Shown here: piece by piece, positions 1-64,000 of the stretch | How positions within the stretch are numbered: position 1 is the first letter of the stretch | Layout of the letters: each line of letters starts with the position of its first letter | Translations under genes and position numbers: made by a program | The notes under the pieces: model-generated | What the model saw: only the letters and a program-made list of their open reading frames with translations | What the model was told of the DNA's origin: nothing | Database searches by the model: none | Source of the DNA: Candidatus Heimdallarchaeum aukensis | GTDB taxonomy: Archaea; Asgardarchaeota; Heimdallarchaeia; Heimdallarchaeales; Heimdallarchaeaceae | Direction of reading: 5' to 3' | DNA length: 64,000 nt | Assembly (NCBI GenBank): GCA_021513695.1 | Contig: CP084166.1 | Location: forward strand, 64,001 to 128,000

Positions 1-931
1 AAATATTAATAAGATTACTTTGTTTCATCATAGGGCAAATCATATTACTGTCTACAAACTTCAGATGGGGATATTCTACTTTCATTCGATCAATGAAACC
101 TTGTTCAGTAACAAACAACACTTCTTTCGATGTCTTACTTGATTTAGAAAATCTGTGCATATCTCCTGTTCCCCCTACTAAATCAGAAATCTCAACAACT
201 TCAGGTTTACACTCAAAATGAGAAAAAACTAAAGTGTCTTCATTTTTCTTTAGTTGCTCTAGTTTTTCTTTTGTAATTCTATCATGTGTTCTGCAATGTC
301 CTCTGTAAGTGATAATCTTCTTTCCTGTAACTTTAGCTAAGTTTACTCCCATATTGTAATCAGGGACGAAAATAATTGTATCACTATCTAATTTCTCAAT
401 AATTTTTCTTGCATTTGCAGAGGTACAACAGACATCAGCTTCAGCTTTTACATCAGCAGTTGTATTGACATAGCAAACAACAGGAGCTCCAGGATATTTC
501 TTTTTTAATTTTCTAACATCCTCCCCAGTTATTGAATCTGCTAAAGTGCAACCTATTCCTCTTTTTGGAACTAAAACAGTTTTTTCAGGATTAAGAATTT
601 TGGCTGTCTCAGCCATGAATTCTACACCACAAAAGAGAATAATGTCTTCTTTAACTTCAGTTGCTTTCTTGGATAATCCTAAACTATCTCCTACATTATC
701 TGCAATACCAAAAATAATATCTGGAGTCTGGTAAGAATGAGCTAGAATATGTACTCCTTTTTTCTTCTTGAGTTTGTTAATTCTTAAAGTTAAAGGAGCG
801 ATATCTAAACAGTCATTTAACGTCCATCCTAAATGACCTAGCTTTGAATATAGTCTCTGTACTTCATTTTCTATTTCATCTTGTGTAAAGCCAAATGTAA
901 TCTGTTCAATCTGATTTTCAATAACTACCAT
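1..931 (-). CDS. nadA: Quinolinate synthase A (NadA). Partial: the C-terminal end runs off the window start.
   Basis: Reverse-complement translation from the ATG at 931-929 gives MVVIENQIEQ...HILAHSYQTPDI...GVEFMAETAKIL...GCTLADS...YVNTTADVKAEADVCCTSANA...FVPDYNMGVN...ICPMMKQ. It contains the three Cys-containing blocks and the HxYQ, FMAETAK and CTSxNA signatures of NadA. The six-frame track omits it because it is truncated by the window edge. Confidence 0.8.
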   Translation of the reverse strand, partial: MVVIENQIEQITFGFTQDEIENEVQRLYSKLGHLGWTLNDCLDIAPLTLRINKLKKKKGVHILAHSYQTPDIIFGIADNVGDSLGLSKKATEVKEDIILFCGVEFMAETAKILNPEKTVLVPKRGIGCTLADSITGEDVRKLKKKYPGAPVVCYVNTTADVKAEADVCCTSANARKIIEKLDSDTIIFVPDYNMGVNLAKVTGKKIITYRGHCRTHDRITKEKLEQLKKNEDTLVFSHFECKPEVVEISDLVGGTGDMHRFSKSSKTSKEVLFVTEQGFIDRMKVEYPHLKFVDSNMICPMMKQSNLINI

Positions 932-961
932 TTTTTAGACCAAGTAACGCTTCAATGAAGG

Positions 962-969
962 TATATAAA
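962..969 (-). promoter_or_regulatory. Candidate archaeal TATA box (TTTATATA on the minus strand) for nadA.
   Basis: Plus-strand GTATATAAAG at 961-970 reads TTTATATA on the minus strand, about 30-35 nt upstream of the nadA ATG (931). Confidence 0.35.
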
Positions 970-1345
970 GGAAATATGCTTTAGGAAAATATTACAAGAT
1001 TTTTTTGAAAAGAACTAATGTAACATAGAAAATAAATGCATTTTTAGAAAAATACAAGCAAAAATTGCCTAAATATAATAAAAAGGTGTTTTTTATTTTA
1101 AGGCATATCTAAAGAACTCTTGAGAATACTACTAATCGTTAAATTATTTAAAAATTATATACTCCCATTAGTATAAATTATAATCTTTTATTATAGGGTT
1201 ACAATTCTATAGATTTGAAGCATTGTTATTTTTTGTTATTTCTAGCTATCATTCTATTAATAATTAAACACAAGATAAATAAATAAAATTACAAACAATA
1301 AAATGATTAACTAACATAATTGTAAGTAGATTATTTGGTGTGAAA

Positions 1346-2392
1346 ATGAACATATTAATGGTTATAGCTGAAGAAGAAGTTTTTAGAAACTTTGCTGATA
1401 CAATTAAAGAACAATTAACAAGTAATTCAGATAATATCTCCTTTTCAGAAATTACAGAAAGTGAACTCGACACAACTCTACAAAACTCTACCTATACAAG
1501 AAATATTAAAACAACAGATCTTGTCATTTCTGTTGGAGATACAGGGACATTCTTAAAATCTATCTTTTTGTCAAATGGAGAAAAACCCGTTATTGCAGCT
1601 TCTTCAGAAAAGATTAGTTTCTTTACTGAAATGACACCCAACAATCTTGAGGAAGCTGTAGCTTCAATATTATCTAAAAGTTACACAATAGATGAATATA
1701 ATAGAGTAGTTCTACAAGATGCAGTGTCAAATGAATACTTGCCCGCATTAAACGAAATAGCTATTTTTCCAAATCGGTCAGCACAGCTAATGAGCTATAC
1801 ACTAACATTAGATAATAATTATATATATAGAGGAAGAGCTGATGGTATTATTGTTTCAACTCCCTTAGGTTCTACAGGCTATGCACTCTCTGCCAATGGT
1901 CCAATTGCTTATGGAAATCCAGACATTACTCTAATTGTACCTGTAAATCCTTTGAATAAAGATCACCATCCTGTTGTTGCCCCTGCGGAGTCTATCATAT
2001 CAATAACTAATTTAAAAGCGAAAACCCAAATAGAAGTTATAATAGATGGTCAAATTAGGAAGAAAATAGATGGACAAACAATTAAAATATTGAAAGCTAG
2101 AAAGAAAGCAAAAATAGTAAGAATTAGCAAAAATATAAATATTGTATCTAGATTAAGAAATAGGTTAGTAGAACTTGACCTACAATCATTAGAAGGTGTT
2201 CCTCCTTCAGCAAAATACATTTTTAAGTTACTACATACAGAGGGAGAAATGACACAAAGTGAAATAATACAAAGTACAGGTTTACCTTCAAGAACAGTTA
2301 GAAATGCACTCAAAATACTTAGTGAAAAAGGGTTAATTGGAAAAAGGAGATATCTACATGATGCAAGACAATCTATTTACTTTTTAATATGA
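1346..2392 (+). CDS. NAD(+)-kinase-like domain with degenerate catalytic motifs, fused to a C-terminal winged helix-turn-helix domain.
   Basis: DGIIVSTPLGSTGYALSANGPI matches the NadK C-terminal signature DGxxxSTPTGSTAYSLSAGGP. The GGDGT motif is altered to VGDTGT and the NE/GxLGFL block is not canonical. The C-terminal ~90 aa (VSRLRNRLVELDLQSLEGVPPSAKYIFKLLHTEGEMTQSEIIQSTGLPSRTVRNALKILSEKGLIGKRR) looks like a MarR/TrmB-type wHTH. The track start at 1340 is GTG; the first ATG is at 1346. Confidence 0.65.
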   Translation: MNILMVIAEEEVFRNFADTIKEQLTSNSDNISFSEITESELDTTLQNSTYTRNIKTTDLVISVGDTGTFLKSIFLSNGEKPVIAASSEKISFFTEMTPNNLEEAVASILSKSYTIDEYNRVVLQDAVSNEYLPALNEIAIFPNRSAQLMSYTLTLDNNYIYRGRADGIIVSTPLGSTGYALSANGPIAYGNPDITLIVPVNPLNKDHHPVVAPAESIISITNLKAKTQIEVIIDGQIRKKIDGQTIKILKARKKAKIVRISKNINIVSRLRNRLVELDLQSLEGVPPSAKYIFKLLHTEGEMTQSEIIQSTGLPSRTVRNALKILSEKGLIGKRRYLHDARQSIYFLI

Positions 2393-2520
2393 CAAGCATA
2401 TTTATTATAAGACACCTCTCTAGAACAACATACTTTTTATTGGTTTTTAAAAATATTGTTTGTATTACTATTATTACAAAAATTATTATTTGTTTATATA
2501 CTAACAATATACCTCGAAGA

Positions 2521-2543
2521 AAGGCAAAAGACTGTTTTGCCTT
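2521..2543 (+). terminator. Perfect 9-bp stem hairpin (AAGGCAAAA-gactg-TTTTGCCTT) followed by a T-rich tract.
   Basis: Seen directly in the sequence. It lies downstream of the NAD-kinase-like gene and upstream of the promoter region of the giant gene. Confidence 0.35.
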
Positions 2544-2606
2544 ACATGATTTTTAAACTTTAAATTTGACTGCTAAAAATGCAACTTTTCAAGGCTTGTA
2601 GTACAT

Positions 2607-2614
2607 TTTATATA
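2607..2614 (+). promoter_or_regulatory. Candidate TATA box (TTTATATA) upstream of the giant-protein operon.
   Basis: The consensus archaeal TATA octamer sits about 95 nt upstream of the ATG at 2710. This implies a 5' UTR of about 70 nt. Confidence 0.3.
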
Positions 2615-2709
2615 TTAATTATCGTATAGTACTCTTTAGAGTTCTGGGATTGGAATTGGGGCTATTATTTCCTGGAGTAAGTAATTGAAAATTGAAAAGA
2701 AGTGTAAAA

Positions 2710-5700
2710 ATGAAAAAAAGTAAAATTAAAGTTATTTCTATTATCGCTATTTTTCTTCTCATCTTGAACGTCTCGACGATATACGTTCAAGGTCAGATGG
2801 TAGGTAATGAAACTAAATTAATGATGACTGGAAATCCTACAGAAGTTTATGAAGATCAGATAGCGATTCTGTATGATCCATTTAATGATATGACAAGAGA
2901 ACTAGCAAATTCGATTTATGAGACTGTTCATATGTTTTATTCTAACGTGAAAATGGTCAAAGTTTTCAATTTAGATTCATTTAACAGAGCTTTTTATGAT
3001 GATGATTGGATTAAAATCTATGTTTTCGACTCTGACTTAAAAGGAATAAAATTTGCTGGTTGGACAATGTCATGGAGAAAACTAACTGGATACTACAATG
3101 TTTTCAAAGATACAAGGCACATTGGAGTTTATGGAAACTCATACAAGATGGGTCCATATCTTAAGACTGAAAACTGTTATATAGAAAATACAGAGATTCT
3201 AGATTATCGTATTGCTTACATTCATGTATTGTGGTCATTATATGATATTTTTACAGAAAAAGAAGATGAAATTCTTCAACAAATAGGAGAAAATTTCAAA
3301 TTAATAGCAATTAAATATTTTGGAGATTCATTTGAAGAAATAATGTCTGCCGAGTTTGATCCACAAGGATTAGGTGTTGTTGACCCAAAAAAGGCAGAAG
3401 AAAGATTACAAGATTCAATGGACCAATATCCAAAGAGATTAAATAAAGTTAATCCATATACGGGTGAGTTAGTTGATCCAACAGCAGAGATTGAAGGATT
3501 TAATCCTGTAATGGATATTAAACCCAAAGCAGCGATAGATGAAGATGACATTGTTTTAGGTGAGTTTCCGTTCTTATCTTCGATTCCTGGAGCTGCAGGT
3601 GACGTTATTAAAATAATTTTAGAGTTTATAGGTGTCGAGATACCAGAAGGTTTATTGACTGTAGGTAAAGAATATGGGGGGCAGATCGTCGCAATAATTA
3701 AAGAGATACCTAAAATTATTGGTTTCTTTAAGGATCCAAGTGCAAGTAGTGCTATTGAACTATTTTTTGATGTAGCAAAAGAAATGTTTCCCAGTATAGA
3801 AGAATATAAGCCCTACTTCGATATAGTAGTGAAAGCCCTATTTTCGATAAAAGATATTGCTTCAGGGGATCTTACTCCTTTAATTGATATATCAATGGAA
3901 CTTCTACGATTTATAATTCCTGATAGTGTAGGAGATTTTGTTGACGATGTTTTTGATGCTTTAAACATATCAAGTGCCCTTTCTGATATTATTAGTGGAG
4001 TTACTAATGTTGGTGATTATCTTAAGAGTTTTCTCAATAGGCAACTAATTACAAATTTAATGAAGAAATTTATTGAACAGACTTTAGATCTAGGGGGAGA
4101 ATCCCAAAAATGGATAGATACCATTTCAGAGATTATTATGATTGCTTATGAAATTGCCAGCACTCGAGATATGGATCACATAATAGCGGATGTCTTTCCA
4201 CGATTAGGAAAATTAGTTTACAAGAACATCTTAGATATGACCTATGATGAAAATGTAGAAAATACCTTCAAAGGAATTGCTGTTGCAATTAAGATGGGTT
4301 TTGGAGCTGCTGGAATCATTGATGTTAATCTTAAGGATTCATTTATGGATTTAATAGGCTTCTTCTTCCCTGACCTCGTTGAGACAGTTAATGATGTTAA
4401 ATTCTTTGTTTCAAGTATTAGGTCTCAAATTGATTCCTTTATGGATCTTGTTAAAGATGTTTCAGAAGGTAAAAATCTAGATGTAAACAACGTTCATGAC
4501 CAAATTATATCTTTAATTACTGAGCTTAGTTCATTATCAGGTCATTCTCTCGATGCAAATAAGATAAATGTACTCTCTCAAGCTGTTTTGATGGCTTTAG
4601 CTCTAATAAATGGTGATTTTGAAGCTTTAAGTGATACTAGCTGCCTAACAAGTCTAGTTGATGGATTTCTAGAACATTTTATTGGACTAGAAGAAGGTCC
4701 TAGAGAAATTGTACAAAAGGCAATAGAAGCTGGAGCAGCTATTTTACCTTTCATTACTGGGAAAAAGAGTTTGAAAAAATATATTATGGGAAGACTTGAA
4801 GATTTTGCTGACAAATTCAAGAATCCTGGAGAAATAATTGAAAAGGTTCTTTATTATTTCCTAAGCAAGTACAACGCAAGTACTCAACTTTACCAACTTA
4901 TTGGAAAAATTGTAGGAATAGTCATTGACATCTTTTCTGGAGGATTTGACTTTTCTGTTCAAAATGTTATTCAGACAATAATCTCAATGGCAGTTGTAGT
5001 TTTGAACATGTTAGATGTCAATATTCCGTTAGAAGCAATGTACAAGAGTTTTCAACTTCTATGGGAAGAGGGGCCAGAATTTTCCAATGTTGTAAAAGTA
5101 GTTCAAGATATTATGGGATTACTTGGAGGAAGCATTGACCCAACAATTAAAACTACTGTAGAAACAGTTCTTACTTTTCTAGGAGGAGCAAAGAATATCT
5201 TCAAAGATGGAATAAAATGGATAATGAACCAACTTGTAGGTTGGGCAGCAGGGCAGATTGCTAATTTATTAAATATGCTTACTGATAAATTAAATGAACT
5301 GTTCCAATCTCTTGGTGATTTGGTAAGTTATGATTCTGAATTCCCAATTGGTTTCGGAAGTTTTACTGCCTTCCAGATGCGAGTATTCTTCTCTTTAAGT
5401 CCTGGATTCGAAATTAACCCTGAACCAATTCAAGAGCTCATTATGAGTATGATTTTTGATGGGTCAAAGGTTTTTGATCTCGATAATATCGGAGAATTGT
5501 TTAAGCTTATCTTAAAATCAATTTCAATTATTCCTATTTTCAAAGCTGGACTTGAAATCAAAGCAGGAACGTCTGGAAAGAACGACTTAATGAAGATGCT
5601 CCTTGATTCTCTTGGTCTGGAACTTTCATTCTCTGGCTCTGCAGGACTAACACTGCAATTAATGAAGATTTCTAATGGTAAAATAAGTACTAGTGATTTC

Positions 5701-8700
5701 TTCAAAGTAATAGAATTCTTCTTTAAATTCCAGATATCAATAGCTAAAACATTCCCATTAGCAGAATTTCTAGGTCCAGGAGGAGCAGTTTTAGCTAAAG
5801 TTGCAGAATTCTTAGGTTTAGGTGGAATTTACCTAAAGATAGAGTTCTTTATAGCAATAGAAATTGTTAAACGATGTGAGACACCTACTCAGAAGGCTGC
5901 AGATATTTTAACAATTGTAATAGGAATAGGTGTTTCTGTAATTATTGATATCGACTTGGTAATTGTTGGAATAAAAATAACTATAGGTTTTGTAGTGACG
6001 CTGACGTTTATCCAGGACTTCTTGGCGGACGCACCGCTGCAAGTGATACTCGAGATAGAGTTCACTGTAGCGGTGAAACTGACGTTCTTGTTCGTCGACT
6101 GGACAGGAACAGCGTCATGGGGTCCAGATCCAATTTATCTGGCAGGAGGACCGGATGATGAAAGCACAAAAGACGAAATGAGCGGCTTGGACGCAGATGG
6201 GGATGGGTTACCTGATTCATATGAGTTAGGAGTTCCAGGAATGAAAGTAGACAGCGATGACAGTGATGGAGACGGTTTATCAGACCAATTCGAAGTGAAA
6301 ACGAGTAAAACAGACCCTATCACTGCAGATTCTGACGATGATGGTCTAGATGATTACATGGAATATGAAGTCTTAAAGACCAATCCTCTACAAGTAGATA
6401 GTGACTATGATGGTTTAACTGACTATGAAGAAGTTGTTATCTATGGAACTGATCCTAATGCACAAGATACAGATGGTGATCAATTAGATGACTATTACGA
6501 AGTAAATACTGCATGGAATATCACTGGAATAACTCCAAGTGTAAGATTTGTTACAATTGGGGGAGTAGAGTATAAAGATCATACTGATCCTCTTAATCCT
6601 GATACTGATGGTGATGGACTTCTAGATGGACAAGAAGGAGAATTTGGGGCTTATTATGGACCAGAATTGTATAACACTTCAGACCCAAGTTGGGATCCCT
6701 ATCCAATATTCTACAATCAAGGATATACTCATCCATTAGATAATGATACCGATGATGATTCTTATAAACAATTAGCAAATGGAACTATAGCTCCAGATCG
6801 TCAGTTCTTAATCTATATGTCTGATAAGGTAGAAATAGATGGACAATGGGTTATTTTCATTGAAGATGATGAATTAATGGGTAGAGTAGTTAGAACTAAC
6901 CCAATTAACCCTGATACTGATGGTGATTCAGCAGTAATGGATAAATCTTGGAGAGGTGATGGGGCTCCTCTTGACTTTTTCCTGAAGTCTGATGGTTACG
7001 AACTCTGGTTAGATCCGCCGACAGACCCGAATGACGCGGATATGGACGATGATGGATTAATTGACGGTTTAGAGGGTTGGGGTAATAAGATCAGTAATCA
7101 TACTGATCCTCGTAATCCTGATACTGATGGTGATGGACTTGGAGACCTGCAAGATATTCTACTCGGTTCGGATCCTTTGAACCCTGATAGTGATATGGAT
7201 GGAATTCTAGATGGTGAGGAGTTCTTCAAGTATGGAACTAACCCCGCTTATGAAGATACAGATCATGATGGGCTTTTGGATGGTGAGGAAGTTTATCTAT
7301 TCCACACAAACCCTCTGGCGGTAGATAGCGATGGAGATGGGATAGATGATGGAATGGAGGTATTAGTTTATGGTTCAGACCCGATGGATGAAGATATGGA
7401 TAACGACGGTCTAACAGACTGGGAAGAGATTTTCTACTACTTTACCAATCCTAGAGATTACGACTCAGATGATGATGGTCTAAGTGATGCTATGGAGGTT
7501 TTAGATGAATATGCTATATACACTGACCCATTGAATTGGGACTCTGATAATGATTCAATCACATATCCTAATGAAAACGGAAATTATACTTTCCCACTTT
7601 CTGATGGAGATGAAGTACTAATTTACGGAACTGACCCATTGACAAGCGATACTGATGGAGATGGATTGCACGATTCGTTTGAACTATATCTTGGTTCAGG
7701 TTTAATTTACAACTTTACTCCTGTACCTTTGGATCCGTTATCTAACGATACTGATGGAGATGGAATATATGATGCAAATGAATACCACATTGCAAATGTC
7801 TCTAACATCATTTATCCTTATGTTAGTTTTATCATCACCCAACCTTACAATACTTCTCCAGTAGATCCAGACTCTGATGATGACGGGATTATCGATGGAG
7901 ACGAAGTCTATGTATATGGAACTATGCCAGATATGAAAGATACAGATGGAGATGGACTAGACGATTGGAGTGAACTTAATATTATGTATACTAACCCTCT
8001 GAGTTCGGATACGGACAATGACTATCTGACAGATTGGGAAGAATGGTATGCGGGTTTTGAACATCCAGGATATCTACTTGATCCTAACGACCCTGATTAT
8101 GATAATGATATGCTGCCAGATGGGCCAGAGTTACTACTTTACGGTTCTAATCCTAATAATGCCTATGAGATTGATCCAAGTTCAGGAAAAGTCGATGGTC
8201 TGTTGATGGATTGGGACCATGATGGTCTAGAAGATGGTTTAGAGTTCTTTGTATACAACACTAGTTATGTAGCAGGAGGAGGAGTCACCCAGCCAGATAG
8301 TGATAGAGATGGTTTGATGGATGGTGCAGAAGTATATGTTCATGGTACAGTCCCCACGAATTGGGATACTGACAATGATACATATAGTGATGGATTAGAA
8401 GTGATGTTAGGACTAGATCCTCTTACATATACAACAGAAGAGGAATTTATAGCAGCTCTATCTGCAAATCAAGATATGCTAGAAGCAGGAGTACTAGTTA
8501 TCTCACCAATAGAAGGTGGAATTTACTCTCCTTCTAACTATACTTTCATCCTCTATAACGTGACAGAACTACTGGGCGTACAATATCAAATGAAGAAGAA
8601 CAAACAAGATTTCGGAGACAACATGAGTATGTACTATGATGATGTTTCAAGGACGTGGATAACTCAAGGAGATTATATTGGACCTGGAGATTATATCGTC

Positions 8701-8913
8701 AGATTTTATGTGACAAAACCTGATGGAAATGTTTCGTTTATAGAACGGACGTTTTATGTCGAAGGAAGTCCAGTTGTCTCTCTACCTTGGGTCTTTGCGG
8801 GAATAGGTGGGGGAGTAGCTATTGGTGTTGCTTCAACTTTGACCGTTTATGCAGGAAGAGCAGGAAAACTGCGATTCTTAAAGAATATCTTTAAAAGAGG
8901 AGGTGCTTCATAA
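2710..8913 (+). CDS. Giant (about 2068 aa) cell-surface protein with three parts. An N-terminal signal/anchor is followed by about 1100 aa of helical region of unknown function. About 25 thrombospondin-type-3-like calcium-binding repeats (DxDxDGxxDxxE) follow, ending in a C-terminal TM helix.
   Basis: The N-terminus MKKSKIKVISIIAIFLLILNVSTIYVQG is hydrophobic. Residues ~1150-1900 contain many repeats such as DADGDGLPDSYE, DSDGDGLSDQFE, DTDGDGLLDGQE, NPDTDGDGLGDLQD, DSDGDGIDDGME, DTDGDGLHDSFE and DTDGDGLDDWSE. The C-terminus VFAGIGGGVAIGVASTLTVYAG is hydrophobic and followed by basic residues. The track start at 2692 is TTG; the ATG at 2710 is more plausible. Confidence 0.8.
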   Translation: MKKSKIKVISIIAIFLLILNVSTIYVQGQMVGNETKLMMTGNPTEVYEDQIAILYDPFNDMTRELANSIYETVHMFYSNVKMVKVFNLDSFNRAFYDDDWIKIYVFDSDLKGIKFAGWTMSWRKLTGYYNVFKDTRHIGVYGNSYKMGPYLKTENCYIENTEILDYRIAYIHVLWSLYDIFTEKEDEILQQIGENFKLIAIKYFGDSFEEIMSAEFDPQGLGVVDPKKAEERLQDSMDQYPKRLNKVNPYTGELVDPTAEIEGFNPVMDIKPKAAIDEDDIVLGEFPFLSSIPGAAGDVIKIILEFIGVEIPEGLLTVGKEYGGQIVAIIKEIPKIIGFFKDPSASSAIELFFDVAKEMFPSIEEYKPYFDIVVKALFSIKDIASGDLTPLIDISMELLRFIIPDSVGDFVDDVFDALNISSALSDIISGVTNVGDYLKSFLNRQLITNLMKKFIEQTLDLGGESQKWIDTISEIIMIAYEIASTRDMDHIIADVFPRLGKLVYKNILDMTYDENVENTFKGIAVAIKMGFGAAGIIDVNLKDSFMDLIGFFFPDLVETVNDVKFFVSSIRSQIDSFMDLVKDVSEGKNLDVNNVHDQIISLITELSSLSGHSLDANKINVLSQAVLMALALINGDFEALSDTSCLTSLVDGFLEHFIGLEEGPREIVQKAIEAGAAILPFITGKKSLKKYIMGRLEDFADKFKNPGEIIEKVLYYFLSKYNASTQLYQLIGKIVGIVIDIFSGGFDFSVQNVIQTIISMAVVVLNMLDVNIPLEAMYKSFQLLWEEGPEFSNVVKVVQDIMGLLGGSIDPTIKTTVETVLTFLGGAKNIFKDGIKWIMNQLVGWAAGQIANLLNMLTDKLNELFQSLGDLVSYDSEFPIGFGSFTAFQMRVFFSLSPGFEINPEPIQELIMSMIFDGSKVFDLDNIGELFKLILKSISIIPIFKAGLEIKAGTSGKNDLMKMLLDSLGLELSFSGSAGLTLQLMKISNGKISTSDFFKVIEFFFKFQISIAKTFPLAEFLGPGGAVLAKVAEFLGLGGIYLKIEFFIAIEIVKRCETPTQKAADILTIVIGIGVSVIIDIDLVIVGIKITIGFVVTLTFIQDFLADAPLQVILEIEFTVAVKLTFLFVDWTGTASWGPDPIYLAGGPDDESTKDEMSGLDADGDGLPDSYELGVPGMKVDSDDSDGDGLSDQFEVKTSKTDPITADSDDDGLDDYMEYEVLKTNPLQVDSDYDGLTDYEEVVIYGTDPNAQDTDGDQLDDYYEVNTAWNITGITPSVRFVTIGGVEYKDHTDPLNPDTDGDGLLDGQEGEFGAYYGPELYNTSDPSWDPYPIFYNQGYTHPLDNDTDDDSYKQLANGTIAPDRQFLIYMSDKVEIDGQWVIFIEDDELMGRVVRTNPINPDTDGDSAVMDKSWRGDGAPLDFFLKSDGYELWLDPPTDPNDADMDDDGLIDGLEGWGNKISNHTDPRNPDTDGDGLGDLQDILLGSDPLNPDSDMDGILDGEEFFKYGTNPAYEDTDHDGLLDGEEVYLFHTNPLAVDSDGDGIDDGMEVLVYGSDPMDEDMDNDGLTDWEEIFYYFTNPRDYDSDDDGLSDAMEVLDEYAIYTDPLNWDSDNDSITYPNENGNYTFPLSDGDEVLIYGTDPLTSDTDGDGLHDSFELYLGSGLIYNFTPVPLDPLSNDTDGDGIYDANEYHIANVSNIIYPYVSFIITQPYNTSPVDPDSDDDGIIDGDEVYVYGTMPDMKDTDGDGLDDWSELNIMYTNPLSSDTDNDYLTDWEEWYAGFEHPGYLLDPNDPDYDNDMLPDGPELLLYGSNPNNAYEIDPSSGKVDGLLMDWDHDGLEDGLEFFVYNTSYVAGGGVTQPDSDRDGLMDGAEVYVHGTVPTNWDTDNDTYSDGLEVMLGLDPLTYTTEEEFIAALSANQDMLEAGVLVISPIEGGIYSPSNYTFILYNVTELLGVQYQMKKNKQDFGDNMSMYYDDVSRTWITQGDYIGPGDYIVRFYVTKPDGNVSFIERTFYVEGSPVVSLPWVFAGIGGGVAIGVASTLTVYAGRAGKLRFLKNIFKRGGAS

Positions 8914-11900
8914 TGCACGTAAAAAATAATTTAATTTGGAAGAAAGTATTAATCCTTTCTTTATTAGCTATAATGATTAGTTCACTAGTAGTAGGAATGC
9001 CCAATGCTCCGTTTGTTAATGCAGAAACTAATTCTGCACAATCTTTGCCTGATACAATAAGTTTAGAGGAAGCTAAACAACTAATGCAACAAATAAATGA
9101 AGGCAATGGTGGGGGCAACTTTGCTTCTGTTGAGCAACAAATCATTGATCCTGATTTAGATTTAAGTAGGTTATTAGCTGATAATCCTAATGAATATCAA
9201 CAAACATATCAACCTTGGAAATCTCAAGCTGCTGTTAGAAGTATAACCATCTCTGATGATTATGAATTTATGGCAGTAGGGGGAGGATATCTCTTTGACA
9301 ACGAAGTACAAGTATATCGATGGAACCCTGATATTAATCAATATGCTAAAGTTTGGGTGAGTGGAGATTCAGTTATTAAAGGCGATGTAATAGATGTCGA
9401 TTTTGGAGATACTGATAATAATGATTTCTTAGAAATTATTGCCACATCTTCTGACGGGTATTTCTACGTCTTTGAACAAGAACATATTTTTGACCCTGTA
9501 ACAAATACAGAAAATAGATTTGATCTTGTTTACACTAGTCCTTATTTAGGTCAAGTGTGGGGTGTAGAAGTTAATGATACAGATTTAGATCATCTAGACG
9601 ATATAATTGTCGTAAGTTGGGATCACAAAGTACATGTTTATGAATATTGGTTACACTCTGGTTATCCATTCAATTCAGAACATTGGATTACATATAGAGA
9701 AAAATGGCAAAGTCATGATACAGGTTATCATTTGTCTTCTTTAGTTGTTGGAGATACAAACTATAATGGTCTTCCAGACTTTGTTGTGGGAACGAGAGAA
9801 GGAGCTATTCTAGTTTTCGAAAATAATGGAACTATTTTAGATATCCAAGGACAACCTTATCCTCTTGCCCAAGATAATAGTTACAAATTAATTTATGCTG
9901 ATAATGAGTCAATTTGGAGACCAATTTACTCTATGGATATAGGTAATCTAGATAACTCTCCAGGAGATGAAGTAGTAATAGCTTCCTTTGCTTTTAATGG
10001 ATACATTCTAAGGTATGATGATTATAAAGGATATTACTTACAGAAGCTGATAAAAGACTTTGAATCTTGGACTTTGAAAGACTTTTATCCTGCAGATCAT
10101 TATGTAGATAATGGAACAGCAGGACAAAATGTATATTTCCAAGATCCAAATTATACAGGAACAACAGTTGAAGAGCCTATTTTGCAAAGTAATCCTGCAT
10201 TTATAAAAGGAAACTATCCCTATAATACTGGAGCTGCGCAAAATAATGATACATGTTATACTCATTTCGAATCTAATAGTACTCATGCTGCATGGGAAGT
10301 ATATGATTTTGGAGCAGATGAAGAGGGAACAGGAAATGGGAATGATGCTGCAGACATATTATTAAAATTCAAAACTTTACTATTTGATTACATATATAGA
10401 GATGATTTTATTATTTCTATCTCTCCAGACTATGAACATTGGGTAACTGTTGATCCTTCTCTTATTAATACATTTAATGTTGCCGCATCAACAAAATATC
10501 TCAGAATTAATGTAGATCCAATTTTAATTGAAAATAAATGGAATTACTTCAGATACATCAATGTAACAGTAATTTCTAATTCTACCAAAGATTATAACTT
10601 GTTATCTATAGAATTGCCTTATGTTTACCAAACTGTTTCAACAGCTTTAAGTGCTGAAGTGGGAACTTTAATGACCAGTACAGATACTAATGAAGAAGTT
10701 ATCCATGCAATTTTAGGAACAGTTGATGGCCGTCTTGTAGCTTTTAAATATGATGCCACTTCAGACTCGTTTGTTTTATCTTGGGATAGCTGGGTAGATG
10801 ATAGATTTACTGTTGGAATAAACATATGGGATATAGAACAAGTTAAGAATCTAGGCTCTATGCCTATGATATACGGAGTTACTGATTTGGAAACAGGTTA
10901 TCAACTTAGGATAAGTCCCTCTCCAGGAAGCCAAATTTCACAAGTGATTTTTGATTATACATTGTTCAATATTGATGGAGATTCTCCAGTTACAGGCGAA
11001 TTTGCAATTGTGGGTGGTAATGGAGATGTGTATTACTTTGATAATGGATTTGATTATGATGCTGCACAAACAACCCAATACTTCTCTTCGATCAACGATT
11101 ATGCAACTTATACAGGAAATATATCAATAGGTGCAGTAGAAATTGATACAGACTATTCCCAAGAAGAATTACTTATCGGTCATTACGATCCAAGTCTTTC
11201 TAATCAATACGATGACTTTGAAGATGATTCTTCAGATGTACTTCCAGCAGATATAAAAATATGGACACAAGTATCTTCAAAATATGAGTTAAATATATCA
11301 CTTTATAGTTTGGAAACAACTGGTCAACTTCGTGAAATATTAAAAAGTGCTCAATCAATTCCTTCAGCAGAAGGAGAGGATATTGATGGGGACGGAGATG
11401 TTGATATTGTTGTTTGTATTGAGAATCTATATCTACTTTGGAACATAGGAACACCAAGTAATCCAGAATTTATTTTGGATTCTGATTACTTTAAAGATAT
11501 AAATGAAGTAAAAGGAAGAAGACAATTCCTACATCCTCAATTTGTGGAATTTGAAATGGATGGAATTTATGATCTATCGATTGGCTACTCAAATAGAGTG
11601 GGAGCAACATATTTTGATAATTATGGAACTGCTCTTGCTCCTAAATGGGAAGAAAGAAAAGAGTTAGTTAACAACTTTGATGAAGAAGCTACAATAAATG
11701 TCTATAACTTTACTAGACCTCTCTGGATAAAATATTCAGAATTTGATGAATATTCTACTTTGTTATTAGAACATAATACAGGAAAGAGCTACTATGACAA
11801 GTACTACATATATACAATGCTAGATGATAGAAATGGTGACATGGTTTACTTCATGATTTCAAATAAAATACAAACTAGCTTCATGGTAGCATCTAATCCT

Positions 11901-14900
11901 ACTGTATCTAGAATCGAAGTTAACACCTTCAAATCTGAAGAATATGGAGGGATCTATAAGTGGAGGAATTTTGGATTTAGGGCAATTATAAGCTGGACGA
12001 CAGCAATAGATCTCTATAATTGGACTTTGACTGTAGATTCTGGAGATTTAGACCAAGATGGGAAAGGAGAAATTATAGTAGGAGACTATGATAGTAATGT
12101 ATACATCTTTGAGCATATGACTAATAATACTTACAAACGTGCATTCAGGTCTCCTGATATGCTCCAGTATGTTCCAACTGATGAAACACCTTATAGTTGG
12201 GACAAATTTGGAGGATATGAAGGAGAGTTTAATCAGACAATTTGGAACCATGTGAGCTATTTGCTTGTGAATGCTGATAGTGATGGAGACGGTTATCTTG
12301 AGTTAGCTGCTCTTGCAGGAACAGTTCTGTATGTATTTGAAGACACGGGAATAGATGATACATACTCATACATGTATAGACTAGATGTTTTAAGGAGTTC
12401 AGCAGGAGAATACTTGAAAGAAAATGGTTTTCTTACACCTTCTGGTTTAACATGGGCTCAAGATTTAGATTTAGATGGTTATGGAGAGTTCATAATAGCC
12501 TTTGAAAAACAAGTATTTGTTTATGAACCTTATTCTGGAACACTCTATGAACTGTTTGGTAATGTTGCATCTGATGACCCTGAAACAGGACACTATAATA
12601 TTTTAGGAAATGCTAGGGTATTTGATAATATTACAATAAATGGAATGTTATGTTCTGACATTAATGAAAATGGAAGAGAAGAACTTTTCATTTATGGTTC
12701 TGTAGATGTTGATCTTCTTGATTATGAAGAAGGATTTATTGTAATGATTGAAAGCATCGATCTAGGCTATAAGATAATCTGGCAAGGACCAACAGAGTTA
12801 GTTAGTAGAAATATTATTACAGACCTTGAAATTGCTGACCAGGACTATGATGGTTTCAAAGAATTGATCATTGGTGGAAGTAAAGGTGTAAGTATTTACG
12901 AATTTGTTGGAGGAACAACTGCTAGCTTTACTCAAGAGGGACTAATTACAGGACACATGAATTATCCCCAAATGGCAGCTCATTCACTATTTGGAAAATA
13001 TAGTTACAATGATGATTATGACTATAGAAAACAGAGGTCTCATGATATAAGACAGATAGTTTACAGTGGAGGTTCAAATAATCATTCATATATTTCTGCT
13101 TTTAGTGAGTATAACGATACAATGGGTGCATATGCTATATATCAAAAAGTAAGTCATGACGGAGTAAATTGGTTATCGAGCAAACTTATAGCTTATTGGT
13201 ATTCTGGTGGTTACATAAGTTTATACTTCCCCTCACTTACACAGACAAGTAATTACTCTCTCTGGTTAGCAGTTACTTGTAAATTTTATAGCGTAGGTTT
13301 AGGTTCCGTATATGGCGTTCTTCTATATCGTTCAGATGATTATGGGGCAAATTGGGTATTCGTAGATGGATTGGCTTCAGAATATATAGAAGAAGGTTCA
13401 ACAAATCCGATATATTCACCCACAATATTCCCAACAGGACCTAATTCAATAGGTTTAGTGTATATTTTCAGACCAAATAACACTTATTCAGAATTATACT
13501 ATGGAGGGTTATTTGATAATGGAACAGTAATACCTCAAACAAAAATCGAGGGTTTTGATGATTTCATGTTCAACGGTGTTGATGTTGATTCAAAACCTGA
13601 TAATAGTGGAGTATATGCTGCTGCTTTTAGTGCTAAAAAGTATATTGAAGAAAAAGATGATTACGATATCTGGTACTGTGAATTTAATTCAACCTATGGA
13701 TTAATACTTGAACCAAGAAGACTATTTACTTCATTCTCTGTTGAGCATACTCCTAGTATTACTTATGTCCACAATGATGCCTATTCTAGACTTCTAACAT
13801 TTGATTCTTCTGGATTACAAAAGGCGATGACTTTATCATATGGAATGGTTTCTGATGATGGAATACATTGGTCTGACCCAGATATACTTGCTGAATATCC
13901 AGAGTATATTATTCCTCCAACTAAGTCAAACCCCTATCCAAAGATATCTGGTTTCTCTAACAGTTGGAGTATATATGATCTAGGTTTCAGAGCTCCAAAA
14001 GTTGCTCCAACCTACGATGGTAAATTCATATTACTTACAAAATTTGATGCAACTATTGTCTACTTCTCATTCCCAATCTTCTATATATATTATTATAATG
14101 ACTACGTAAGCCAAATTTATCCATTGAACTTTACAAGTTTTGTAGGGTTAAACACTGTAACAGATCTTGCTGTTGGAGACTCGGATAGAGATGGTAGAAA
14201 AGAGATAATGATAGCTGATGGATATCGAGCAGAAATGTTTGAGTTACTTAACACAAAAAATAGGAAGCAACTTTATACAAGCAAATGGTATAGTCCTGAG
14301 CATGATAATCCTGTTTCCGATGTAACTATGTTTGACACAAATGGTAACGGTTTTCCTGAACTAATTTACAGCGTTCAAGGCGAAGACATTTATGTATATG
14401 ATGTTGTAAATATTCATTTACCAAAGGCAGATTTACATAAATTACAATCAACTACTTTAGACTTATCTGGTGCTGGAAAGGTTATAACTAGAATTAAATC
14501 AGATCTAAATGATGACGGAATAAATGACATGGTGGTTTATTGCGAAGGAGGAAAAATGTATGGAATCTTAGGTAATAACCTGTCAATTTTATGGACTTTG
14601 GAAGATTCATTAGTTTCTCCAAATTGGTTCCTCGAAGAATCAATTTATCATGGTAATAGTGCTCTAATTTTTGTAAATAGTAATGGAACAACTTTGTGGA
14701 TAGACAAGAAAACAGGACAAGTTATAACCTCTCTTGATTTAGGTGAAGGAAGTTATACCTTAAATCCAATAGCAACAATGCTTAACTATACAAAGGATAA
14801 CACCATGGACATTGCCATTAAAGGTGATGCTCCTGGACATATTTATCTCTTTGACGGGAATAATGGTTCGCTTCTAAAGGATCTCACTTTCGACACTGAA

Positions 14901-16922
14901 AGATATGTGCAAGAAATTGAAGTAGCACATGAGCAAGGAGAGGATTATCTCATAGTTTCTTATTATTGGATAGAATATAAAGACCTAGGTGGCGGTATTA
15001 TTGTATGGATATTCCATGGAAAGATTACTGCTTACAACTTATCTTCGTCCTCACTAGATCAAATATGGGAAGTTAACTCTTACTATGCTGGAGGATTTAG
15101 AGGGGCAAATTTAATAGTAGATGATATTAATGGAGATGGAGATTCAGAAATATATGCATTTGGTGGTGGAATAAAATTACTTGATGCTAATGGTACTGAA
15201 TATTGGCGGGCTTACAACTATTTCTACTCTTATGATGCTGTTATATTTGATATAAATGATGATGGAATTAAAGATATAATTACTTCTTCAGGACAGAATA
15301 GTAAAGTTACAGCTCTTGATGGAAAAGATGGAAATGTTACTTGGAGTAATATACCCACCCAGAATATCTATGACTTAGAGATTAGTGACCCAGAAGGAGA
15401 AGATCCAATCCTTTATCTAGCTAACTCTAGAACAGATTATCAAGGAATAATTTTCTTAAACATTAGGAATGGTGGGTTCTTAGGTTACTATTACGACACA
15501 AGTAGTGATTTTCTAAATGATAACGCATTGGTACCAACCACTGTGGATTCAAAACCTGCAGTCTTAGCAGTTGATTATGACGCAGAGAAAATTTATCAAG
15601 TTCAAATAAATGAAACAGAACAAGTTTATGAGCATGATATTATACCTAAACTCTCCTTTGATCAAATACTTAAAACTGGAAAGAATGTTAACCCCGATAC
15701 TGTTATTTATGACAATCTAAACGACGATGAGTATGTAGAAATTTTCTATATACAAAATGGAAATGAGTCATTCATCTATAATCCAATCAAAGGTGAGTAT
15801 ATTGAAGAATATACTATCCCTACAAATGGGAGTGTTCTTTATGCTTTCAAAGCTAATTTATCTGACACTTCATTCTATGATTCTATTTTTATAATTACCT
15901 CTGAATACAAGGTAGGTGTTTTAGATCTCACTTCAATGAGTTATAAAAAGATATTGGACTTATCAGGTTATGTAGATGAAATTGCTTCATATGCTTACTT
16001 GGATATTACTGAAGATGTATTTATTTTAGGTTTCTTTGACTATACAAAGAAAGCATGGTACGTAGGCGCATGGAATATTAAAGGAGAAGAGGTATTCTCA
16101 CCTATTTACCAAGGTTCTCATAAACCAGATCAAATAAATGCAGGTAAATTACTTGATAAAGCCACGTATGAAGAAGGAGCAGCTTTTGTAATAACAAGCT
16201 TTGGTGCATACATATATGCTTATGATCTTAAGGGAACACAACTAGCTATGATTAAACAAGATGGACCTGCAGGTTTCACAGCTTTAGGAGAACTGAAAAA
16301 AGGATTAGGTTTTGAGTTTGTTTACTATAGGTTTGGAGATAAATTCTACTGTTATAACCTTAATACCATGACTGATGAATGGTCATCTACTTTAAGAAAT
16401 GACAATGAACTATTATCTATTGCTGTAGGATATATTGATAGCTCTACTAATCCTGATTATGCTAAAGTATTTGTTTCGCAGAGCGGTACAGGAATTTATG
16501 CATTTGATGATGTAGATAAAGAGTTATGGTATCACAGACATAATTCTTTTGTTGCTAAATTCCTTCATGTGATCAATGATGAAGCTTTAGGCAAGGTTCT
16601 TCAAGTTACAGATTATCATAGAACATTCTACATCAATGGAACAACTGCTGAAGTTTTATATGCTACAAGTACCTTGATGAAACAAGTTCTTTGGGTAGGA
16701 ACATGGTCTTCTCCAGACTCTGCATATGACTCAATAGCATTCTTTGATGGAAACTCATTCTATAGTCGAGGAATAGATGTTTCTTCTTCAGGAGCTTCAA
16801 CAGTGCAAGATCATATGGAAATCTCTGCAGAAAGGTTAACAAGACTTAGTACTCCAATAATTATAATGATGAGTGTAATGGTAACCATAATCACTCTTGT
16901 CTTCAGAAAAAATAAAAGTTAA
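8913..16922 (+). CDS. Giant (2669 aa) integrin-alpha-like surface protein. It has multiple FG-GAP/VCBS-type beta-propeller blades, BNR/Asp-box motifs, PQQ-like blades and a C-terminal TM anchor.
   Basis: N-terminal signal: LILSLLAIMISSLVVG. Repeated blade motifs at about 60-aa spacing include FGDTDNNDFLEIIA, DTDLDHLDDIIVVS, GDTNYNGLPDFVVGT, DIDGDGDVDIVVC, DLDQDGKGEIIVGDYD, DSDGDGYLELAAL, DLDLDGYGEFIIA, DINENGREELFIYG, DQDYDGFKELIIGG, DSDRDGRKEIMIADG, DTNGNGFPELIYS, DLNDDGINDMVVY, DINGDGDSEIYAFGG and DINDDGIKDIITS. BNR-like motifs are RSDDYGANW and VSDDGIHWSDP. The C-terminus is TPIIIMMSVMVTIITLVFRKNKS. Its start overlaps the upstream stop as TAATG, and it is preceded by a GGAGGTG Shine-Dalgarno-like sequence. 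Confidence 0.8.
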   Translation: MHVKNNLIWKKVLILSLLAIMISSLVVGMPNAPFVNAETNSAQSLPDTISLEEAKQLMQQINEGNGGGNFASVEQQIIDPDLDLSRLLADNPNEYQQTYQPWKSQAAVRSITISDDYEFMAVGGGYLFDNEVQVYRWNPDINQYAKVWVSGDSVIKGDVIDVDFGDTDNNDFLEIIATSSDGYFYVFEQEHIFDPVTNTENRFDLVYTSPYLGQVWGVEVNDTDLDHLDDIIVVSWDHKVHVYEYWLHSGYPFNSEHWITYREKWQSHDTGYHLSSLVVGDTNYNGLPDFVVGTREGAILVFENNGTILDIQGQPYPLAQDNSYKLIYADNESIWRPIYSMDIGNLDNSPGDEVVIASFAFNGYILRYDDYKGYYLQKLIKDFESWTLKDFYPADHYVDNGTAGQNVYFQDPNYTGTTVEEPILQSNPAFIKGNYPYNTGAAQNNDTCYTHFESNSTHAAWEVYDFGADEEGTGNGNDAADILLKFKTLLFDYIYRDDFIISISPDYEHWVTVDPSLINTFNVAASTKYLRINVDPILIENKWNYFRYINVTVISNSTKDYNLLSIELPYVYQTVSTALSAEVGTLMTSTDTNEEVIHAILGTVDGRLVAFKYDATSDSFVLSWDSWVDDRFTVGINIWDIEQVKNLGSMPMIYGVTDLETGYQLRISPSPGSQISQVIFDYTLFNIDGDSPVTGEFAIVGGNGDVYYFDNGFDYDAAQTTQYFSSINDYATYTGNISIGAVEIDTDYSQEELLIGHYDPSLSNQYDDFEDDSSDVLPADIKIWTQVSSKYELNISLYSLETTGQLREILKSAQSIPSAEGEDIDGDGDVDIVVCIENLYLLWNIGTPSNPEFILDSDYFKDINEVKGRRQFLHPQFVEFEMDGIYDLSIGYSNRVGATYFDNYGTALAPKWEERKELVNNFDEEATINVYNFTRPLWIKYSEFDEYSTLLLEHNTGKSYYDKYYIYTMLDDRNGDMVYFMISNKIQTSFMVASNPTVSRIEVNTFKSEEYGGIYKWRNFGFRAIISWTTAIDLYNWTLTVDSGDLDQDGKGEIIVGDYDSNVYIFEHMTNNTYKRAFRSPDMLQYVPTDETPYSWDKFGGYEGEFNQTIWNHVSYLLVNADSDGDGYLELAALAGTVLYVFEDTGIDDTYSYMYRLDVLRSSAGEYLKENGFLTPSGLTWAQDLDLDGYGEFIIAFEKQVFVYEPYSGTLYELFGNVASDDPETGHYNILGNARVFDNITINGMLCSDINENGREELFIYGSVDVDLLDYEEGFIVMIESIDLGYKIIWQGPTELVSRNIITDLEIADQDYDGFKELIIGGSKGVSIYEFVGGTTASFTQEGLITGHMNYPQMAAHSLFGKYSYNDDYDYRKQRSHDIRQIVYSGGSNNHSYISAFSEYNDTMGAYAIYQKVSHDGVNWLSSKLIAYWYSGGYISLYFPSLTQTSNYSLWLAVTCKFYSVGLGSVYGVLLYRSDDYGANWVFVDGLASEYIEEGSTNPIYSPTIFPTGPNSIGLVYIFRPNNTYSELYYGGLFDNGTVIPQTKIEGFDDFMFNGVDVDSKPDNSGVYAAAFSAKKYIEEKDDYDIWYCEFNSTYGLILEPRRLFTSFSVEHTPSITYVHNDAYSRLLTFDSSGLQKAMTLSYGMVSDDGIHWSDPDILAEYPEYIIPPTKSNPYPKISGFSNSWSIYDLGFRAPKVAPTYDGKFILLTKFDATIVYFSFPIFYIYYYNDYVSQIYPLNFTSFVGLNTVTDLAVGDSDRDGRKEIMIADGYRAEMFELLNTKNRKQLYTSKWYSPEHDNPVSDVTMFDTNGNGFPELIYSVQGEDIYVYDVVNIHLPKADLHKLQSTTLDLSGAGKVITRIKSDLNDDGINDMVVYCEGGKMYGILGNNLSILWTLEDSLVSPNWFLEESIYHGNSALIFVNSNGTTLWIDKKTGQVITSLDLGEGSYTLNPIATMLNYTKDNTMDIAIKGDAPGHIYLFDGNNGSLLKDLTFDTERYVQEIEVAHEQGEDYLIVSYYWIEYKDLGGGIIVWIFHGKITAYNLSSSSLDQIWEVNSYYAGGFRGANLIVDDINGDGDSEIYAFGGGIKLLDANGTEYWRAYNYFYSYDAVIFDINDDGIKDIITSSGQNSKVTALDGKDGNVTWSNIPTQNIYDLEISDPEGEDPILYLANSRTDYQGIIFLNIRNGGFLGYYYDTSSDFLNDNALVPTTVDSKPAVLAVDYDAEKIYQVQINETEQVYEHDIIPKLSFDQILKTGKNVNPDTVIYDNLNDDEYVEIFYIQNGNESFIYNPIKGEYIEEYTIPTNGSVLYAFKANLSDTSFYDSIFIITSEYKVGVLDLTSMSYKKILDLSGYVDEIASYAYLDITEDVFILGFFDYTKKAWYVGAWNIKGEEVFSPIYQGSHKPDQINAGKLLDKATYEEGAAFVITSFGAYIYAYDLKGTQLAMIKQDGPAGFTALGELKKGLGFEFVYYRFGDKFYCYNLNTMTDEWSSTLRNDNELLSIAVGYIDSSTNPDYAKVFVSQSGTGIYAFDDVDKELWYHRHNSFVAKFLHVINDEALGKVLQVTDYHRTFYINGTTAEVLYATSTLMKQVLWVGTWSSPDSAYDSIAFFDGNSFYSRGIDVSSSGASTVQDHMEISAERLTRLSTPIIIMMSVMVTIITLVFRKNKS

Positions 16923-16978
16923 ACATTTTTTTCCTTTTTTTATTTTTTAAAATAGTAAATTTAAAATTTTATAAATTC

Positions 16979-17028
16979 AATTTTCTTCATTTTTGTCGGC
17001 TAATTATTCATTTTCTTCATTTTTGCGG
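16979..17028 (+). promoter_or_regulatory. Two copies of the direct repeat ATTTTCTTCATTTTTG(T)CGG, spaced 30 bp apart, upstream of the GTPase gene.
   Basis: 16981-16999 is ttttcttcatttttgtcgg and 17011-17028 is ttttcttcatttttgcgg. A TTATAAAA TATA-like element sits at about 17046-17056. Confidence 0.3.
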
Positions 17029-17113
17029 ATAGAATTACCAATTATCTTATAAAAAGCCATGCGACAGTTAGAATGATAGACCACTAAAAGGTCATAAACT
17101 TGGGGGTTTAAGA

Positions 17114-17791
17114 ATGTTGATGGTACCTACTCAGATGAAAAAAATAACCATACTAGGGACAACTGGTAGTGGAAAGACCACCTTTTTAGAAGCTTTATTT
17201 GGTGATTTTGAAAAAAATGATGTTAAAAGAGATTTGAGTAAAGAAAAAAGTTCAAATTGTGATTTTATTCCTTTGAAAAATAATACATTCAAAGAAAGTA
17301 CAACAACAATAAGTTTGAATGTCATTAATTCATTGCTTTATTTGACTACATTTAATCGATTAGGTTTAGAAAAGTTCGAAAATAGAGACAATATTGACTT
17401 TGAAAATGTTGAAGAGATTTATCAAATAGTTTTCAATGATCCTGCAGGACAAGAAAGATTTGATTTCATGCAAGAGATAGCAGTAAGAGGAGCAAACCTA
17501 GTAATTATAATGGCTGATGGCACAAATATCTCGAGTTTAGAAAAAGTAGTTCATTATATTTCGTTGGTAAAAATTGAAGAAAATCTATCTAAAAAGAAAA
17601 TACCGACTATTATTTTCATCAACAAATCTGATTTAAAGGAAAAGGGTGTTTATTTAGGAAAAAATGTAGCTGAGCAGATTATTTATTCAAGCATTCTTGA
17701 TGAGAAATTACTTATTTATGAAACTTCTAACCTTAAGAGAGAAACATATGATGAACCTTTGAGGATTATTTTTAACTATCTTTCATACTAA
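17114..17791 (+). CDS. Ras-superfamily small GTPase (Rab/Ras-like G motifs) with an unusually long insertion between the P-loop and switch II.
   Basis: G1 is GTTGSGKTT, G3 is DPAGQERF (compare Rab WDTAGQERF) and G4 is NKSD. About 87 residues separate G1 from G3, against about 40 in canonical Ras/Rab. An alternative start at 17135 (MKKITILG) is possible. Confidence 0.75.
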   Translation: MLMVPTQMKKITILGTTGSGKTTFLEALFGDFEKNDVKRDLSKEKSSNCDFIPLKNNTFKESTTTISLNVINSLLYLTTFNRLGLEKFENRDNIDFENVEEIYQIVFNDPAGQERFDFMQEIAVRGANLVIIMADGTNISSLEKVVHYISLVKIEENLSKKKIPTIIFINKSDLKEKGVYLGKNVAEQIIYSSILDEKLLIYETSNLKRETYDEPLRIIFNYLSY

Positions 17792-17843
17792 ATATTTTTT
17801 GTTGATGAAAAAACCTTTTATTTTATAAATCTATTTCTAAGTT

Positions 17844-18818
17844 ATGAGCGTAAAAATAACCTCAGAATATATAGAGCTGCTGAATAAAGCAGTTGCAAGA
17901 GAATTACAAGTTTCTGTTCAATATTTTCTACAACACGCTAAAATTGAAAAAATAATGAGAAAAGTTAAAGCTGAAAATATTTTACTTGATTCCACAACTT
18001 ACGACCAGATAGGTCAGATTTTAAAGAAACTAGCAATAGAAGAAATGAAACATGCAGGATCAATCGTTGAGAGAATTTATTATTTGGGAGGCAAGGCAAC
18101 AACTAAAGCTTTTAAACCTAAAATAGGAGAAAATATGCAAGAATTTATGAAATATGGCTTTGAAGCTGAAGAAGAAGCTTTAGAATTATATCGTGAAATA
18201 ATCCGCGAGGCAGGTAAATTAGGAGATTATGATACTAAAGAACTCTTTAGGAAAATCTATAGAGAGGAAGAAGAACATCTTTATACGTTTCAAGAATATT
18301 TAACAATTAATATTAGTGAACCTGGAGAGACAGCACCAAAGTCCGAATGGAGAAAAGTTTTTGACGACGAATACTTTGCTCTATTAAACAAAGCCTTAGC
18401 TTCAGAACTGTCTGCTATTATTCAGTACATAACCCAACATGAAAAAGCGAGTGCAATCAATCTTAGGAAAAAAGAAACGCCTTTAGAAGTAATTACCAAT
18501 ACAAACAAAGCGCAAGTTATTAGTAACATGTTAAAGAAAATCTTTATGCAAGAAATGGAACATTACGAAAAGATTTCTGAAAGAATATACATGTTGGATG
18601 GAGAATGTACATTGGATCCTGATCCTTTGCCAAAAGTTGGTGAGAGCGTAGAAGATTTCTTGAAACTGGGTCATCAAGCTGAAGATGAAGCTATTGTTCT
18701 TTATCGTAAAATCATAGAAGAAGCTACTAAGAAGGGAGATATAACTACTAAGAAGATGTTTGAAGAAATATTGATGGAAGAAGAAGAACATTACTGGATG
18801 TTTGATGACTACTTGTAA
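17844..18818 (+). CDS. Tandem-duplicated bacterioferritin/ferritin-like diiron protein (two Bfr-like four-helix-bundle halves in one chain).
   Basis: Half 1 reads ELQVSVQYFLQHA...EEMKHAGSIVERIYYLGG. Half 2 reads ELSAIIQYITQHEKA...QEMEHYEKISERIYMLDG. Both match the Bfr motif ExxH ... EMKHAD.LIERIL.LEG. Confidence 0.7.
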   Translation: MSVKITSEYIELLNKAVARELQVSVQYFLQHAKIEKIMRKVKAENILLDSTTYDQIGQILKKLAIEEMKHAGSIVERIYYLGGKATTKAFKPKIGENMQEFMKYGFEAEEEALELYREIIREAGKLGDYDTKELFRKIYREEEEHLYTFQEYLTINISEPGETAPKSEWRKVFDDEYFALLNKALASELSAIIQYITQHEKASAINLRKKETPLEVITNTNKAQVISNMLKKIFMQEMEHYEKISERIYMLDGECTLDPDPLPKVGESVEDFLKLGHQAEDEAIVLYRKIIEEATKKGDITTKKMFEEILMEEEEHYWMFDDYL

Positions 18819-18888
18819 TCTAAAACTAAAATATTTTTTCTCTTTTTTGGAAAAGGATTATAAGCTGTAAGGTTGAAGTAATTTAAGA

Positions 18889-19254
18889 ATGAGTAATATA
18901 AAGAAACTCACTTTTTCTGTAAATCAAAGTAGAAGAGTGATTCGTGCAGCAGAAAACAAGAAAATTGAACCTAAAGAATTGCTTAAAGGTTATGAGCTTA
19001 TGGTAAATACCCTCTTTAAGCATTGGAAAGAAGAATATGCTGAAACTATGGAAATTGACTTTCAAACATTTTTTTATGAAATAATGAAATATGCTGAAGT
19101 TAAATATAGATTAGAAAAGACCAAGTCTGATCTAAAAAAAATAAAAGAAATGTCAGAGTTGTTAAACGAAGCCATTGAAGAATATAAAGAAGATTATACA
19201 ATTTTGAAGGCTATAGAAGATAGTTTGAGAAATATGGGTGTTGAGTGGGTTTAA
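18889..19254 (+). CDS. Hypothetical small, charged, helical protein (121 aa).
   Basis: The ORF contains no recognisable motifs. It directly abuts the next ORF (TAAATG) upstream of the serine recombinase. Confidence 0.45.
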   Translation: MSNIKKLTFSVNQSRRVIRAAENKKIEPKELLKGYELMVNTLFKHWKEEYAETMEIDFQTFFYEIMKYAEVKYRLEKTKSDLKKIKEMSELLNEAIEEYKEDYTILKAIEDSLRNMGVEWV

Positions 19255-19704
19255 ATGAAATTGAATATTACCCAATTTAAGATTAAATTCAAGGATAAAA
19301 TAGAAATTGAAAATGAAGAGAAATTTGCAGATAATATAATCTATTATTATCCGTTTTTTCAATCTTTAGATAAAAATGAGTTAGAGAAGTCTCTTCAATC
19401 AATAAGAGAAGAAAAAAAAGTCTTGGAGAAAAAATTCAAAAAAATAAAAGAAGAGTTCTCAGATATACTGGGAGAGATAGCAAAAATACGTTTCACAGCT
19501 AATGAATTATATAATCAAAATAGGGTTATAGCTCTGACTACAGGGTTATTAAGACATAAGCTGATAGATTTACATAATAATAATGTTGAACTTCCTTTTG
19601 ATTATGAGGAAACACTTAAGTTTGTAGAACATTTTATTTATAGATATTTAACTAAAAAAGAAGATAAAAGACTTGTTGCCCAGCTACCTTTTAAAGAGAT
19701 TTGA
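19255..19704 (+). CDS. Hypothetical coiled-coil protein (149 aa).
   Basis: The ORF has a K/E-rich predicted coiled-coil segment (EKSLQSIREEKKVLEKKFKKIKEEF). It forms an operon-like unit with the 18889 ORF and the recombinase. Confidence 0.45.
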   Translation: MKLNITQFKIKFKDKIEIENEEKFADNIIYYYPFFQSLDKNELEKSLQSIREEKKVLEKKFKKIKEEFSDILGEIAKIRFTANELYNQNRVIALTTGLLRHKLIDLHNNNVELPFDYEETLKFVEHFIYRYLTKKEDKRLVAQLPFKEI

Positions 19705-19745
19705 GAAAATTCACACTTTTTCTATTTGGAATAGTAATACTAAGT

Positions 19746-19753
19746 TTTATATT
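19746..19753 (+). promoter_or_regulatory. Candidate TATA box (TTTATATT) for the serine recombinase gene.
   Basis: It lies about 31-38 nt upstream of the ATG at 19784. Confidence 0.3.
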
Positions 19754-19783
19754 AAAAATAGAGAACCTTATTGCAAGGTCAAA

Positions 19784-20506
19784 ATGATTCGTTGTGTTAT
19801 TTATGCTCGTACATCTACAGCTGATCAAACTAGTGGGTTAGAAACACAGATTGAAGATGTAACGGCTAAGATATATCAAGCTGGAGATAGAGCAATAGTA
19901 AGAATAATTAAAGATCAAGATATTGCAGGCGATAGTGACCCTGAATATAGACCCGGATTTAAAGAAATCCTAGAAATGGCAAAGAATAATCAATTTGATG
20001 AGTTATGGTCTCAATCAAGAGACAGATTGTCAAGAGACGTTGATATTTTGGGTTATATTCGCATTCTTCTAAAAAAGAATAATGTTTCTATAGTTTGTTT
20101 AGATGATGAAGAAAACAAGGTTATTTCTAGAGTTAAAGACCTATTTGGTGAAATGGAACTTCAAAAATATAGAGAAAAAAGATACAAAGGAATGATGAGA
20201 AGACTAAAGGAACAAAAAGTAATGTCAAGACCTCCTTTTGGTTATAAAGTGAATGAGGAAGGAAAATTAGTTGTAGATGAGGAAAAAGCAGCAATAATTA
20301 GAAGGCTCTTTTCTGAATTTGACAACCCTTTGGCTTCTTTGAAAAGTTTAAGTTTGAAATATAATTTATCTGTCTCTACACTGCGAAATATTCGTTCAAA
20401 CCCAATTTATCGAACTGGTGAAGTACGTTGGGCAGGAAAAATTGCTTATTATGTTGATCCTATTGTCCCTGAAAATAAAGATCAAAAACTTAAGTTAGAC
20501 GACTAA
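19784..20506 (+). CDS. Serine recombinase: a resolvase/invertase-type catalytic domain plus a partial large-serine-recombinase-type 'recombinase' domain.
   Basis: MIRCVIYARTSTADQ contains the catalytic Ser in the Y-A-R-x-S-T-x-x-Q context, and the DRLSRD motif is present. The C-terminal region has the RPPFGYKV (PFGY) motif typical of the recombinase domain of large serine recombinases. The track ORF start (19673) is TTG; the ATG at 19784 gives a canonical N-terminus. Confidence 0.8.
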   Translation: MIRCVIYARTSTADQTSGLETQIEDVTAKIYQAGDRAIVRIIKDQDIAGDSDPEYRPGFKEILEMAKNNQFDELWSQSRDRLSRDVDILGYIRILLKKNNVSIVCLDDEENKVISRVKDLFGEMELQKYREKRYKGMMRRLKEQKVMSRPPFGYKVNEEGKLVVDEEKAAIIRRLFSEFDNPLASLKSLSLKYNLSVSTLRNIRSNPIYRTGEVRWAGKIAYYVDPIVPENKDQKLKLDD

Positions 20507-20520
20507 TTTTAGTATTTAGA

Positions 20521-21429
20521 TTAACTATACACCTTTTTTATGATATTTTCAGAAAGAGTATACTTTTCTCCTATAGGTTTTTTGTTAAGTCCTTTCTCAC
20601 TTATGTATCCACTTATTAGCTCTCGAGGGATTTTCTCAAAATGAACATCAACTACTTCCAAATTGGGATCATACTCTGTATTCCACAAATCAGTGCTTTC
20701 TGAAGGCATTATTTTGCCTATTACATCTATTTCTTTGAGCATAACCTTTTTCGCTGTTGCACCCACAATGAAAGGAATACTGTATTCTTCAGCTAACTTT
20801 GCCAAAATGTAACTCCCCGCCTTGTTAACTACTTCTCCTTGAGGAAAGATACTGTCTGCTCCAATAATTGCTAAAGTAGGTTTATATTTGTCAAACATAA
20901 CCTTCATTGCTGCATCAAAACTATAACGAACTTTATGTCCTATTTTCAGTAGTTCCTCTGCTAATGTTTTGCCTTCTTTCTTTGGACTAGATTCAAATAT
21001 AATAACTTCTAGTGGCTGTTTATAGAGTTCTTTTCCTACTCTTAACGATTCAAGTACAGTGCTTGCTCTGGAAAAAGTAATTATTGTCTTCTCTTCGAAG
21101 ATATGTTTAGAAATGTTTTGAGCGAGTATTTTCTTACTATTGTTTAATTTTTCAAGTTGTATAGACGGTATTTTCTCTAATTCTACTCCATTTTCCAGAA
21201 GTGACAAAAATTCTAGAACCAAATTTCGGAGGATAATCATATTTTTATTAATGTTAATGATCGGTAATAACTGATCAATTTTCTCATTTGTTGAATAATT
21301 ATCCCAAAGAGTAAAGTTTTTTTCAATTTCTTCTTTTAATATGAGTAAAACTTTTTCTGTTATTTCCATTGCTCCACTTGTTTTATCATCTCTTAAACTT
21401 TCAATCTCTTTGAAAAAGAATCCACTCAT
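20521..21429 (-). CDS. Protein of the eIF-2B alpha/beta/delta-like family. It could be a ribose-1,5-bisphosphate isomerase or a methylthioribose-1-phosphate isomerase.
   Basis: IIGADSIFPQGEVVNKAGSYILAKLAEEYSIPFIVGATAKK matches the family signature GADrI..nGdv.NKiGT..lA..A....iPfyV.ap. Confidence 0.7.
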   Translation of the reverse strand: MSGFFFKEIESLRDDKTSGAMEITEKVLLILKEEIEKNFTLWDNYSTNEKIDQLLPIININKNMIILRNLVLEFLSLLENGVELEKIPSIQLEKLNNSKKILAQNISKHIFEEKTIITFSRASTVLESLRVGKELYKQPLEVIIFESSPKKEGKTLAEELLKIGHKVRYSFDAAMKVMFDKYKPTLAIIGADSIFPQGEVVNKAGSYILAKLAEEYSIPFIVGATAKKVMLKEIDVIGKIMPSESTDLWNTEYDPNLEVVDVHFEKIPRELISGYISEKGLNKKPIGEKYTLSENIIKKVYS

Positions 21430-21562
21430 ATAAAGATTAGATTAAGATAAAATAAAAAAGGTTACTAATTTTTTTTCTTATTTTTTAAATTGTCCAGATT
21501 TTTTGAGTGAACGTTTTAAATAAAAATTTAAAAGTAAGCGTTAATGAACGAACTCTAGAAAA

Positions 21563-22327
21563 ATGAAACAAGAAAACTCTGTTCCTTTCTTCACTGTTGC
21601 TGCAGGATTTAGCAATTATACTCGAGAATATCCTGCATATGTTGAAAAATTTGGAAAAGAAAATGTAGAATGGGCTTGTTATGCTGATAAATATACAACT
21701 GAAGAGCATATTGAGGAAATAAAGACACATTTTCCAAATGGTCGTCCATTTATTTTAATTGGTCATTCCTTAGGTGGATCATTAATTATTGAGATGTTGG
21801 CTAGAGAAAAGATGCCATCTGAGTGTAAAGGTATTGTTTTAGTAGGTGCAAGTAGAAGATTGTATCCTCACCCTGCTTTGAATTTTGCCTTCAGGTTGCC
21901 TGTTCCTCTCATTTATGCTTTCTCAGCTTTTCTTATGTTGATTTTTCCAATATTTTTAGTTGCTTACAAGTTCAACTTGCATAAAGCTTTTCATGCATCT
22001 TTTGAGGGATTTTGGAGATTAGTTGAAAATGGAGCAAAAAGGATGAAGAAAGAGTTTAACTATTGTTTGAGAGATATAGGAAAAAATGTTAGCGATATTC
22101 TTGAAGAAAATAAACACATTCCTGTACTTTTCATCAGATTAAAAAAAGACATAATGATAAGAGAAGAGGACGTTGAAGAAACAAAAAGCTTTTTCCACAA
22201 GCACAAAGAAAGAATTATTCCAATTGACACTATACATCTAAACCACGAGTTTGATAGTGTTGTAGCTGACATAATCAATGAAGAATTACCCTTTTTTGGT
22301 TTTGAAAGTTTCCAAAAAGGGAACTAA
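21563..22327 (+). CDS. Alpha/beta-hydrolase fold protein.
   Basis: It has a nucleophile elbow (GHSLGG, i.e. G-x-S-x-G) and a central hydrophobic segment. Confidence 0.55.
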   Translation: MKQENSVPFFTVAAGFSNYTREYPAYVEKFGKENVEWACYADKYTTEEHIEEIKTHFPNGRPFILIGHSLGGSLIIEMLAREKMPSECKGIVLVGASRRLYPHPALNFAFRLPVPLIYAFSAFLMLIFPIFLVAYKFNLHKAFHASFEGFWRLVENGAKRMKKEFNYCLRDIGKNVSDILEENKHIPVLFIRLKKDIMIREEDVEETKSFFHKHKERIIPIDTIHLNHEFDSVVADIINEELPFFGFESFQKGN

Positions 22328-22480
22328 ATAATAATCAGGTTAAAAGAAACTCAACCCCTTAAATTGAAAATTAAATATAATTACAAATTCCATTTCTTTT
22401 TTTTAAATTTGAAAATCAATATTTAGTTACCGCTTTACTCTTTCAGAAAAAGTAAAAAAGCCCATCGAAATTTGAATTTA

Positions 22481-23401
22481 ATGGTTTCTATAACTTTCAT
22501 ACTTGCAATAATTTTTGGACTGATCTCTTATGCAGCTTATAACTTAGGTTTTGCATTGGAAAAAGAAGTTGTTGATAAAATAGATGAAAAAGATAAGAAA
22601 CCATTTTCAAAATACTTACTGCGTTTATTGAAAGAAAAAAGATGGCTAGCTGGCCTTTTCTTGACTTTCTTAAGTGTTCCATTTTATTATATTGCTTTGA
22701 TTTGGGTTCCTTTAGTAGCTATCTCCCCCTTATCTGGTTTTGGACTGGTTGTGTTAGCTATATATGCTCATGTTAAAGTTAAAGAAAAAATTAGTGTAGT
22801 TGAATTAAGTGCAATAGTTTCTGCTATAATAGGTATAAGCTTATCTTCTATTATTACAAGTAAGTATTCGATTACAATTACCCACGATGAATGGACAAAT
22901 TCTGTAATATCGCTTAAAGGTTTATTTTTAGGAATAAGCGTTTTAATATCTTTTCTGCTTTGCGCTCTTGTTTCGATATTTTCTAAAAAAAATAACTTAA
23001 AATTAATTTCTTTAGCACTGATTTCTGGATTATCTGCTGGAATTCAAGCAATAATTGTTAAAGGCATAGGTTCTTTAATTTATGATTATGGATTGACTAA
23101 TGTTTTTCTGTTATTTGTTTATTTAGCTCTATTAATTATTACTGCAGCTATTTCTACTTTAGTTCTTCAAATAGCTTTTAAATATGGAAAGGTTTCCACT
23201 TCTATGGCAATTTATAATGGACTAGTAACTATTTTACCAATCTGTTTTGCAGGTATTTTGTTAAACGAATGGCGACCAATTCCTTTGCTTTCTAAATTTA
23301 TTCTGGCTATTGCAATTTCTTTGACTGTCTTTGCTATCGTCTTATTAAGTTTAAGCCACTTAAAACACAATAATAGTGAAGAAAAAACCAAAAAAAAATG
23401 A
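22481..23401 (+). CDS. Polytopic integral membrane protein (about 10 TM helices), possibly DMT/EamA-like.
   Basis: Hydrophobic helices run throughout, with no soluble domain. The track start at 22472 is TTG; the ATG is at 22481. Confidence 0.5.
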   Translation: MVSITFILAIIFGLISYAAYNLGFALEKEVVDKIDEKDKKPFSKYLLRLLKEKRWLAGLFLTFLSVPFYYIALIWVPLVAISPLSGFGLVVLAIYAHVKVKEKISVVELSAIVSAIIGISLSSIITSKYSITITHDEWTNSVISLKGLFLGISVLISFLLCALVSIFSKKNNLKLISLALISGLSAGIQAIIVKGIGSLIYDYGLTNVFLLFVYLALLIITAAISTLVLQIAFKYGKVSTSMAIYNGLVTILPICFAGILLNEWRPIPLLSKFILAIAISLTVFAIVLLSLSHLKHNNSEEKTKKK

Positions 23402-23417
23402 TTGAATTAAAAAAGAA

Positions 23418-24776
23418 CTAGTCATCTTCTTTTTTTAGCAATCTTAATGTTTTTTTCTCTACCTCTTCTAGCACTTTTTCAATAATAATGGAATCAAAGT
23501 CATAATTCTTAATGACTATTTTTCCATTAACAATTACGTTTTTTATTTCTGAACCATTCATTGAATAAGCAAAATGACTCAATAATGAATCAGAAGAGAT
23601 AGCAGGAGTTAAATGTGGTTTTTTAAGATCAATTGTAACAATATCTGCGAGTGAATCTTGTTCTAAACTTCCTATACCCTTCCATCTTAAAGCTTTTGCT
23701 CCTCCAATCGTAGCTAACCAAAATGTATCCTTTGCTTTTATTACTTCTGGGTCAGAAAGTAATCCCTTATAAAATAAAGCTAAATACCTTACAGTATCAA
23801 AAATATTTAATGTATTGTTACTTGCTGGTCCATCAGTCCCTAATCCCAAATTTTCTATTTTTCTTATCATCTTATCCAATGGAGGCATATGATTTCCAAG
23901 TTTTGAGTTAGATAAAGGATTTACAATAACTCTAACTTTGTTTTTTCGAAGTTTAACGATATCTTCTCTTGAAACATGAATACAGTGGGCAGTTAACAGG
24001 TATTCATGTAATAATCCTATTTTTTCCATTAATTCTACTGAAGAATTGACATCAGGAAAATCTTCATTTTTATTGAGGTTAAACTTTTTAGCTTGAGTTA
24101 ATTCATCTTCTGGTTCTGCTAAATGGGTATGGATGAGTAATTTGTCTACATCTTCGCATTCTTGATTTCTGTTTAGTATATATTCATTTGCTTCAACAAA
24201 GTCAGAAATTGTTACTGTATAAGGAGAATGCAAAGATAAAGCAGCTCGGACTCTTCCTTTCTCTGAATTATGAAGTTTAGTTGCAAGAGAAAGAGAATTT
24301 TTCAGATTATTCATCCCAGAAATAACAGGAGGACCAACCATTCCTCTTATTAGAGTATCTTTAATTGCCTTTGCTTCTTCTTCAGGATACCAATACATTG
24401 AATTGATTGTAGTTACTCCAGCAAGTAAAGATTCTATAGCTCCTAATTTGGCACCATAATAAACATCTTCTGCTGTCAATTTTCTTTCCATTGGCCAAAT
24501 ATGATCTTGAAGCCAGATATTAAGAGGTAAGTCATCAGCTATTCCTCTAAACAAAGTCATTGCCAAATGGGTATGGCCATTAATTAACCCAGGGATAAGT
24601 AATTGATTTTCATCTCCTACTTTGTCATGTCCTACAACATCTTTTTTGACTTCAGAATATTTTCCTATATTTACAATCCTTTCTTGTTCAACCACTATTC
24701 CAGGATCTTCAATAAAATGGAGTTTTAAATCTGAAGAAAAGTAGAGAGCATATTTTCCTCTTATTACTAGTTCCAT
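23418..24776 (-). CDS. Amidohydrolase-superfamily deaminase (MtaD/SAH-deaminase/chlorohydrolase-like).
   Basis: It carries the GLINGHTHLAMTLFRG HxH metal-binding motif and the downstream His/Asp blocks (HTHLAE, HCIHVS, LGTDGPASNN). Confidence 0.7.
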   Translation of the reverse strand: MELVIRGKYALYFSSDLKLHFIEDPGIVVEQERIVNIGKYSEVKKDVVGHDKVGDENQLLIPGLINGHTHLAMTLFRGIADDLPLNIWLQDHIWPMERKLTAEDVYYGAKLGAIESLLAGVTTINSMYWYPEEEAKAIKDTLIRGMVGPPVISGMNNLKNSLSLATKLHNSEKGRVRAALSLHSPYTVTISDFVEANEYILNRNQECEDVDKLLIHTHLAEPEDELTQAKKFNLNKNEDFPDVNSSVELMEKIGLLHEYLLTAHCIHVSREDIVKLRKNKVRVIVNPLSNSKLGNHMPPLDKMIRKIENLGLGTDGPASNNTLNIFDTVRYLALFYKGLLSDPEVIKAKDTFWLATIGGAKALRWKGIGSLEQDSLADIVTIDLKKPHLTPAISSDSLLSHFAYSMNGSEIKNVIVNGKIVIKNYDFDSIIIEKVLEEVEKKTLRLLKKEDD

Positions 24777-24912
24777 AAATTCTATTTATTCTACTTTTTT
24801 CAAAAATTTTTGGGTAAAAAATATTTAAGTTGTATAACATTCGGTTGCCTTTGAACAAATAATTAAATATGTTTTAACTATAATACTATATAGAAATTTC
24901 AGAGATGATTTT

Positions 24913-26769
24913 ATGAATAAAATAAATATTATATTAACCTATTTAGTGGTTTCTAGTTTTCTTATCCTCTCTGGATCTGTTTATGCTGCCGATGTTTCTG
25001 GTTCAACAATTGAAGCTTCACCTTCTGATATTTATGAGTATCAGATAACTAGTATTACTGTTACTTCAAAGAATGGAGTAGGTACTGCACTTGGAGGAGT
25101 AACTGTAAATATCTCTGCTCAAGAAGGTTCCTTTGTTGAAAATGAGATGAAGTACATAATCTTAACTACAAATGACAATGGTATTGCTTCCGCTGATTGG
25201 AAAGCTCCTGAAGCTAAGAGTGCAGTAGAAGCTAAAGAAGTTACAATAACTGCTGTATTCACTTCTGGTAGTGATACAGCTACAAAAGAATTAAATGTAA
25301 CTGTTCATCCTCTTTCTTTTGATACAAGTACTATAACTATAAGCCCAGATCCAGTTTACGAGACACAGAATTCAACTATTGAGATAACTGCAAAAGGTAC
25401 ATACGGAACCATTGCAGAAGCAAATGTTCATCTAACTTGTGACGATGGAGTGTTTCCAGATTCTGATACTTTCGAGATAGATGTCCAAACAGATTCAGAT
25501 GGAAAAGTTCAAGTTATCTGGAATGCTGATTTAACTACATTAGTTTCTGAACTAAACTATGTTAACTTTACTGCTACAGTAACTTATAGCGGTTCTACAG
25601 CCACTAAAGACTTGACTGGAACTATTTATGTTAATGAACTAGATTTGAGTAGTTCAACAATGGTTGCGTCAAGTACGGATGTAGGAGGAGGGACACATGT
25701 TTCTATTGTTGTTACTGCAGAGGGAGCTTTAGGAGTGATTTCTAACGCAAGAGTAGAGTTAGACGCTCTTGATGGTAAATTCTCCAATAACGAACAAGAT
25801 ATTACAGGATATACTAACTCTTCAGGAATGTATGAGACAGAATGGATAGCTCCTGATGTTTCAAATGCTATTGACATTATAATCTCAGGAACAGTTTCTG
25901 TTGATAACACTCTCGCAACTAAGGATCTAGATGATATAACAATTACTGTTAATCCTATAGTTCACAACTTCACAATAAGTTTAGATGCAAATGCTACAGA
26001 AATAACAGCTGGAGAACCTGTAGAATTAACTGTAACTTTGACTAATGAATTAGGTTATACTGTAGAAGATGCAGAGATTACTTTCAATGCTATGGAAGGA
26101 GAATTTGTAGGTTTTGATGCTCTAACTGCTAAGATTAACAGTTCATCTGAAGGAATTGCTTCTGTAGTATGGAATACAACTGATTTATCTCCACCAATAC
26201 CTAATGGACAGGATTATCCTATAACTATTAATATAGTTAAAGAATTCTATAATTCTGAAGAAGATTCAATAGATATACATGTTAATCCTATTATCCTTAA
26301 ACTAAGCTCTAGCACTACTCCAGATAAGACAACTATAACTCAAGGAGAAAATGTTACATTTACTGTTTTTGTTAGTGCTGGAGAACAAGGAGTAGAAGGA
26401 GCAACTGTAACTATAACCGCTCTAGCAGGTACTTTTGCCAGCAGTGGGAATCAAATTACTTCACTAGAAACAAATTCCACTGGATATGTTACTTTTGTAT
26501 GGATAACAGAAGATATGACAGTAACAACTGCAAAGAACTATACATTTACTATCGATGCAGCCCTTCCAGGATATGATTCATCAGAACAAGAAACAGTTAC
26601 TATATTAGTTAATCCAGTTGATACAGGAGGAGCAGAACCTACACAAACTACTACTCCTACAGGAGGATTGTCTACAATGACTAAACTAGGTATCCTTCTT
26701 GGAGCACTTGGAGGAGTGGTTCTATTAGGAGGTTTAGGTTACTTCTTAATTAGTAGACGAGGTATATAA
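24913..26769 (+). CDS. Secreted cell-surface protein: about six Ig-like (Big_1/invasin-like) domains, a Thr-rich linker and a C-terminal TM anchor.
   Basis: The signal peptide is MNKINIILTYLVVSSFLILSGSVYA. Blocks of the form TxDxxGxAxxxWxAP recur (TNDNGIASADWKAPE, TDSDGKVQVIWNAD, TNSSGMYETEWIAPD, SSSEGIASVVWNTTD, TNSTGYVTFVWITED). The C-terminus is TQTTTPTGGLSTMTKLGILLGALGGVVLLGGLGYFLISRRGI. Confidence 0.6.
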   Translation: MNKINIILTYLVVSSFLILSGSVYAADVSGSTIEASPSDIYEYQITSITVTSKNGVGTALGGVTVNISAQEGSFVENEMKYIILTTNDNGIASADWKAPEAKSAVEAKEVTITAVFTSGSDTATKELNVTVHPLSFDTSTITISPDPVYETQNSTIEITAKGTYGTIAEANVHLTCDDGVFPDSDTFEIDVQTDSDGKVQVIWNADLTTLVSELNYVNFTATVTYSGSTATKDLTGTIYVNELDLSSSTMVASSTDVGGGTHVSIVVTAEGALGVISNARVELDALDGKFSNNEQDITGYTNSSGMYETEWIAPDVSNAIDIIISGTVSVDNTLATKDLDDITITVNPIVHNFTISLDANATEITAGEPVELTVTLTNELGYTVEDAEITFNAMEGEFVGFDALTAKINSSSEGIASVVWNTTDLSPPIPNGQDYPITINIVKEFYNSEEDSIDIHVNPIILKLSSSTTPDKTTITQGENVTFTVFVSAGEQGVEGATVTITALAGTFASSGNQITSLETNSTGYVTFVWITEDMTVTTAKNYTFTIDAALPGYDSSEQETVTILVNPVDTGGAEPTQTTTPTGGLSTMTKLGILLGALGGVVLLGGLGYFLISRRGI

Positions 26770-26770
26770 T

Positions 26771-29494
26771 ATGTTTAGGAAGAAGAGAGGAGTTTCTCCT
26801 GTAATTGCAGTTGTTCTGATACTTGGTCTTACCTTAGCTGCAACTGCAATTGTTTTTCTAGTTGTACTTCCAATGGTAAATCAAAGAAATGCTCCTGAGT
26901 TATACATTGATGAGACTTCAGCACCTTTGTTTATGGATTACGATAATGATGGAAAATGTGACTATATAACTGTCCAAGTTGGAAATATCGGTGGGAGTGC
27001 GTTTAATGTTACTAATATAACGATCGTAGCTTCCAAAGATAGTTCGTCCAACTTCTACACTTGGGAGTTAATGGATAATGTAAATGGGACAATAGGTGTA
27101 AATGATCGTGTTCTATTAAAGATGAGGGCTGCTGTAGATGATACTGATGAAATAGATGATGGTTCAAGTCTAATTTTAACACTAATAAATGACCAATATA
27201 TTGTAGGTCTAGAACTTGGGACAATTACTGTTGAACAAGGAGAACCACTATCTATTGAATTTACTGATTCTTCAGGAGATCCTGTTGTTGGTTCTAATAT
27301 TTATTTCTACTATTCCACAGGAGAATTTGCTTACACAGGGGAACCAACATCTGTTAGTGGTGTTTCAAACACTTATCTATTTCCAGGGACTTACTATGCA
27401 AAAGCTCAATCTGGAATGCAATTCTACACCACAGATGTTTTTATTCATCCAGGAACACCCCAATTACATTTAGAGATGTCTGGAGGAACTTTAACTGTTA
27501 AAGTTAAATCAGGTACAACACCTTTAAGTGGTGTAAGAACTTATTTGTATGATACCTATAGCCATTATTTGAATAAATACTCTGATACTAATGTTGATGG
27601 ACTAGCTACTTATTCTCTTGATGATGGAGTGTATAAGATCAGAGCAGATGTTTCTGGAATAGTCTATTATTCAGAAAATATAAACTTCCCAAATACAACT
27701 TATATAGAAATTGACACAGGAGGAGGTACTGTTTATGCTCACGTAATTGATGGAGGAAATAATCCAATAGTCAACACTCGTGTCTATCTTTTCACCTCAA
27801 GTGGAAGCTACACTGGTAAATACGGTAACACCAATGCTACAGGGTATGCTGAATTTGCTGCAGTTTCAGGAGGAACTAATTATAAGTTTAGAGTAGATTA
27901 CTTGGCTTATAGAATCTGGAGTCAAACCTTTGGAGCTTCAGATGGGGCAGTTATTGATGTTAATGTAGGAGGAGGAACAATATATGTCAATGTAACTGAT
28001 GGTGACGGCAATCCAATAAAGAACACTCGTACATATCTCTTTACTTCAAGCGGAAGTTATACTGGTAAATACTCGAATACAAATACAAGTGGAATAGCCA
28101 CTTACAGCTCTATAGCTGCTGGAGATTACAAGATTAGAATTGACTATCTTGCTCAAAGATTCTGGAGCCCAGTTTTCACTGCTTCAAATGGATTAATAGT
28201 TAATGCATCTATAGGAGGAGGAACACTTTATGGAAATATTACTGTGGCTGGAAATGCTTTAGTTAACACTCGTGTTTATCTTTTCACTTCAAGTGGAAGT
28301 TATACCGGTAAATATGGAAATACAAATGCTTCTGGAATAGTAACATTTGTTGGAATAGGCACTTCTAACTATAAGTTAAGGGTAGATTACCAAGCAGATC
28401 GTCATTGGTCAGATGTTTTCTATTTCAATGAAACAATGGTTTATCACTTTGAACTAGGTGGAGGAACAGTTTATGCCAATGTCACTGCTGGAGGGGTACC
28501 AGTTGTCAATACTAGAGTCTATGTATTCACTGATAGCGGAAGTTATACAGGAACTTATGCAAACACTAATGCTTCAGGAATAGCAACATTCAACACATTA
28601 AGCAGTGGAGACTACAAATTCAGAGTTGACTACCTCGCAAAAAGATTCTGGAGTGATGTATTCACTGCCAGTGATGGTTTAGTTGTAGATGTTGATTTAG
28701 GTGGAGGAACAATATATGTCCATTTGACTAATACCTATGGTGTAGATATTGCTAATGTACGTCTCTATCTCTTCACTTCAAGTGGAAGCTACACAGGTAA
28801 GTATACAAACACAAATGCTACGGGTTGGGGAGTTTTTGCAGGAATAGGAGAATCAGACTATAAAGTACGTGCAGACTATCTAGCAAAAAGATACTGGTCA
28901 AACGTATTTACTGCAACCGACGGATTAAATGTAGATTTCAATATAGGTGGAGGAATAGTTTGGTTACATGTGTTTGACGGAAGTGGGACAAATATAAGCG
29001 GACCAAGAGCTTATCTCTTTACTGAGAGCGGAAGTTATACTGGAATCTACAGAAACCTGGATGCTAATGGATATCTGAACTTTACTGGAATAGGTGATGG
29101 TAACTTCAAATGGAGAGTCGACTATCTTGCAAAAAGATTCTGGTCTGATGTTTTCTCTGCGACAAACGGTACAACTTTAGAATTCAACATCGGTGGAGGA
29201 ACAATATACGTTCATCTAACAGTTAATGGTGCTGATGTTAATAACGGAAGAATATACTTGTTTACAGATACTGGTAGTTATACTGGAAAATATGCAAATA
29301 CAAACTCTACAGGTTGGGCAGTGTTCTATGGAATTGGAGCAGGAGATTATAAGTTGAGATATGATTATGATGGAACACGTTATTGGAAGAATTTCTCCGC
29401 AGATGCAGATTTACAGGTAGGGTTTGCTATTGTAACCACAATGACCCTTTCTGTATTAACAGTTCAACCTTCTAAGTCAAAAGAAAATTATTAA
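26771..29494 (+). CDS. Archaeal class-III (type IV pilin-like) signal peptide protein, followed by about nine tandem ~82-aa CarboxypepD_reg/transthyretin-like repeats.
   Basis: N-terminus: MFRKKRGVSPVIAVVLILGLTLAATAIVFLVVLP. Repeats follow the pattern GGGTIYVxVTDGxGNPIxNTRVYLFTSSGSYTGKYxNTNATGxAxFxxIxxGDYKxRVDYLAKRFWSDVFTASDGLxVDVNx. The start lies 1 nt after the stop of the upstream Ig-like gene. Confidence 0.7.
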   Translation: MFRKKRGVSPVIAVVLILGLTLAATAIVFLVVLPMVNQRNAPELYIDETSAPLFMDYDNDGKCDYITVQVGNIGGSAFNVTNITIVASKDSSSNFYTWELMDNVNGTIGVNDRVLLKMRAAVDDTDEIDDGSSLILTLINDQYIVGLELGTITVEQGEPLSIEFTDSSGDPVVGSNIYFYYSTGEFAYTGEPTSVSGVSNTYLFPGTYYAKAQSGMQFYTTDVFIHPGTPQLHLEMSGGTLTVKVKSGTTPLSGVRTYLYDTYSHYLNKYSDTNVDGLATYSLDDGVYKIRADVSGIVYYSENINFPNTTYIEIDTGGGTVYAHVIDGGNNPIVNTRVYLFTSSGSYTGKYGNTNATGYAEFAAVSGGTNYKFRVDYLAYRIWSQTFGASDGAVIDVNVGGGTIYVNVTDGDGNPIKNTRTYLFTSSGSYTGKYSNTNTSGIATYSSIAAGDYKIRIDYLAQRFWSPVFTASNGLIVNASIGGGTLYGNITVAGNALVNTRVYLFTSSGSYTGKYGNTNASGIVTFVGIGTSNYKLRVDYQADRHWSDVFYFNETMVYHFELGGGTVYANVTAGGVPVVNTRVYVFTDSGSYTGTYANTNASGIATFNTLSSGDYKFRVDYLAKRFWSDVFTASDGLVVDVDLGGGTIYVHLTNTYGVDIANVRLYLFTSSGSYTGKYTNTNATGWGVFAGIGESDYKVRADYLAKRYWSNVFTATDGLNVDFNIGGGIVWLHVFDGSGTNISGPRAYLFTESGSYTGIYRNLDANGYLNFTGIGDGNFKWRVDYLAKRFWSDVFSATNGTTLEFNIGGGTIYVHLTVNGADVNNGRIYLFTDTGSYTGKYANTNSTGWAVFYGIGAGDYKLRYDYDGTRYWKNFSADADLQVGFAIVTTMTLSVLTVQPSKSKENY
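27476..29441 (+). repeat. Diverged coding tandem repeat of about 246 bp (about 9 units) within the 26771 gene.
   Basis: The GGGT...NTRVYLFTSSGSYTGKY...DYLAKRFWSDVF blocks are visible at both protein and nucleotide level (e.g. ggaggaggaacaatatatgt recurs). Confidence 0.7.
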
Positions 29495-29570
29495 TTATCT
29501 CTTTCTTTTTTCTTTTTTCCTTTTGCAATTCTATTTATAAGAAATTGTTTGTTATAAATTCTCTTAAAAA

Positions 29571-30638
29571 TTAATTTTTGTTTTTGATTTCGTTTACTCT
29601 TCTATAGGGGTAAATAGGTATTTCTTCTAAACAGTTAGGACATTTTAAATCTACTGTCATATTGGTATAAGTTACTGACATTAGATCTCTCTTTACTAAA
29701 AGTTCAGAGCAAATAGGACAAAAAGTATTCTGTAGAGGATGACCAGGAACATTTCCGAGATAAACATACTTCAATCCTTCATTTTTTGCAATAGAATGAA
29801 CTTTTTGAAGAGTATCTATTGGAGTTGCAGGTATTTCAAACAAATAATGTGGAAAATATCTAATAAAATGAACTGGTGTATAAATTGAAAGATTTTGTTT
29901 TATTTTTTCTACAAATTCTATAATTTGTTCTTCTTCATCGTTAAATTCTGGAATAACTAGATATACAATCTCTATATGGACGCCAGATTGATAGGCTGAT
30001 TTAACATTTTTCCAGATTTTTTCAAATTTAACATCAAGATTATGTTCTATTTTTTCACTAATTCCCTTAAAAGAGACCGTCATTCCGTTCATTCCAGCAT
30101 CTATGAGTAAATCTAAAGCATAAGGTGACATATATCCATTTGTCACATAGTGTTTGTAATAGGTAGGATCAATATTCTTGAAAACATCAACAGTATATTC
30201 TAATGAGAGCGTAGGCTCATTGAAAGAAAAAGAAATTCCTTGAATACTAGGGTTTGTTCTAATAGTTTCAATGACTCTCTCAATAGAAAGAAGACTAGAA
30301 TTAAGAAAATCTTGCGGAGGAGGACGTTTTGAAATTTCAAAATTCTGGCAAAATTCACAAGGAAAATTACATCCCCAAGAACCAAGAGTAAGAGCTGTGG
30401 ACGTTGGATAGTAATGATAAGCAGGTTTTTTTTCTATTGGATTTAAGTTATAGCTTGAAATATCTGAATATTCAATACTATATAGCTTTCCTTCATAATT
30501 TGCTCTTACCTTGCAGTAACCTAGTTCTCCTTTTTCTATAATGCAAAATCTGTTACAAGTTAGACACTGTACTTTAGAATCATCGAGTTTTTTGTATAAG
30601 TAAGCTTCTTTAATTCTTGGGTCAGTCATAGAGTTCAT
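29571..30638 (-). CDS. Radical SAM enzyme of the PflA-like / AmmeMemoRadiSam-system type.
   Basis: It has the CxxxCxxC cluster GCNFPCEFCQNFEIS, an extra N-terminal Cys cluster CLTCNRFCIIEKGELGYCKVR, and the IEKKPAYHYYP block characteristic of this family. Confidence 0.7.
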   Translation of the reverse strand: MNSMTDPRIKEAYLYKKLDDSKVQCLTCNRFCIIEKGELGYCKVRANYEGKLYSIEYSDISSYNLNPIEKKPAYHYYPTSTALTLGSWGCNFPCEFCQNFEISKRPPPQDFLNSSLLSIERVIETIRTNPSIQGISFSFNEPTLSLEYTVDVFKNIDPTYYKHYVTNGYMSPYALDLLIDAGMNGMTVSFKGISEKIEHNLDVKFEKIWKNVKSAYQSGVHIEIVYLVIPEFNDEEEQIIEFVEKIKQNLSIYTPVHFIRYFPHYLFEIPATPIDTLQKVHSIAKNEGLKYVYLGNVPGHPLQNTFCPICSELLVKRDLMSVTYTNMTVDLKCPNCLEEIPIYPYRRVNEIKNKN

Positions 30639-30786
30639 TCAAATAAACAGTAAAGAAAAATGATATTTAAATCAATTGTTCAACTTTGTTTTCTAAAAAA
30701 TCCATTAACTTTTTCTTTATAGAAAGAAGTAAAAACAGCAAGCTCTATTCTGAGTAACAAAAGAAAAAAAGTGTTAATTAGTAAGA

Positions 30787-31404
30787 TTATCTGGCTTTTC
30801 TAATCATTCCCCATACTTGAACATTTGAATTAGGAATCTTTTCAGAAATAGCAACCTCGAAACCAAAATGCTCGTAGAGTGAAATGTTTTCCTCGTTTTC
30901 TGTTTCTAAATAACAAATCTCCTTTTGGGAATCAAAGAAATCTAATGCAGGTCTTAGCAACTTTGAAGCGAATCCTTTGTTCTGGTGCGGAGGATCTACA
31001 GCAATTGAATTTAAATACCAGTGTGGACTATCTATTGCTCTTTCATGTATTTCATCAATAAACTTTTGCATTTTCATTGGTTTTCTCCAATTCATAATAA
31101 AAGGGATGATATATCCTTTACTCTTTAATAAAGCCAAAATGTTGTCTTTCTCTTTTTTTGGAGGAGTTAGAACCATTAAACCTTCAATTTTTTTGGATGT
31201 AGCCACAATATAACCATAATTCATCGCGTAATTTAAGCTGACGTAAAACATGTAGTACATTTTTTTTCTTTTTTTAATGTTAGGAAATAGGTACTTAAAT
31301 AAAGGATCTTCAAAAAAAGCCCTTGTTAGAACGGTACAAGCTTTTTTAATATCTTTTTTTTTGACCGTGTATAGAGAGTCAAAAAATAATGAATTATTTT
31401 TCAT
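30787..31404 (-). CDS. GNAT-family N-acetyltransferase.
   Basis: It has the acetyl-CoA binding motif IAVDPPHQNKGFASKLLRPALD (Q/RxxGxG/A). Confidence 0.75.
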   Translation of the reverse strand: MKNNSLFFDSLYTVKKKDIKKACTVLTRAFFEDPLFKYLFPNIKKRKKMYYMFYVSLNYAMNYGYIVATSKKIEGLMVLTPPKKEKDNILALLKSKGYIIPFIMNWRKPMKMQKFIDEIHERAIDSPHWYLNSIAVDPPHQNKGFASKLLRPALDFFDSQKEICYLETENEENISLYEHFGFEVAISEKIPNSNVQVWGMIRKAR

Positions 31405-31488
31405 TAATTTAATTTCTCTTCTTAAAATAATAAACTGTTCCTTGAAATGAAATTATTTAAATCAAAAATAAAAAAAAGAAAAGTGTTA

Positions 31489-32976
31489 TTAGTTCAGATA
31501 GAAGTAAGCACCTGTGTTTCCGTCAAATTGTTGGGGTGTGTCTCCACCGCTGTAAGGATAAGCGTTGAGGGCATAGTTGAATATTGTTTCTAATGCTGTA
31601 GAAGAAGATCCTCCGTAGTAGTTAATCCAGGAGTATTCCAAGAAGTAATATGTCCATGCTCCATTTTGATGTGTAGAATCATCATATCCATAACCGTTTT
31701 CTGTACAAGTTGTTGTTAAGTAAACGTTGCTTTTATTGGGCATGTTCATTAAGTTATCTCCAAAACCGCCACTGAAACAATGATCCAAGAAAACGAATAT
31801 TTTCTCAGCTACTGCATCATCTAGTATTACAGCTAGTTCGGTATCATAAAGGCTACCATCTTCTCCGTTTTCTCCAGAGTTGCAGTCCCACATGCATAAG
31901 TAAGAGCTTCCAGAACCATCTCCAGAACCATGTCCTGAGCTTATGTAAGCAATAACATCATCTGCATCAGCGGTGCCAACTAGCCAGTTTAGAGCTTGTT
32001 TGACATTGTATTCTGTAGCTAAACCTGTGTAAATTGGGTAGTTACCAGAATTTGTGTCTCCATAAATTCTTATGTTAGAAGATGACCAACCTAATGTTCC
32101 AGTAAGGAAGTTATACCAATCTGTTGCATCTTCGTCACAGTAGGAGAGGTCACTAATTACTTCATAATCACTAATTCCAACGATAACAGCATAGTAATTG
32201 GTTACACCATCACCAGTACTTCCTCCACTACTATATTCCACTGTAACGGTTAGATCGTAAGCACCTGAACCACTGTATGAATGGACCATTATGTACCATC
32301 TTCCTTCTCCTGGATCATCATAGGTTACATCTTCTCCTCCGTAAGTATATCCTCTCCAATCGTAAGTACTAGTAGTTGGTTCGGCGCCCAGTCTTCCATA
32401 TAGATCATAATCGGATGAACCACAAGTTAAAACTGAACGCATGCTAATTGCATTAGCCGCAACATCAATGTACCACATTTCACTGTCTCCAGTGGCACTT
32501 AAGCTGCTTGTAACAGTTTGTCCATTACTTAGAGCTCCGCCAGTACTTCCTCCGCTACCACCTTCATATTCAATAAGGTCAATCTTGAAACCCCATTTTG
32601 TAACAGAGTAATCTGTAACTAGCCTGATTTTAATTGTGTCACCATTAGAAGCTGCAGTCCATCCTCCACTTGAATAGGTTCCTGTTAATCTGTGTAAAGT
32701 ATTTCCAGCATAGTCATAGACGTACAAATAATCATAATTTGTCTCTACTTCTATGTACGTAAAATGAACTTTTATACTGGTTGCACCAGGTTTAGTAATA
32801 GTCCAAGTGTAATCGAAGTTATTGCTGTAGGGATGACTACTCTCAAGAATATAAGTTTCTTGAGTTGCCCTTGCATTGTTATCCATTAATTGATTTTCTG
32901 CATTTGTCACTGTAGGTAAAACCATTACCAATAGTGACACAATTATTGCTCCAATAACTAATTTTTTATTTATCAT
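31489..32976 (-). CDS. Secreted clan-CD cysteine peptidase (legumain/caspase-like, C13/C14-type His-Cys dyad) with an N-terminal CUB-like domain and a PPC-like domain.
   Basis: The signal peptide is MINKKLVIGAIIVSLLVMVLPTVTNA. The CUB-like block is SSHPYSNNFDYTWTITKPGATSIKVHFTYIEVETNYDYLYVYDYAGN...GFKIDLIEY. A PPC-like beta-sandwich follows. The catalytic region has YAVIVGISDY, AYISSGHGSG (His) and FVFLDHCFSGGF (Cys, compare the legumain D-A-C-E-S-G motif). Confidence 0.5.
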   Translation of the reverse strand: MINKKLVIGAIIVSLLVMVLPTVTNAENQLMDNNARATQETYILESSHPYSNNFDYTWTITKPGATSIKVHFTYIEVETNYDYLYVYDYAGNTLHRLTGTYSSGGWTAASNGDTIKIRLVTDYSVTKWGFKIDLIEYEGGSGGSTGGALSNGQTVTSSLSATGDSEMWYIDVAANAISMRSVLTCGSSDYDLYGRLGAEPTTSTYDWRGYTYGGEDVTYDDPGEGRWYIMVHSYSGSGAYDLTVTVEYSSGGSTGDGVTNYYAVIVGISDYEVISDLSYCDEDATDWYNFLTGTLGWSSSNIRIYGDTNSGNYPIYTGLATEYNVKQALNWLVGTADADDVIAYISSGHGSGDGSGSSYLCMWDCNSGENGEDGSLYDTELAVILDDAVAEKIFVFLDHCFSGGFGDNLMNMPNKSNVYLTTTCTENGYGYDDSTHQNGAWTYYFLEYSWINYYGGSSSTALETIFNYALNAYPYSGGDTPQQFDGNTGAYFYLN

Positions 32977-33000
32977 TTTAATCCATTTTCTCGCTTTCTA

Positions 33001-33024
33001 ACTGTTGAGTTTTCACTCAGCAGT
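33001..33024. promoter_or_regulatory. 10-bp inverted repeat ACTGTTGAGT-tttc-ACTCAGCAGT, followed by two copies of the direct repeat TTTTTTCACAT(A/T)T(T/A)AA, in the divergent intergenic region.
   Basis: The palindrome lies 25 bp upstream of the start of the minus-strand peptidase gene. The direct repeats lie at about 33042-33062 and 33080-33098. Confidence 0.3.
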
Positions 33025-33218
33025 CAATGCATTTTTTTTCACATATTTAAACTTATTTTGGAATTAATTGCATTAATCTTTTTTCACATTAAATTTGCGT
33101 TTTATGGCTTGAAATGATGATTCAAGTATCGTTTTCTTTTGCATTACATAAAGGAAGTAACGAAAAATGTTTTTTAAGAAAAAAATATAAACAAGCTACA
33201 TTTGAGTGAAATAGAAAA

Positions 33219-34013
33219 ATGAAAATTAAAGATAAAGTTGTTTTGATAACAGGAGGAACAAAAGGAATAGGTAAAGTAACCGCTGACTTACTTTCTTCTA
33301 AAGGGATGAAGGTTTATGTAACAACTAGAAAAGAGGAAAATGTTAAAGATAATATCCTTTTATTAGATGTTACAAATGAGGAGTTAGTAAATCAATGTGT
33401 TAATGAGGTTATTAAAAGAGAAGGAAGAATTGATGTTCTAGTTAATAATGCTGCATATGGTTTATGTGGCCCTATTGTTGATTCTACAACAGAAGAAATT
33501 AAGGAATTATTTGATACTAATTTCTTTGGTCCTCATCGTATGATAGAAGCAGTTTATCCTATAATGAAAAAACAAGGATATGGTAAAATAATTAATGTTA
33601 GCTCCTATGCTGGGCGATTAGCAGTACCTTTTCAAGGTGTTTATAGTGCAGCTAAAGCTGCTTTATCCATCTATTCAGATTCTTTACGTATGGAAATTGT
33701 AAGCGATGGAATAGATGTTTGTACAATAGAACCAGGGGATACAAAAACTGACTTTCATTCAAGTAGAACATACACAAAAGGTTTTGAAAATAATGAGAAT
33801 GCAAAACGCGCAATAGAGAAAATGCACAGAGATGAACAATCTGGGTCGAATCCTAAAGCTGTTGCAAAGAAAATACTAAAGGCAATTAAATCTCGGAGAT
33901 CTAATCCTAGATATATTGTAGGGTTACAAGTAATATTAGTAACAGTAGTTAGGCATATTTTTCCTAGAAAATTCCAACAATTTCTACTTCGGAAATATTA
34001 TGGTTTGAAGTAA
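33219..34013 (+). CDS. Short-chain dehydrogenase/reductase (SDR).
   Basis: TGGTKGIGK is the Rossmann TGxxxGIG motif. NNAAYG is present, and YSAAKAAL is the YxxxK catalytic motif. Confidence 0.85.
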   Translation: MKIKDKVVLITGGTKGIGKVTADLLSSKGMKVYVTTRKEENVKDNILLLDVTNEELVNQCVNEVIKREGRIDVLVNNAAYGLCGPIVDSTTEEIKELFDTNFFGPHRMIEAVYPIMKKQGYGKIINVSSYAGRLAVPFQGVYSAAKAALSIYSDSLRMEIVSDGIDVCTIEPGDTKTDFHSSRTYTKGFENNENAKRAIEKMHRDEQSGSNPKAVAKKILKAIKSRRSNPRYIVGLQVILVTVVRHIFPRKFQQFLLRKYYGLK

Positions 34014-34028
34014 AAAAAAGAAAAGTAG

Positions 34029-35993
34029 TTAATTTCTTATTTTTATTTCTCTCTTAAACATTAAAGGTAATATTTGAGAAGTTTTCTCTTTTTCTTCTTC
34101 TGCTTTCTTAATTTGATGTTCATAGAGCATTTCTTCATCGTATTTTTTGTAATGCATATTAATGTTAGATTCAGTTATAGAGAAATGATTTTTCATTTTT
34201 GTTGCAAATACTTCTTTAATTTCCTTATTTTTATCTTTCATAATTGAAAGATTTGGGTTAAAGGGAATTAATCTATCATAGTCGTAAGTGGGTAATATAG
34301 CTTTACTGTTAGCCATGAATATAGTGTTGTTTGCAACATAGGTTGTAGTATTCTTCCATAGGGGTTCTCCTGTATTAGGATTAGGCTCGAATTTTGGGTA
34401 ATTAGAACTTGAAATATCCAGTCTTATTTTATGACCTGGAGTAAAAACATATGCAGTAGAATCTAATGTAATGTTTAATATGTATCTTTTTCCTGGTTCA
34501 AGAAGATCCCATGTTGAGTATGAATCTCTATTTCTAGCTCTAATGATTGTATCAGTAATAAGCATAGAAGTGTTGTCAGGGAAAACATCCGTTAGTTTTA
34601 CTGAAAAATCTGTATCTGTACAATTTGAAGATATCTCCAACATTACTTTAATTTGTCCTATAACAGTAATAGGTTCAGTAAGAGTTTCTGAAGTAAAAGT
34701 GAGTACGTCATCTCTTTTTTCTAATTCACTTTGATCATAAGTTCCTGCTTTTAGAGCAAGATTCCCTCCTCCTTCTGTAGGAACGGGGTTTAATGGGTTG
34801 TATAAATATGAAATAGCACTGTCTATATTTACTTCCTGTGCTAGACTTAAACTCATATTACTGTTGAAAAACAATGTTTTCTCTTCTGTTTCTAAAGGCC
34901 AATGATTAGAAGAATACCAATTATTACCAAGTTTATTATTGTTATAAGGGAGAGAACTCATGAGATAAAAAATAACATTAGGTAAATTGTCCCACCTAGT
35001 GCCATTATCCTTGAGCCACTTCTCGAAAACTATATCTCCTAACTCAACTAACATTCCTGCATTCTGGTTAGGATAAATATATGGTATCCCCTTATATTCT
35101 CCAGAAGGTAAAGCTCCAAAACCGCCAACATGAGTCCATGGCCCCATAATTAATTTTGAATTACCTGCTGCTCCTTCTCCTCCTTGTGTTTGATATCCTA
35201 CAAAGGCGTCAATAGTGTTCTGTGTGAATATATCATACCAACCACCTATATGCATAGCTGGAACATGTATGTCTTTGTAATTGTTAACTATTCTAACAGG
35301 ATCCCATCTATCGTCTAGTTTTTCCATATCTACAAAACTGTTTATTTCTTCAATTGTATAACCTTGAGCTACCATCCAAGGAACCATTAATTCTGATCTT
35401 AATACTCCACCTCTGAAAGCTGCTTCATAGACATCTGGTGTTCCTACAATTGGTACTTGACATTTTAATTCTTCTGAAGCATTAGGAGCTAGAAGATATT
35501 GGGCAATAGCTAAAGCTGACGGACCCCAAGTTCCAATTTTTCCATTACACCAAGGTTGAGCACTGATCCATTCTAAACTTCTTTTTCCATCAACACTCTC
35601 GGTAAAAAAGGGCATAGATTTTTCTCCTTCAGAAGCAAAGTAACCTCTAAAATCCTGAATTACAATTGCATAACCTTCTTCAGTATAAGTACTAAAGATT
35701 TCAAGTTCGTTCTTATTATATGGTGTTCTGATGAAAATTACTGGTAGTGAAGAATTAATGTTCTTTGGAATATATAAATCAGTAGCAAGCTTTACTCCAT
35801 CATCCATTTTTACAAAATATGTTATCTTGTAGCTATTTCCATGAATACTTGCGTTTAAGGGTATAGTCCAATTAAATTCTCTTGAAATCCTGTTATTATT
35901 TAGTAAAATAACCGTATAAATTCCAGTTAGCAATGAAAATCCTATGATACCTATTAATATGAAAGAATGGATATATTTTTTCATTTTTTTCAC
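34029..35993 (-). CDS. CocE/NonD-family hydrolase (X-Pro dipeptidyl-peptidase S15-like) with an N-terminal TM anchor.
   Basis: MDDGVKLATDLYIPKNINSSLPVIFIRTPYNKN matches the family N-terminal block DGv.L.adiy.P...pvPvil.rtPY.k. The nucleophile region is GTWGPSALA, followed by a C-terminal beta-sandwich. Confidence 0.7.
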   Translation of the reverse strand: MKKMKKYIHSFILIGIIGFSLLTGIYTVILLNNNRISREFNWTIPLNASIHGNSYKITYFVKMDDGVKLATDLYIPKNINSSLPVIFIRTPYNKNELEIFSTYTEEGYAIVIQDFRGYFASEGEKSMPFFTESVDGKRSLEWISAQPWCNGKIGTWGPSALAIAQYLLAPNASEELKCQVPIVGTPDVYEAAFRGGVLRSELMVPWMVAQGYTIEEINSFVDMEKLDDRWDPVRIVNNYKDIHVPAMHIGGWYDIFTQNTIDAFVGYQTQGGEGAAGNSKLIMGPWTHVGGFGALPSGEYKGIPYIYPNQNAGMLVELGDIVFEKWLKDNGTRWDNLPNVIFYLMSSLPYNNNKLGNNWYSSNHWPLETEEKTLFFNSNMSLSLAQEVNIDSAISYLYNPLNPVPTEGGGNLALKAGTYDQSELEKRDDVLTFTSETLTEPITVIGQIKVMLEISSNCTDTDFSVKLTDVFPDNTSMLITDTIIRARNRDSYSTWDLLEPGKRYILNITLDSTAYVFTPGHKIRLDISSSNYPKFEPNPNTGEPLWKNTTTYVANNTIFMANSKAILPTYDYDRLIPFNPNLSIMKDKNKEIKEVFATKMKNHFSITESNINMHYKKYDEEMLYEHQIKKAEEEKEKTSQILPLMFKREIKIRN

Positions 35994-36163
35994 GTGATCT
36001 TGATTATAGTAGATAATTAAATTTTAATCTTAATTAGTTTTGTTGTTTGAATTTGCAGTTTAATGAAAATCTAAGTTAATAACAGCATTTATAACTTTCC
36101 TTCTTCTTGCTAATTATCGGATTCTCAATTTTTCGTTACAAAAAAAATATAAATGTATGAAGT

Positions 36164-39100
36164 TTGCCAATTCTGATAAGGTTGAAATTAAGAAGTTCTT
36201 TTCTGATTATTATTGTACTTGTAGTTTTATCGTTTAATTCTTTAATTCTGGGTGAAAATGAATCAGAATATACTCTTCTATATACAGAGAATATAGATGA
36301 TGGAGGAATTATCGAAACTTTTCCTGTAATCGATATGAATCAAAACATCCATGTTTTTGTCCATTTGCGAACTTCAGTTGAGGATAAATTGATAGTTCTT
36401 TATAATGATGGTTCAAAGTTAATTCAATCCAATTTACTGGAAGACGTATCAGTAATAACATTTTATGATAGTTTCATTTATGATGATCAATTGTTTGTGA
36501 TTTTTAGCGCGGTAAATCCTTTAGGTACTATAAGTTTTTATGAATACTCTTGGTCTCCTTCTTCCAACAAGACTATTCCTATTGTTTCCATCGCTTCTAG
36601 TGTTTTACCATACATTAATTACTTCAAAGTTACAATCGATAATGGTACAACACATTTATTTTTCAACAAATTCTATGGTGATAAAAACGAATTTATGAAC
36701 ATCACTCATTATTACGGAAGATCTGGTTCATTCAAAAAAGAATATTTTTCCATTACAAATCCATATTACAGAGTAGGTTTAGATTTTGTCGTAAATAATG
36801 GTACAATATATTACTTTTATCAAAAATGGGAAGATGAATATAACAAAGGTGAATTTACAGGAGACTTTGGTTTTGGAATTTTAGATAATCAAACTTTTTA
36901 TCCTCAAGTAACTAAAATTTTCTCAAAGAAAATTGTTGGCAAAGTAGGAAAATTTGATGCAGAAAAAGGGATTAATGATAAAATATTCACATTCGCATTT
37001 TTTGAACAAAAGAAGATGTATTATGGATGGTTCAATGGTACTCATGTTTTAAATATGACTCAAAATCTATTAACACAAGATAACTATTATGATTTCTCTC
37101 TTAATACTGAAAATGATACAGAACAAATGTTCTTAATCACTAGACCAGAAGGTTTCGATTATGTTTCTGTTTTCAGAGGGACCTATAACAATCTAACACT
37201 TCTCTGGGAATTTCAACCAATAACAACTTTAGAGAAGATTTCTCCATATGGTTATTCATTCACACTCTTCGATTCTAGCTACTTACTACTTTATAATTCA
37301 ACAGTAAGTACAAAAGAAATCCCACATCCAATAGGTTTACAATATAAGAATGAAACTGCAGTTTCTTTGATATTAGTAACTAATCTCCCAATTTCTCCAA
37401 TAGAACCAATTATAGACAATGGTTTACAATTGTATAATCCTATTACTTACTTCATTAAGAATAACATTCCAATAGTAATTGCACTATCTGTGCTACTATT
37501 AATTGTTATTGCTCTTCTTACAGTATTGTGGATAAGAAAAGCAAAAACCATTAAAGCCTTCCTTTATGACACTTCAGAGGTTGGAGAACATAAAAAGTTC
37601 ATATTATTTTTCTTGAATTTAAACAGATACATATCTAACTTCTTTAGTACAGTAAAAACAATTGGTTTTTCGAATAAAAAGCGAACGTTAATTACTCTTG
37701 CAGGTTTTATAATCACAGGATATCTCCTTGCTTCTGCTATCATTATTTCTCAAAGTGAGCAATCCTCCTTAGTTAAGTCTTACTACAATGCAAATAATAT
37801 TATTTCAGATGGAAAAGCAAGTGTAAGTCTAATAACAAATATAGTTAGAATCAATGAAGGTTCAGCTACAATTGCTAAAAATTATGATGCTCTTGCTAAA
37901 TCACAAATTAGTTCAATACTTAGCGATCTCACACTTTCCAAATATATAACTTCTATAGAATCAGTTTATTATAGTTTTGTCCGTGCTCAACATCCTACTG
38001 TAGATTTTAACAAAGAAGTTAAGATATCTGCTTTTCCTGATGATTCTGAACCTTACCTTTCTTCTGTTATAACAGAAGGTCGTGCTCCACAAGCTGATAA
38101 TGAAATTTTAATCCAAGGATCACTCTTTAGAGATTTTGATTTAACTCTTAATGACAATATTACTATAGTTCTTTCTCAAAAAGCTGTTTTATCTAATGAA
38201 ATTCAGGATTATCAAGTGAATCTTACAATAGTAGGAATCTTTGAACAAGTAACAACTTCAGAACTTTATAAAACTAGTCTATTTCTTGGTGAATCAAATG
38301 ACATTTTTGGTTTGCTCGAAACTTCTCAAATAGTCTTATACAATACCAACTTCTTTGAACTTCTTTCAAACAGTAATAAAATAAACATGCAACTTAGAGG
38401 AATCTATCAGTTTAATTTAGACTTTTCAAACTTCAGGATTGAAGAACGTACATTAATATCAAAAGAATATGAAAGACTTGTAGGACTTACTTATTCATTT
38501 AGTCATGATAGTGCTTCTGCAGTAGCATTCACACAGGAGATAATAGAGTTCTTTGAGAACTTCAATAGCTACTACTTGAATAACATGACTCGTTTGTTTA
38601 TCTTTGCATTTCCAGCAATTCTACTGTCAATCTTTATGATCTTTGAATCTTCAGAACTCTTTTCTTCAAGTTATCAGCAAGAAGTTTCTGTACTTAAAAA
38701 TAGAGGTATTAGAAGAAGAAGGATGGTCTCGATTTATATTTGGATCAGACTATTTGAAGTTATATTGGCTACAATTATAAGTTACGGAATTGCCATTCTT
38801 ACTTCGATTCCTTTAATTAGAGTAAATGGTTTCCTAACTTTCAATAATAGAGATACAGAACTAAGAATAGGAAATCTTCCTGTTGAAATGCTTTTAACTG
38901 CTCTAATTCTATTTACTATTTCGATTCCAAGAATTCTTTTGATTGTAAGAAGAGAAAGAAGGATTGAAAAAACACCTAGTAAACTTTCAAAACTATTCAA
39001 AAGAATCAGCTGGAGAGAAGTAAGTTTTCTACTTATAGGTATGCTGATTTTTGGAGTATTCTACTATTTGACCTTTGTAGCATATATTGAAGCAAGTACG

Positions 39101-40462
39101 AAAAACTTTCCACTATTCCTTAACTTAACAATTATAGGGGCATTGTTTACTCTAATAGGAGCTTTACCACTTTTGATGAAACTTCTATCTATTGTTTGGA
39201 AAGGAATAGGAACAGTAATTTGGAATTCAGAAAAGAAAAACAAGTTCAGGTTCGTATTTGCTGAGATATCTAAAGATATAAGATATTTCGAAAATATTAC
39301 TCTAATATTCTTGTTACTTATTGGTATTATCATTCCTTCTATAATTGTTCCATTTTCCAAAGAGAGAACGCTTACTAATCAAGCTTATTTCATGAACGGA
39401 TCAGAGTTAATGGTTCCAAATTGGCACAAATATTCAAACGGAATAACATTAGAAAATATCAGTGCAATTGAAGGAGTAGAATCAGCTTCTTATGTAAGAC
39501 TATATACGATGTACAGTGACTATAATTTAGGATATCATGGAACAAAAATAATGGTCATAAACACAACGAGTTTTATGGAAACCGTCCGGCAACCTCCTAC
39601 AACAGTTACAAAGTTCAATTGGCAACAGTTGGGTTCTCTTACTAAAGATACTGTTATAATTAGTAGAACTTTATCTGAAAAGTATAAAAAAGAAGTAGGA
39701 GATGAGATTTTTCTTATTCATCCTGATGCAACTTTTGATCCAAGATATGACAAATTTGTTCATAAATACAATCATACTATGACAGTAATATCAACATTTG
39801 ATCTCTTCCCGATTTTCTTCCTAGAAAAAGATAAACAAGAAGAAGAGCTAATGATGATTGTAACAGCTGAATGCTTTGACACGATATTGAAAAACGTAGT
39901 TACTAGACGATTACTCACTTCTTCGGCATTGTTGATTAAACCAACTAGTAAAGATGATATAGATCAAGTTGCTCAACAAGTATTTGATATTTCAGGAGGA
40001 GCTTATGTTCAAAGTTTCAGTAGTTTGAAGGATAACCTCAAAACTCCTCTCTATAATATTTTTGTTATTGAAATGATTCTTTCATTGTTCATTGCTGTTG
40101 TAGTTTTAATATTTTCAAGCTTTACCACAGCAACAAAGATATTAGAAAAGAGAGTAATCAAGCACGATATAATGAAGAAAATGGGAATAAATGTTACGAC
40201 AATAATCAACCTATCAGCTATAGAAAGTTTTATAGCTGCAATAATACCTTCCATGCTTCTGGGTTCGTTATTTGGATTTTTAGTGATAAATCCGATGTTG
40301 GGCCTTCTAAGTTATGGAGCAGAACCTTATCCTCTTACCATGCAGTATCCATTAATTCCGTTATTACTGAGTTTCTTGGCTTTACCTGTTATACTGTATA
40401 TTAGTTTGACATTTAATTTGCGTAGAGAATTTGCCAATTATTCTCCTACACAATTGGAGTGA
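36164..40462 (+). CDS. Giant (1432 aa) MacB/FtsX-type ABC transporter permease. It has an N-terminal ~430-aa extracytoplasmic domain and two FtsX 4-TM modules, each with a large extracytoplasmic domain.
   Basis: The signal/TM segment is LIIIVLVVLSFNSLILG. TM clusters lie around aa 435-455, 515-535, 800-900, 950-1010 and 1340-1420, with soluble domains of about 250-300 aa between them. It sits upstream of an ABC ATPase. The start is TTG (36164); an ATG at 36158 is in another frame and terminates after 26 codons. Confidence 0.7.
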   Translation: MPILIRLKLRSSFLIIIVLVVLSFNSLILGENESEYTLLYTENIDDGGIIETFPVIDMNQNIHVFVHLRTSVEDKLIVLYNDGSKLIQSNLLEDVSVITFYDSFIYDDQLFVIFSAVNPLGTISFYEYSWSPSSNKTIPIVSIASSVLPYINYFKVTIDNGTTHLFFNKFYGDKNEFMNITHYYGRSGSFKKEYFSITNPYYRVGLDFVVNNGTIYYFYQKWEDEYNKGEFTGDFGFGILDNQTFYPQVTKIFSKKIVGKVGKFDAEKGINDKIFTFAFFEQKKMYYGWFNGTHVLNMTQNLLTQDNYYDFSLNTENDTEQMFLITRPEGFDYVSVFRGTYNNLTLLWEFQPITTLEKISPYGYSFTLFDSSYLLLYNSTVSTKEIPHPIGLQYKNETAVSLILVTNLPISPIEPIIDNGLQLYNPITYFIKNNIPIVIALSVLLLIVIALLTVLWIRKAKTIKAFLYDTSEVGEHKKFILFFLNLNRYISNFFSTVKTIGFSNKKRTLITLAGFIITGYLLASAIIISQSEQSSLVKSYYNANNIISDGKASVSLITNIVRINEGSATIAKNYDALAKSQISSILSDLTLSKYITSIESVYYSFVRAQHPTVDFNKEVKISAFPDDSEPYLSSVITEGRAPQADNEILIQGSLFRDFDLTLNDNITIVLSQKAVLSNEIQDYQVNLTIVGIFEQVTTSELYKTSLFLGESNDIFGLLETSQIVLYNTNFFELLSNSNKINMQLRGIYQFNLDFSNFRIEERTLISKEYERLVGLTYSFSHDSASAVAFTQEIIEFFENFNSYYLNNMTRLFIFAFPAILLSIFMIFESSELFSSSYQQEVSVLKNRGIRRRRMVSIYIWIRLFEVILATIISYGIAILTSIPLIRVNGFLTFNNRDTELRIGNLPVEMLLTALILFTISIPRILLIVRRERRIEKTPSKLSKLFKRISWREVSFLLIGMLIFGVFYYLTFVAYIEASTKNFPLFLNLTIIGALFTLIGALPLLMKLLSIVWKGIGTVIWNSEKKNKFRFVFAEISKDIRYFENITLIFLLLIGIIIPSIIVPFSKERTLTNQAYFMNGSELMVPNWHKYSNGITLENISAIEGVESASYVRLYTMYSDYNLGYHGTKIMVINTTSFMETVRQPPTTVTKFNWQQLGSLTKDTVIISRTLSEKYKKEVGDEIFLIHPDATFDPRYDKFVHKYNHTMTVISTFDLFPIFFLEKDKQEEELMMIVTAECFDTILKNVVTRRLLTSSALLIKPTSKDDIDQVAQQVFDISGGAYVQSFSSLKDNLKTPLYNIFVIEMILSLFIAVVVLIFSSFTTATKILEKRVIKHDIMKKMGINVTTIINLSAIESFIAAIIPSMLLGSLFGFLVINPMLGLLSYGAEPYPLTMQYPLIPLLLSFLALPVILYISLTFNLRREFANYSPTQLE

Positions 40463-41340
40463 TGTAAATGAGTGGAATATATGTTAAAGATTTAATAAAA
40501 GTGTATCATGACCCAGAAACAGATGTAAGGGTCTCTGCTTTACGTGGGTTAGATCTATTTGTAAAAGAAGGGGAAGTTGCTTCAATAATAGGTCCATCGG
40601 GTGCAGGAAAAAGTACACTAATCAAAATTCTATGTGGTTTAGAAACAGCTTCTGGAGGATCAGTTTATATAGGTGATACAAATATAATTGAACTTTCAGA
40701 AAAGGAGATGCAAACGTTTAGATTCAAAAATATTGGTATAATAAACCAATTTGTTGCCCAGAATTTATTACCTAATTTAACTGTAGAGCAGAACATCCTT
40801 TTACCACTAAAAATGAGATATGCTAGTAAACAAAGAGCAAGAAAAGAACTAGAGGAATTGTTATCTGCTTTAAATATAGAAAGGATACGTTATAATCCTG
40901 TAACCAAAATCTCAGGAGGAGAAGCAGTAAGAACAAGCATTGGAGTTACACTAGCTAAAAAACCTAAAATCATACTCGCGGACGAACCTACAGGACAATT
41001 GGACACTGCTAACACAAACAATATTATTGAAACTTTTAAAGAACTGAATGAAGCTTTCAACACTACTATTCTAGTTGTGACACATGACTTGAGGTTTAGA
41101 AACGCTTTCAATAAAAGCTATATTATTCGTGATGGGAGACTAGTTGGTGTAAATGTTGAAATGGACCGTTCTGAACTTGATTTTCTTATTAAACCTCAAG
41201 AGTCTTCTCTCCAATCTGTAATTGACAGCAGCCAATTCGTAAGATTACCTGATGAAGTATACCAAACTGGAGAATTCAAGCATATTGTTGAATTTGATAT
41301 TCATCCTTCAAAGAAATTTTCAATTTTATTCAATCCTAAC
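37531..41340 (+). repeat. Copy A of a perfect 3810-bp tandem direct duplication.
   Basis: 37531-41340 is identical to 41341-45150. The embedded six-frame ORFs are identical in both copies (e.g. 38782..39000 = 42592..42810, and 39064..39360 = 42874..43170). The length is 3 x 1270, so the duplication is in-frame. Confidence 0.9.
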
Positions 41341-41364
41341 GATAAGAAAAGCAAAAACCATTAA
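40468..41364 (+). pseudogene. Duplication-generated truncated ABC ATPase copy. It contains NBD1 only and gains a chimeric 7-aa tail after the junction.
   Basis: The first 291 codons are identical to the 44278 ATPase. After the junction at 41341 the frame reads DKKSKNH and stops. Confidence 0.5.
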
Positions 41365-44272
41365 AGCCTTCCTTTATGACACTTCAGAGGTTGGAGAACA
41401 TAAAAAGTTCATATTATTTTTCTTGAATTTAAACAGATACATATCTAACTTCTTTAGTACAGTAAAAACAATTGGTTTTTCGAATAAAAAGCGAACGTTA
41501 ATTACTCTTGCAGGTTTTATAATCACAGGATATCTCCTTGCTTCTGCTATCATTATTTCTCAAAGTGAGCAATCCTCCTTAGTTAAGTCTTACTACAATG
41601 CAAATAATATTATTTCAGATGGAAAAGCAAGTGTAAGTCTAATAACAAATATAGTTAGAATCAATGAAGGTTCAGCTACAATTGCTAAAAATTATGATGC
41701 TCTTGCTAAATCACAAATTAGTTCAATACTTAGCGATCTCACACTTTCCAAATATATAACTTCTATAGAATCAGTTTATTATAGTTTTGTCCGTGCTCAA
41801 CATCCTACTGTAGATTTTAACAAAGAAGTTAAGATATCTGCTTTTCCTGATGATTCTGAACCTTACCTTTCTTCTGTTATAACAGAAGGTCGTGCTCCAC
41901 AAGCTGATAATGAAATTTTAATCCAAGGATCACTCTTTAGAGATTTTGATTTAACTCTTAATGACAATATTACTATAGTTCTTTCTCAAAAAGCTGTTTT
42001 ATCTAATGAAATTCAGGATTATCAAGTGAATCTTACAATAGTAGGAATCTTTGAACAAGTAACAACTTCAGAACTTTATAAAACTAGTCTATTTCTTGGT
42101 GAATCAAATGACATTTTTGGTTTGCTCGAAACTTCTCAAATAGTCTTATACAATACCAACTTCTTTGAACTTCTTTCAAACAGTAATAAAATAAACATGC
42201 AACTTAGAGGAATCTATCAGTTTAATTTAGACTTTTCAAACTTCAGGATTGAAGAACGTACATTAATATCAAAAGAATATGAAAGACTTGTAGGACTTAC
42301 TTATTCATTTAGTCATGATAGTGCTTCTGCAGTAGCATTCACACAGGAGATAATAGAGTTCTTTGAGAACTTCAATAGCTACTACTTGAATAACATGACT
42401 CGTTTGTTTATCTTTGCATTTCCAGCAATTCTACTGTCAATCTTTATGATCTTTGAATCTTCAGAACTCTTTTCTTCAAGTTATCAGCAAGAAGTTTCTG
42501 TACTTAAAAATAGAGGTATTAGAAGAAGAAGGATGGTCTCGATTTATATTTGGATCAGACTATTTGAAGTTATATTGGCTACAATTATAAGTTACGGAAT
42601 TGCCATTCTTACTTCGATTCCTTTAATTAGAGTAAATGGTTTCCTAACTTTCAATAATAGAGATACAGAACTAAGAATAGGAAATCTTCCTGTTGAAATG
42701 CTTTTAACTGCTCTAATTCTATTTACTATTTCGATTCCAAGAATTCTTTTGATTGTAAGAAGAGAAAGAAGGATTGAAAAAACACCTAGTAAACTTTCAA
42801 AACTATTCAAAAGAATCAGCTGGAGAGAAGTAAGTTTTCTACTTATAGGTATGCTGATTTTTGGAGTATTCTACTATTTGACCTTTGTAGCATATATTGA
42901 AGCAAGTACGAAAAACTTTCCACTATTCCTTAACTTAACAATTATAGGGGCATTGTTTACTCTAATAGGAGCTTTACCACTTTTGATGAAACTTCTATCT
43001 ATTGTTTGGAAAGGAATAGGAACAGTAATTTGGAATTCAGAAAAGAAAAACAAGTTCAGGTTCGTATTTGCTGAGATATCTAAAGATATAAGATATTTCG
43101 AAAATATTACTCTAATATTCTTGTTACTTATTGGTATTATCATTCCTTCTATAATTGTTCCATTTTCCAAAGAGAGAACGCTTACTAATCAAGCTTATTT
43201 CATGAACGGATCAGAGTTAATGGTTCCAAATTGGCACAAATATTCAAACGGAATAACATTAGAAAATATCAGTGCAATTGAAGGAGTAGAATCAGCTTCT
43301 TATGTAAGACTATATACGATGTACAGTGACTATAATTTAGGATATCATGGAACAAAAATAATGGTCATAAACACAACGAGTTTTATGGAAACCGTCCGGC
43401 AACCTCCTACAACAGTTACAAAGTTCAATTGGCAACAGTTGGGTTCTCTTACTAAAGATACTGTTATAATTAGTAGAACTTTATCTGAAAAGTATAAAAA
43501 AGAAGTAGGAGATGAGATTTTTCTTATTCATCCTGATGCAACTTTTGATCCAAGATATGACAAATTTGTTCATAAATACAATCATACTATGACAGTAATA
43601 TCAACATTTGATCTCTTCCCGATTTTCTTCCTAGAAAAAGATAAACAAGAAGAAGAGCTAATGATGATTGTAACAGCTGAATGCTTTGACACGATATTGA
43701 AAAACGTAGTTACTAGACGATTACTCACTTCTTCGGCATTGTTGATTAAACCAACTAGTAAAGATGATATAGATCAAGTTGCTCAACAAGTATTTGATAT
43801 TTCAGGAGGAGCTTATGTTCAAAGTTTCAGTAGTTTGAAGGATAACCTCAAAACTCCTCTCTATAATATTTTTGTTATTGAAATGATTCTTTCATTGTTC
43901 ATTGCTGTTGTAGTTTTAATATTTTCAAGCTTTACCACAGCAACAAAGATATTAGAAAAGAGAGTAATCAAGCACGATATAATGAAGAAAATGGGAATAA
44001 ATGTTACGACAATAATCAACCTATCAGCTATAGAAAGTTTTATAGCTGCAATAATACCTTCCATGCTTCTGGGTTCGTTATTTGGATTTTTAGTGATAAA
44101 TCCGATGTTGGGCCTTCTAAGTTATGGAGCAGAACCTTATCCTCTTACCATGCAGTATCCATTAATTCCGTTATTACTGAGTTTCTTGGCTTTACCTGTT
44201 ATACTGTATATTAGTTTGACATTTAATTTGCGTAGAGAATTTGCCAATTATTCTCCTACACAATTGGAGTGA
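41341..44272 (+). pseudogene. 5'-truncated second copy of the FtsX permease (equivalent to residues ~457-1432). It has no start codon of its own.
   Basis: From the junction to the stop, the sequence is identical to the C-terminal 976 aa of the 36164 ORF. The track ORF at 41252 begins with an out-of-frame ATG inside the truncated ATPase copy. Confidence 0.5.
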
Positions 44273-45150
44273 TGTAAATGAGTGGAATATATGTTAAAGA
44301 TTTAATAAAAGTGTATCATGACCCAGAAACAGATGTAAGGGTCTCTGCTTTACGTGGGTTAGATCTATTTGTAAAAGAAGGGGAAGTTGCTTCAATAATA
44401 GGTCCATCGGGTGCAGGAAAAAGTACACTAATCAAAATTCTATGTGGTTTAGAAACAGCTTCTGGAGGATCAGTTTATATAGGTGATACAAATATAATTG
44501 AACTTTCAGAAAAGGAGATGCAAACGTTTAGATTCAAAAATATTGGTATAATAAACCAATTTGTTGCCCAGAATTTATTACCTAATTTAACTGTAGAGCA
44601 GAACATCCTTTTACCACTAAAAATGAGATATGCTAGTAAACAAAGAGCAAGAAAAGAACTAGAGGAATTGTTATCTGCTTTAAATATAGAAAGGATACGT
44701 TATAATCCTGTAACCAAAATCTCAGGAGGAGAAGCAGTAAGAACAAGCATTGGAGTTACACTAGCTAAAAAACCTAAAATCATACTCGCGGACGAACCTA
44801 CAGGACAATTGGACACTGCTAACACAAACAATATTATTGAAACTTTTAAAGAACTGAATGAAGCTTTCAACACTACTATTCTAGTTGTGACACATGACTT
44901 GAGGTTTAGAAACGCTTTCAATAAAAGCTATATTATTCGTGATGGGAGACTAGTTGGTGTAAATGTTGAAATGGACCGTTCTGAACTTGATTTTCTTATT
45001 AAACCTCAAGAGTCTTCTCTCCAATCTGTAATTGACAGCAGCCAATTCGTAAGATTACCTGATGAAGTATACCAAACTGGAGAATTCAAGCATATTGTTG
45101 AATTTGATATTCATCCTTCAAAGAAATTTTCAATTTTATTCAATCCTAAC
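41341..45150 (+). repeat. Copy B of the 3810-bp tandem direct duplication.
   Basis: The junction is caatcctaac|gataagaaaagc at 41340/41341. The right end is caatcctaac|aacgttacaaag at 45150/45151. Confidence 0.9.
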
Positions 45151-46065
45151 AACGTTACAAAGAAAGAAATTTACGAAATTTTACCTAAAACACATGAATA
45201 CTCTGATATTGAAGAAAAGATTGAAGCAGAAGCAGAAGATCACAAAGTTTCATTTGACGAAGTAAGACCCATAATGGAGCAAGAATTTCTAGCAGATTTA
45301 TCTGACAGAAATATTATTGAAGTAAAAAACCTTGTAAAATCTTTTCCATTAGGCAAACGTACCCATGAAGTTCTAAAAGGAATAAGTTTCAACATTCGAA
45401 AAGGTGATTTTGTAGTTATTGCTGGAAAAAGTGGAGCAGGAAAAACTACTCTTATGAATGTTGTTTCTGGAGTCGAAAAACCCACTTCAGGTGAAATTAT
45501 CATCGATGGCATAAACATCACAGAAGAAAGCGGTTCAACAATATCAAACATGCGTTTCAAGGATATTGCCATGATTAGTCAAGTCAACAATCTATTCAGT
45601 CAATATACAGTAAAAGAAAATATGGAGATTCCCGAGATTTTCAACGGAATTAAAGACTTTTATTCACACATTGACTTTCAAGAGATAGCAGAAGAATGTA
45701 AAATTGATCATAGACTAAACCAGTATCCTCCAGAACTTTCAGCAGGAGAAAAACAACGTGCTGCGCTAGCTGTAGCTCTCTCTAGACATACCCCAATAAT
45801 CTTTGCAGATGAACCTACAGCCAATTTAGATTCAAGGTTAGCGAGAAATATTATCTCAATGCTCATGGAGACTGCAAGAGTTTACAACACCACAATTGTA
45901 ATGAGTACTCACGATTTGTCTCTAGTAAGACCTGGATTCAGATTAATAAGATTGCAAGATGGAAAAATAATTGAAGATGTAAGAGTTACAAAGAACAAGC
46001 TTAAAGGAATTTTGGAAGACTATTTAGATATTAAAATAGAAGAAAACGGTTCAGTTAGCTATTAA
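44278..46065 (+). CDS. ABC transporter ATP-binding protein with two nucleotide-binding domains (595 aa), the partner of the FtsX/MacB-type permease.
   Basis: NBD1 has Walker A GPSGAGKST, signature ISGGEAVRTS and Walker B IILADEPTGQLD. NBD2 has Walker A GKSGAGKTT, signature LSAGEKQRAALAVAL and Walker B IIFADEPTANLD. Confidence 0.85.
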   Translation: MSGIYVKDLIKVYHDPETDVRVSALRGLDLFVKEGEVASIIGPSGAGKSTLIKILCGLETASGGSVYIGDTNIIELSEKEMQTFRFKNIGIINQFVAQNLLPNLTVEQNILLPLKMRYASKQRARKELEELLSALNIERIRYNPVTKISGGEAVRTSIGVTLAKKPKIILADEPTGQLDTANTNNIIETFKELNEAFNTTILVVTHDLRFRNAFNKSYIIRDGRLVGVNVEMDRSELDFLIKPQESSLQSVIDSSQFVRLPDEVYQTGEFKHIVEFDIHPSKKFSILFNPNNVTKKEIYEILPKTHEYSDIEEKIEAEAEDHKVSFDEVRPIMEQEFLADLSDRNIIEVKNLVKSFPLGKRTHEVLKGISFNIRKGDFVVIAGKSGAGKTTLMNVVSGVEKPTSGEIIIDGINITEESGSTISNMRFKDIAMISQVNNLFSQYTVKENMEIPEIFNGIKDFYSHIDFQEIAEECKIDHRLNQYPPELSAGEKQRAALAVALSRHTPIIFADEPTANLDSRLARNIISMLMETARVYNTTIVMSTHDLSLVRPGFRLIRLQDGKIIEDVRVTKNKLKGILEDYLDIKIEENGSVSY

Positions 46066-46268
46066 TTTTCTTTCTTTTTTTTACAATTGATAACTTTAAC
46101 TTTTTTACCTAATTTTAGTTTGCTAGTTAAAATTAGTGACAGTTATTACTGCATCCATAATTAAAGCTAGAGTGATTTTTTTACTATTTCAGAGGTTTAA
46201 CTTAAAAACACGATGATTTTTTTTTCTGTTTGAGAAAGTTTTTTATTGAAATAAAAAAAATAACTCAC

Positions 46269-47012
46269 ATGGTAACTTTTCAAATTGAAAACAGTAAACT
46301 GAAAAACATTGAACTAGTCTGTATTGACAAAGATGGAACTGTCCTAACTTACGATATGTATTTTCCTGTGATGAAAAAACGTGCAGAAGAATTAGTAAAA
46401 AGGTATAATTTACCAAATGAAACAAAGAAAGATATACTAGAAATCATGGGTCTAGATTCGAATGAGCAAATTATAATGGGTGGGAGAATTCATATGCCTC
46501 GTTTGGAGAACATAAGAGCTACGATTGATTTTTTAAGAAAAAATTCAGTTAATGCAAGTTTTAAAGAGATTTCTGACCTCTTTAATGAAATTGATGAAAT
46601 TGTAGATTTATCAAAACATACTAAAGTATATCCTGGAATTGAAATGTTTCTTAAGACATTAAAAGAAAAGAATGTAAAAATTGTTATGACTACATTTGAT
46701 AGTACAGATGCAGCAAAAAGGCATCTTAAAAATAGTAAATTACTAGAATACTTTGATCTTGTTCTTGGAATAGATGAAGATTCTCCATATAATCCTAAAC
46801 CTGCTCCTGATATGCTGCAATACTCTTGTAAACTTCTAGAAGTAGACCCTCATAGGAGTGTTGTTATTGGAGATGACAATAACGATATGTTATTGGCAAA
46901 AAACGCTGGTGCATTAGCTGCTATTGGTGTTTTAACTGGAAGATCTAAAAGAGAGGATTTGAAAAACGCTGATTTTATCATAGATTCTATAAATGATATT
47001 AAAATAAAATAG
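46269..47012 (+). CDS. HAD-superfamily hydrolase (phosphatase-like).
   Basis: Motif I is VCIDKDGTVL (DxDGT). The motif IV region is VIGDDNNDM. The track start at 46230 is TTG; the ATG at 46269 places motif I about 20 aa from the N-terminus. Confidence 0.7.
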   Translation: MVTFQIENSKLKNIELVCIDKDGTVLTYDMYFPVMKKRAEELVKRYNLPNETKKDILEIMGLDSNEQIIMGGRIHMPRLENIRATIDFLRKNSVNASFKEISDLFNEIDEIVDLSKHTKVYPGIEMFLKTLKEKNVKIVMTTFDSTDAAKRHLKNSKLLEYFDLVLGIDEDSPYNPKPAPDMLQYSCKLLEVDPHRSVVIGDDNNDMLLAKNAGALAAIGVLTGRSKREDLKNADFIIDSINDIKIK

Positions 47013-47035
47013 AAATAAGAAATTAAGTGATTTTT

Positions 47036-48223
47036 ATGGGAAAGGCTAAAGTAGCAATAGTAAGAATTGAAAATGGAGACTTTTTTTCTGCAGTACAAAA
47101 AGCTATAGAACTAGCTGGAGGGCTTCCGGAAAAAATTGAGAAAGATATCTTAATTAAACCAAATATTCTCACTTTCAAAAAAACAGAAGAAGAGACTTCA
47201 CCTATAATTACTAATCCTGAAGTCGTTAAATCTATAATTAAAATAGTAAAAGAAAAAGACTACAACAAAAAAATTTATGTTGCAGATTCATCGGGTAGCG
47301 GTCTTGATACATCAAAAGTAATCGAGAAAACCGGTTTTACAAAATTAGAAGAAGAAGGAGTTACAGTATGCCAAATATCTTTGAATGGTTCGACTGAAAT
47401 AGAGCCAAAAAATCCTTTAAAACTTAAAAGAACTACTTTTTCTAATCTGTCTTTAAATTCTGCAATTATCAACGTTCCAAAAATGAAAACTCACACTTTA
47501 ACAAGAGTGACATTAGCGATAAAGAATCTTTTTGGAACTATTCCTGGGATGGAGAAATCTAGAATACACGCTGTAGGTAATACTGCTAAAGGATTTAGTA
47601 AGTGTTTAGTTGACATTTATTCTGTATTAAAAGATAATATCGTGATGAATGTAATGGATGCTTCTATAGCTATGGAAGGGCATGGGCCTTCTCACGGTTC
47701 TCCTGTTAAAATGGATCTTATCTTGGCAAGTAAAGATGCAGTTGCTTTAGATGCAGTAGCAACAAGTATAATGAGTGAGAAACCTTCTCGCGTTTTTACC
47801 ACTAGAATTGCTAGCGAAAATAATCTTGGTGTAGGAAATTTAAATGATATTGAAATAGTTGGTGAAAAGATAGAAAACATTCGACGCAAATTTAAAATGC
47901 CAGAAAAGTTTATCTCTTTCCTTCCGATAGGTATATTCTTTGAACTAGCTAAAAAACAACCTAAATACAAAGGTTCTGGATGTATAGCTTGTTTACGATG
48001 TCAAAAAATCTGTCCTGTACAAGCTATTGTAGTTGATAAAAAAGAAAAAAGACCTTATTTCGATTATAAGAAATGTATCTCATGCTTCAGCTGCAATGAA
48101 ATCTGTCCAGAAGGAGTAATTACGATTACTAGGCGTAAATATGGAAAACACATACTTTTCGGAGGTTTACTTAGTTCATTAATCATTGCTCTAATTGTTA
48201 TATTATCAATACTTCTCACTTAA
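47036..48223 (+). CDS. DUF362-domain protein with two C-terminal 4Fe-4S ferredoxin-type clusters and a C-terminal TM helix.
   Basis: CIACLRCQKICP and CISCFSCNEICP are CxxCxxCxxxCP motifs. The C-terminus HILFGGLLSSLIIALIVILSILL is hydrophobic. The track start at 47027 is GTG; the ATG is at 47036. Confidence 0.6.
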   Translation: MGKAKVAIVRIENGDFFSAVQKAIELAGGLPEKIEKDILIKPNILTFKKTEEETSPIITNPEVVKSIIKIVKEKDYNKKIYVADSSGSGLDTSKVIEKTGFTKLEEEGVTVCQISLNGSTEIEPKNPLKLKRTTFSNLSLNSAIINVPKMKTHTLTRVTLAIKNLFGTIPGMEKSRIHAVGNTAKGFSKCLVDIYSVLKDNIVMNVMDASIAMEGHGPSHGSPVKMDLILASKDAVALDAVATSIMSEKPSRVFTTRIASENNLGVGNLNDIEIVGEKIENIRRKFKMPEKFISFLPIGIFFELAKKQPKYKGSGCIACLRCQKICPVQAIVVDKKEKRPYFDYKKCISCFSCNEICPEGVITITRRKYGKHILFGGLLSSLIIALIVILSILLT

Positions 48224-48321
48224 CTCTTTTTTATTCAACTTTTTTCTATTTTTTTGATTGTCAATAAGCATACTTTTAAAATAAAGTTCTTCCCATTGTT
48301 TCTCTAGCGACGGTAGATAAT

Positions 48322-50154
48322 ATGTCGGAAGTCTTTGACAAAATTCTCTTATTATTAGATGAAATTTTTGAGATTGTAACAAATAAACGTTGGGCACATT
48401 ATTCTAAAAAAAGAACAGAAATATTATTATCACAAAAGATTTATGAACTAAAACATATCCTTTCCGAGATTCCTATTGACTTTAACATTAATAGCAAGGC
48501 TTCTTCTGAATATTTTGAAAAAATATTAAGTAAAATAACTGAAATTATGAATAATATGACTCCAGCAGATCTTCTATTTTCGTGGTATGAAATTGAAATT
48601 TTTAGATTAAACTTTGCAACCATTTATGCAAATATGTGGGGTCAGGCGGGAGACTTAAGTATAGCTGGGACAGCTAATGCACTAGCAAATGCTTTACTAG
48701 GAATACAAACCTTAGATGTTGATGATCTTTACGTTCCTTGGGGACACCACCAATTTCATAAAAGACGTGTAATTATTTTAAACTATCTCGATTCAGCTAT
48801 GAGTTTTTTCTTTACGCTTGTAAATACACTAGATATTGTCTACAAACATGATATAGAACATTGGTTGACAGAAGCTTTAAGGGCATGTGAGCAATATTTA
48901 TACTACTCTGATTTATTTTGGGATGTTCCTAAAAACGTTGCTTTAGAAAAGAAAAGAAGATTGGATACTTCCAAACCAAATTACTCTATGTATTACGCAT
49001 TATTTTTCGGAATAGATGAAATAATAAACAATTTTCTGATGAGTCAAAAGTTCTTTTTTGATAGTGAAATAAATGTGGAAAATGAAACTTTTGCAGTCAA
49101 AACTCCTGAAGATTTTTGGAAAACAGTCTACAAGATTATTGATAAGTTAGATTTTTACATTTCGGATTTGAAGGAGCATGTCGAGAAAAAAACATTTGGT
49201 TATAACGAATCTCCTCTTGAGGATGAAACAGTATTAGAATCTCTTTACCAAATCGATCTTACAAAAGTATATGTCAAAGGTTTTTATTCACTTTTTAAAT
49301 ACTTTAAAGAGAGCGCTGCTAATATTCTAAAATCTCTTAGAGATACTGTATTCATTAATTTCTTTAATTTTCTTCATAGATATGAAGAAATGATGAGCCA
49401 ACCTGACTTTATTAGTAGTCAAATGGCAGACGGTATATCTTTTCTGTTAGAAGAATTGTTACCTTGGAGCGGGTTAATAGCACTAAAATTAGATGATTAT
49501 TCTCTATTAGAAGAAGTAGAAAAAAAATTTGCTTATGTTTTTTCAAAAAAAGGAAAAGATCGATACCCTACTATGAATGGTTTAAGGATACTAGTAAGGC
49601 TTACACTTGATATTTCAAAAGATAAAACTGATAGATTTAAAGAATATGCAAAAGACTTAATTTATATCTCGAAAAAAGCTTCTTTTGAACCACGAAACTC
49701 TTTTGCTTTTGCATTGTTAGGTTATTTGTTAAGCTTAATAATAAAAACAATTTCCATTAAACAATTTAAACAGACAATTTCTGAAGTTTTTGAAAATATG
49801 TACGCTTCGTTTGGTCACCAATTGTCTGATGAAATTGAAATATATCTTCACAACTTGTTTTTGGCTCTCGATAATGAAAAACCCTCTTACAATATGAGTA
49901 GGTTATTAGCTCCAAAATATTATGATCCTTACACTTATTTTGTCCCAGATTTGAATAAAATTGCGAAAGATATTGAGAAAGATATAATCTATCTTCCATT
50001 TAATCTACAAAGCGATTCTATTATTCATGCTGAGCATTCAATGATAGAAGAACCTGAAACTTATTTAAAAAGAACGGAGCTAACAGAGTCACAAGGTAAA
50101 GAACAAGGAACAGAGATGTTGGCAGAACCTAAACTAGAAAAAGAAGAGGAATAG
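48322..50154 (+). CDS. Hypothetical alpha-helical protein (610 aa) with no recognisable motifs.
   Basis: It is a long ORF with an ATG start, coding-like composition and an acidic C-terminal tail. Confidence 0.5.
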   Translation: MSEVFDKILLLLDEIFEIVTNKRWAHYSKKRTEILLSQKIYELKHILSEIPIDFNINSKASSEYFEKILSKITEIMNNMTPADLLFSWYEIEIFRLNFATIYANMWGQAGDLSIAGTANALANALLGIQTLDVDDLYVPWGHHQFHKRRVIILNYLDSAMSFFFTLVNTLDIVYKHDIEHWLTEALRACEQYLYYSDLFWDVPKNVALEKKRRLDTSKPNYSMYYALFFGIDEIINNFLMSQKFFFDSEINVENETFAVKTPEDFWKTVYKIIDKLDFYISDLKEHVEKKTFGYNESPLEDETVLESLYQIDLTKVYVKGFYSLFKYFKESAANILKSLRDTVFINFFNFLHRYEEMMSQPDFISSQMADGISFLLEELLPWSGLIALKLDDYSLLEEVEKKFAYVFSKKGKDRYPTMNGLRILVRLTLDISKDKTDRFKEYAKDLIYISKKASFEPRNSFAFALLGYLLSLIIKTISIKQFKQTISEVFENMYASFGHQLSDEIEIYLHNLFLALDNEKPSYNMSRLLAPKYYDPYTYFVPDLNKIAKDIEKDIIYLPFNLQSDSIIHAEHSMIEEPETYLKRTELTESQGKEQGTEMLAEPKLEKEEE

Positions 50155-50168
50155 TTTAGATTTTTTTT

Positions 50169-50636
50169 CTACTCTTTTGGAAGTAAATATTTAATTTGTA
50201 ATTCATTCATTCTTTGAATGATAAGACTTTGATGCTCCTCTGGAATGTAAAAAACTCCTTTCTTGACCATCTCACTAAGTTCAATTGCTTTTAGATCTTC
50301 AGAAATGTCTTGAATCATTTTTTTAATATCTCTCTTCCAGACTTTTGGATGGAAACCTCCTACAATAAAGTATGTTTTAGAATCGTCAAAATAAAATTTA
50401 AATTGCTCCATTTGGATATTATAAAGTTTTGTTCCCAGTTCTCTTGCAAAAACAACTATTGCTGCACTAAAACCCGAAAAAAGTATTTCGTCAACATTTG
50501 TGTTGACATAAGATTTGTGGAAAAGAACCATTCCACTTTGTTCTATAACAGAAAGCTGAGTTATCGGATTCTTGATGTAAGGTCTTCCTCTTCTTTGATG
50601 TTTTTTAGCCTTCTGATTATCTTTCATCAAAATCAC
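50169..50636 (-). CDS. Small protein with a roadblock/LC7 (MglB-like) or longin-like fold, plus a basic N-terminal tail.
   Basis: LSVIEQSGMVLFHKSY...ILFSGFSAAIVVFARELG...EQFKFYFDDSKTYFIVGG follows the roadblock alpha-beta-beta-alpha-beta-beta pattern (compare LC7 GVQGIIVVNTEGIPI...). The N-terminal KAKKHQRRGRPYIK tail is basic. The fold assignment comes from pattern recognition only. Confidence 0.4.
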   Translation of the reverse strand: MILMKDNQKAKKHQRRGRPYIKNPITQLSVIEQSGMVLFHKSYVNTNVDEILFSGFSAAIVVFARELGTKLYNIQMEQFKFYFDDSKTYFIVGGFHPKVWKRDIKKMIQDISEDLKAIELSEMVKKGVFYIPEEHQSLIIQRMNELQIKYLLPKE

Positions 50637-50940
50637 AAGTTTATCTTGACAATTCTAAAAAAACAGTTGGCTTCTAACCTTTTATTTTTTGTGTTGGACA
50701 GATTGTTATTTATATTTAATTTATAAGTAGTAATTATCTAGATTTTATGTTTTGAAAAGAAACAAATATATATTGTCATTTCGATGAACTTTCAATTAAG
50801 AGGTGATTGTTTAGTATGAAAAAGGAATATTTTTGTAAGTTAGAAGATTATAAACAATCCCTCTTGAAGAAATAAACTTCTCATTGGATTGTCTTCTATT
50901 TGATACAAAACCTTCTATAACAATCATATAGCAAAAAGAG

Positions 50941-53900
50941 ATGAAAAAAATGAATAAAATTAAAAAAAATGTTATCTTTCCAGAACCAGTCTCTACTATT
51001 AAAATCAGACCATTGCAAAAAACAGAAAAAGATTACAAAGAAATAGCTCGATGCTTTAATTCTTTCAATGACTCGGATTCTTGGCCTGATGGATTTGGTG
51101 GTTCATTTGTTTTTACTGAAGAGTGGGCAGAGAATGAATATTCGTTAAAAGATCTTTCTTCTCACTTTGTTGCTTTAACAAAAGATGAAGATCAAAAAAT
51201 TGTAGGAGTATGTTATTGTAATAGAAGTTCTCATTTAAAAGATGCGTGGTATGTAGCTCTTTTAGGAGTAGATCCAGCTTTTCAAGGTAAAAAAATTGGT
51301 AAATCATTATTGCTTAATGCTACTAGATTTGCTTTGGAAAAACAAGCAAGATTAATTTCACTTCATACATGGGGAGGAAATTTGAAAGCTATGCCTCTTT
51401 ATAAACGACAAGGATACAAGTGGAGACCAGATACAGTAGTTTACATGGAAAATTATATTCCCCAAATTCTTAATTTTCCTCTCTTTACACCAATATTTAA
51501 GCAAATATCTTGGTACGATAGTTTTAAACCTCATATTACCCAAGAACAAGATAAAGAATTTATTGAAAAAATGAAAATATATGAATATAAATTCCAAAAT
51601 GAAAAAGATGATTTCGAATTAACCACGTGGATTGACAGAACAATTGGATACATTAGTGGTTTCCATTTAAAACATGAGAAAGAAGATATTTCTATAAAAG
51701 CTTATACTCCTAAATCTGAAGCTTTTATAGGAGTAGAAAAATTTCCTGTTTTCTTAGAGATTTCTAATAATACAGATAAAGAAAAAACTCTTAATATTTT
51801 TCTAATTAGCTCTTCATCAATTAAAATAGATGAATCAAAGACAGACGAACAAATCAAAATAAAACCAAATACAAAGATAAAATTGTCTTTTAAAGGTTCA
51901 TTTCTTCCATCTACTCCTGAATTTGATGATAAGAGATTCAAACAATCTCTAGTAGAACATTACGTTTCTTTTAAAATTCAATACAATGAAACTGAATTTC
52001 ATCTGTATGTCGGTAAGATTCCTAAATCACCTGTAAAAGTTGAGATTTCACCATATTACTTAAATGTTTTACCTAGTTCAAAGACCTCTATTCCTTTTAG
52101 TATCAGTAATTTTACAGGAGAAAAGCAAAATTGGACACTAAAAATTAAAAATGGAAATTATGTCTCTTTTCTCTCTAATACTATAGAAACAGAAGTTTCG
52201 ATATATGACAACTTGGTTGAAGTAGATGCAGAAGTAGAAAATACTTCCACCACAGTAGACTATATTCAAGCTAAAATCTATTCCAACGAGATCAACAAAG
52301 AGATTGGCTCATTTGATTTACCTATATTGATAGTTAATAAAGATAAAGCCATTCACTATAAGATAAACCAATTCCACTATATCGAAAATAAGTATGTTAG
52401 AGTAAAGTTCGATGAAACTCCTTTAAGTAGTAATATGATTTATATAGATGATAAAAAGAGAAAACTCAAAATAATGGGGAATTCAATCGTCTTAGGATTA
52501 CCATTTGACAATGAAGGTTCAGAGTTTTACACAAAAAAACTTAACCACGAAATAAAAGAGTTGGAAGATGGAATATTATTTATAAGTACGTGTCTTTCTG
52601 AAAACAAAAAGGGTATAAAAGTTGTAAGAAAACTCTTTATTCCACATGATGCATCTCCATTGAAGATTAGTTATGAGCTAGAAAATACCACAGATAACAA
52701 AATAGAGAACATGGGTGTTCATTATGGATATTGGTGGTGGTCTGGACATCAACCACAAAAATATAAGATAATTCCATTGAAAGAAGGAATTTACTACTCT
52801 AATCTATTCGAACTATCGCTTGAATTAGGAAAAGATCCTTCAAAACTAAAAGAAGGTTGGGTTGCTTGTAAATACGATAATGGTTTTGCAGGTTTTCTCT
52901 TTAATTTAGAAAAAACAGACAAAGTATATTTAGATAGCACACTTCCACATGTAGATTATATTCTCCCATTTATTGAGCCAAAAACTAAAATTGAGCTTCC
53001 AGCTGTATATTTCTATTTTGCTGATGACTGGAAGAGTGTAAGAGAAAAATGGTCTGAACTCTATTTAGGTAAATATTTAGTCGATGAAGAAGACGAACAA
53101 CCTTCACCAATGAGGATTTATGGTATTTCATTAGGAAAAGAAGCATCAATTGTTGATGGGTTATTTATTGAAAAAAATAACTCTAAATTCTACTTTAATT
53201 TTGACGCCTTTCTACCTACTGAGTTTAAAGGGAAAATTCTATTCAAAGAAGGTAAAATTTATCCCAATGAAATAAAACTAGAAGGCAAGAAGATTGCTAG
53301 GTTCTCACAAGATCTAAAAATTGACGTTCTTGATACCCTTGAAACTTTAAAAGAAAAATTAATTCTAGATACAGGCTCATATATTGATGAAAAAGATATT
53401 GCTCTATGTTTCTACAGCAACGAAAAACCAATTAAAAAAGAGATTAACGAAGAAAAAAACAAATATATCCAAGTTTCTAATGGATTGGTTACATTTCGTG
53501 CAAGTCATAACTTCAATGGTGTTGCTTACTTTCTATCCTATAAAGACCAGAAAAATATATTCAAAACTTTTTGGCCAGAGAGTCCACCCTTTCTATGGGA
53601 TAACCGCTTTTTTGGAGGAATTGCTCCGCACATTGTACAATATAACAGTTGGGATTTCCAAGATTATTTGGATCTAAAATTTGAACTATTACCTGATGTT
53701 CGAAAGGGAAAACTTGAAGGAGTAGGAATGAAAAGTGAGATAATAACTTATTCTCCTTATCTTAAAGGCTTGCAAGTTACTAATTACTATTTGACACTAC
53801 CTGCTTCACCTTTTCTTTTAGTACAACAGCAAATTTACAACCATTCAGGTGTTTCTAGATACTTTAATCCAGTGATAAGTATAAACCTCGAACCATCAGG

Positions 53901-54255
53901 AACAACAGAAGATAAATACTACATTGATAATGGTGAGACTTATTTAACCTTTAGAACTCAAGATTTCGAAAGCGACGCTTGGAAACGCAAGAAAGGAAAA
54001 ACAAGATGGGTTGCTTATAAAAATAGAGATGCTCCCTATTATTTAGGTGTTGTAATCAACTCTAAGAAATTTGGATATACTGTAGAACCTTACATACCTA
54101 ATTTAAACATTTCAAAAATAATTGTGCAATCTCCTATAGCGAAAATAAAACCTAAAGAAACGCTTACTTTTGAAACAATGATAATATTTACTGATGAACT
54201 TGAAAAAATCAAACCATTTACCAATAATAATATTAGAGAATTAATTGAAGAATAA
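50941..54255 (+). CDS. Large (1104 aa) protein: an N-terminal GNAT acetyltransferase domain fused to a ~930-aa domain of unknown function.
   Basis: The GNAT motif is YVALLGVDPAFQGKKIGKSLLLNATRFALE. The remainder is beta-rich with no recognised motifs. Confidence 0.55.
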   Translation: MKKMNKIKKNVIFPEPVSTIKIRPLQKTEKDYKEIARCFNSFNDSDSWPDGFGGSFVFTEEWAENEYSLKDLSSHFVALTKDEDQKIVGVCYCNRSSHLKDAWYVALLGVDPAFQGKKIGKSLLLNATRFALEKQARLISLHTWGGNLKAMPLYKRQGYKWRPDTVVYMENYIPQILNFPLFTPIFKQISWYDSFKPHITQEQDKEFIEKMKIYEYKFQNEKDDFELTTWIDRTIGYISGFHLKHEKEDISIKAYTPKSEAFIGVEKFPVFLEISNNTDKEKTLNIFLISSSSIKIDESKTDEQIKIKPNTKIKLSFKGSFLPSTPEFDDKRFKQSLVEHYVSFKIQYNETEFHLYVGKIPKSPVKVEISPYYLNVLPSSKTSIPFSISNFTGEKQNWTLKIKNGNYVSFLSNTIETEVSIYDNLVEVDAEVENTSTTVDYIQAKIYSNEINKEIGSFDLPILIVNKDKAIHYKINQFHYIENKYVRVKFDETPLSSNMIYIDDKKRKLKIMGNSIVLGLPFDNEGSEFYTKKLNHEIKELEDGILFISTCLSENKKGIKVVRKLFIPHDASPLKISYELENTTDNKIENMGVHYGYWWWSGHQPQKYKIIPLKEGIYYSNLFELSLELGKDPSKLKEGWVACKYDNGFAGFLFNLEKTDKVYLDSTLPHVDYILPFIEPKTKIELPAVYFYFADDWKSVREKWSELYLGKYLVDEEDEQPSPMRIYGISLGKEASIVDGLFIEKNNSKFYFNFDAFLPTEFKGKILFKEGKIYPNEIKLEGKKIARFSQDLKIDVLDTLETLKEKLILDTGSYIDEKDIALCFYSNEKPIKKEINEEKNKYIQVSNGLVTFRASHNFNGVAYFLSYKDQKNIFKTFWPESPPFLWDNRFFGGIAPHIVQYNSWDFQDYLDLKFELLPDVRKGKLEGVGMKSEIITYSPYLKGLQVTNYYLTLPASPFLLVQQQIYNHSGVSRYFNPVISINLEPSGTTEDKYYIDNGETYLTFRTQDFESDAWKRKKGKTRWVAYKNRDAPYYLGVVINSKKFGYTVEPYIPNLNISKIIVQSPIAKIKPKETLTFETMIIFTDELEKIKPFTNNNIRELIEE

Positions 54256-54285
54256 AACTCTATTTACTAGAGTAAATCTTCTTTT

Positions 54286-56304
54286 TTATTTATTAAATCC
54301 TGTATACTCCAGAATCTCTTTGATATTCTTTTCATAAAATTGTGGTTTTACTGGTGCTCTCGGTATTTCTTTTATTCTTTCAGCAAGAGAAAGTGTCCAA
54401 ATTCTTATTTCTGAACTCATTTCAGAAGCAATAACAGCAATAATTCCGTTTTTTATGGCTTGCAAACTAATTGTAAAGTCTTCATAGAAAACATCCTTTA
54501 ATCTACGAATTTCTTTATCTCCAGTGATACTTTCTGCAAGTTGATTAATGGCCATTAGTAATCCCGAAAGTAAAATGTCATTAGCCTTCAGCTTTTCTTT
54601 TAGGTTAGAATAAACAGGGACTCCACTTTCGCTAATGACAAGTACTCCTAAAATCTCTGTCTCATGGTTTTTTGAACTTTCGACTTTAAGTGATAGAAGA
54701 GACTTGAATTGAGGAAGAATATAGTCGATTACATTTTGTTTTTTTATTTGTAATGTACCTGTTTTTTCAGAAAGACGGATATTTTTTTCTACTTCATCTA
54801 TATCTTTCTTAAGCGCATCTAGTTCTATTTCTTCACCTATCTTTCTGGCTTCTAGCAATAAATTAAACGCTGTCTCTGTATCTCCGTCTATCGCAACCAA
54901 AACCGCATTCACAAGATAACTTACTGCTAAGAGCTGATTATGCTTATATTCTACAGCTAATTGTTTGACTGTTTCACAATAGTTAAGTGCTAAATTAAGG
55001 TTTTCTTGAGTTTCAAGTAGTCTATAATATATTAAATAAGCTACAGCTAACTGAATGTTAGAATAGAGTATCAATTCTGTATCGTTAATGAGAGAAGCGT
55101 TTTCAAGTGCTGAATGAAGAAAGGAAATTGCACTAGTTAAGTTGTGTTGAAGCATTTCTAAGAACCCTCTGAGATAATCAACTCTAATATTAATCGAAGG
55201 AACTTCAAGTTCTCTCGCTAGACTTTTTAGTTCTTTTAAATATCTCTTAGCTTCTGCTATTTTTTCCACTCTTAAATAGTAATGAACTAGTTCAAATAAA
55301 ATGAATGCTTTGTGCATCGATTTTTCATTTTTCTGTATTTCATATGCAGCCAAAAATGATTCTTCAGCTCTATTATCTCCCAAAAGAAAATAGAGATTTC
55401 CAATTTCAGTGAGATAAAGATAAGGCCATTTTCCTGTGCTCTTTTTGTAAAGATTTATAGCTTTTTCCATCATATCTTTAGCTTTTTTTATTTTTCCTTC
55501 AACTGCTAATACTTCTGCTAAATTTCCAGTTGCGATAGATAATCTATAGTTATCATTGAATTGGCTATGGATTTCAATGAGTTTCTCAAAACATTCTATA
55601 GCTTCTTTAGTTTTACCAAAATAACTGTAAATGCTTCCTTTTACATTTAGGAATGTTGTTTTGCTTTTATAGGATCCATACCTTTCTATATAAGGGCTGA
55701 TAAATGAAAACTCCTTTTCATAATTTATATCTACCCCAGCGTGAAGTAACCACCATATAATATTATGAAACGCTTCGTGAAGATGGTGGTGTTCAATTAT
55801 TTCTTCTGACTTTGTTATTCTCTCTTTAACTATTTTTAAAATAGGTTTAATTTTATCTATTTCACCTTGTTGTCCATGAACCCATGATTGTATGTTGTAA
55901 ATTGCTGCTTGTATCTCGTTTGTTATCTTTTTCTTTTTTCGAATCTCTTTTTCTTGAGCATCAATTTCTCTTACTATCTTTGAATAATTTTGGGGGTTCT
56001 CTTGAAAATAGAGACTAAATAAGGAAACAAAAGGGTCATCAACTTTTTCGAGTGTTTTGATAAGCTCTTCTGTAGCCCGCATTTTTTGGGTCAGATAGCA
56101 GGTAAGTGTAGCTAAAGTAACTATTTGCTGGTTGTTTGAAGGGATAGTTTTCTCTTTTTCCAAAAGAATTTTCAATGCAGAAAAAGATCCTCTTTGAAGT
56201 TTCTCATTAGGATTAGGTGAACTCTGCTTTTTTACTTCATTTACAACAAGTTCTCTACTTTCTTCATCTAACCTTTTGAGCATTTCTTCGTATATTAATT
56301 GCAT
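54286..56304 (-). CDS. TPR-repeat protein (672 aa) with a C-terminal roadblock/LC7-like domain.
   Basis: The central region has TPR-like helical repeats (e.g. AIECFEKLIEIHSQFNDNYRLSIATGNLAEVLAVEGKIKKAKDMMEKAINLYKK). The C-terminus ILGVLVISESGVPVYSNL...DILLSGLLMAINQLAESI...DFTISLQAIKNGIIAVIASE follows a roadblock-like pattern. Confidence 0.5.
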   Translation of the reverse strand: MQLIYEEMLKRLDEESRELVVNEVKKQSSPNPNEKLQRGSFSALKILLEKEKTIPSNNQQIVTLATLTCYLTQKMRATEELIKTLEKVDDPFVSLFSLYFQENPQNYSKIVREIDAQEKEIRKKKKITNEIQAAIYNIQSWVHGQQGEIDKIKPILKIVKERITKSEEIIEHHHLHEAFHNIIWWLLHAGVDINYEKEFSFISPYIERYGSYKSKTTFLNVKGSIYSYFGKTKEAIECFEKLIEIHSQFNDNYRLSIATGNLAEVLAVEGKIKKAKDMMEKAINLYKKSTGKWPYLYLTEIGNLYFLLGDNRAEESFLAAYEIQKNEKSMHKAFILFELVHYYLRVEKIAEAKRYLKELKSLARELEVPSINIRVDYLRGFLEMLQHNLTSAISFLHSALENASLINDTELILYSNIQLAVAYLIYYRLLETQENLNLALNYCETVKQLAVEYKHNQLLAVSYLVNAVLVAIDGDTETAFNLLLEARKIGEEIELDALKKDIDEVEKNIRLSEKTGTLQIKKQNVIDYILPQFKSLLSLKVESSKNHETEILGVLVISESGVPVYSNLKEKLKANDILLSGLLMAINQLAESITGDKEIRRLKDVFYEDFTISLQAIKNGIIAVIASEMSSEIRIWTLSLAERIKEIPRAPVKPQFYEKNIKEILEYTGFNK

Positions 56305-56451
56305 TGTGTTAATCCCTTCAGCTTATTAATTAAAATCTAGAATTTAAGTCTTTACTCTAACCGTGCAAATATTTACACTTAGACCATCGTGAAAGGAAAT
56401 TAAGGCTGGATGAAATACTAATATTTTTATTTGAACAGTGAAAAGATTAGT

Positions 56452-57237
56452 ATGAAATCTTTAATAGTTTTAACTCAACCAGAATGCAAAAGAATAATAG
56501 CAAAAGGAATTCTTAAGCATCCTCATTTTAAACATTCATATGAAAAAGGTAAAATTTTTCTTGCTAGAGGATCAACTAATGCTTATATTCTTGAAGAAAT
56601 AAAAAAGGAAGCAATCGAAAAACAATTTTATGTGGCAGGGCAGATTACAGGAGATAAAGAGATTATCAAAAGGTACGGTGGTGTTTCTTCTAATAAACGG
56701 ATGAAAGAAATAGTTTTAGAAAAAAAACAAATAAGAGAAATAGATGACTCAAAACAAGAATTAGAGAAATTTAGCTCCGAAGACTTGATAATAAAAGGAG
56801 GAAACATTTTAGATGATAATTATGTAGCTGGAGTTTATATGGCTCATCCAAATGGTGGAACTATTGGAAACATCCTCCCAATTGCTGTAGCAAGGGGAAT
56901 CCCTATACTTGTTCCTATTAGCTTAATTAAGAGAAGTTCTGAAGATGTATTTATTCTTGCTCAGTTAATGGGGAATGAAACATTTAAACCAGAACTTGTA
57001 ATGGGTCATCCTATTGGAATAATGCCTATTATCGGAGAAGTTTTTACTGAATTAGATGCTTTTGAACTTCTGTTTCCTGAAGTTGAATTTGTTCATATAG
57101 GTTCTGGAGGAGTAGGAAAAGCTGAAGGTTCTTTGCACTTTCTTATGATTGGAGAAGAAGATAAGGTGAAAAATGCTTTCAACGAAATTAAGAAATTAAT
57201 TGAAAATGAAAAGGATTACCAGCCTTTTATTGAGTAA
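56452..57237 (+). CDS. Hypothetical protein (about 261 aa) of unknown function.
   Basis: It is a coding-like ORF. The track start at 56431 is TTG; the ATG is at 56452. It lies immediately upstream of the lipid kinase gene, same strand. Confidence 0.5.
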   Translation: MKSLIVLTQPECKRIIAKGILKHPHFKHSYEKGKIFLARGSTNAYILEEIKKEAIEKQFYVAGQITGDKEIIKRYGGVSSNKRMKEIVLEKKQIREIDDSKQELEKFSSEDLIIKGGNILDDNYVAGVYMAHPNGGTIGNILPIAVARGIPILVPISLIKRSSEDVFILAQLMGNETFKPELVMGHPIGIMPIIGEVFTELDAFELLFPEVEFVHIGSGGVGKAEGSLHFLMIGEEDKVKNAFNEIKKLIENEKDYQPFIE

Positions 57238-57303
57238 ATAAAGGTCTTTTTTCTAACTTTTCTACCATATTTTTTTAAGTAAGCATATTATTTTTAAATA
57301 TCA

Positions 57304-58356
57304 ATGTCTTATAAATGGAAATTTATTATTAATCCAAATAGTGGATCTCAACAATGTGCAAAAAGATGGAAAGAAGCAGAGGAAGTTGTAAAAAAACAAG
57401 AAATTGATTATGATGTTTCTTTCACCAGCGGACCAAAGCAAGCAAATATCTTTGCTGAAGAAGCTGTAAAAAATGGTTTTAACAGAATTGTTGTAGCAAG
57501 CGGAGATGGAACTTTAAATGAAGTAGTTAATGGTTTAATGAACTTATCTCCAGAACAAAGGAAAGAAGTAGCTTTAGGAGTTTTGCCTTTTGGAACAGGA
57601 AATGATTATGCTACTACGCTAGGTTTCCCATGGAATCCAAAAAATGCAATTGATGTTCTTTTCAATAAATCAGAAATCTCACCCGCTTCTATAGGGAAAA
57701 TTCATTTGGTTGATACAGGATATGAAAGATATTTCATTAACTTACTAGATGCAGGTATTTCTTCTGAAGTAGGTTTAGGAAACAAAAAAGGAGAATTAAA
57801 GTTCATCAAAAGTGCAAGTAGATATACTCTGCTAGCTCTGAAAAAATTAGTTACTATGAAACAAAGAAAAGCTGTTGTAACGATTGATGATGAAAAAAAA
57901 TACAATGTTAGGCTTATGTTGTTAATTTTTGGTAATGGAATTTCATTAGGAGGAGGAATGATAGGCTGCCCAGATGCACATCCACAAAAAGAATTATTTG
58001 ATTTCTTTTTAACAGAAAATTTTACCAAACTTAGAACACTAAAAGGATTGATGAAAATCTTCAATGGAGAGCATCTTAAAATCAAAGGAGGAATCTATTC
58101 TACAGCAAAAAAAATAGAAGTAGAATTAGAAGATGCTATTCCATTTGTCTGTGACGGAGAGTTAGATATTCCTGAATCAATTTCTACTCACTTAATCGGA
58201 GAAATCATTCCCCATGCTATAAATGTACTTTATTACAGGGATCATAAATCTATAAAGTGGTTAAGTAGAGAAGAACTTGATAAAGGATTAAGACCCCTAA
58301 AAAATCAATATTTGGTTCCTCATTCAGAATTCCGTAAATGGCAAGAAAAGAATTAA
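57304..58356 (+). CDS. Diacylglycerol-kinase catalytic-domain family lipid kinase (YegS/BmrU/sphingosine-kinase-like).
   Basis: IVVASGDGTLNEVVNGL is the (G)GDGT motif. GVLPFGTGNDYATTLG is the GTGNDxA motif. Confidence 0.75.
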   Translation: MSYKWKFIINPNSGSQQCAKRWKEAEEVVKKQEIDYDVSFTSGPKQANIFAEEAVKNGFNRIVVASGDGTLNEVVNGLMNLSPEQRKEVALGVLPFGTGNDYATTLGFPWNPKNAIDVLFNKSEISPASIGKIHLVDTGYERYFINLLDAGISSEVGLGNKKGELKFIKSASRYTLLALKKLVTMKQRKAVVTIDDEKKYNVRLMLLIFGNGISLGGGMIGCPDAHPQKELFDFFLTENFTKLRTLKGLMKIFNGEHLKIKGGIYSTAKKIEVELEDAIPFVCDGELDIPESISTHLIGEIIPHAINVLYYRDHKSIKWLSREELDKGLRPLKNQYLVPHSEFRKWQEKN

Positions 58357-58381
58357 AAAATTATTAAGCTTTTCAAACTTA

Positions 58382-59290
58382 TTAACTTCTTATCTTTTCT
58401 TTCCCTAAATAAGTTTCACAACCTTCAGTTGTTCTAGCTAAAGCAAGAAGTTTAGGTATTTTTTCAGGAATAAAGACCAGTTTACATTTAATTATTTTTC
58501 CTATGCTTTTCTCAAAATTTTGAACTGTAACTTCTTCCTCAAAAGTAAGTTTCTTGATTCTATAAAAAATCACTTTTTTAGGAGAAATTTGCTCTAAATC
58601 CTTATTAGAAACAGATAGTTCTTTTATATCTCTTATAATTAAAGGAAAAGTTCTAGTTTCTCGCTCAATAATTCGTATGTATTCAAATATTTCAAAGGTA
58701 GGAAGATAAAAAGCTAAAGTTTCTGAGAATAGTTCTCCTGTAGTTTTTTCTTCTTCTTTACTTTTAGCCAAAAAAGCATCATATACTTCTTTAGATACCT
58801 TTCTAATTGTTATATCTTTAAGTTTTTCAGGATCAGACGGGTAGATGTAACTCCCTTTTTTAATTACAAGACCTAGTTCAACAAGTTTAGGAACATCTCC
58901 CTTGAATTTAACATTATTACATTTTCTAATAGCATGAATAGTTTCAGATAATAATTTCCCGTCAACATCTTCACTAAAAATAAGATTGTTTATTCTTGTA
59001 AAGAAAAAGGTTTTCTTTCCTTTAAGTACTTCTAAGTCTTTTCTTGTTATTGTTAGTTCTTCTATATCTGAAATAACTTCAGGTCTTTCATGTCTTTTTA
59101 TTGGGTGAAATCGTTTTCGCGCTAATCTAAAAGGAGAAATGTTCTGATCTATGAATCCTGCAAAGAGAATGTTAAATAGTTGTCCTGTTGTTAGACCTTC
59201 TTTTTTTGCATAAGTTGAAAATTGATCATATAATTCTGAGTCTACATTTCTTATTGTAACATCTTTTAATTCTTTTTCACTGATTTCCAT
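58382..59290 (-). CDS. Internally duplicated protein: two copies of (ribbon-helix-helix-like module + ~100-aa unknown domain). It is a putative transcription regulator.
   Basis: Half 1 (LKDVTIRNVDSELYDQFSTYAKKEGLTTGQLFNILFAGF ... ITRKDLEVLKGKKTFFFTRINNLIFSEDV) aligns with half 2 (LKDITIRKVSKEVYDAFLAKSKEEEKTTGELFSETLAFY ... VSNKDLEQISPKKVIFYRIKKLTFEEEV). The RHH assignment is inferred from the beta-alpha-alpha pattern. Confidence 0.4.
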   Translation of the reverse strand: MEISEKELKDVTIRNVDSELYDQFSTYAKKEGLTTGQLFNILFAGFIDQNISPFRLARKRFHPIKRHERPEVISDIEELTITRKDLEVLKGKKTFFFTRINNLIFSEDVDGKLLSETIHAIRKCNNVKFKGDVPKLVELGLVIKKGSYIYPSDPEKLKDITIRKVSKEVYDAFLAKSKEEEKTTGELFSETLAFYLPTFEIFEYIRIIERETRTFPLIIRDIKELSVSNKDLEQISPKKVIFYRIKKLTFEEEVTVQNFEKSIGKIIKCKLVFIPEKIPKLLALARTTEGCETYLGKEKIRS

Positions 59291-59305
59291 GTTATCATAT
59301 GAGTG

Positions 59306-59322
59306 GTATGATTTGTATGATA
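59306..59322. promoter_or_regulatory. Paired direct repeat GTATGATTTGTATGATA, the promoter-proximal site for the 58382-59290 gene.
   Basis: Two GTATGAT heptamers sit 9 nt apart, start to start. The same arrangement recurs at 59410-59426. Confidence 0.35.
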
Positions 59323-59409
59323 TAAATATTTCTATTGTTTTTAAAGTCTCATAACAACTCCAATATATCTATGTATTATGGATAAAGAAATATTTAAAAA
59401 GTATAACTT

Positions 59410-59426
59410 GTATGATGTGTATGATA
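59410..59426. promoter_or_regulatory. Paired direct repeat GTATGATGTGTATGATA, upstream of the ABC exporter operon.
   Basis: This is the second copy of the GTATGAT-N2-GTATGATA element, about 20-35 nt upstream of the ATG at 59446. Confidence 0.35.
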
Positions 59427-59445
59427 AGGTGTAAGGGTATTTAAT

Positions 59446-61284
59446 ATGTTTGTAAAAAAAACGAAATCAGTTTATCAAAAATCAATGTACATAGATAAAC
59501 AATCTCTTATAATTGAGAAATATAAAAACGCTAATAAATGGTTCTGGTCTGCACTTTTGCGCTATCCTTTTCATTATTTGATTGGCTTTCTTTTGCTTAT
59601 TGTAAGTACTTATTTAACTGTAAACACAACTGCTCTCATAGGGACAGCTCTGGACTACTTACATGAAGAAGGTTTTTCAACTAATTTTAATAAAACTATT
59701 ACTTTAATGCTTATTTTTGTTCTTTTCAGCTGGATTGCTCAATCTTTGAGTGTTTATGTCTGGGCAATAGCTTCTTTCAGAATTCAGAGAGATATGCGTC
59801 AAGAATTTTATGAAGTCATTCAACAACACTCAATGGCTTTTTTTGATATTAATGATAGTGGAATTATTCTTAGCATGGGTATGAACGAAATAAATAGTAT
59901 TAGACTGGCTTTTAATCCTGCTTTAAGAATGTTATTGAGTTCAGTTGTAGGAATTATTATTTCCATCTTTTTCTTGTGGAGAGCTGATTTTTATATAGGT
60001 ATATCAATCTCTATAGCTTTTATAATATATTTTGTAATTGCTTGGATTTATGCTGGAAAGGTAGGCCCTATAAGGAAAAAGTTAGCAACTGATCTAAGTG
60101 AGCTATCTTCATTAAGTCAAGAGATGTTTAAAGGTATAGATACAGTCAGATCTTTTGATAATGAGGAAAAAGAGATAGCTAAGTTTGAGCACGTAAGTTA
60201 TCGATATGCTGAAGATATGAAAAAAGAAGGATATTTAAGCGCCTTCTATTGGCCTGCACTTATTACTGTTGTTTTTACTGCAGGAGCTTTTGCTTATGGG
60301 TCATGGATGGTAGTTAATAATTATTTTACGATCGGGACATTAATTACGATTCTAGCTTTGTTAATGTCTTTAAATAGACAAAATTTCATGATTCCTGCAA
60401 GGTTAATAATGCTTCAAGGGGGGATACAAAACGCAAAAAGATTGTGGGCTAAAATTTCATTCCAAGACCCATTAATAGAACCTTCAGATCCACTCACCGG
60501 TAATTGGGATAAAGGTATTGAGTTTAGGAATGTTAATTTTGCCTACCCAGGAACAAGTAAGTATTCGCTCCGTGATGTTTCCTTTAAAATACCTGTTGGA
60601 GCTCGTGTTGCCTTAATTGGAGGGCCAGGTTCTGGAAAATCTACTATTCTAAAACTTCTTTTACGTTTATATGATCCCAATGAAGGGGCTATATTTGTTA
60701 ATGGTACTCCTTTAAACCAAATGCACACTAAATATATAAGACAACATGTAACTTTAGTTGAACAAGAAATTTTTCTTTTTTCTGATACCATAAGAGCTAA
60801 TATCTCTTTTTCTAAACCTGATGCGACAGATGAGGAGATAAGAATTGCTGCAGAACGAGCTCAAATTGCTCAATTTATTGAATCTTTACCTCAAAAATAT
60901 GATACTGTTATAGGTGAAAGAGGAGTAACTTTAAGTGGTGGTCAAAGACAAAGAATAGCTATTGCTCGAGCACTACTCTCTAATCCTAAACTTCTGCTTT
61001 TAGATGATAGTACAAGTGCTGTAGATATAAAAACCGAGTTAAGATTACGTTATGCTATGGAAGAACTAATGAAAGGAAGAACAAGTGTAGTCGTTACTCA
61101 AAGATTAACAACTTTAGTGGAAGCTGATATGATTATTTTGATGAAAAAAGGAAAAGTTGTAGACATAGGAACTCATGAAGAGCTCTTAAGTCGTTGTGAA
61201 GAGTACCAGTTTATGTGTAAACATTTACCAATCAACAACGGATTAGAGCCTTCAGTTGCTGAAAGTGTTGGAGGTGGAAGATAA
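59446..61284 (+). CDS. ABC type-I exporter half-transporter (TMD-NBD), the subunit with the degenerate catalytic site.
   Basis: It has six TM helices. Walker A is GGPGSGKST and the signature is LSGGQRQRIAIARAL. Walker B is LLLDDSTSAVD, with Asp replacing the catalytic Glu. Confidence 0.85.
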   Translation: MFVKKTKSVYQKSMYIDKQSLIIEKYKNANKWFWSALLRYPFHYLIGFLLLIVSTYLTVNTTALIGTALDYLHEEGFSTNFNKTITLMLIFVLFSWIAQSLSVYVWAIASFRIQRDMRQEFYEVIQQHSMAFFDINDSGIILSMGMNEINSIRLAFNPALRMLLSSVVGIIISIFFLWRADFYIGISISIAFIIYFVIAWIYAGKVGPIRKKLATDLSELSSLSQEMFKGIDTVRSFDNEEKEIAKFEHVSYRYAEDMKKEGYLSAFYWPALITVVFTAGAFAYGSWMVVNNYFTIGTLITILALLMSLNRQNFMIPARLIMLQGGIQNAKRLWAKISFQDPLIEPSDPLTGNWDKGIEFRNVNFAYPGTSKYSLRDVSFKIPVGARVALIGGPGSGKSTILKLLLRLYDPNEGAIFVNGTPLNQMHTKYIRQHVTLVEQEIFLFSDTIRANISFSKPDATDEEIRIAAERAQIAQFIESLPQKYDTVIGERGVTLSGGQRQRIAIARALLSNPKLLLLDDSTSAVDIKTELRLRYAMEELMKGRTSVVVTQRLTTLVEADMIILMKKGKVVDIGTHEELLSRCEEYQFMCKHLPINNGLEPSVAESVGGGR

Positions 61285-63200
61285 TGGGACATGGAACTCG
61301 AGGACCTGGAAGAGCTCTAGGATTAGAGAAACATAAGCGTGCACGTTCTACTAAAGTTTTATTAGCTAGTTTGTGGAAATACTTGAAAAACTATATCTGG
61401 TCAATTTTCTTTGCTGCTTCTTTAATTATTCTTTATTCTCTATTTTCATTGGTTACTCCTTTAATACTTAAAACGGGCATAGATAAAGTCACAGAAGAAG
61501 ATGCTTCAATGAAAATCTTAATGCCAGTGATTGTCTCTTTCTTTGTATTGGTTATTTTAGGTTGGATAATTAACAGTATATCAACTATTATACTTACTAA
61601 AATAAATTCAAAGATGCTTCATGAAGTAAGAACAGACCTTTACAGAAAATTAAGTTACTCTGACATGTCCTATATCAAAAATGAACAATCAGGAAATATA
61701 ACTGCAAGGGTAACTTCAGATACTGGAGAATTGGCAACAGGGATACAAATATCAACTTCAATAGTTGCGCAGCTATTGTTGATCATAGGTTCTTTTGTCA
61801 TATTACTGGTTACAAATTGGGTAATAGCTTTGATTTCTATAGCTGCTGTCCCTATAGCTTTTGGAATAAGTTCAATTCTGAGTTATTTTGGAAGAAAAAT
61901 AGTTTTAAGAGTGAGAAGAGCTTTTGGCTATGTTTCAGGAAAGATGGCAGAAGGCTTAAGTGGAATTGCAGTAGCAAAATCGTTTAACAGAGAAGAAGAA
62001 CTAGCTACTGAATTGAGAGAATTAAACCAACAACACTATAATTATTCAAAGCAATTCGGATTTCTTATGATGTTTGTTATGCCATCCATTAGTGCATTAA
62101 GCTATGCTCTATTCACCTTGATCATTTATATGAGTGGATGGTTAAATAAAACTACAAATGTCATTAGTCTAGGAGATATTTATTTATCTATTAATTTATC
62201 TCAACAATTTCTCTTTCCGATTGTGATGCTAGCTATGTCTTTTCCTCAATTAGAATCTGCTTTTGGTGCAATGGATAGAATAATAGATATTTTTGATGCC
62301 AAACCTGCTATTTCTGATGCTCCTGATGCAAAATCTCTTCAAGAAGAAGATGATAGTGTACATTTTAAGAATGTAAGCTTTGCTTATAAAGAAGGAAATT
62401 ATGTGTTAAAGAATATCAACTTTTCGGCTAAACCAGGAGAATTAATAGCTGTAGTAGGACATACTGGAGCTGGAAAAACTACTTTGTTTTCCTATTTACT
62501 TCCTCGGTTCTATGATGTGACAGAAGGTGAGATATACATAGGTAACCAAAACATTAAGGAAGTAACACAGTCTTCTTTAAGACAGGCAATAGGCCTTGTT
62601 ACTCAAGAACCATTTCTTTTTTCTGGTACTGTTTATGAAAATATCATTTATGGAAAACCTGATGCTACAGAAGAAGAAGTGCGTAGTATCTGTGAAAGAA
62701 TAAATGCAGACGAATTTATTGAAGCTTTACAACATGGTTACAATACAAAAATAGTAGAAGGAGGAAAGAGACTATCTTCTGGTCAAAAACAAATAATTAC
62801 CATCGCAAGAACAATGTTGGCTAATCCCAGAATACTTGTTTTAGATGAAGCAACAAGCAGGTTAGATGCATATACAGAATCTTTGGTTCAAGCTGCACAA
62901 ATGGAATTATTCAAGGGAAGAACAACTTTTGTAATTGCTCATAGGTTATCAACAATTAAAGATGCTGACAGAATAATTGTACTTGATCATGGAAGGCTTG
63001 TAGAAGTAGGAACACATGAAGAATTAATGGAAAAGAAGGGAATATACCAAGACCTTTATACAACTTATTATGCCTATCAAGGATTAGAAAAAGTAGATAT
63101 TGATATTGAAGAATTGGAGCCTGAAATAGTGGAAAAACCAATAAAACCAAAGAAAAAACCTGCTCAATTCAAGTTAGATTCTAAGAAAAAGAAACCTTGA
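61284..63200 (+). CDS. ABC type-I exporter half-transporter (TMD-NBD), the partner subunit with a canonical Walker B.
   Basis: Walker A is GHTGAGKTT. The signature is LSSGQKQIITIARTM, which is degenerate. Walker B is LVLDEATSRLD. Its start overlaps the upstream stop (ATAATG). Confidence 0.85.
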   Translation: MGHGTRGPGRALGLEKHKRARSTKVLLASLWKYLKNYIWSIFFAASLIILYSLFSLVTPLILKTGIDKVTEEDASMKILMPVIVSFFVLVILGWIINSISTIILTKINSKMLHEVRTDLYRKLSYSDMSYIKNEQSGNITARVTSDTGELATGIQISTSIVAQLLLIIGSFVILLVTNWVIALISIAAVPIAFGISSILSYFGRKIVLRVRRAFGYVSGKMAEGLSGIAVAKSFNREEELATELRELNQQHYNYSKQFGFLMMFVMPSISALSYALFTLIIYMSGWLNKTTNVISLGDIYLSINLSQQFLFPIVMLAMSFPQLESAFGAMDRIIDIFDAKPAISDAPDAKSLQEEDDSVHFKNVSFAYKEGNYVLKNINFSAKPGELIAVVGHTGAGKTTLFSYLLPRFYDVTEGEIYIGNQNIKEVTQSSLRQAIGLVTQEPFLFSGTVYENIIYGKPDATEEEVRSICERINADEFIEALQHGYNTKIVEGGKRLSSGQKQIITIARTMLANPRILVLDEATSRLDAYTESLVQAAQMELFKGRTTFVIAHRLSTIKDADRIIVLDHGRLVEVGTHEELMEKKGIYQDLYTTYYAYQGLEKVDIDIEELEPEIVEKPIKPKKKPAQFKLDSKKKKP

Positions 63201-63337
63201 TCTTCCCTTCTTCTTTTTCTTAAATTGATATTCAGAAAAAGTGTTTATGGAATTCAATTTGGATTTTGAAATTTTTTTAATACATCAAGGTTGCAATTGA
63301 GAAATAATCATATAAATATCTTAACAATTATCAAATT

Positions 63338-63778
63338 ATGACATTTGATCCACGTTCAACCCAAGAAAAATTAGAAGACTATGTTTTATTTGCTCTTTTG
63401 TCAATTATCTTTCTAATCTTGTATATTATTGGAGGAACATTTGTTAGATTCGTTCTCTTACTTTTTATCGGTGTTATTGTTTTCAGTTATGTAATCTCAA
63501 AAATAGTTAAGATATTTACAGAATCTAAAGTGGGATTATCAGTTTCTTATTGGGGTAACGAGATTCTTTATACTCTATTCGGTATTCCTCTTTTGGTTAT
63601 TGCTATTTTCTATTTACCAGTAGCTGTTTTTTTGATGTTTTTTGGAAATACTGAATTTCCAGTAACTGATTTAATTAAATGGGGTACTCTTGTAATAACT
63701 GTCACTCTACAAATTAGCTCACTTACTGTCTTTTTGATAAGAGTAAGAAAAGATAAAAAATCTAAAGAAGAGGAATAA
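63338..63778 (+). CDS. Small integral membrane protein (146 aa, about 4 TM helices).
   Basis: It has hydrophobic helices and a basic C-terminal tail (RVRKDKKSKEEE). Confidence 0.45.
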   Translation: MTFDPRSTQEKLEDYVLFALLSIIFLILYIIGGTFVRFVLLLFIGVIVFSYVISKIVKIFTESKVGLSVSYWGNEILYTLFGIPLLVIAIFYLPVAVFLMFFGNTEFPVTDLIKWGTLVITVTLQISSLTVFLIRVRKDKKSKEEE

Positions 63779-64000
63779 TTAGTTATTTTTATTATTTTCA
63801 GAAAGAATATCTTCTATAGTCAATATTCTACTTACTCTTTTTTGGTAATTTGCTCTTAATCTTTCTAAATTCTCATATAGATAGTTAATCCTTCTACTAT
63901 TTTGCAGTATTATTCGTTCTTTGTATTCTTTTTTATCATTACTAAACACATATCTAATGAATTTAAATATTGACATATTGTGTTCTTTAGCAATAATATT
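63779..64000 (-). CDS. 3' end of a minus-strand ORF that probably continues beyond the window end.
   Basis: The frame is open from 64000 down to the stop at 63779. The track ATG at 63976 may be internal. Confidence 0.2.
   Translation of the reverse strand, partial: NIIAKEHNMSIFKFIRYVFSNDKKEYKERIILQNSRRINYLYENLERLRANYQKRVSRILTIEDILSENNKNN

Follow-up and report, generated by a model that had tools for sequence, protein, structure and literature searches.

A 3810-bp tandem duplication, probably genuine and recent, inside an ABC transporter operon of Candidatus Heimdallarchaeum aukensis

The window analysed here, by which we mean the whole stretch of 64,000 nucleotides from the Candidatus Heimdallarchaeum aukensis genome, contains a 3810-bp segment in two adjacent direct copies, with a novel joint where the end of the first copy meets the start of the second; that is, a tandem duplication. 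We consider it likely that the duplication is genuine, head-to-tail and very recent, and that it affects a segment lying inside an ABC transporter operon of two genes. It is an ordinary type of structural change, newly described for the Ca. H. aukensis genome, and the paper that first reported the genome does not mention it (PMC8813620).

Self-comparison of the window found 0 mismatches between the two 3810-bp copies (Table 1), as had been claimed in a first-pass annotation of this DNA, and the identity continues for 0 bases on either side. The left boundary reads gtattgtg/gataagaaaagc and the joint, at 41340/41341, reads caatcctaac/gataagaaaagc; the strings gtattgtg and caatcctaac quoted in that annotation are exact at all three boundaries. 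The joint is made of the left half of the right boundary and the right half of the left boundary, with no filler between them. Each unit comprises the last 976 codons of a permease gene with its stop (37532–40462 in copy 1) and, from the ATPase gene that follows, the first 291 codons (40468–41340 in copy 1), and the codon arithmetic agrees with the earlier count. The description of the duplication as "in-frame" holds for its length, 3810 being a multiple of 3, but does not extend to the products: the permease and ATPase genes use different frames, so no fusion protein arises.

Table 1 Positions of the genes, reading frames and duplication features of the locus (window coordinates)
Feature	Position	Strand	Basis or remark
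Full-length permease gene, 1432 aa	36164..40462	+	ORF, hydropathy, sub-threshold MacB_PCD/FtsX matches, orthologues in 19 Heimdall loci
TM helix, residues 437–455, directly 5′ of left breakpoint	37472..37528	+	Hydropathy peak 3.34
Unit copy 1 (3810 bp)	37531..41340	+	Identical to 41341–45150; identical to Logan contig SRR15988954_23034 over full length
Truncated ATPase ORF (stub), 298 aa	40468..41364	+	ORF; one ABC_tran domain
1006-aa ORF: 30 novel residues followed by permease residues 457–1432 (from 41342)	41252..44272	+	ORF, hydropathy
Novel junction (caatcctaac/gataagaaaagc, 41340/41341) and the 60 nt under junction-specific 31-mers	41311..41370	.	Clean fusion
Unit copy 2 (3810 bp)	41341..45150	+	Sole PR6 equivalent: L001 11368–15176
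Full-length ATPase gene, 595 aa	44278..46065	+	Two LolD/FtsE/MacB-type NBDs; 96% identical to PR6 orthologue

The earlier observation that the boundaries carry no microhomology stands: in register there are 0 bp at the endpoints on both sides, and the 20-nt contexts of the breakpoints are identical at 7/20 and 8/20 bases. Hidden or offset microhomology was ruled out by a comparison of words within ±30 nt of the breakpoints, where the longest common word is 6 nt and does not exceed chance (P = 0.66 against random window pairs). The direct repeats or microhomology at the endpoints that a homology-mediated event (RecA-dependent or slippage) requires are therefore not found. On neither side of the unit is there an IS or rRNA repeat, and there are no tRNA genes or inverted repeats within the window. 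Mediation by a mobile element was ruled out, no transposase or integrase genes adjoining the locus. The 64-kb window contains no other long perfect repeat, its remaining repeats being diverged and intragenic, which argues against an artefact affecting the pipeline as a whole.

The locus reads, in order, full permease, NBD1 stub, N-terminally truncated permease ORF and full ATPase. Hydropathy predicts for the permease a signal anchor, an extracellular domain of ~400 aa, the TM helix at 437–455, a short cytoplasmic stretch of basic character and, beyond it, a core of ~10 TM helices in two FtsX-like modules, with the pattern TM, large extracellular domain, 3 TM occurring twice and two linking TMs. 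The left breakpoint falls at W456/I457, just past the helix at 437–455, whose position is kept in all orthologues and after which comes the basic patch. In the ATPase, the two canonical NBDs span about 4–228 and 346–568; among 16 orthologues, residues 231–290 are well conserved and conservation falls from 291 to about 345. The right breakpoint, N291/N292, is where this variable inter-NBD linker starts. Both breakpoints are thus domain borders at which whole domains are spared, a post-hoc observation to which we give little weight.

The stub consists of NBD1, the conserved ~60-aa segment after it (291 native residues in all) and a frame-shifted tail of 7 aa, DKKSKNH. It agrees with the NBD1-only product with a 7-aa chimeric end that had been described, together with intact outer genes, before this analysis. 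Its diagnostic peptide is ...SILFNPNDKKSKNH, and the native Shine–Dalgarno-like sequence GGAGTGAT is retained 5′ of it. The second permease copy had been called start-less. There is, however, an in-frame ATG 30 codons before the junction, and the 30 novel residues that it adds (beginning MKYTKLENSS...) arise where the ATPase stub is read in an alternative frame; what remains of the earlier description is that no Shine–Dalgarno-like motif lies 5′ of this ATG (41252). Translation of the 1006-aa product is doubtful for that reason, and the truncated permease may be untranslated. Look-ups of the exact products found no match on record for either full-length protein (permease or ATPase), for the stub or for the 1006-aa product, and the last two are absent from the protein cluster table. 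A scan for promoters and terminators gave 61 sites against 50.8 ± 5.3 expected, a count that does not clearly exceed chance; since it applies bacterial consensus sequences to the DNA of an archaeon, it was disregarded.

Relatives show the ancestral state of the locus. A search with the permease, taking one genome per species, found 19 loci, all in Heimdall-group Asgard archaea, the best match being the complete genome of Candidatus Heimdallarchaeum endolithica PR6 with 88% protein identity. [quoted passage not shown] PR6 DNA aligns colinearly with the window, with a nucleotide identity of about 86%, and has one copy of the unit: window 26162–41339 aligns to PR6 L001 1–15176, and window 41341–54254 to L001 11368–24280. 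One full-length permease is found at 19/19 of the Heimdall-group loci (PR6 and 18 others), with one two-NBD ATPase directly 3′ of it at all 15 of the 15 loci that reach far enough downstream. The close relatives are single-copy, and we therefore take a single permease/ATPase pair to be ancestral and the duplication to be derived. The comparison with closely related genomes proposed in the first-pass annotation thus gives single-copy, colinear loci throughout. Since the two copies are identical and the duplication is absent from a relative at ~86% nucleotide identity, it should be young, barring homogenisation by conversion. The exact junction had 0 matches in a genome-contig collection that excludes the source genome (the best permease there is that of PR6, 88%), and in JGI metagenome contigs neither the junction nor the native right boundary was found.

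Evidence that the second context of the unit exists in the reads comes from assemblies made independently of the reference. [quoted passage not shown] One DNA extraction served for everything, amplification of the Illumina DNA is unreported, and the genome is closed and circular (PMC8813620). In Logan, each SRA run is assembled alone at k=31, with once-seen k-mers dropped and SPAdes-like graph cleaning; each 31-mer is kept once and contigs of >150 nt are reported (PMC12424806). The flanks of the window correspond base for base to Logan contigs of SRR15988954. The left-flank contig ends at 37560, a unit contig of exactly 3810 nt covers 37531–41340 and the right-flank contig starts at 45121, with 0 mismatches to the window in the three. 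Exact ends also occur in two further runs, one contig of SRR15988958 starting at 37531 and one of SRR15988959 at 45121. From contig quality and homopolymer ends (the SRR15988958 contig ends in GGGG at 40570–40573, and that of SRR15988959 in T8 at 46075–46082), we infer, without proof, that these are the two Nanopore runs. The one hint as to the depth of the unit relative to its flanks comes from SRR15988958, in which the unit was assembled over 3 kb while a search of the run did not recover five of the flanking genes intact.

When the window is turned into a simulated k=31 graph, it breaks into unitigs 1–37560, 37531–41340, 41311–41370 (60 nt) and 45121–64000, while a simulated single-copy version gives one unbroken unitig. 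The observed ends are those of the simulated duplication, and in the reads the unit is therefore preceded by two different sequences and followed by two. The dropping of singleton k-mers and the graph cleaning mean that these extra contexts are not single-read noise. The 60-nt junction unitig is under the 150-nt limit of Logan, so that the junction 31-mers are not directly visible in its contigs, and the joint is seen in the raw reads indirectly, through the contig ends of three runs. The structure of the graph implies that a deletion variant would break it at 37530, not at 37560. Given the sequence of the window, the unit-to-unit junction itself appears to be the most economical reading of the second context. 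The first-pass annotation had left two options, a segmental duplication of very recent date or an artefact of assembly, and had named the lack of reads across the junction among the results that would refute the duplication. Carried out indirectly on the k=31 contig ends, this test favours the junction; the contig ends in three runs and the single-copy relatives support the duplication, whereas the artefact would have left an unbranched graph through the unit boundaries, and the read graphs branch at exactly both.

Among the other explanations, the most serious, though an improbable one, is that a minority variant was made the consensus. Most cells would then be single-copy, and the duplication, or an amplification to more copies, would be confined to a subpopulation; the assembler would have written two copies in traversing a loop. 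A fixed and a polymorphic duplication give an identical de Bruijn graph, and in bacterial cultures tandem duplications are unstable and often polymorphic (PMC3411829). The locus does resemble the collapsed or loop-resolved repeats known from such graphs, in that the unit is a separate contig and the reference is the minimal two-copy traversal of the loop; it differs from that class of artefact in that three runs have the loop in their reads, and only the copy number depends on the assembler. Yet the branch survives the removal of singletons and the graph cleaning of Logan at high coverage, and it recurs in two runs with short contigs for this organism, which would be unlikely for a rare junction. 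Moreover, no assembly on record passes through the boundaries unbroken or has the 595-aa ATPase intact. The duplication would seem to be at high frequency in the population.

It is very unlikely that the junction arose in vitro, by MDA or library construction, and so is in the reads and not in the cells. The main reason for giving this chimera any probability at all is that a 0-bp joint is atypical when set against the bacterial data, and such joints are the signature of ligation chimeras (PMC3411829); the Nanopore libraries were, in addition, made with MDA. Chimeras are individually rare, however, and the same one would have to recur to the base in three runs and library preparations (all from one DNA extraction), of which one is an Illumina library of unreported amplification, and would have to outlast cleaning in two assemblers as well as polishing at 346x. 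We regard as equally improbable a second context that is not tandem, with a dispersed partial copy elsewhere or an excised circle having been misresolved. The Logan ends prove two predecessors and two successors of the unit and nothing beyond these, which leaves room for such a context, but the ends of the unit fall in mid-coding sequence that is contiguous in PR6, with no mobile-element gene nearby, polishing with Illumina reads at 346x took in the seamless joint between the units in a closed circular genome, and a tandem joint requires no added sequence. Finally, a pure artefact, in which SPAdes or LRScaf mis-expanded the repeat in a single-copy genome, is the least credible of all: a pipeline that orders short-read contigs by long reads from MDA-amplified DNA can misplace repeats and the two copies are suspiciously perfect, but single-copy reads give one unbroken k=31 unitig while the independent assemblies break at exactly 37560, 37531, 41340 and 45121, and a repeat invented by the scaffolder is effectively excluded.

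The NBDs of the full ATPase belong to the LolD/FtsE/MacB group. They score 354.5 bits against TIGR02211 (LolD) and 310.6 bits against TIGR02673 (FtsE), above the cut-offs, each score being the sum over two NBDs; their best matches are the LolD, FtsE, bacteriocin-export and MacB models, and the best matches in the PDB include BceA, MJ0796, LolD and MacB. The name "FtsX permease" given earlier to the partner is reasonable, although its matches are sub-threshold: 19.6 bits against FtsX (PF02687; cut-off 25.5) and 25.7 bits against MacB_PCD (PF12704; cut-off 27), the latter over residues 1082–1273, a stretch that hydropathy places between TM helices. The FtsX match reaches E ≤ 0.01 in 12 of 16 aligned core sequences (that of the window and 15 orthologues), with a best value of 2.3e-6. 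A comparison with the PDB gave YtrF at E = 0.002, and a profile search of the PDB with the permease returned no match. The AlphaFold2 model of the permease, built on a 4-sequence alignment, has a mean pLDDT of 34.7 and is unusable. A homology search with the permease returned three proteins, 0 of them at 100% identity, and the PR6 orthologue is named ABC3 transporter permease in one source.

From these comparisons we read the transporter as a divergent type VII (MacB/FtsX-like) system, apparently specific to the Heimdall group, with a permease below the curated thresholds. Like the established systems of this type (YbbAP, BceAB, YtrEF and LolCDE, with a 10-TM double-FtsX permease), it has NBDs that score best against LolD, FtsE, MacB, BceA and YbbA, a predicted core permease in which TM, large extracellular domain and 3 TM follow one another twice with two linking TMs, and a permease that matches FtsX, MacB_PCD and YtrF weakly. 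Unlike them, it has both NBDs in one 595-aa chain with a conserved insert of ~60 aa and a permease gene that precedes the ATPase gene; its permease has a predicted additional N-terminal extracellular domain of ~400 aa and two TM helices more than theirs, and the permease matches fall under the curated thresholds.

In the reading that we favour, a duplication carried by the cells of the Ca. Heimdallarchaeum aukensis enrichment-culture population, the event would have struck an operon of a giant FtsX/MacB-like permease and a tandem-NBD ATPase. The end of the unit, in the inter-NBD linker, would have been joined without homology to its start, past the permease TM helix, probably in an illegitimate event between sister chromosomes, by end-joining or by template switching in replication. 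The outer genes are left intact, with the full permease upstream and the full ATPase downstream, so that the transporter should still be made and the duplication tolerated. The middle of the locus encodes an NBD1-only ATPase with a foreign tail of 7 aa and an N-terminally truncated core permease. The sparing of domains by both breakpoints may reflect purifying selection against toxic fragments, or chance. That stub products interfere with assembly of the transporter is speculation.

In Salmonella, every confirmed spontaneous duplication had junction homology of at least 11 bp (PMC3411829). The present locus resembles the spontaneous tandem duplications of Salmonella and E. coli (work of Roth, Andersson, Hughes and others; "short-junction" duplications) in being head-to-tail, a few kb in size and made of identical copies. 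Like these, it also has a novel join point, is missing in close relatives and is probably unstable and recent. The difference lies in the joint, which is of 0 bp here, where microhomology or flanking repeats are usual in the bacterial cases. We know of no comparable survey of duplications for Asgard archaea.

A quite unlikely reading of more consequence is that modular gene birth has been caught in the act and kept by selection in the enrichment culture. A homology-free join would on this account have nested a cassette of single-NBD ATPase and core 10-TM permease in the parental operon. In bceAB and ybbAP, a single-NBD ATPase gene is followed by that of the permease, and the middle of the locus has this same order of single-NBD ATPase and core permease. 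As in gene fission, or when new genes form from a partial duplication that respects domain boundaries, the domains at both breakpoints are left whole; unlike gene birth of that kind, the truncated permease is without a recognisable translation start signal.

The young tandem duplication that we favour is a single archaeal example of a homology-free event, and would be of interest in itself only if it proved to be fixed or amplified by depth, or if the middle products were expressed. It also illustrates that independent read graphs offer a check on a repeat that looks "too perfect" in an assembly made by scaffolding short-read contigs. Ca. H. aukensis provides one of the few closed Asgard genomes, and its locus is best read as one transporter operon within which a young duplication lies, and should not be taken for four separate genes. 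Counted as genes, the stub and the truncated permease would inflate the gene counts and paralogue statistics that are used in arguments about duplication before eukaryogenesis.

The 3810-bp unit that stands in tandem at 37531–41340 and 41341–45150 was found in SRR15988958, one of the sequencing runs assembled individually at k = 31 in Logan, where a single contig (L023) corresponds to window positions 37531–40572 and carries the unit error-free across 3 kb. None of five flanking genes (152–610 aa) was found intact in the same run. Taken together, these two observations hint that the unit may be over-represented with respect to its flanks, a reading that comes from assembly completeness.

In the protein database no identical or near-identical match was found to the permease or the ATPase of the window, although two small proteins flanking the locus do have entries, on a contig longer than 1 Mb. 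Either the deposited record carries the permease and ATPase genes as something other than proteins, for example as pseudogenes, or the collection lacks them.

Features of the window, in window positions
Feature	Position	Strand	Remarks
Very large ORF, 2073 aa	2692–8913	+	
Very large ORF, 2669 aa	8913–16922	+	Abuts the 2073-aa ORF
ORF, 907 aa	26771–29494	+	Tandem repeats at 27779–29220
N-terminal extracellular domain of permease, ~400 aa	36254–37471		Residues 31–436
Post-NBD1 segment of ATPase, ~60 aa	44968–45147		Residues 231–290; second occurrence in the truncated ATPase ORF (stub) at 41158–41337

Three further ORFs of the window contain repeats. In the 2073-aa ORF these are calcium-binding repeats of the bacterial thrombospondin type-3 family (PF18884), with DNA repeat families at 6313–8129, and its 2669-aa neighbour has FG-GAP-like repeats; giant tandem genes are discussed for Asgard mobile elements in the paper that described this genome (PMC8813620). 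The 907-aa ORF contains six diverged tandem repeats of ~245 nt each (61–78% identity), and its precomputed Pfam matches are Pilin_N and, faintly, CarboxypepD_reg/Ig-like domains; it probably encodes a repeat-containing surface protein.

The N-terminal domain of the permease has no match in Pfam and is found in those Heimdall orthologues whose loci reach the permease N-terminus. The start codon is ambiguous between two TTG codons: Prodigal places it at 36164 on the Logan contig, whilst the NCBI annotation of the orthologue in PR6 (Ca. H. endolithica, the closest relative), which at 1426 aa is 6 residues shorter, corresponds to 36182, and with that start the signal peptide (MKLRSS...) is more typical.

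Among Heimdall orthologues the segment following NBD1 in the ATPase is as conserved as the NBDs themselves (0.57–0.85 identity), and the linker after it is variable. The segment may serve for regulation or docking, as a module specific to this fused two-NBD ATPase.

Follow-up and report, generated by a model that had tools for sequence, protein, structure and literature searches.

A stand-alone longin-like protein and a TPR-fused roadblock/longin-like protein encoded at one locus of Candidatus Heimdallarchaeum aukensis

The longin/roadblock fold is a docking platform for small GTPases in eukaryotes. Do two neighbouring genes of the archaeon Candidatus Heimdallarchaeum aukensis encode proteins of this kind, and to which branch of the superfamily do they belong? 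Both genes lie in a 64,000-nucleotide stretch of contig CP084166.1 (hereafter the window), with a G+C content of about 30%. Three open reading frames occur at the locus, at 50169-50636 (reverse strand, 155 aa), 50941-54255 (forward strand, 1104 aa) and 54286-56304 (reverse strand, 672 aa). A preliminary description of the sequence had given the same positions and sizes for the first and third frames, and had read their products as roadblock/LC7-like proteins. The window is closest to the complete PR6 genome of Ca. Heimdallarchaeum endolithica, where the local gene order is identical. As judged from their conservation, the 155-aa and 672-aa frames are real genes, since homologues at 40-93% identity are found in many Heimdallarchaeial genomes. 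The 1104-aa protein between them carries the GNAT domain expected from the preliminary description (Pfam Acetyltransf_1, E 3.8e-14, residues 59-160). Outside this domain, about 930 of its residues have no Pfam or PDB sequence match; orthologues are full-length in four related loci and fragmentary in one more.

Because the roadblock-like character of the two proteins can be assessed by structure prediction and profile comparison alone, each was analysed in this way. The following features were assigned to the smaller protein.

50169..50636, reverse strand: small stand-alone longin gene, 155 aa if read from GTG, but probably 152 aa with the ATG at 50627 as start
50565..50636, reverse strand: basic, probably disordered N-terminal extension, residues 1-24, net charge +7 (from pLDDT and family composition)
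50184..50564, reverse strand: predicted longin core, residues 25-151 (from the AlphaFold2 model and alignment)

Translation probably starts not at the GTG but three codons later, at the ATG of residue 4 (152 aa), where the closest homologues also begin. The basic stretch KAKKHQRRGRPYIK, previously described as a tail, corresponds to residues 9-22 and is thus an N-terminal, not a C-terminal, extension. Residues 1-14 are disordered in the model (pLDDT < 50). Across the small-longin family, the extension has a median length of 18 aa and a median net charge of +3, with 24% K+R versus 7% D+E. In the core, strands span residues 25-32 (b1), 37-42 (b2), 73-76 (b3), 79-85 (b4) and 89-95 (b5), and helices span residues 50-66 (a1), 101-117 (a2), 120-125 (a short helix) and 133-151 (a3). 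The family carries the motif DE-x-LFSGFSAA-x-I-x-F-x-RELG at the start of a1, and S-G-[MVL], without proline, in the b1-b2 hairpin.

This succession of elements, b-b-a-b-b-b-a-a, is the longin order. It differs from the roadblock order, a-b-b-a-b-b-b(-a), in that the N-terminus is disordered and lacks the helix that defines roadblocks, while three helices follow b5. The best structural matches were solved longin domains, aligned with their C-terminal helices included; AP sigma, COPI zeta/delta and SNARE longins were among them. In sequence searches, the 155-aa protein gave no Pfam longin or roadblock match at E <= 0.1, no Robl_LC7 match at E <= 1 and no NCBIfam family, and a deep profile of its family retrieved nothing from the PDB sequences. 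Robl_LC7 was matched by none of 54 small longins, versus 34 of 54 for PF19036 (Fuz_longin_1), though below threshold. Of the initial reading as a roadblock-like protein, membership of the roadblock/longin superfamily is therefore retained and the roadblock sub-type is replaced by a longin topology.

The larger protein was subdivided as follows.

54286..56304, reverse strand: gene of the 672-aa protein with TPR repeats and a C-terminal roadblock/longin domain (full-length homologues of 590-720 aa have the same architecture)
54832..55659, reverse strand: TPR superhelix, residues ~216-491, TPR_12 and MalT-like TPR (Pfam; same matches in homologues)
54694..54732, reverse strand: conserved amphipathic helix ahead of b1, residues 525-537 (AlphaFold2 helix, residues 35-47 of the modelled fragment)
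54304..54654, reverse strand: predicted C-terminal roadblock/longin-superfamily domain, residues 551-667, b-b-a-b-b-b-a-a (AlphaFold2 model)

The TPR repeats were confirmed by Pfam matches to TPR_12 (E 4e-18; 65.8 bits for a cut-off of 30.1), TPR_8 (30.9 bits, cut-off 25.7) and TPR_MalT (E 2.4e-11), the last scoring 43.9, slightly below its cut-off of 45. Residues 1-215 have no family match, and the part of the protein outside the C-terminal domain is TPR/helical according to Pfam. In the AlphaFold2 model of residues 491-672 (pLDDT 80), two linker helices precede the same b-b-a-b-b-b-a-a order as in the 155-aa protein, the last helix covering residues 654-667. The helix ahead of b1 was modelled with pLDDT 60-72 and is separated from b1 by a 13-residue linker. 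Its hydrophobic periodicity is kept in 30 homologues, and it is a possible counterpart of roadblock helix a1. The b1-b2 hairpin of the domain has the motif S-G-[VIL]-P-[IV]-[YF]-S, and helix a1 has L-[IL]-S-G-L-[LI]-x-A-I-x-x-F.

An exhaustive profile search with the C-terminal 182 residues gave 32 cluster representatives. Most are 590-720 aa long and have TPR repeats followed by the C-terminal domain; one is a 140-aa stand-alone form. In two metagenome homologues, P0085 (314 aa) and P0091 (193 aa), inspection by eye showed a hydrophobic N-terminal segment before the roadblock/longin domain. This segment is probably membrane-spanning, which suggests membrane-anchored versions. Source names assign the TPR fusion to Lokiarchaeum ossiferum (NEF87_000369, annotated as a tetratricopeptide repeat protein), Hermodarchaeota/Promethearchaeota, Hodarchaeales and Heimdallarchaeaceae. 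Conservation of the fusion in related genomes, from Loki- to Heimdallarchaeia, was thereby verified.

Are the two domains related to each other, and what are they closest to? Direct BLASTP between the small longin and the fusion domain found nothing, and a first comparison of shallow profiles was weak (34%). Using shallow profiles of both domains, hmmsearch against PDB sequences returned chance matches alone (centrin, ribosomal protein S8). Deeper alignments, however, show homology. The domains of the two genes are paralogous members of the roadblock/longin superfamily, and the assignment of both proteins to this fold is made with high confidence. Their fold and homology are established, as are the conserved architecture and the phyletic range.

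The sub-type of the fusion domain was less clear-cut. Its Foldseek search placed roadblocks first (dynein LC7, E 7e-5; MP1/p14, LAMTORs, Asgard Roadblock3 and MglC), so that structural similarity to solved roadblock proteins was found. Its sole significant PDB sequence match was Roadblock3 of Ca. Prometheoarchaeum (9jue, E 0.0011). The five-stranded core and central helix are shared with this protein from Ca. Prometheoarchaeum syntrophicum, with MglB and with LAMTOR2-3 (PF03259), and the fusion domain and 9jue also share a G-L-P hairpin. These matches, the hhalign score with 9jue given below, the conserved amphipathic helix ahead of b1 and sub-threshold Robl_LC7 hits in 4 of 30 family members (best 4.7e-4) all speak for the reading of the preliminary description. 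In that reading, both are genuine Roadblock/LC7/MglB-type proteins that regulate a Ras-like GTPase as its GAP or GEF, in the manner of MglA/MglB or Ragulator. On the other side, neither protein of the window matches Robl_LC7 at E <= 1, the fusion domain has two C-terminal helices, and no mglA-type GTPase gene adjoins either gene. We consider this strict roadblock reading rather unlikely.

Profile comparisons pointed to a second set of relatives. In addition to the small longins noted above, 22 of 30 fusion-family members matched PF19036 below threshold (best E over both families 1.6e-5, every score under the gathering cut-off of 26.1 bits); Intu_longin_1 was matched by 3 of 30. The first longin domain (LD1) of Mon1/Fuzzy/HPS1 (PF19036; PDB 9rs7, 9lol, 8c7g) is thus among the closest known systems. 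On a common scale, using a Mon1 LD1 alignment of the human and fly proteins taken from PDB entries, hhalign gave 86.4% for the fusion family versus Mon1 LD1 (E 4.7e-6, 64 columns) and 85.4% versus 9jue (E 5.8e-6, 79 columns). The recurrent sub-threshold PF19036 signal indicates, at the level of sequence, remote homology and not membership in LD1. The fusion domain was classified as an intermediate member of the superfamily because it combines a conserved helix ahead of b1, possibly equivalent to that of roadblocks, with two helices after b5 as in longins; the term roadblock-like, previously applied to this C-terminus, holds in that wider sense only. By sequence profile, the eukaryotic domain nearest to the Asgard clade appears to be LD1 of the RabGEF subunits Mon1, Fuzzy and HPS1.

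This kinship could be taken further. The small longin and the TPR-longin might form a Mon1-Ccz1-like LD1 heterodimer that activates a Rab7/Arl8-like Asgard GTPase, with the 610-aa product of the neighbouring gene as a third, helical subunit. Such a complex would be a single-domain archaeal forerunner of the eukaryotic tri-longin RabGEFs (Mon1-Ccz1, BLOC-3, CPLANE). Mon1, Fuzzy and HPS1 have three consecutive longin domains versus one in each protein here, and no partner of Ccz1, Inturned or HPS4 type was identified. The small-longin profile reached only 4.8% against Mon1 LD1 in hhalign, which is not significant alone. The TPR fusion and the basic N-terminal extension are without eukaryotic counterpart. 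In addition, the TPR fusion occurs in lineages where the small-longin family is absent, so that a heterodimer of the two is not obligatory. A Mon1-Ccz1-like complex of this kind seems quite improbable.

The GAP-type longins of the folliculin/NPRL2/SMCR8 class, which would act on a Rag- or Arf-like GTPase through an arginine finger, were also considered. Longins of this class were recently noted in Heimdallarchaeia, and by definition their b1-b2 loop ends in a contiguous Gly-Pro (PMC12290439). Our proteins share with FLCN/NPRL2/SMCR8 and with the Heimdallarchaeial 'FLCN/SMCR8-type' longins (PMC12290439) the fold and the occurrence in Heimdallarchaeia. The fusion family also has a glycine and a proline in the b1-b2 hairpin. 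These two residues are however not contiguous (G71-[VIL]-P73), and the small longins have no proline there. Furthermore, a DENN module and profile matches are absent, and the structural scores are lower. Although R144, conserved in 24 of 30 fusion-family members, may be a catalytic finger beside the hairpin, the absence of the GP motif makes this reading very improbable.

Gene neighbourhoods were then considered with respect to possible partners. The only small GTPase of the window, with Ras, Roc and Arf matches, is encoded 33 kb away at 17114-17791 (forward strand). This GTPase has a divergent sequence, for which Ypt7, Arl8 and Ran were the best PDB matches, all partial and covering residues ~94-218 only; its Pfam matches span residues 8-222 and are strongest at ~100-220. 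In view of the distance and of the absence of conserved linkage, a connection of this GTPase with the longins was rejected. Directly upstream of the GTPase gene, on the same strand, two giant frames at 2692-16922 encode proteins of 2073 aa (bacterial TSP3 repeats) and 2669 aa (FG-GAP repeats). A mobile element may be indicated by a serine recombinase gene near the GTPase region, at 19673-20506 (forward strand; Resolvase N-terminal domain, E 2.3e-20).

Neither longin gene of the window adjoins a GTPase gene as in the MglA/MglB pair. The comparison was extended to 24 loci in all, of which 21, all from Heimdallarchaeota, came from species-representative genomes queried with the product of the gene next to the small longin.

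48322..50154, forward strand: 610-aa orphan protein, neighbour of the small longin and candidate partner (conserved orthologues and adjacency)

Most of these loci have no GTPase gene within 10 kb; such genes were found nearby in L001 and L014 only. In L001, an Arf-type GTPase (13396-13926) lies 3 kb from the small longin, the only locus with a GTPase so near this gene. No GTPase gene was linked to the TPR-longin in Loki, Hermod, Hod and one further locus, and no other neighbour of this gene recurs in these four loci outside Heimdallarchaeaceae. This scarcity agrees with the observation that Asgard GTPase genes generally lie outside operons of roadblock or longin genes (PMC10933270).

The family of the 610-aa protein was found only in Heimdallarchaeota, with orthologues at 40-89% identity in 21 species genomes. 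The protein has no Pfam, NCBIfam or PDB sequence match. A Sec7-like HUS match (E 1.3e-4) was not upheld, as it occurred in only 3 of 18 orthologues and found no support among PDB sequences. HMM scans of the 24 loci placed a small longin no more than 7 kb from the 610-aa orthologue in 16 of them; in 10, a TPR-longin is encoded on the opposite strand at a distance of up to 6 kb. The small longin directly adjoins the 610-aa gene in the window, L001, L007 and L008, as tail-to-tail abutting genes in the window and L007 and in tandem with gaps of 144-197 bp in L001 and L008; in other loci, 1.6-6 kb separate the two. The pair is kept through four arrangements. The region also keeps genes unrelated to these, namely a SnoaL-like pair and genes for an epimerase, a Pol-beta NTase and a 262-aa protein. 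General synteny thus explains much of the neighbourhood signal, and an operon-like triad of the small longin, the 610-aa gene and the TPR-longin was downgraded.

Several further observations were made in these loci. In L001, the 610-aa orthologue is split into overlapping frames of 294 and 284 aa (10585-12301), directly downstream of the small longin. In PR6 (L007, CP084167.1, 11835-12304), the orthologue of the 155-aa longin is split into frames of 84 and 88 aa (P0006, P0057), reflecting either a frameshift/pseudogene or a sequencing error. A 268-aa protein with a weak DUF2067 match (56431-57237, forward strand; E 0.012) is kept in 14 of 24 related loci, always near the small longin or the TPR-longin. 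A separate family of 148-181 aa without Pfam match (for instance L005:9367-9813) is encoded immediately upstream of the small longin in six loci, and a 164-aa protein 9 kb from the small longin (L003:281-775) matches both longin HMMs weakly.

The neighbourhood data bear on a reading without any GTPase. The domains could form an adaptor or assembly module, like sigma or zeta on a helical solenoid with the 610-aa protein as helical partner, or a signalling module on a MalT-type TPR. Linked GTPase genes are missing, adaptor and SNARE longins are among the best structural matches, and the small longin stays beside the 610-aa gene through its rearrangements, including tandem same-strand pairs. MalT-like TPR regions are typical of signalling scaffolds, and adaptor-complex domains have been reported in Asgard archaea (Eme et al. 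2023). A GTPase-independent module is in our view unlikely. From the canonical eukaryotic longins (Sec22b, VAMP7, TRAPPC1/2/4, AP sigma, COPI zeta/delta) the proteins differ in lacking a SNARE motif, partners of TRAPP or adaptin type and any signal for these families at the sequence level.

With moderate confidence, we favour by analogy a dimeric GTPase-binding platform, scaffolded by TPRs in one protein and provided with a basic extension in the other. In MglB, LAMTOR2/3, TRAPPC1/C4 and Mon1-Ccz1, the central helix and an edge strand form the dimer contact, and the dimer offers a platform to a small GTPase (PMC10933270). The mechanism is preferred because all characterised roadblock/longin pairs behave in this way and because conservation in both families is highest at the b1-b2 hairpin and over the first turns of the central helix, a pattern that fits a conserved interface. 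By the same route, the domains would give homodimers or a small-longin/TPR-longin heterodimer, and a dimeric GTPase platform would be the function expected from the likeness to roadblocks. The dimer would receive one of the many Asgard small GTPases and control where it is located or which nucleotide state it adopts. Additional partners would be brought in by the TPR arm, and a membrane or another anionic surface may be bound by the basic N-terminal extension. That the domains dimerise and bind a GTPase, in which direction they regulate it, and what the TPR arm and basic extension do are all inferred from the superfamily. Against a platform stand the lack of a linked GTPase gene in most of the 24 loci and in the four distant ones, the fact that Pfam longin and roadblock matches are all under gathering thresholds, and the confounding of neighbourhood conservation by general synteny. 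The single longin domain of each protein, the non-significant hhalign score of the small longins with Mon1 LD1 and the presence of the TPR fusion in lineages without small longins also count against it. Overall, the interpretation of the preliminary description is partly supported.

Lokiarchaeum encodes 41 longin and 38 roadblock domains (PMC4917890), and 130 asCOGs of roadblock/longin proteins, with many lineage-specific fusions, have been described in Asgard archaea (bioRxiv 10.1101/2020.10.19.343400). Two more paralogues are unsurprising in this setting; what they add to the known expansion is a specific variant. The searchable literature yielded no account of TPR repeats fused to a longin/roadblock domain in Asgard archaea, nor of tri-longin or Mon1/Fuzzy-type LD1 relatives in archaea. 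The orphan 610-aa family tracks the small longin in Heimdallarchaeaceae. The TPR-longin/roadblock architecture, conserved from Lokiarchaeia to Heimdallarchaeia and present in the cultured Lokiarchaeum ossiferum, offers a tractable pull-down target. The two domains belong to a defined Asgard clade with a sequence profile halfway from archaeal roadblocks to LD1 of Mon1/Fuzzy/HPS1, which bears on the origin of eukaryotic tri-longin RabGEFs from single-domain ancestors. If a GTPase partner were found, the system would provide a direct test of whether endolysosomal-type GEF platforms predate eukaryotes.

What the first reader, a model, noticed from the sequence alone, without database searches (positions are those of the whole stretch)
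58382..59445. Internally duplicated RHH-like putative regulator, divergent from an ABC exporter operon, with paired GTATGAT direct repeats at both ends of the shared intergenic region
The 302-aa protein is a clear tandem duplication of an RHH-like module plus a ~100-aa domain. It could act as a covalently dimerised regulator. The 155-bp intergenic region contains GTATGATTTGTATGATA at 59306-59322, next to the regulator start. It also contains GTATGATGTGTATGATA at 59410-59426, about 20 nt upstream of the exporter ATG. These look like operator half-sites arranged for autoregulation plus control of the exporter.
Basis: partly seen in the sequence, partly recalled or inferred. Interest (0 to 1): 0.5.

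Follow-up and report, generated by a model that had tools for sequence, protein, structure and literature searches.

The report
Single-chain double-RHH repressor of ABC exporter
A Heimdall (Asgard) archaeon encodes an uncharacterised regulator made of two fused DNA-binding modules, and its likely binding sites, conserved 7-base repeats, sit on the promoters of its own gene and of the neighbouring ABC exporter genes, so it most likely switches both off.

Summary
The 302-aa ORF (58382-59290, minus strand) is an internal duplication: the two halves share 39% identity (E 1e-22). GTATGATNNGTATGAT occurs exactly twice in 64 kb, both times in the 155-bp intergenic region (0.01 expected).

- **Structure:** an AlphaFold model (pLDDT 86.6) shows two ribbon-helix-helix (RHH) units. 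Its best PDB matches are the single-chain double-RHH proteins F TraY, single-chain Arc and AvtR. Each RHH is followed by a small beta-solenoid/LRR-like domain that has no Pfam family.
- **Synteny:** 14 non-redundant orthologous loci from Heimdallarchaeia were examined (regulator identity down to 37%). In all of them the gene lies divergent from the same pair of ABC exporter genes.
- **Operators:** the exporter-side repeat pair sits next to a TATA-like box in all 14 loci. The regulator-side pair is recognisable in about 11, clearest in the closer orthologs.
- **Wider family:** single-module relatives (~150 aa) in Lokiarchaeum, Heimdallarchaeota and Verstraetearchaeota also carry tandem heptads with a 9-bp period between TATA box and start codon.

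Best reading: an autoregulated repressor. One pseudo-dimeric chain binds each heptad, and neighbouring chains occlude the two divergent promoters. The inducer and the exporter substrate are unknown, and nothing has been tested experimentally.

It is a new variant of a known kind and is moderately interesting.

The parts
58382..59290 (-). Regulator gene, 302 aa: [RHH + beta-solenoid-like domain] x 2
   Evidence: ORF. Self-similarity 39%, E 1e-22. AF2 model pLDDT 86.6, pTM 0.79. Orthologues at 97-37% identity, all from Heimdallarchaeia.
59153..59269 (-). RHH unit 1 (residues 8-46; strand KDVTIRNVD, then helices 18-30 and 35-46)
   Evidence: DSSP on the model. Pfam FitA-like RHH match to residues 11-32 at 16.4 bits, below the 27-bit cut-off. 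K9, D10, T12, R14 and V16 are invariant in 11 orthologues.
58865..59089 (-). Beta-solenoid/LRR-like domain 1 (residues ~68-142)
58655..58822 (-). RHH unit 2 (residues 157-212; strand LKDITIRKVS, then helices 167-179 and 184-212)
   Evidence: K158, D159, I160, T161, I162, R163 and V165 are invariant in 11 orthologues.
58388..58645 (-). Beta-solenoid/LRR-like domain 2 (residues ~216-301)
   Evidence: Conserved motif ...C..V..P..IPKL..L.R shared with single-module relatives.
59297..59322 (+). Regulator-side operator O_R: ATATGAG-TG-GTATGAT-TT-GTATGAT(A). Two perfect heptads plus one degenerate unit at a 9-bp period, lying between the TATA-like box and the regulator ATG (59290).
   Evidence: The core ATCATACnnATCATA is invariant in the 6 closest loci and recognisable in about 11 of 14 non-redundant loci.
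59321..59329 (-). TATA-like box of the regulator promoter (TATTTATA on the minus strand). It abuts O_R, and the predicted transcription start is ~8-12 nt before the ATG.
   Evidence: Sequence. TTTATAT is conserved in the closest orthologues. The assignment rests on the general archaeal rule that the TATA box is centred about 26 nt upstream of the start site (established knowledge); no start-site data exist.
59393..59400 (+). TATA-like box of the exporter promoter (TTTAAAAA)
   Evidence: Sequence. A TTTAAA/TTAAATAT box next to the exporter-side operator is conserved in all orthologous loci.
59401..59426 (+). Exporter-side operator O_E: GTATAAC-TT-GTATGAT-GT-GTATGAT(A), directly downstream of the TATA-like box. 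An SD-like GGTG follows at 59428-59431 and the ATG at 59446.
   Evidence: Consensus over 14 loci: TCATACAAATCAtACAtaTTtaaC on the regulator-sense strand.
59446..61284 (+). ABC exporter subunit 1 (612 aa, transmembrane domain + ATPase half-transporter)
   Evidence: PF00664 6.6e-35 and PF00005 7.3e-34. The best NCBIfam matches are MsbA-related and all fall below their cut-offs. Orthologues lie divergent from the regulator in every locus.
61284..63200 (+). ABC exporter subunit 2 (638 aa); its start overlaps the stop of subunit 1, so the two probably form one operon

Best explanation
The gene encodes a transcription factor of an uncharacterised archaeal family: an RHH DNA-binding unit followed by an ~85-aa beta-solenoid/LRR-like domain. 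In this protein two such modules are fused in one chain.

Proposed mechanism, step by step:
1. The two RHH units pair within the chain, through strands 8-17 and 157-166, to form one complete two-stranded DNA-reading ribbon. This is modelled, not shown. The invariant T12/R14 and T161/R163 are the likely base-contacting residues (inferred).
2. Each chain reads one GTATGAT heptad (inferred).
3. Two or three chains bind side by side on heptads spaced 9 bp apart (inferred). This resembles MetJ on 8-bp metboxes or the omega repressor on 7-bp heptads.
4. One such operator lies between the TATA-like box and the start codon of the regulator gene, and a second occupies the same position in the divergent ABC exporter operon. 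The positions are shown.
5. Occupancy should therefore block RNA polymerase recruitment or initiation at both promoters. The protein would then be an autoregulated repressor of the exporter (inferred from archaeal promoter logic).
6. The solenoid domains would provide contacts between neighbouring chains, or sense an unknown inducer, possibly the exporter's substrate (speculative).
For: - **Operator specificity.** There are 2 exact sites in 64 kb against 0.01 expected. In a further 129 kb of orthologous loci, every match with up to 1 mismatch lies in the regulator-ABC intergenic region, always in the same orientation.
- **Phylogenetic footprint.** Both repeat pairs are conserved while the spacer diverges.
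- **Conserved gene pairing.** All two-module orthologues down to 37% identity lie divergent from abc1/abc2 orthologues, although the other flank changes.
- **Family-wide signature.**
  - Single-module relatives and a paralogue carry tandem heptads at a 9-bp period between TATA box and ATG.
  - The lag-9 match fraction averages 0.51, against 0.22-0.34 at other lags.
  - In Lokiarchaeum ossiferum a family gene heads an operon that contains an ABC exporter pair.
- **Precedents.** AvtR is a monomer with two RHH motifs that represses its own gene (PMC5569661). F TraY is a monomer that contains a whole RHH dimer (PMC12117103). One omega dimer binds each 7-bp WATCACW repeat, and two dimers bind cooperatively (PMC9499535).
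Against: - There is no experimental evidence of DNA binding, of repression, or of transcription start sites.
- A monomer prediction can only pair the two strands within the chain, so pairing between chains is not excluded.
- The two strands carry the same T-x-R residues, which does not by itself explain an asymmetric heptad.
- The regulator-side operator is degenerate in some orthologues (L009/L013, L018), so autoregulation may not be universal.
- The promoter segments used for the lag-9 test were picked by hand. One subgroup of single-module relatives (L028-L030) shows no lag-9 signal.
Confidence: 0.7

Rival explanations
1. Same protein and same operators, but different stoichiometry. The RHH units pair between chains (RHH1 with RHH2' or with RHH1'), so a dimer carries two reading heads, and one dimer covers the two adjacent heptads of an operator.
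For: RHH domains are normally intermolecular dimers. Each operator has two strong heptads. A single-chain prediction cannot show pairing between chains. Family genes also occur as adjacent separate genes, which must pair between chains (L033).
Against: The model places both strands in one confident ribbon, and the whole arrangement has pTM 0.79. It superposes on single-chain RHH proteins over 79-92 residues. In TraY and AvtR, fusion of two modules yields monomeric binders.
Confidence: 0.2
2. The protein binds these sites but acts as an activator or a dual regulator of the exporter, for example activating at low occupancy and repressing at high occupancy, as reported for AvtR.
For: AvtR both activates and represses depending on concentration (PMC5569661). 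Each operator also lies upstream of the other, divergent promoter: the spacing is 104 bp here and 36-114 bp in orthologues.
Against: Both operators lie directly downstream of their own TATA-like box and reach to or near the start codon. For archaeal factors that is the position of repressors; activators usually bind upstream of BRE/TATA (established knowledge). The variable spacing argues against a fixed upstream activating geometry.
Confidence: 0.12
3. The conserved repeats are bound by some other factor or are core promoter elements, and the two-module protein has a different target or a function other than transcription.
For: The link between protein and site is purely by association. No regulon scan of a whole genome was possible.
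Against: Repeats of the same 9-bp architecture, with diverged sequence, accompany family genes in distant lineages and different gene contexts. This is the pattern expected for autoregulated factors co-evolving with their sites. The motif is absent from the other ~190 kb examined.
Confidence: 0.08
4. The protein is an RHH antitoxin of a toxin-antitoxin pair, or an omega/ParG-type centromere-binding partition protein, and the repeats are a centromere-like site.
For: Weak sequence hits to FitA, RelB/DinJ and VapB antitoxin RHH models. Heptad arrays resemble the parS site of omega.
Against: No toxin or ParA gene is adjacent in any of 14 loci; the constant neighbour is the ABC exporter pair. The loci are chromosomal, including the complete genome CP084167. 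Each site has only 2-3 heptads and lies within a promoter.
Confidence: 0.02

Closest known systems
AvtR (Acidianus filamentous virus 6 gp29; PDB 4hv0)
   Different: AvtR is ~100 aa, with the two RHH motifs joined by a short linker and no extra domains, and it is viral. Its site is an imperfect inverted repeat. Here each RHH carries an ~85-aa solenoid domain (the whole module was duplicated), and the sites are direct heptads with a 9-bp period. There is no significant sequence similarity (E 0.14 with the family profile).
F-plasmid TraY (PDB 9f0x/9f0y)
   Different: TraY is a bacterial relaxosome accessory protein at oriT, not a promoter repressor. It has no solenoid domains and is unrelated in sequence (12% identity).
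Omega repressor / ParB of pSM19035, and MetJ
   Same: An RHH unit reads one short repeat: 7-bp WATCACW for omega. [quoted passage not shown] The heptads here, ATCATAC/ATCACAC, look similar, and the reading strand has a T-x-R pattern. That omega uses Thr29/Arg31 is recalled from memory, not verified here.
   Different: Omega and MetJ are non-covalent homodimers. Their repeats are contiguous, with 7- or 8-bp periods, whereas the period here is 9 bp. Omega also acts as a centromere-binding protein with 7-10 repeats. No homology was detected.
Divergently encoded repressors of bacterial multidrug ABC exporters (e.g. LmrR with LmrCD)
   Same: The same regulatory layout: an autoregulated repressor encoded divergently from a heterodimeric ABC half-transporter pair (from established knowledge; not tested here).
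   Different: Those repressors are PadR, TetR or MarR winged-helix proteins with known drug-binding pockets. Here the DNA-binding fold is RHH, and ligand binding is entirely hypothetical.

Membership tests
Ribbon-helix-helix (MetJ/Arc/CopG) superfamily | [quoted passage not shown] | tested here: met
   E8-17/H18-30/H35-46 and E157-166/H167-179/H184-212 in the model. The conserved Gly in the inter-helix turn (G36, G185) is invariant.
Ribbon-helix-helix (MetJ/Arc/CopG) superfamily | Two strands pair into an antiparallel ribbon, giving the dimeric RHH fold | tested here: met
Ribbon-helix-helix (MetJ/Arc/CopG) superfamily | Significant match to a curated RHH sequence model (Pfam RHH_1, RHH_3, FitA-like etc.) | tested here: not met
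   The best hit is PF22513 FitA-like RHH at 16.4 bits against a 27-bit cut-off. NCBIfam RelB/DinJ scores 13.9 against 45.65. Relatives give repeated sub-threshold RHH_1, RHH_3 and RHH_5 hits.
Ribbon-helix-helix (MetJ/Arc/CopG) superfamily | Sequence-specific binding to repeated operator DNA through the ribbon in the major groove | not testable with these tools
   Only indirect support: conserved heptad repeats in the family's own promoters.
Single-chain tandem-RHH proteins (TraY, AvtR type) | Two RHH motifs in one polypeptide that form a pseudo-dimer and bind DNA as a monomer | tested here: inconclusive
   Two motifs in one chain are shown, and the pseudo-dimer is modelled. Monomeric DNA binding was not tested. 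The ~100-aa insert between the motifs has no counterpart in TraY or AvtR.
Type II antitoxin (RHH class: FitA, RelB, VapB, ParD) | Encoded in an operon with a cognate toxin gene | tested here: not met
   No toxin-like neighbour in the window or in 14 orthologous loci.
ABC exporter, type IV/ABCB-like heterodimer (the regulated genes) | Two adjacent genes, each with an N-terminal ABC_membrane domain (six transmembrane helices) fused to an ABC_tran ATPase | tested here: met
   PF00664 + PF00005 in both proteins. No substrate-specific NCBIfam equivalog reaches its cut-off: MsbA-related 349 and 387 bits against 780.
Beta-solenoid / LRR-like repeat domains (the C-terminal domain of each module) | Stacked beta-strand rungs with a regular ~20-25-residue repeat | tested here: inconclusive

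The most novel reading that the evidence does not exclude
This would be the fused form of a previously undescribed archaeal (Asgard plus TACK) family of one-component regulators, built from an RHH reading head and a beta-solenoid domain.

- Single-module members would act as homo- or heterodimers on GTA-N-TAC-type palindromic heptads arrayed every 9 bp.
- In Heimdallarchaeia, fusion of a tandem gene pair (the unfused state survives in L033) would have created an asymmetric single-chain head. That head would have co-evolved with an asymmetric heptad (GTA-T-GAT) of fixed orientation.
- The solenoid domains would sense the substrate of the ABC exporter and release repression.
Probability: 0.3. 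Interest if true: 0.6.

Novelty: new variant of a known kind. Interest (0 to 1): 0.45.

Why it matters
Gene regulation in Asgard archaea, the closest prokaryotic relatives of eukaryotes, is almost unstudied. This locus offers a compact, directly testable regulator-operator pair: one protein, two 26-bp operators and two promoters.

It also defines a protein family with no Pfam model. The profile search found 226 cluster representatives, all annotated as 'hypothetical' where named. The family combines the RHH head with a new partner domain.

Finally, the family shows separate single-module genes, adjacent genes and fused genes. That makes it a natural example of how a covalent pseudo-dimer arises and can read an asymmetric site.

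In practical terms, the result gives an operator motif for regulon prediction in Heimdallarchaeia and a candidate inducible promoter system. It is not a new principle: RHH repressors, single-chain RHH proteins and divergent repressor-exporter pairs are all known.

Tried and rejected
- **DNA looping between the two operators.** The 104-bp spacing is about 10 helical turns. I rejected this as a required feature because the spacing in orthologues is 36, 56, 65, 94, 97, 103, 105 and 114 bp.
- **Bacterial promoter logic.** Not applied, because the homologues are all from Heimdallarchaeia.
- **Foldseek against PDB.** Nothing reached E <= 0.001; TraY had the best probability, 0.87.
- **Foldseek against AFDB50.** The library was not available.
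- **Family profile against PDB sequences.**
  - The only hit was an 'anti-CRISPR protein', 9wa8_A, at E 6e-4.
  - That alignment covers the RHH plus the linker helix, not the solenoid domain, so it was judged uninformative.
- **Whole-protein phmmer against PDB.** Only chance-level hits.
- **Substrate of the exporter.** No NCBIfam equivalog passes its cut-off; the best matches are generic MsbA/TAP/HepA-like models.
- **Other family paralogues or further operator copies in the window.** None found.
- **Literature.** Searches found no paper describing this family.

Full report
**1. Observation**

The minus-strand ORF 58382-59290 encodes 302 aa. It lies 155 bp from, and divergent to, two overlapping genes for ABC half-transporters at 59446-61284 and 61284-63200. 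Residues 1-153 and 154-302 align at 39% identity over 135 residues, E 1e-22, so the internal duplication is real.

The 16-mer GTATGATNNGTATGAT has two exact matches in 64 kb against 0.01 expected, and none of 100 shuffles reaches two. Allowing two mismatches adds no further site. The bare heptamer is at background level outside this intergenic region: 13 copies against about 10 expected.

The two operators are in fact 25-nt repeats that are 84% identical. Each is therefore three 9-bp units, with the outer unit degenerate.

**2. Organism and family**

The five homologue clusters found first, together with the genome hits, are all named Candidatus Heimdallarchaeaceae, Heimdallarchaeota or Hodarchaeales. 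One is the complete genome of Ca. Heimdallarchaeum endolithica, at 88% identity. The window is therefore Asgard archaeal DNA (32% GC), and its promoters must be read in archaeal terms.

An exhaustive profile search found 226 cluster representatives:
- About 27 are two-module proteins of ~290-300 aa.
- Most of the rest are single-module proteins of ~150 aa that match one half.

Where named, the single-module proteins come from Verstraetearchaeota, Lokiarchaeum ossiferum and Heimdallarchaeota. All are annotated 'hypothetical protein', and the C-terminal domain matches no Pfam model.

**3. Structure**

- **Two-module protein.** An AlphaFold2 model built from six sequences is confident (pLDDT 86.6, pTM 0.79). 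It shows strand-helix-helix at residues 8-46 and 157-212, each followed by a strand/helix repeat domain.
- **Control.** A single-module relative modelled as a monomer has a disordered N-terminus (pLDDT 40-58, no strand), while its C-terminal domain is at pLDDT ~90. Its N-terminal part matches the RHH domains of MazE, KacA, TacA, CopG, FitA and PutA.
- **Sequence models.** Curated RHH models are hit only below threshold.

**4. Conserved gene pairing**

In every locus with a two-module orthologue, the gene is divergent from orthologues of both ABC genes (52-96% identical). This covers 14 non-redundant loci, with regulator identity from 97% down to 37%. The other flank varies: DAG-kinase-like in some loci, unrelated genes in L004, L005 and L007.

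A 30%-identical paralogue in one of the same MAGs (L011) is not next to such a pair. In Lokiarchaeum ossiferum, a single-module family gene and a further paralogue head a co-directional cluster that includes an ABC exporter pair, 30-39% identical to the pair here.

**5. Operators are phylogenetic footprints**

- **Closest loci.** Alignment of the six closest intergenic regions shows invariant columns concentrated in ATCATACnnATCATA on the regulator side and in the corresponding block on the exporter side. The spacer diverges.
- **L007.** The second copy lies inside the called ABC ORF, whose start is probably mis-called.
- **Exporter-side site.** Across 14 loci its consensus is TCATACAAATCAtACAtaTTtaaC. 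That is two heptads abutting a TATA-like box that faces the ABC genes.
- **Regulator-side site.** Its consensus is tA.ATcATACAaAtcATaca, preceded by A/T-rich TATA-like sequence. It is degenerate in L009/L013 and L018.
- **Specificity.** In 129 kb of these loci, all matches with up to one mismatch lie in this intergenic region and in one orientation.
- **Spacing.** The distance between the two sites ranges from 36 to 114 bp, so a fixed loop geometry is unlikely.

**6. Position relative to promoters**

- **Exporter side.** TTTAAAAA (59393-59400) is followed directly by the three units at 59401-59425. Taking the usual archaeal distance of about 26 nt from TATA centre to start site (established knowledge), transcription would begin inside the last heptad. 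That leaves a ~22-nt leader with an SD-like GGTG at 59428-59431.
- **Regulator side.** TATTTATA (59321-59329, minus strand) abuts the heptads, and the predicted start is ~10 nt before the ATG.

Both operators therefore cover the TATA-to-start interval. This is where archaeal repressors act, by blocking polymerase recruitment (inference; no start-site data exist).

**7. Family-wide signature**

The upstream regions of distant family genes show the same layout with diverged heptads:

| Locus | Arrangement between TATA box and ATG |
|---|---|
| L023 | TATA, then GTATGAC-AT-GTAACAC |
| L024 | GTATAAC-AA-GTAACAC |
| L027 | GTTACAT-GT-GTTACAT-GC-GTGATAT |
| L033 | GTAATAC-AT-GTAGTAC directly before the ATG |
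| L034 (Lokiarchaeum) | five GTA-initiated units at 3947, 3957, 3966, 3975 and 3984, between TATA and SD |
| L011 (paralogue) | GTTTAACAA twice |

In 14 TATA-to-ATG segments the fraction of matching bases at lag 9 averages 0.51, against 0.22-0.34 at lags 4-14 otherwise. The segments were picked by hand, and L028-L030 show no signal. This is the pattern expected if family members autoregulate through arrays of one-dimer sites spaced 9 bp apart.

Many of these heptads approximate the palindrome GTA-N-TAC. The Heimdall two-module heptad GTA-T-GAT is asymmetric and keeps a fixed orientation, which fits an asymmetric fused reading head. That last step is hypothesis.

L033 carries two single-module genes 2 bp apart plus a third paralogue. 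This is a plausible unfused precursor state.

**8. Mechanism proposed**

An autoregulated repressor of the ABC exporter operon, with one pseudo-dimeric chain per heptad and two or three chains side by side on each operator.

- **Shown:** the duplication, the motif statistics, the synteny, the site conservation and the site positions.
- **Modelled:** the RHH pseudo-dimer.
- **Inferred:** DNA binding, repression and cooperativity.
- **Speculative:** ligand sensing by the solenoid domains, and the exporter substrate (no equivalog matched).

Rivals are pairing between chains (a two-headed dimer), activation or dual control as in AvtR, binding of the sites by another factor, and an antitoxin or partition role. 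The last is contradicted by gene context.

**9. Comparison and novelty**

In mechanism the protein resembles AvtR and TraY (single-chain RHH) and omega/MetJ (one RHH unit per short tandem repeat). In regulatory layout it resembles bacterial divergent repressor-exporter pairs.

It is not a sequence member of any curated family. Duplication of a whole RHH-plus-solenoid module, the 9-bp heptad arrays and the lineage are all new, and literature searches found no description of the family. I rate it a new variant of a known kind, with interest 0.45.

Noticed in passing
window 37514-41358 and 41324-45168: A ~3.85-kb tandem direct duplication, 99.5% identical at an offset of 3810 bp. It spans the large ORFs 36164-40462, 40468-41364, 41252-44272 and 44278-46065. 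It could be a real recent duplication or an assembly artefact.
   Followed up: partly
L033:3547-5058 (Heimdallarchaeota MAG JADCLS010000015): Three family genes in a row: two single-module genes 2 bp apart, then a 204-aa paralogue with an N-terminal extension. This looks like the unfused counterpart of the two-module protein. Further 9-bp-period repeats (CATACATGT-TATACATGT-AATACAG) lie upstream of the TATA box.
   Followed up: partly
L034:4001-8468 (Lokiarchaeum ossiferum): A single-module family gene, a 197-aa paralogue and two ABC exporter genes lie on one strand. They are preceded by five GTA-initiated units at a 9-bp period between the TATA box and the SD. Because this organism is cultured, it may be the most tractable system for testing the family.
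   Followed up: partly
L007:3843-3921: The called start of the ABC gene in this Logan contig lies upstream of a TATA-like box and the operator copy. The true start is probably the ATG just after the repeat (ATGTACGCAAGT...), which restores the two-operator layout.
   Followed up: partly
L011:5280-5320 (paralogue, MAG_147): A 30%-identical two-module paralogue lies divergent from a CopD-like membrane protein rather than an ABC pair. Its upstream region carries GTTTAACAA-GTTTAACAA, so it has the same 9-bp architecture with a different heptad, suggesting a separate specificity.
   Followed up: partly
window 59293-59299 vs 59316-59322: TATCATA and TATGATA form a 7-nt perfect inverted pair flanking the regulator-side heptads. 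The third unit at this operator could therefore be an inverted heptad (ATCATAT, 59294-59300) rather than a direct degenerate one. This was not resolved.
   Followed up: no
window 54286-56304 (-) and 50941-54255 (+): A 672-aa TPR/MalT-like protein and a 1104-aa protein whose orthologues carry an N-terminal GNAT acetyltransferase domain lie near the regulator here and in L001, but are placed differently in L004 and L005. They are probably unrelated to the regulator.
   Followed up: no
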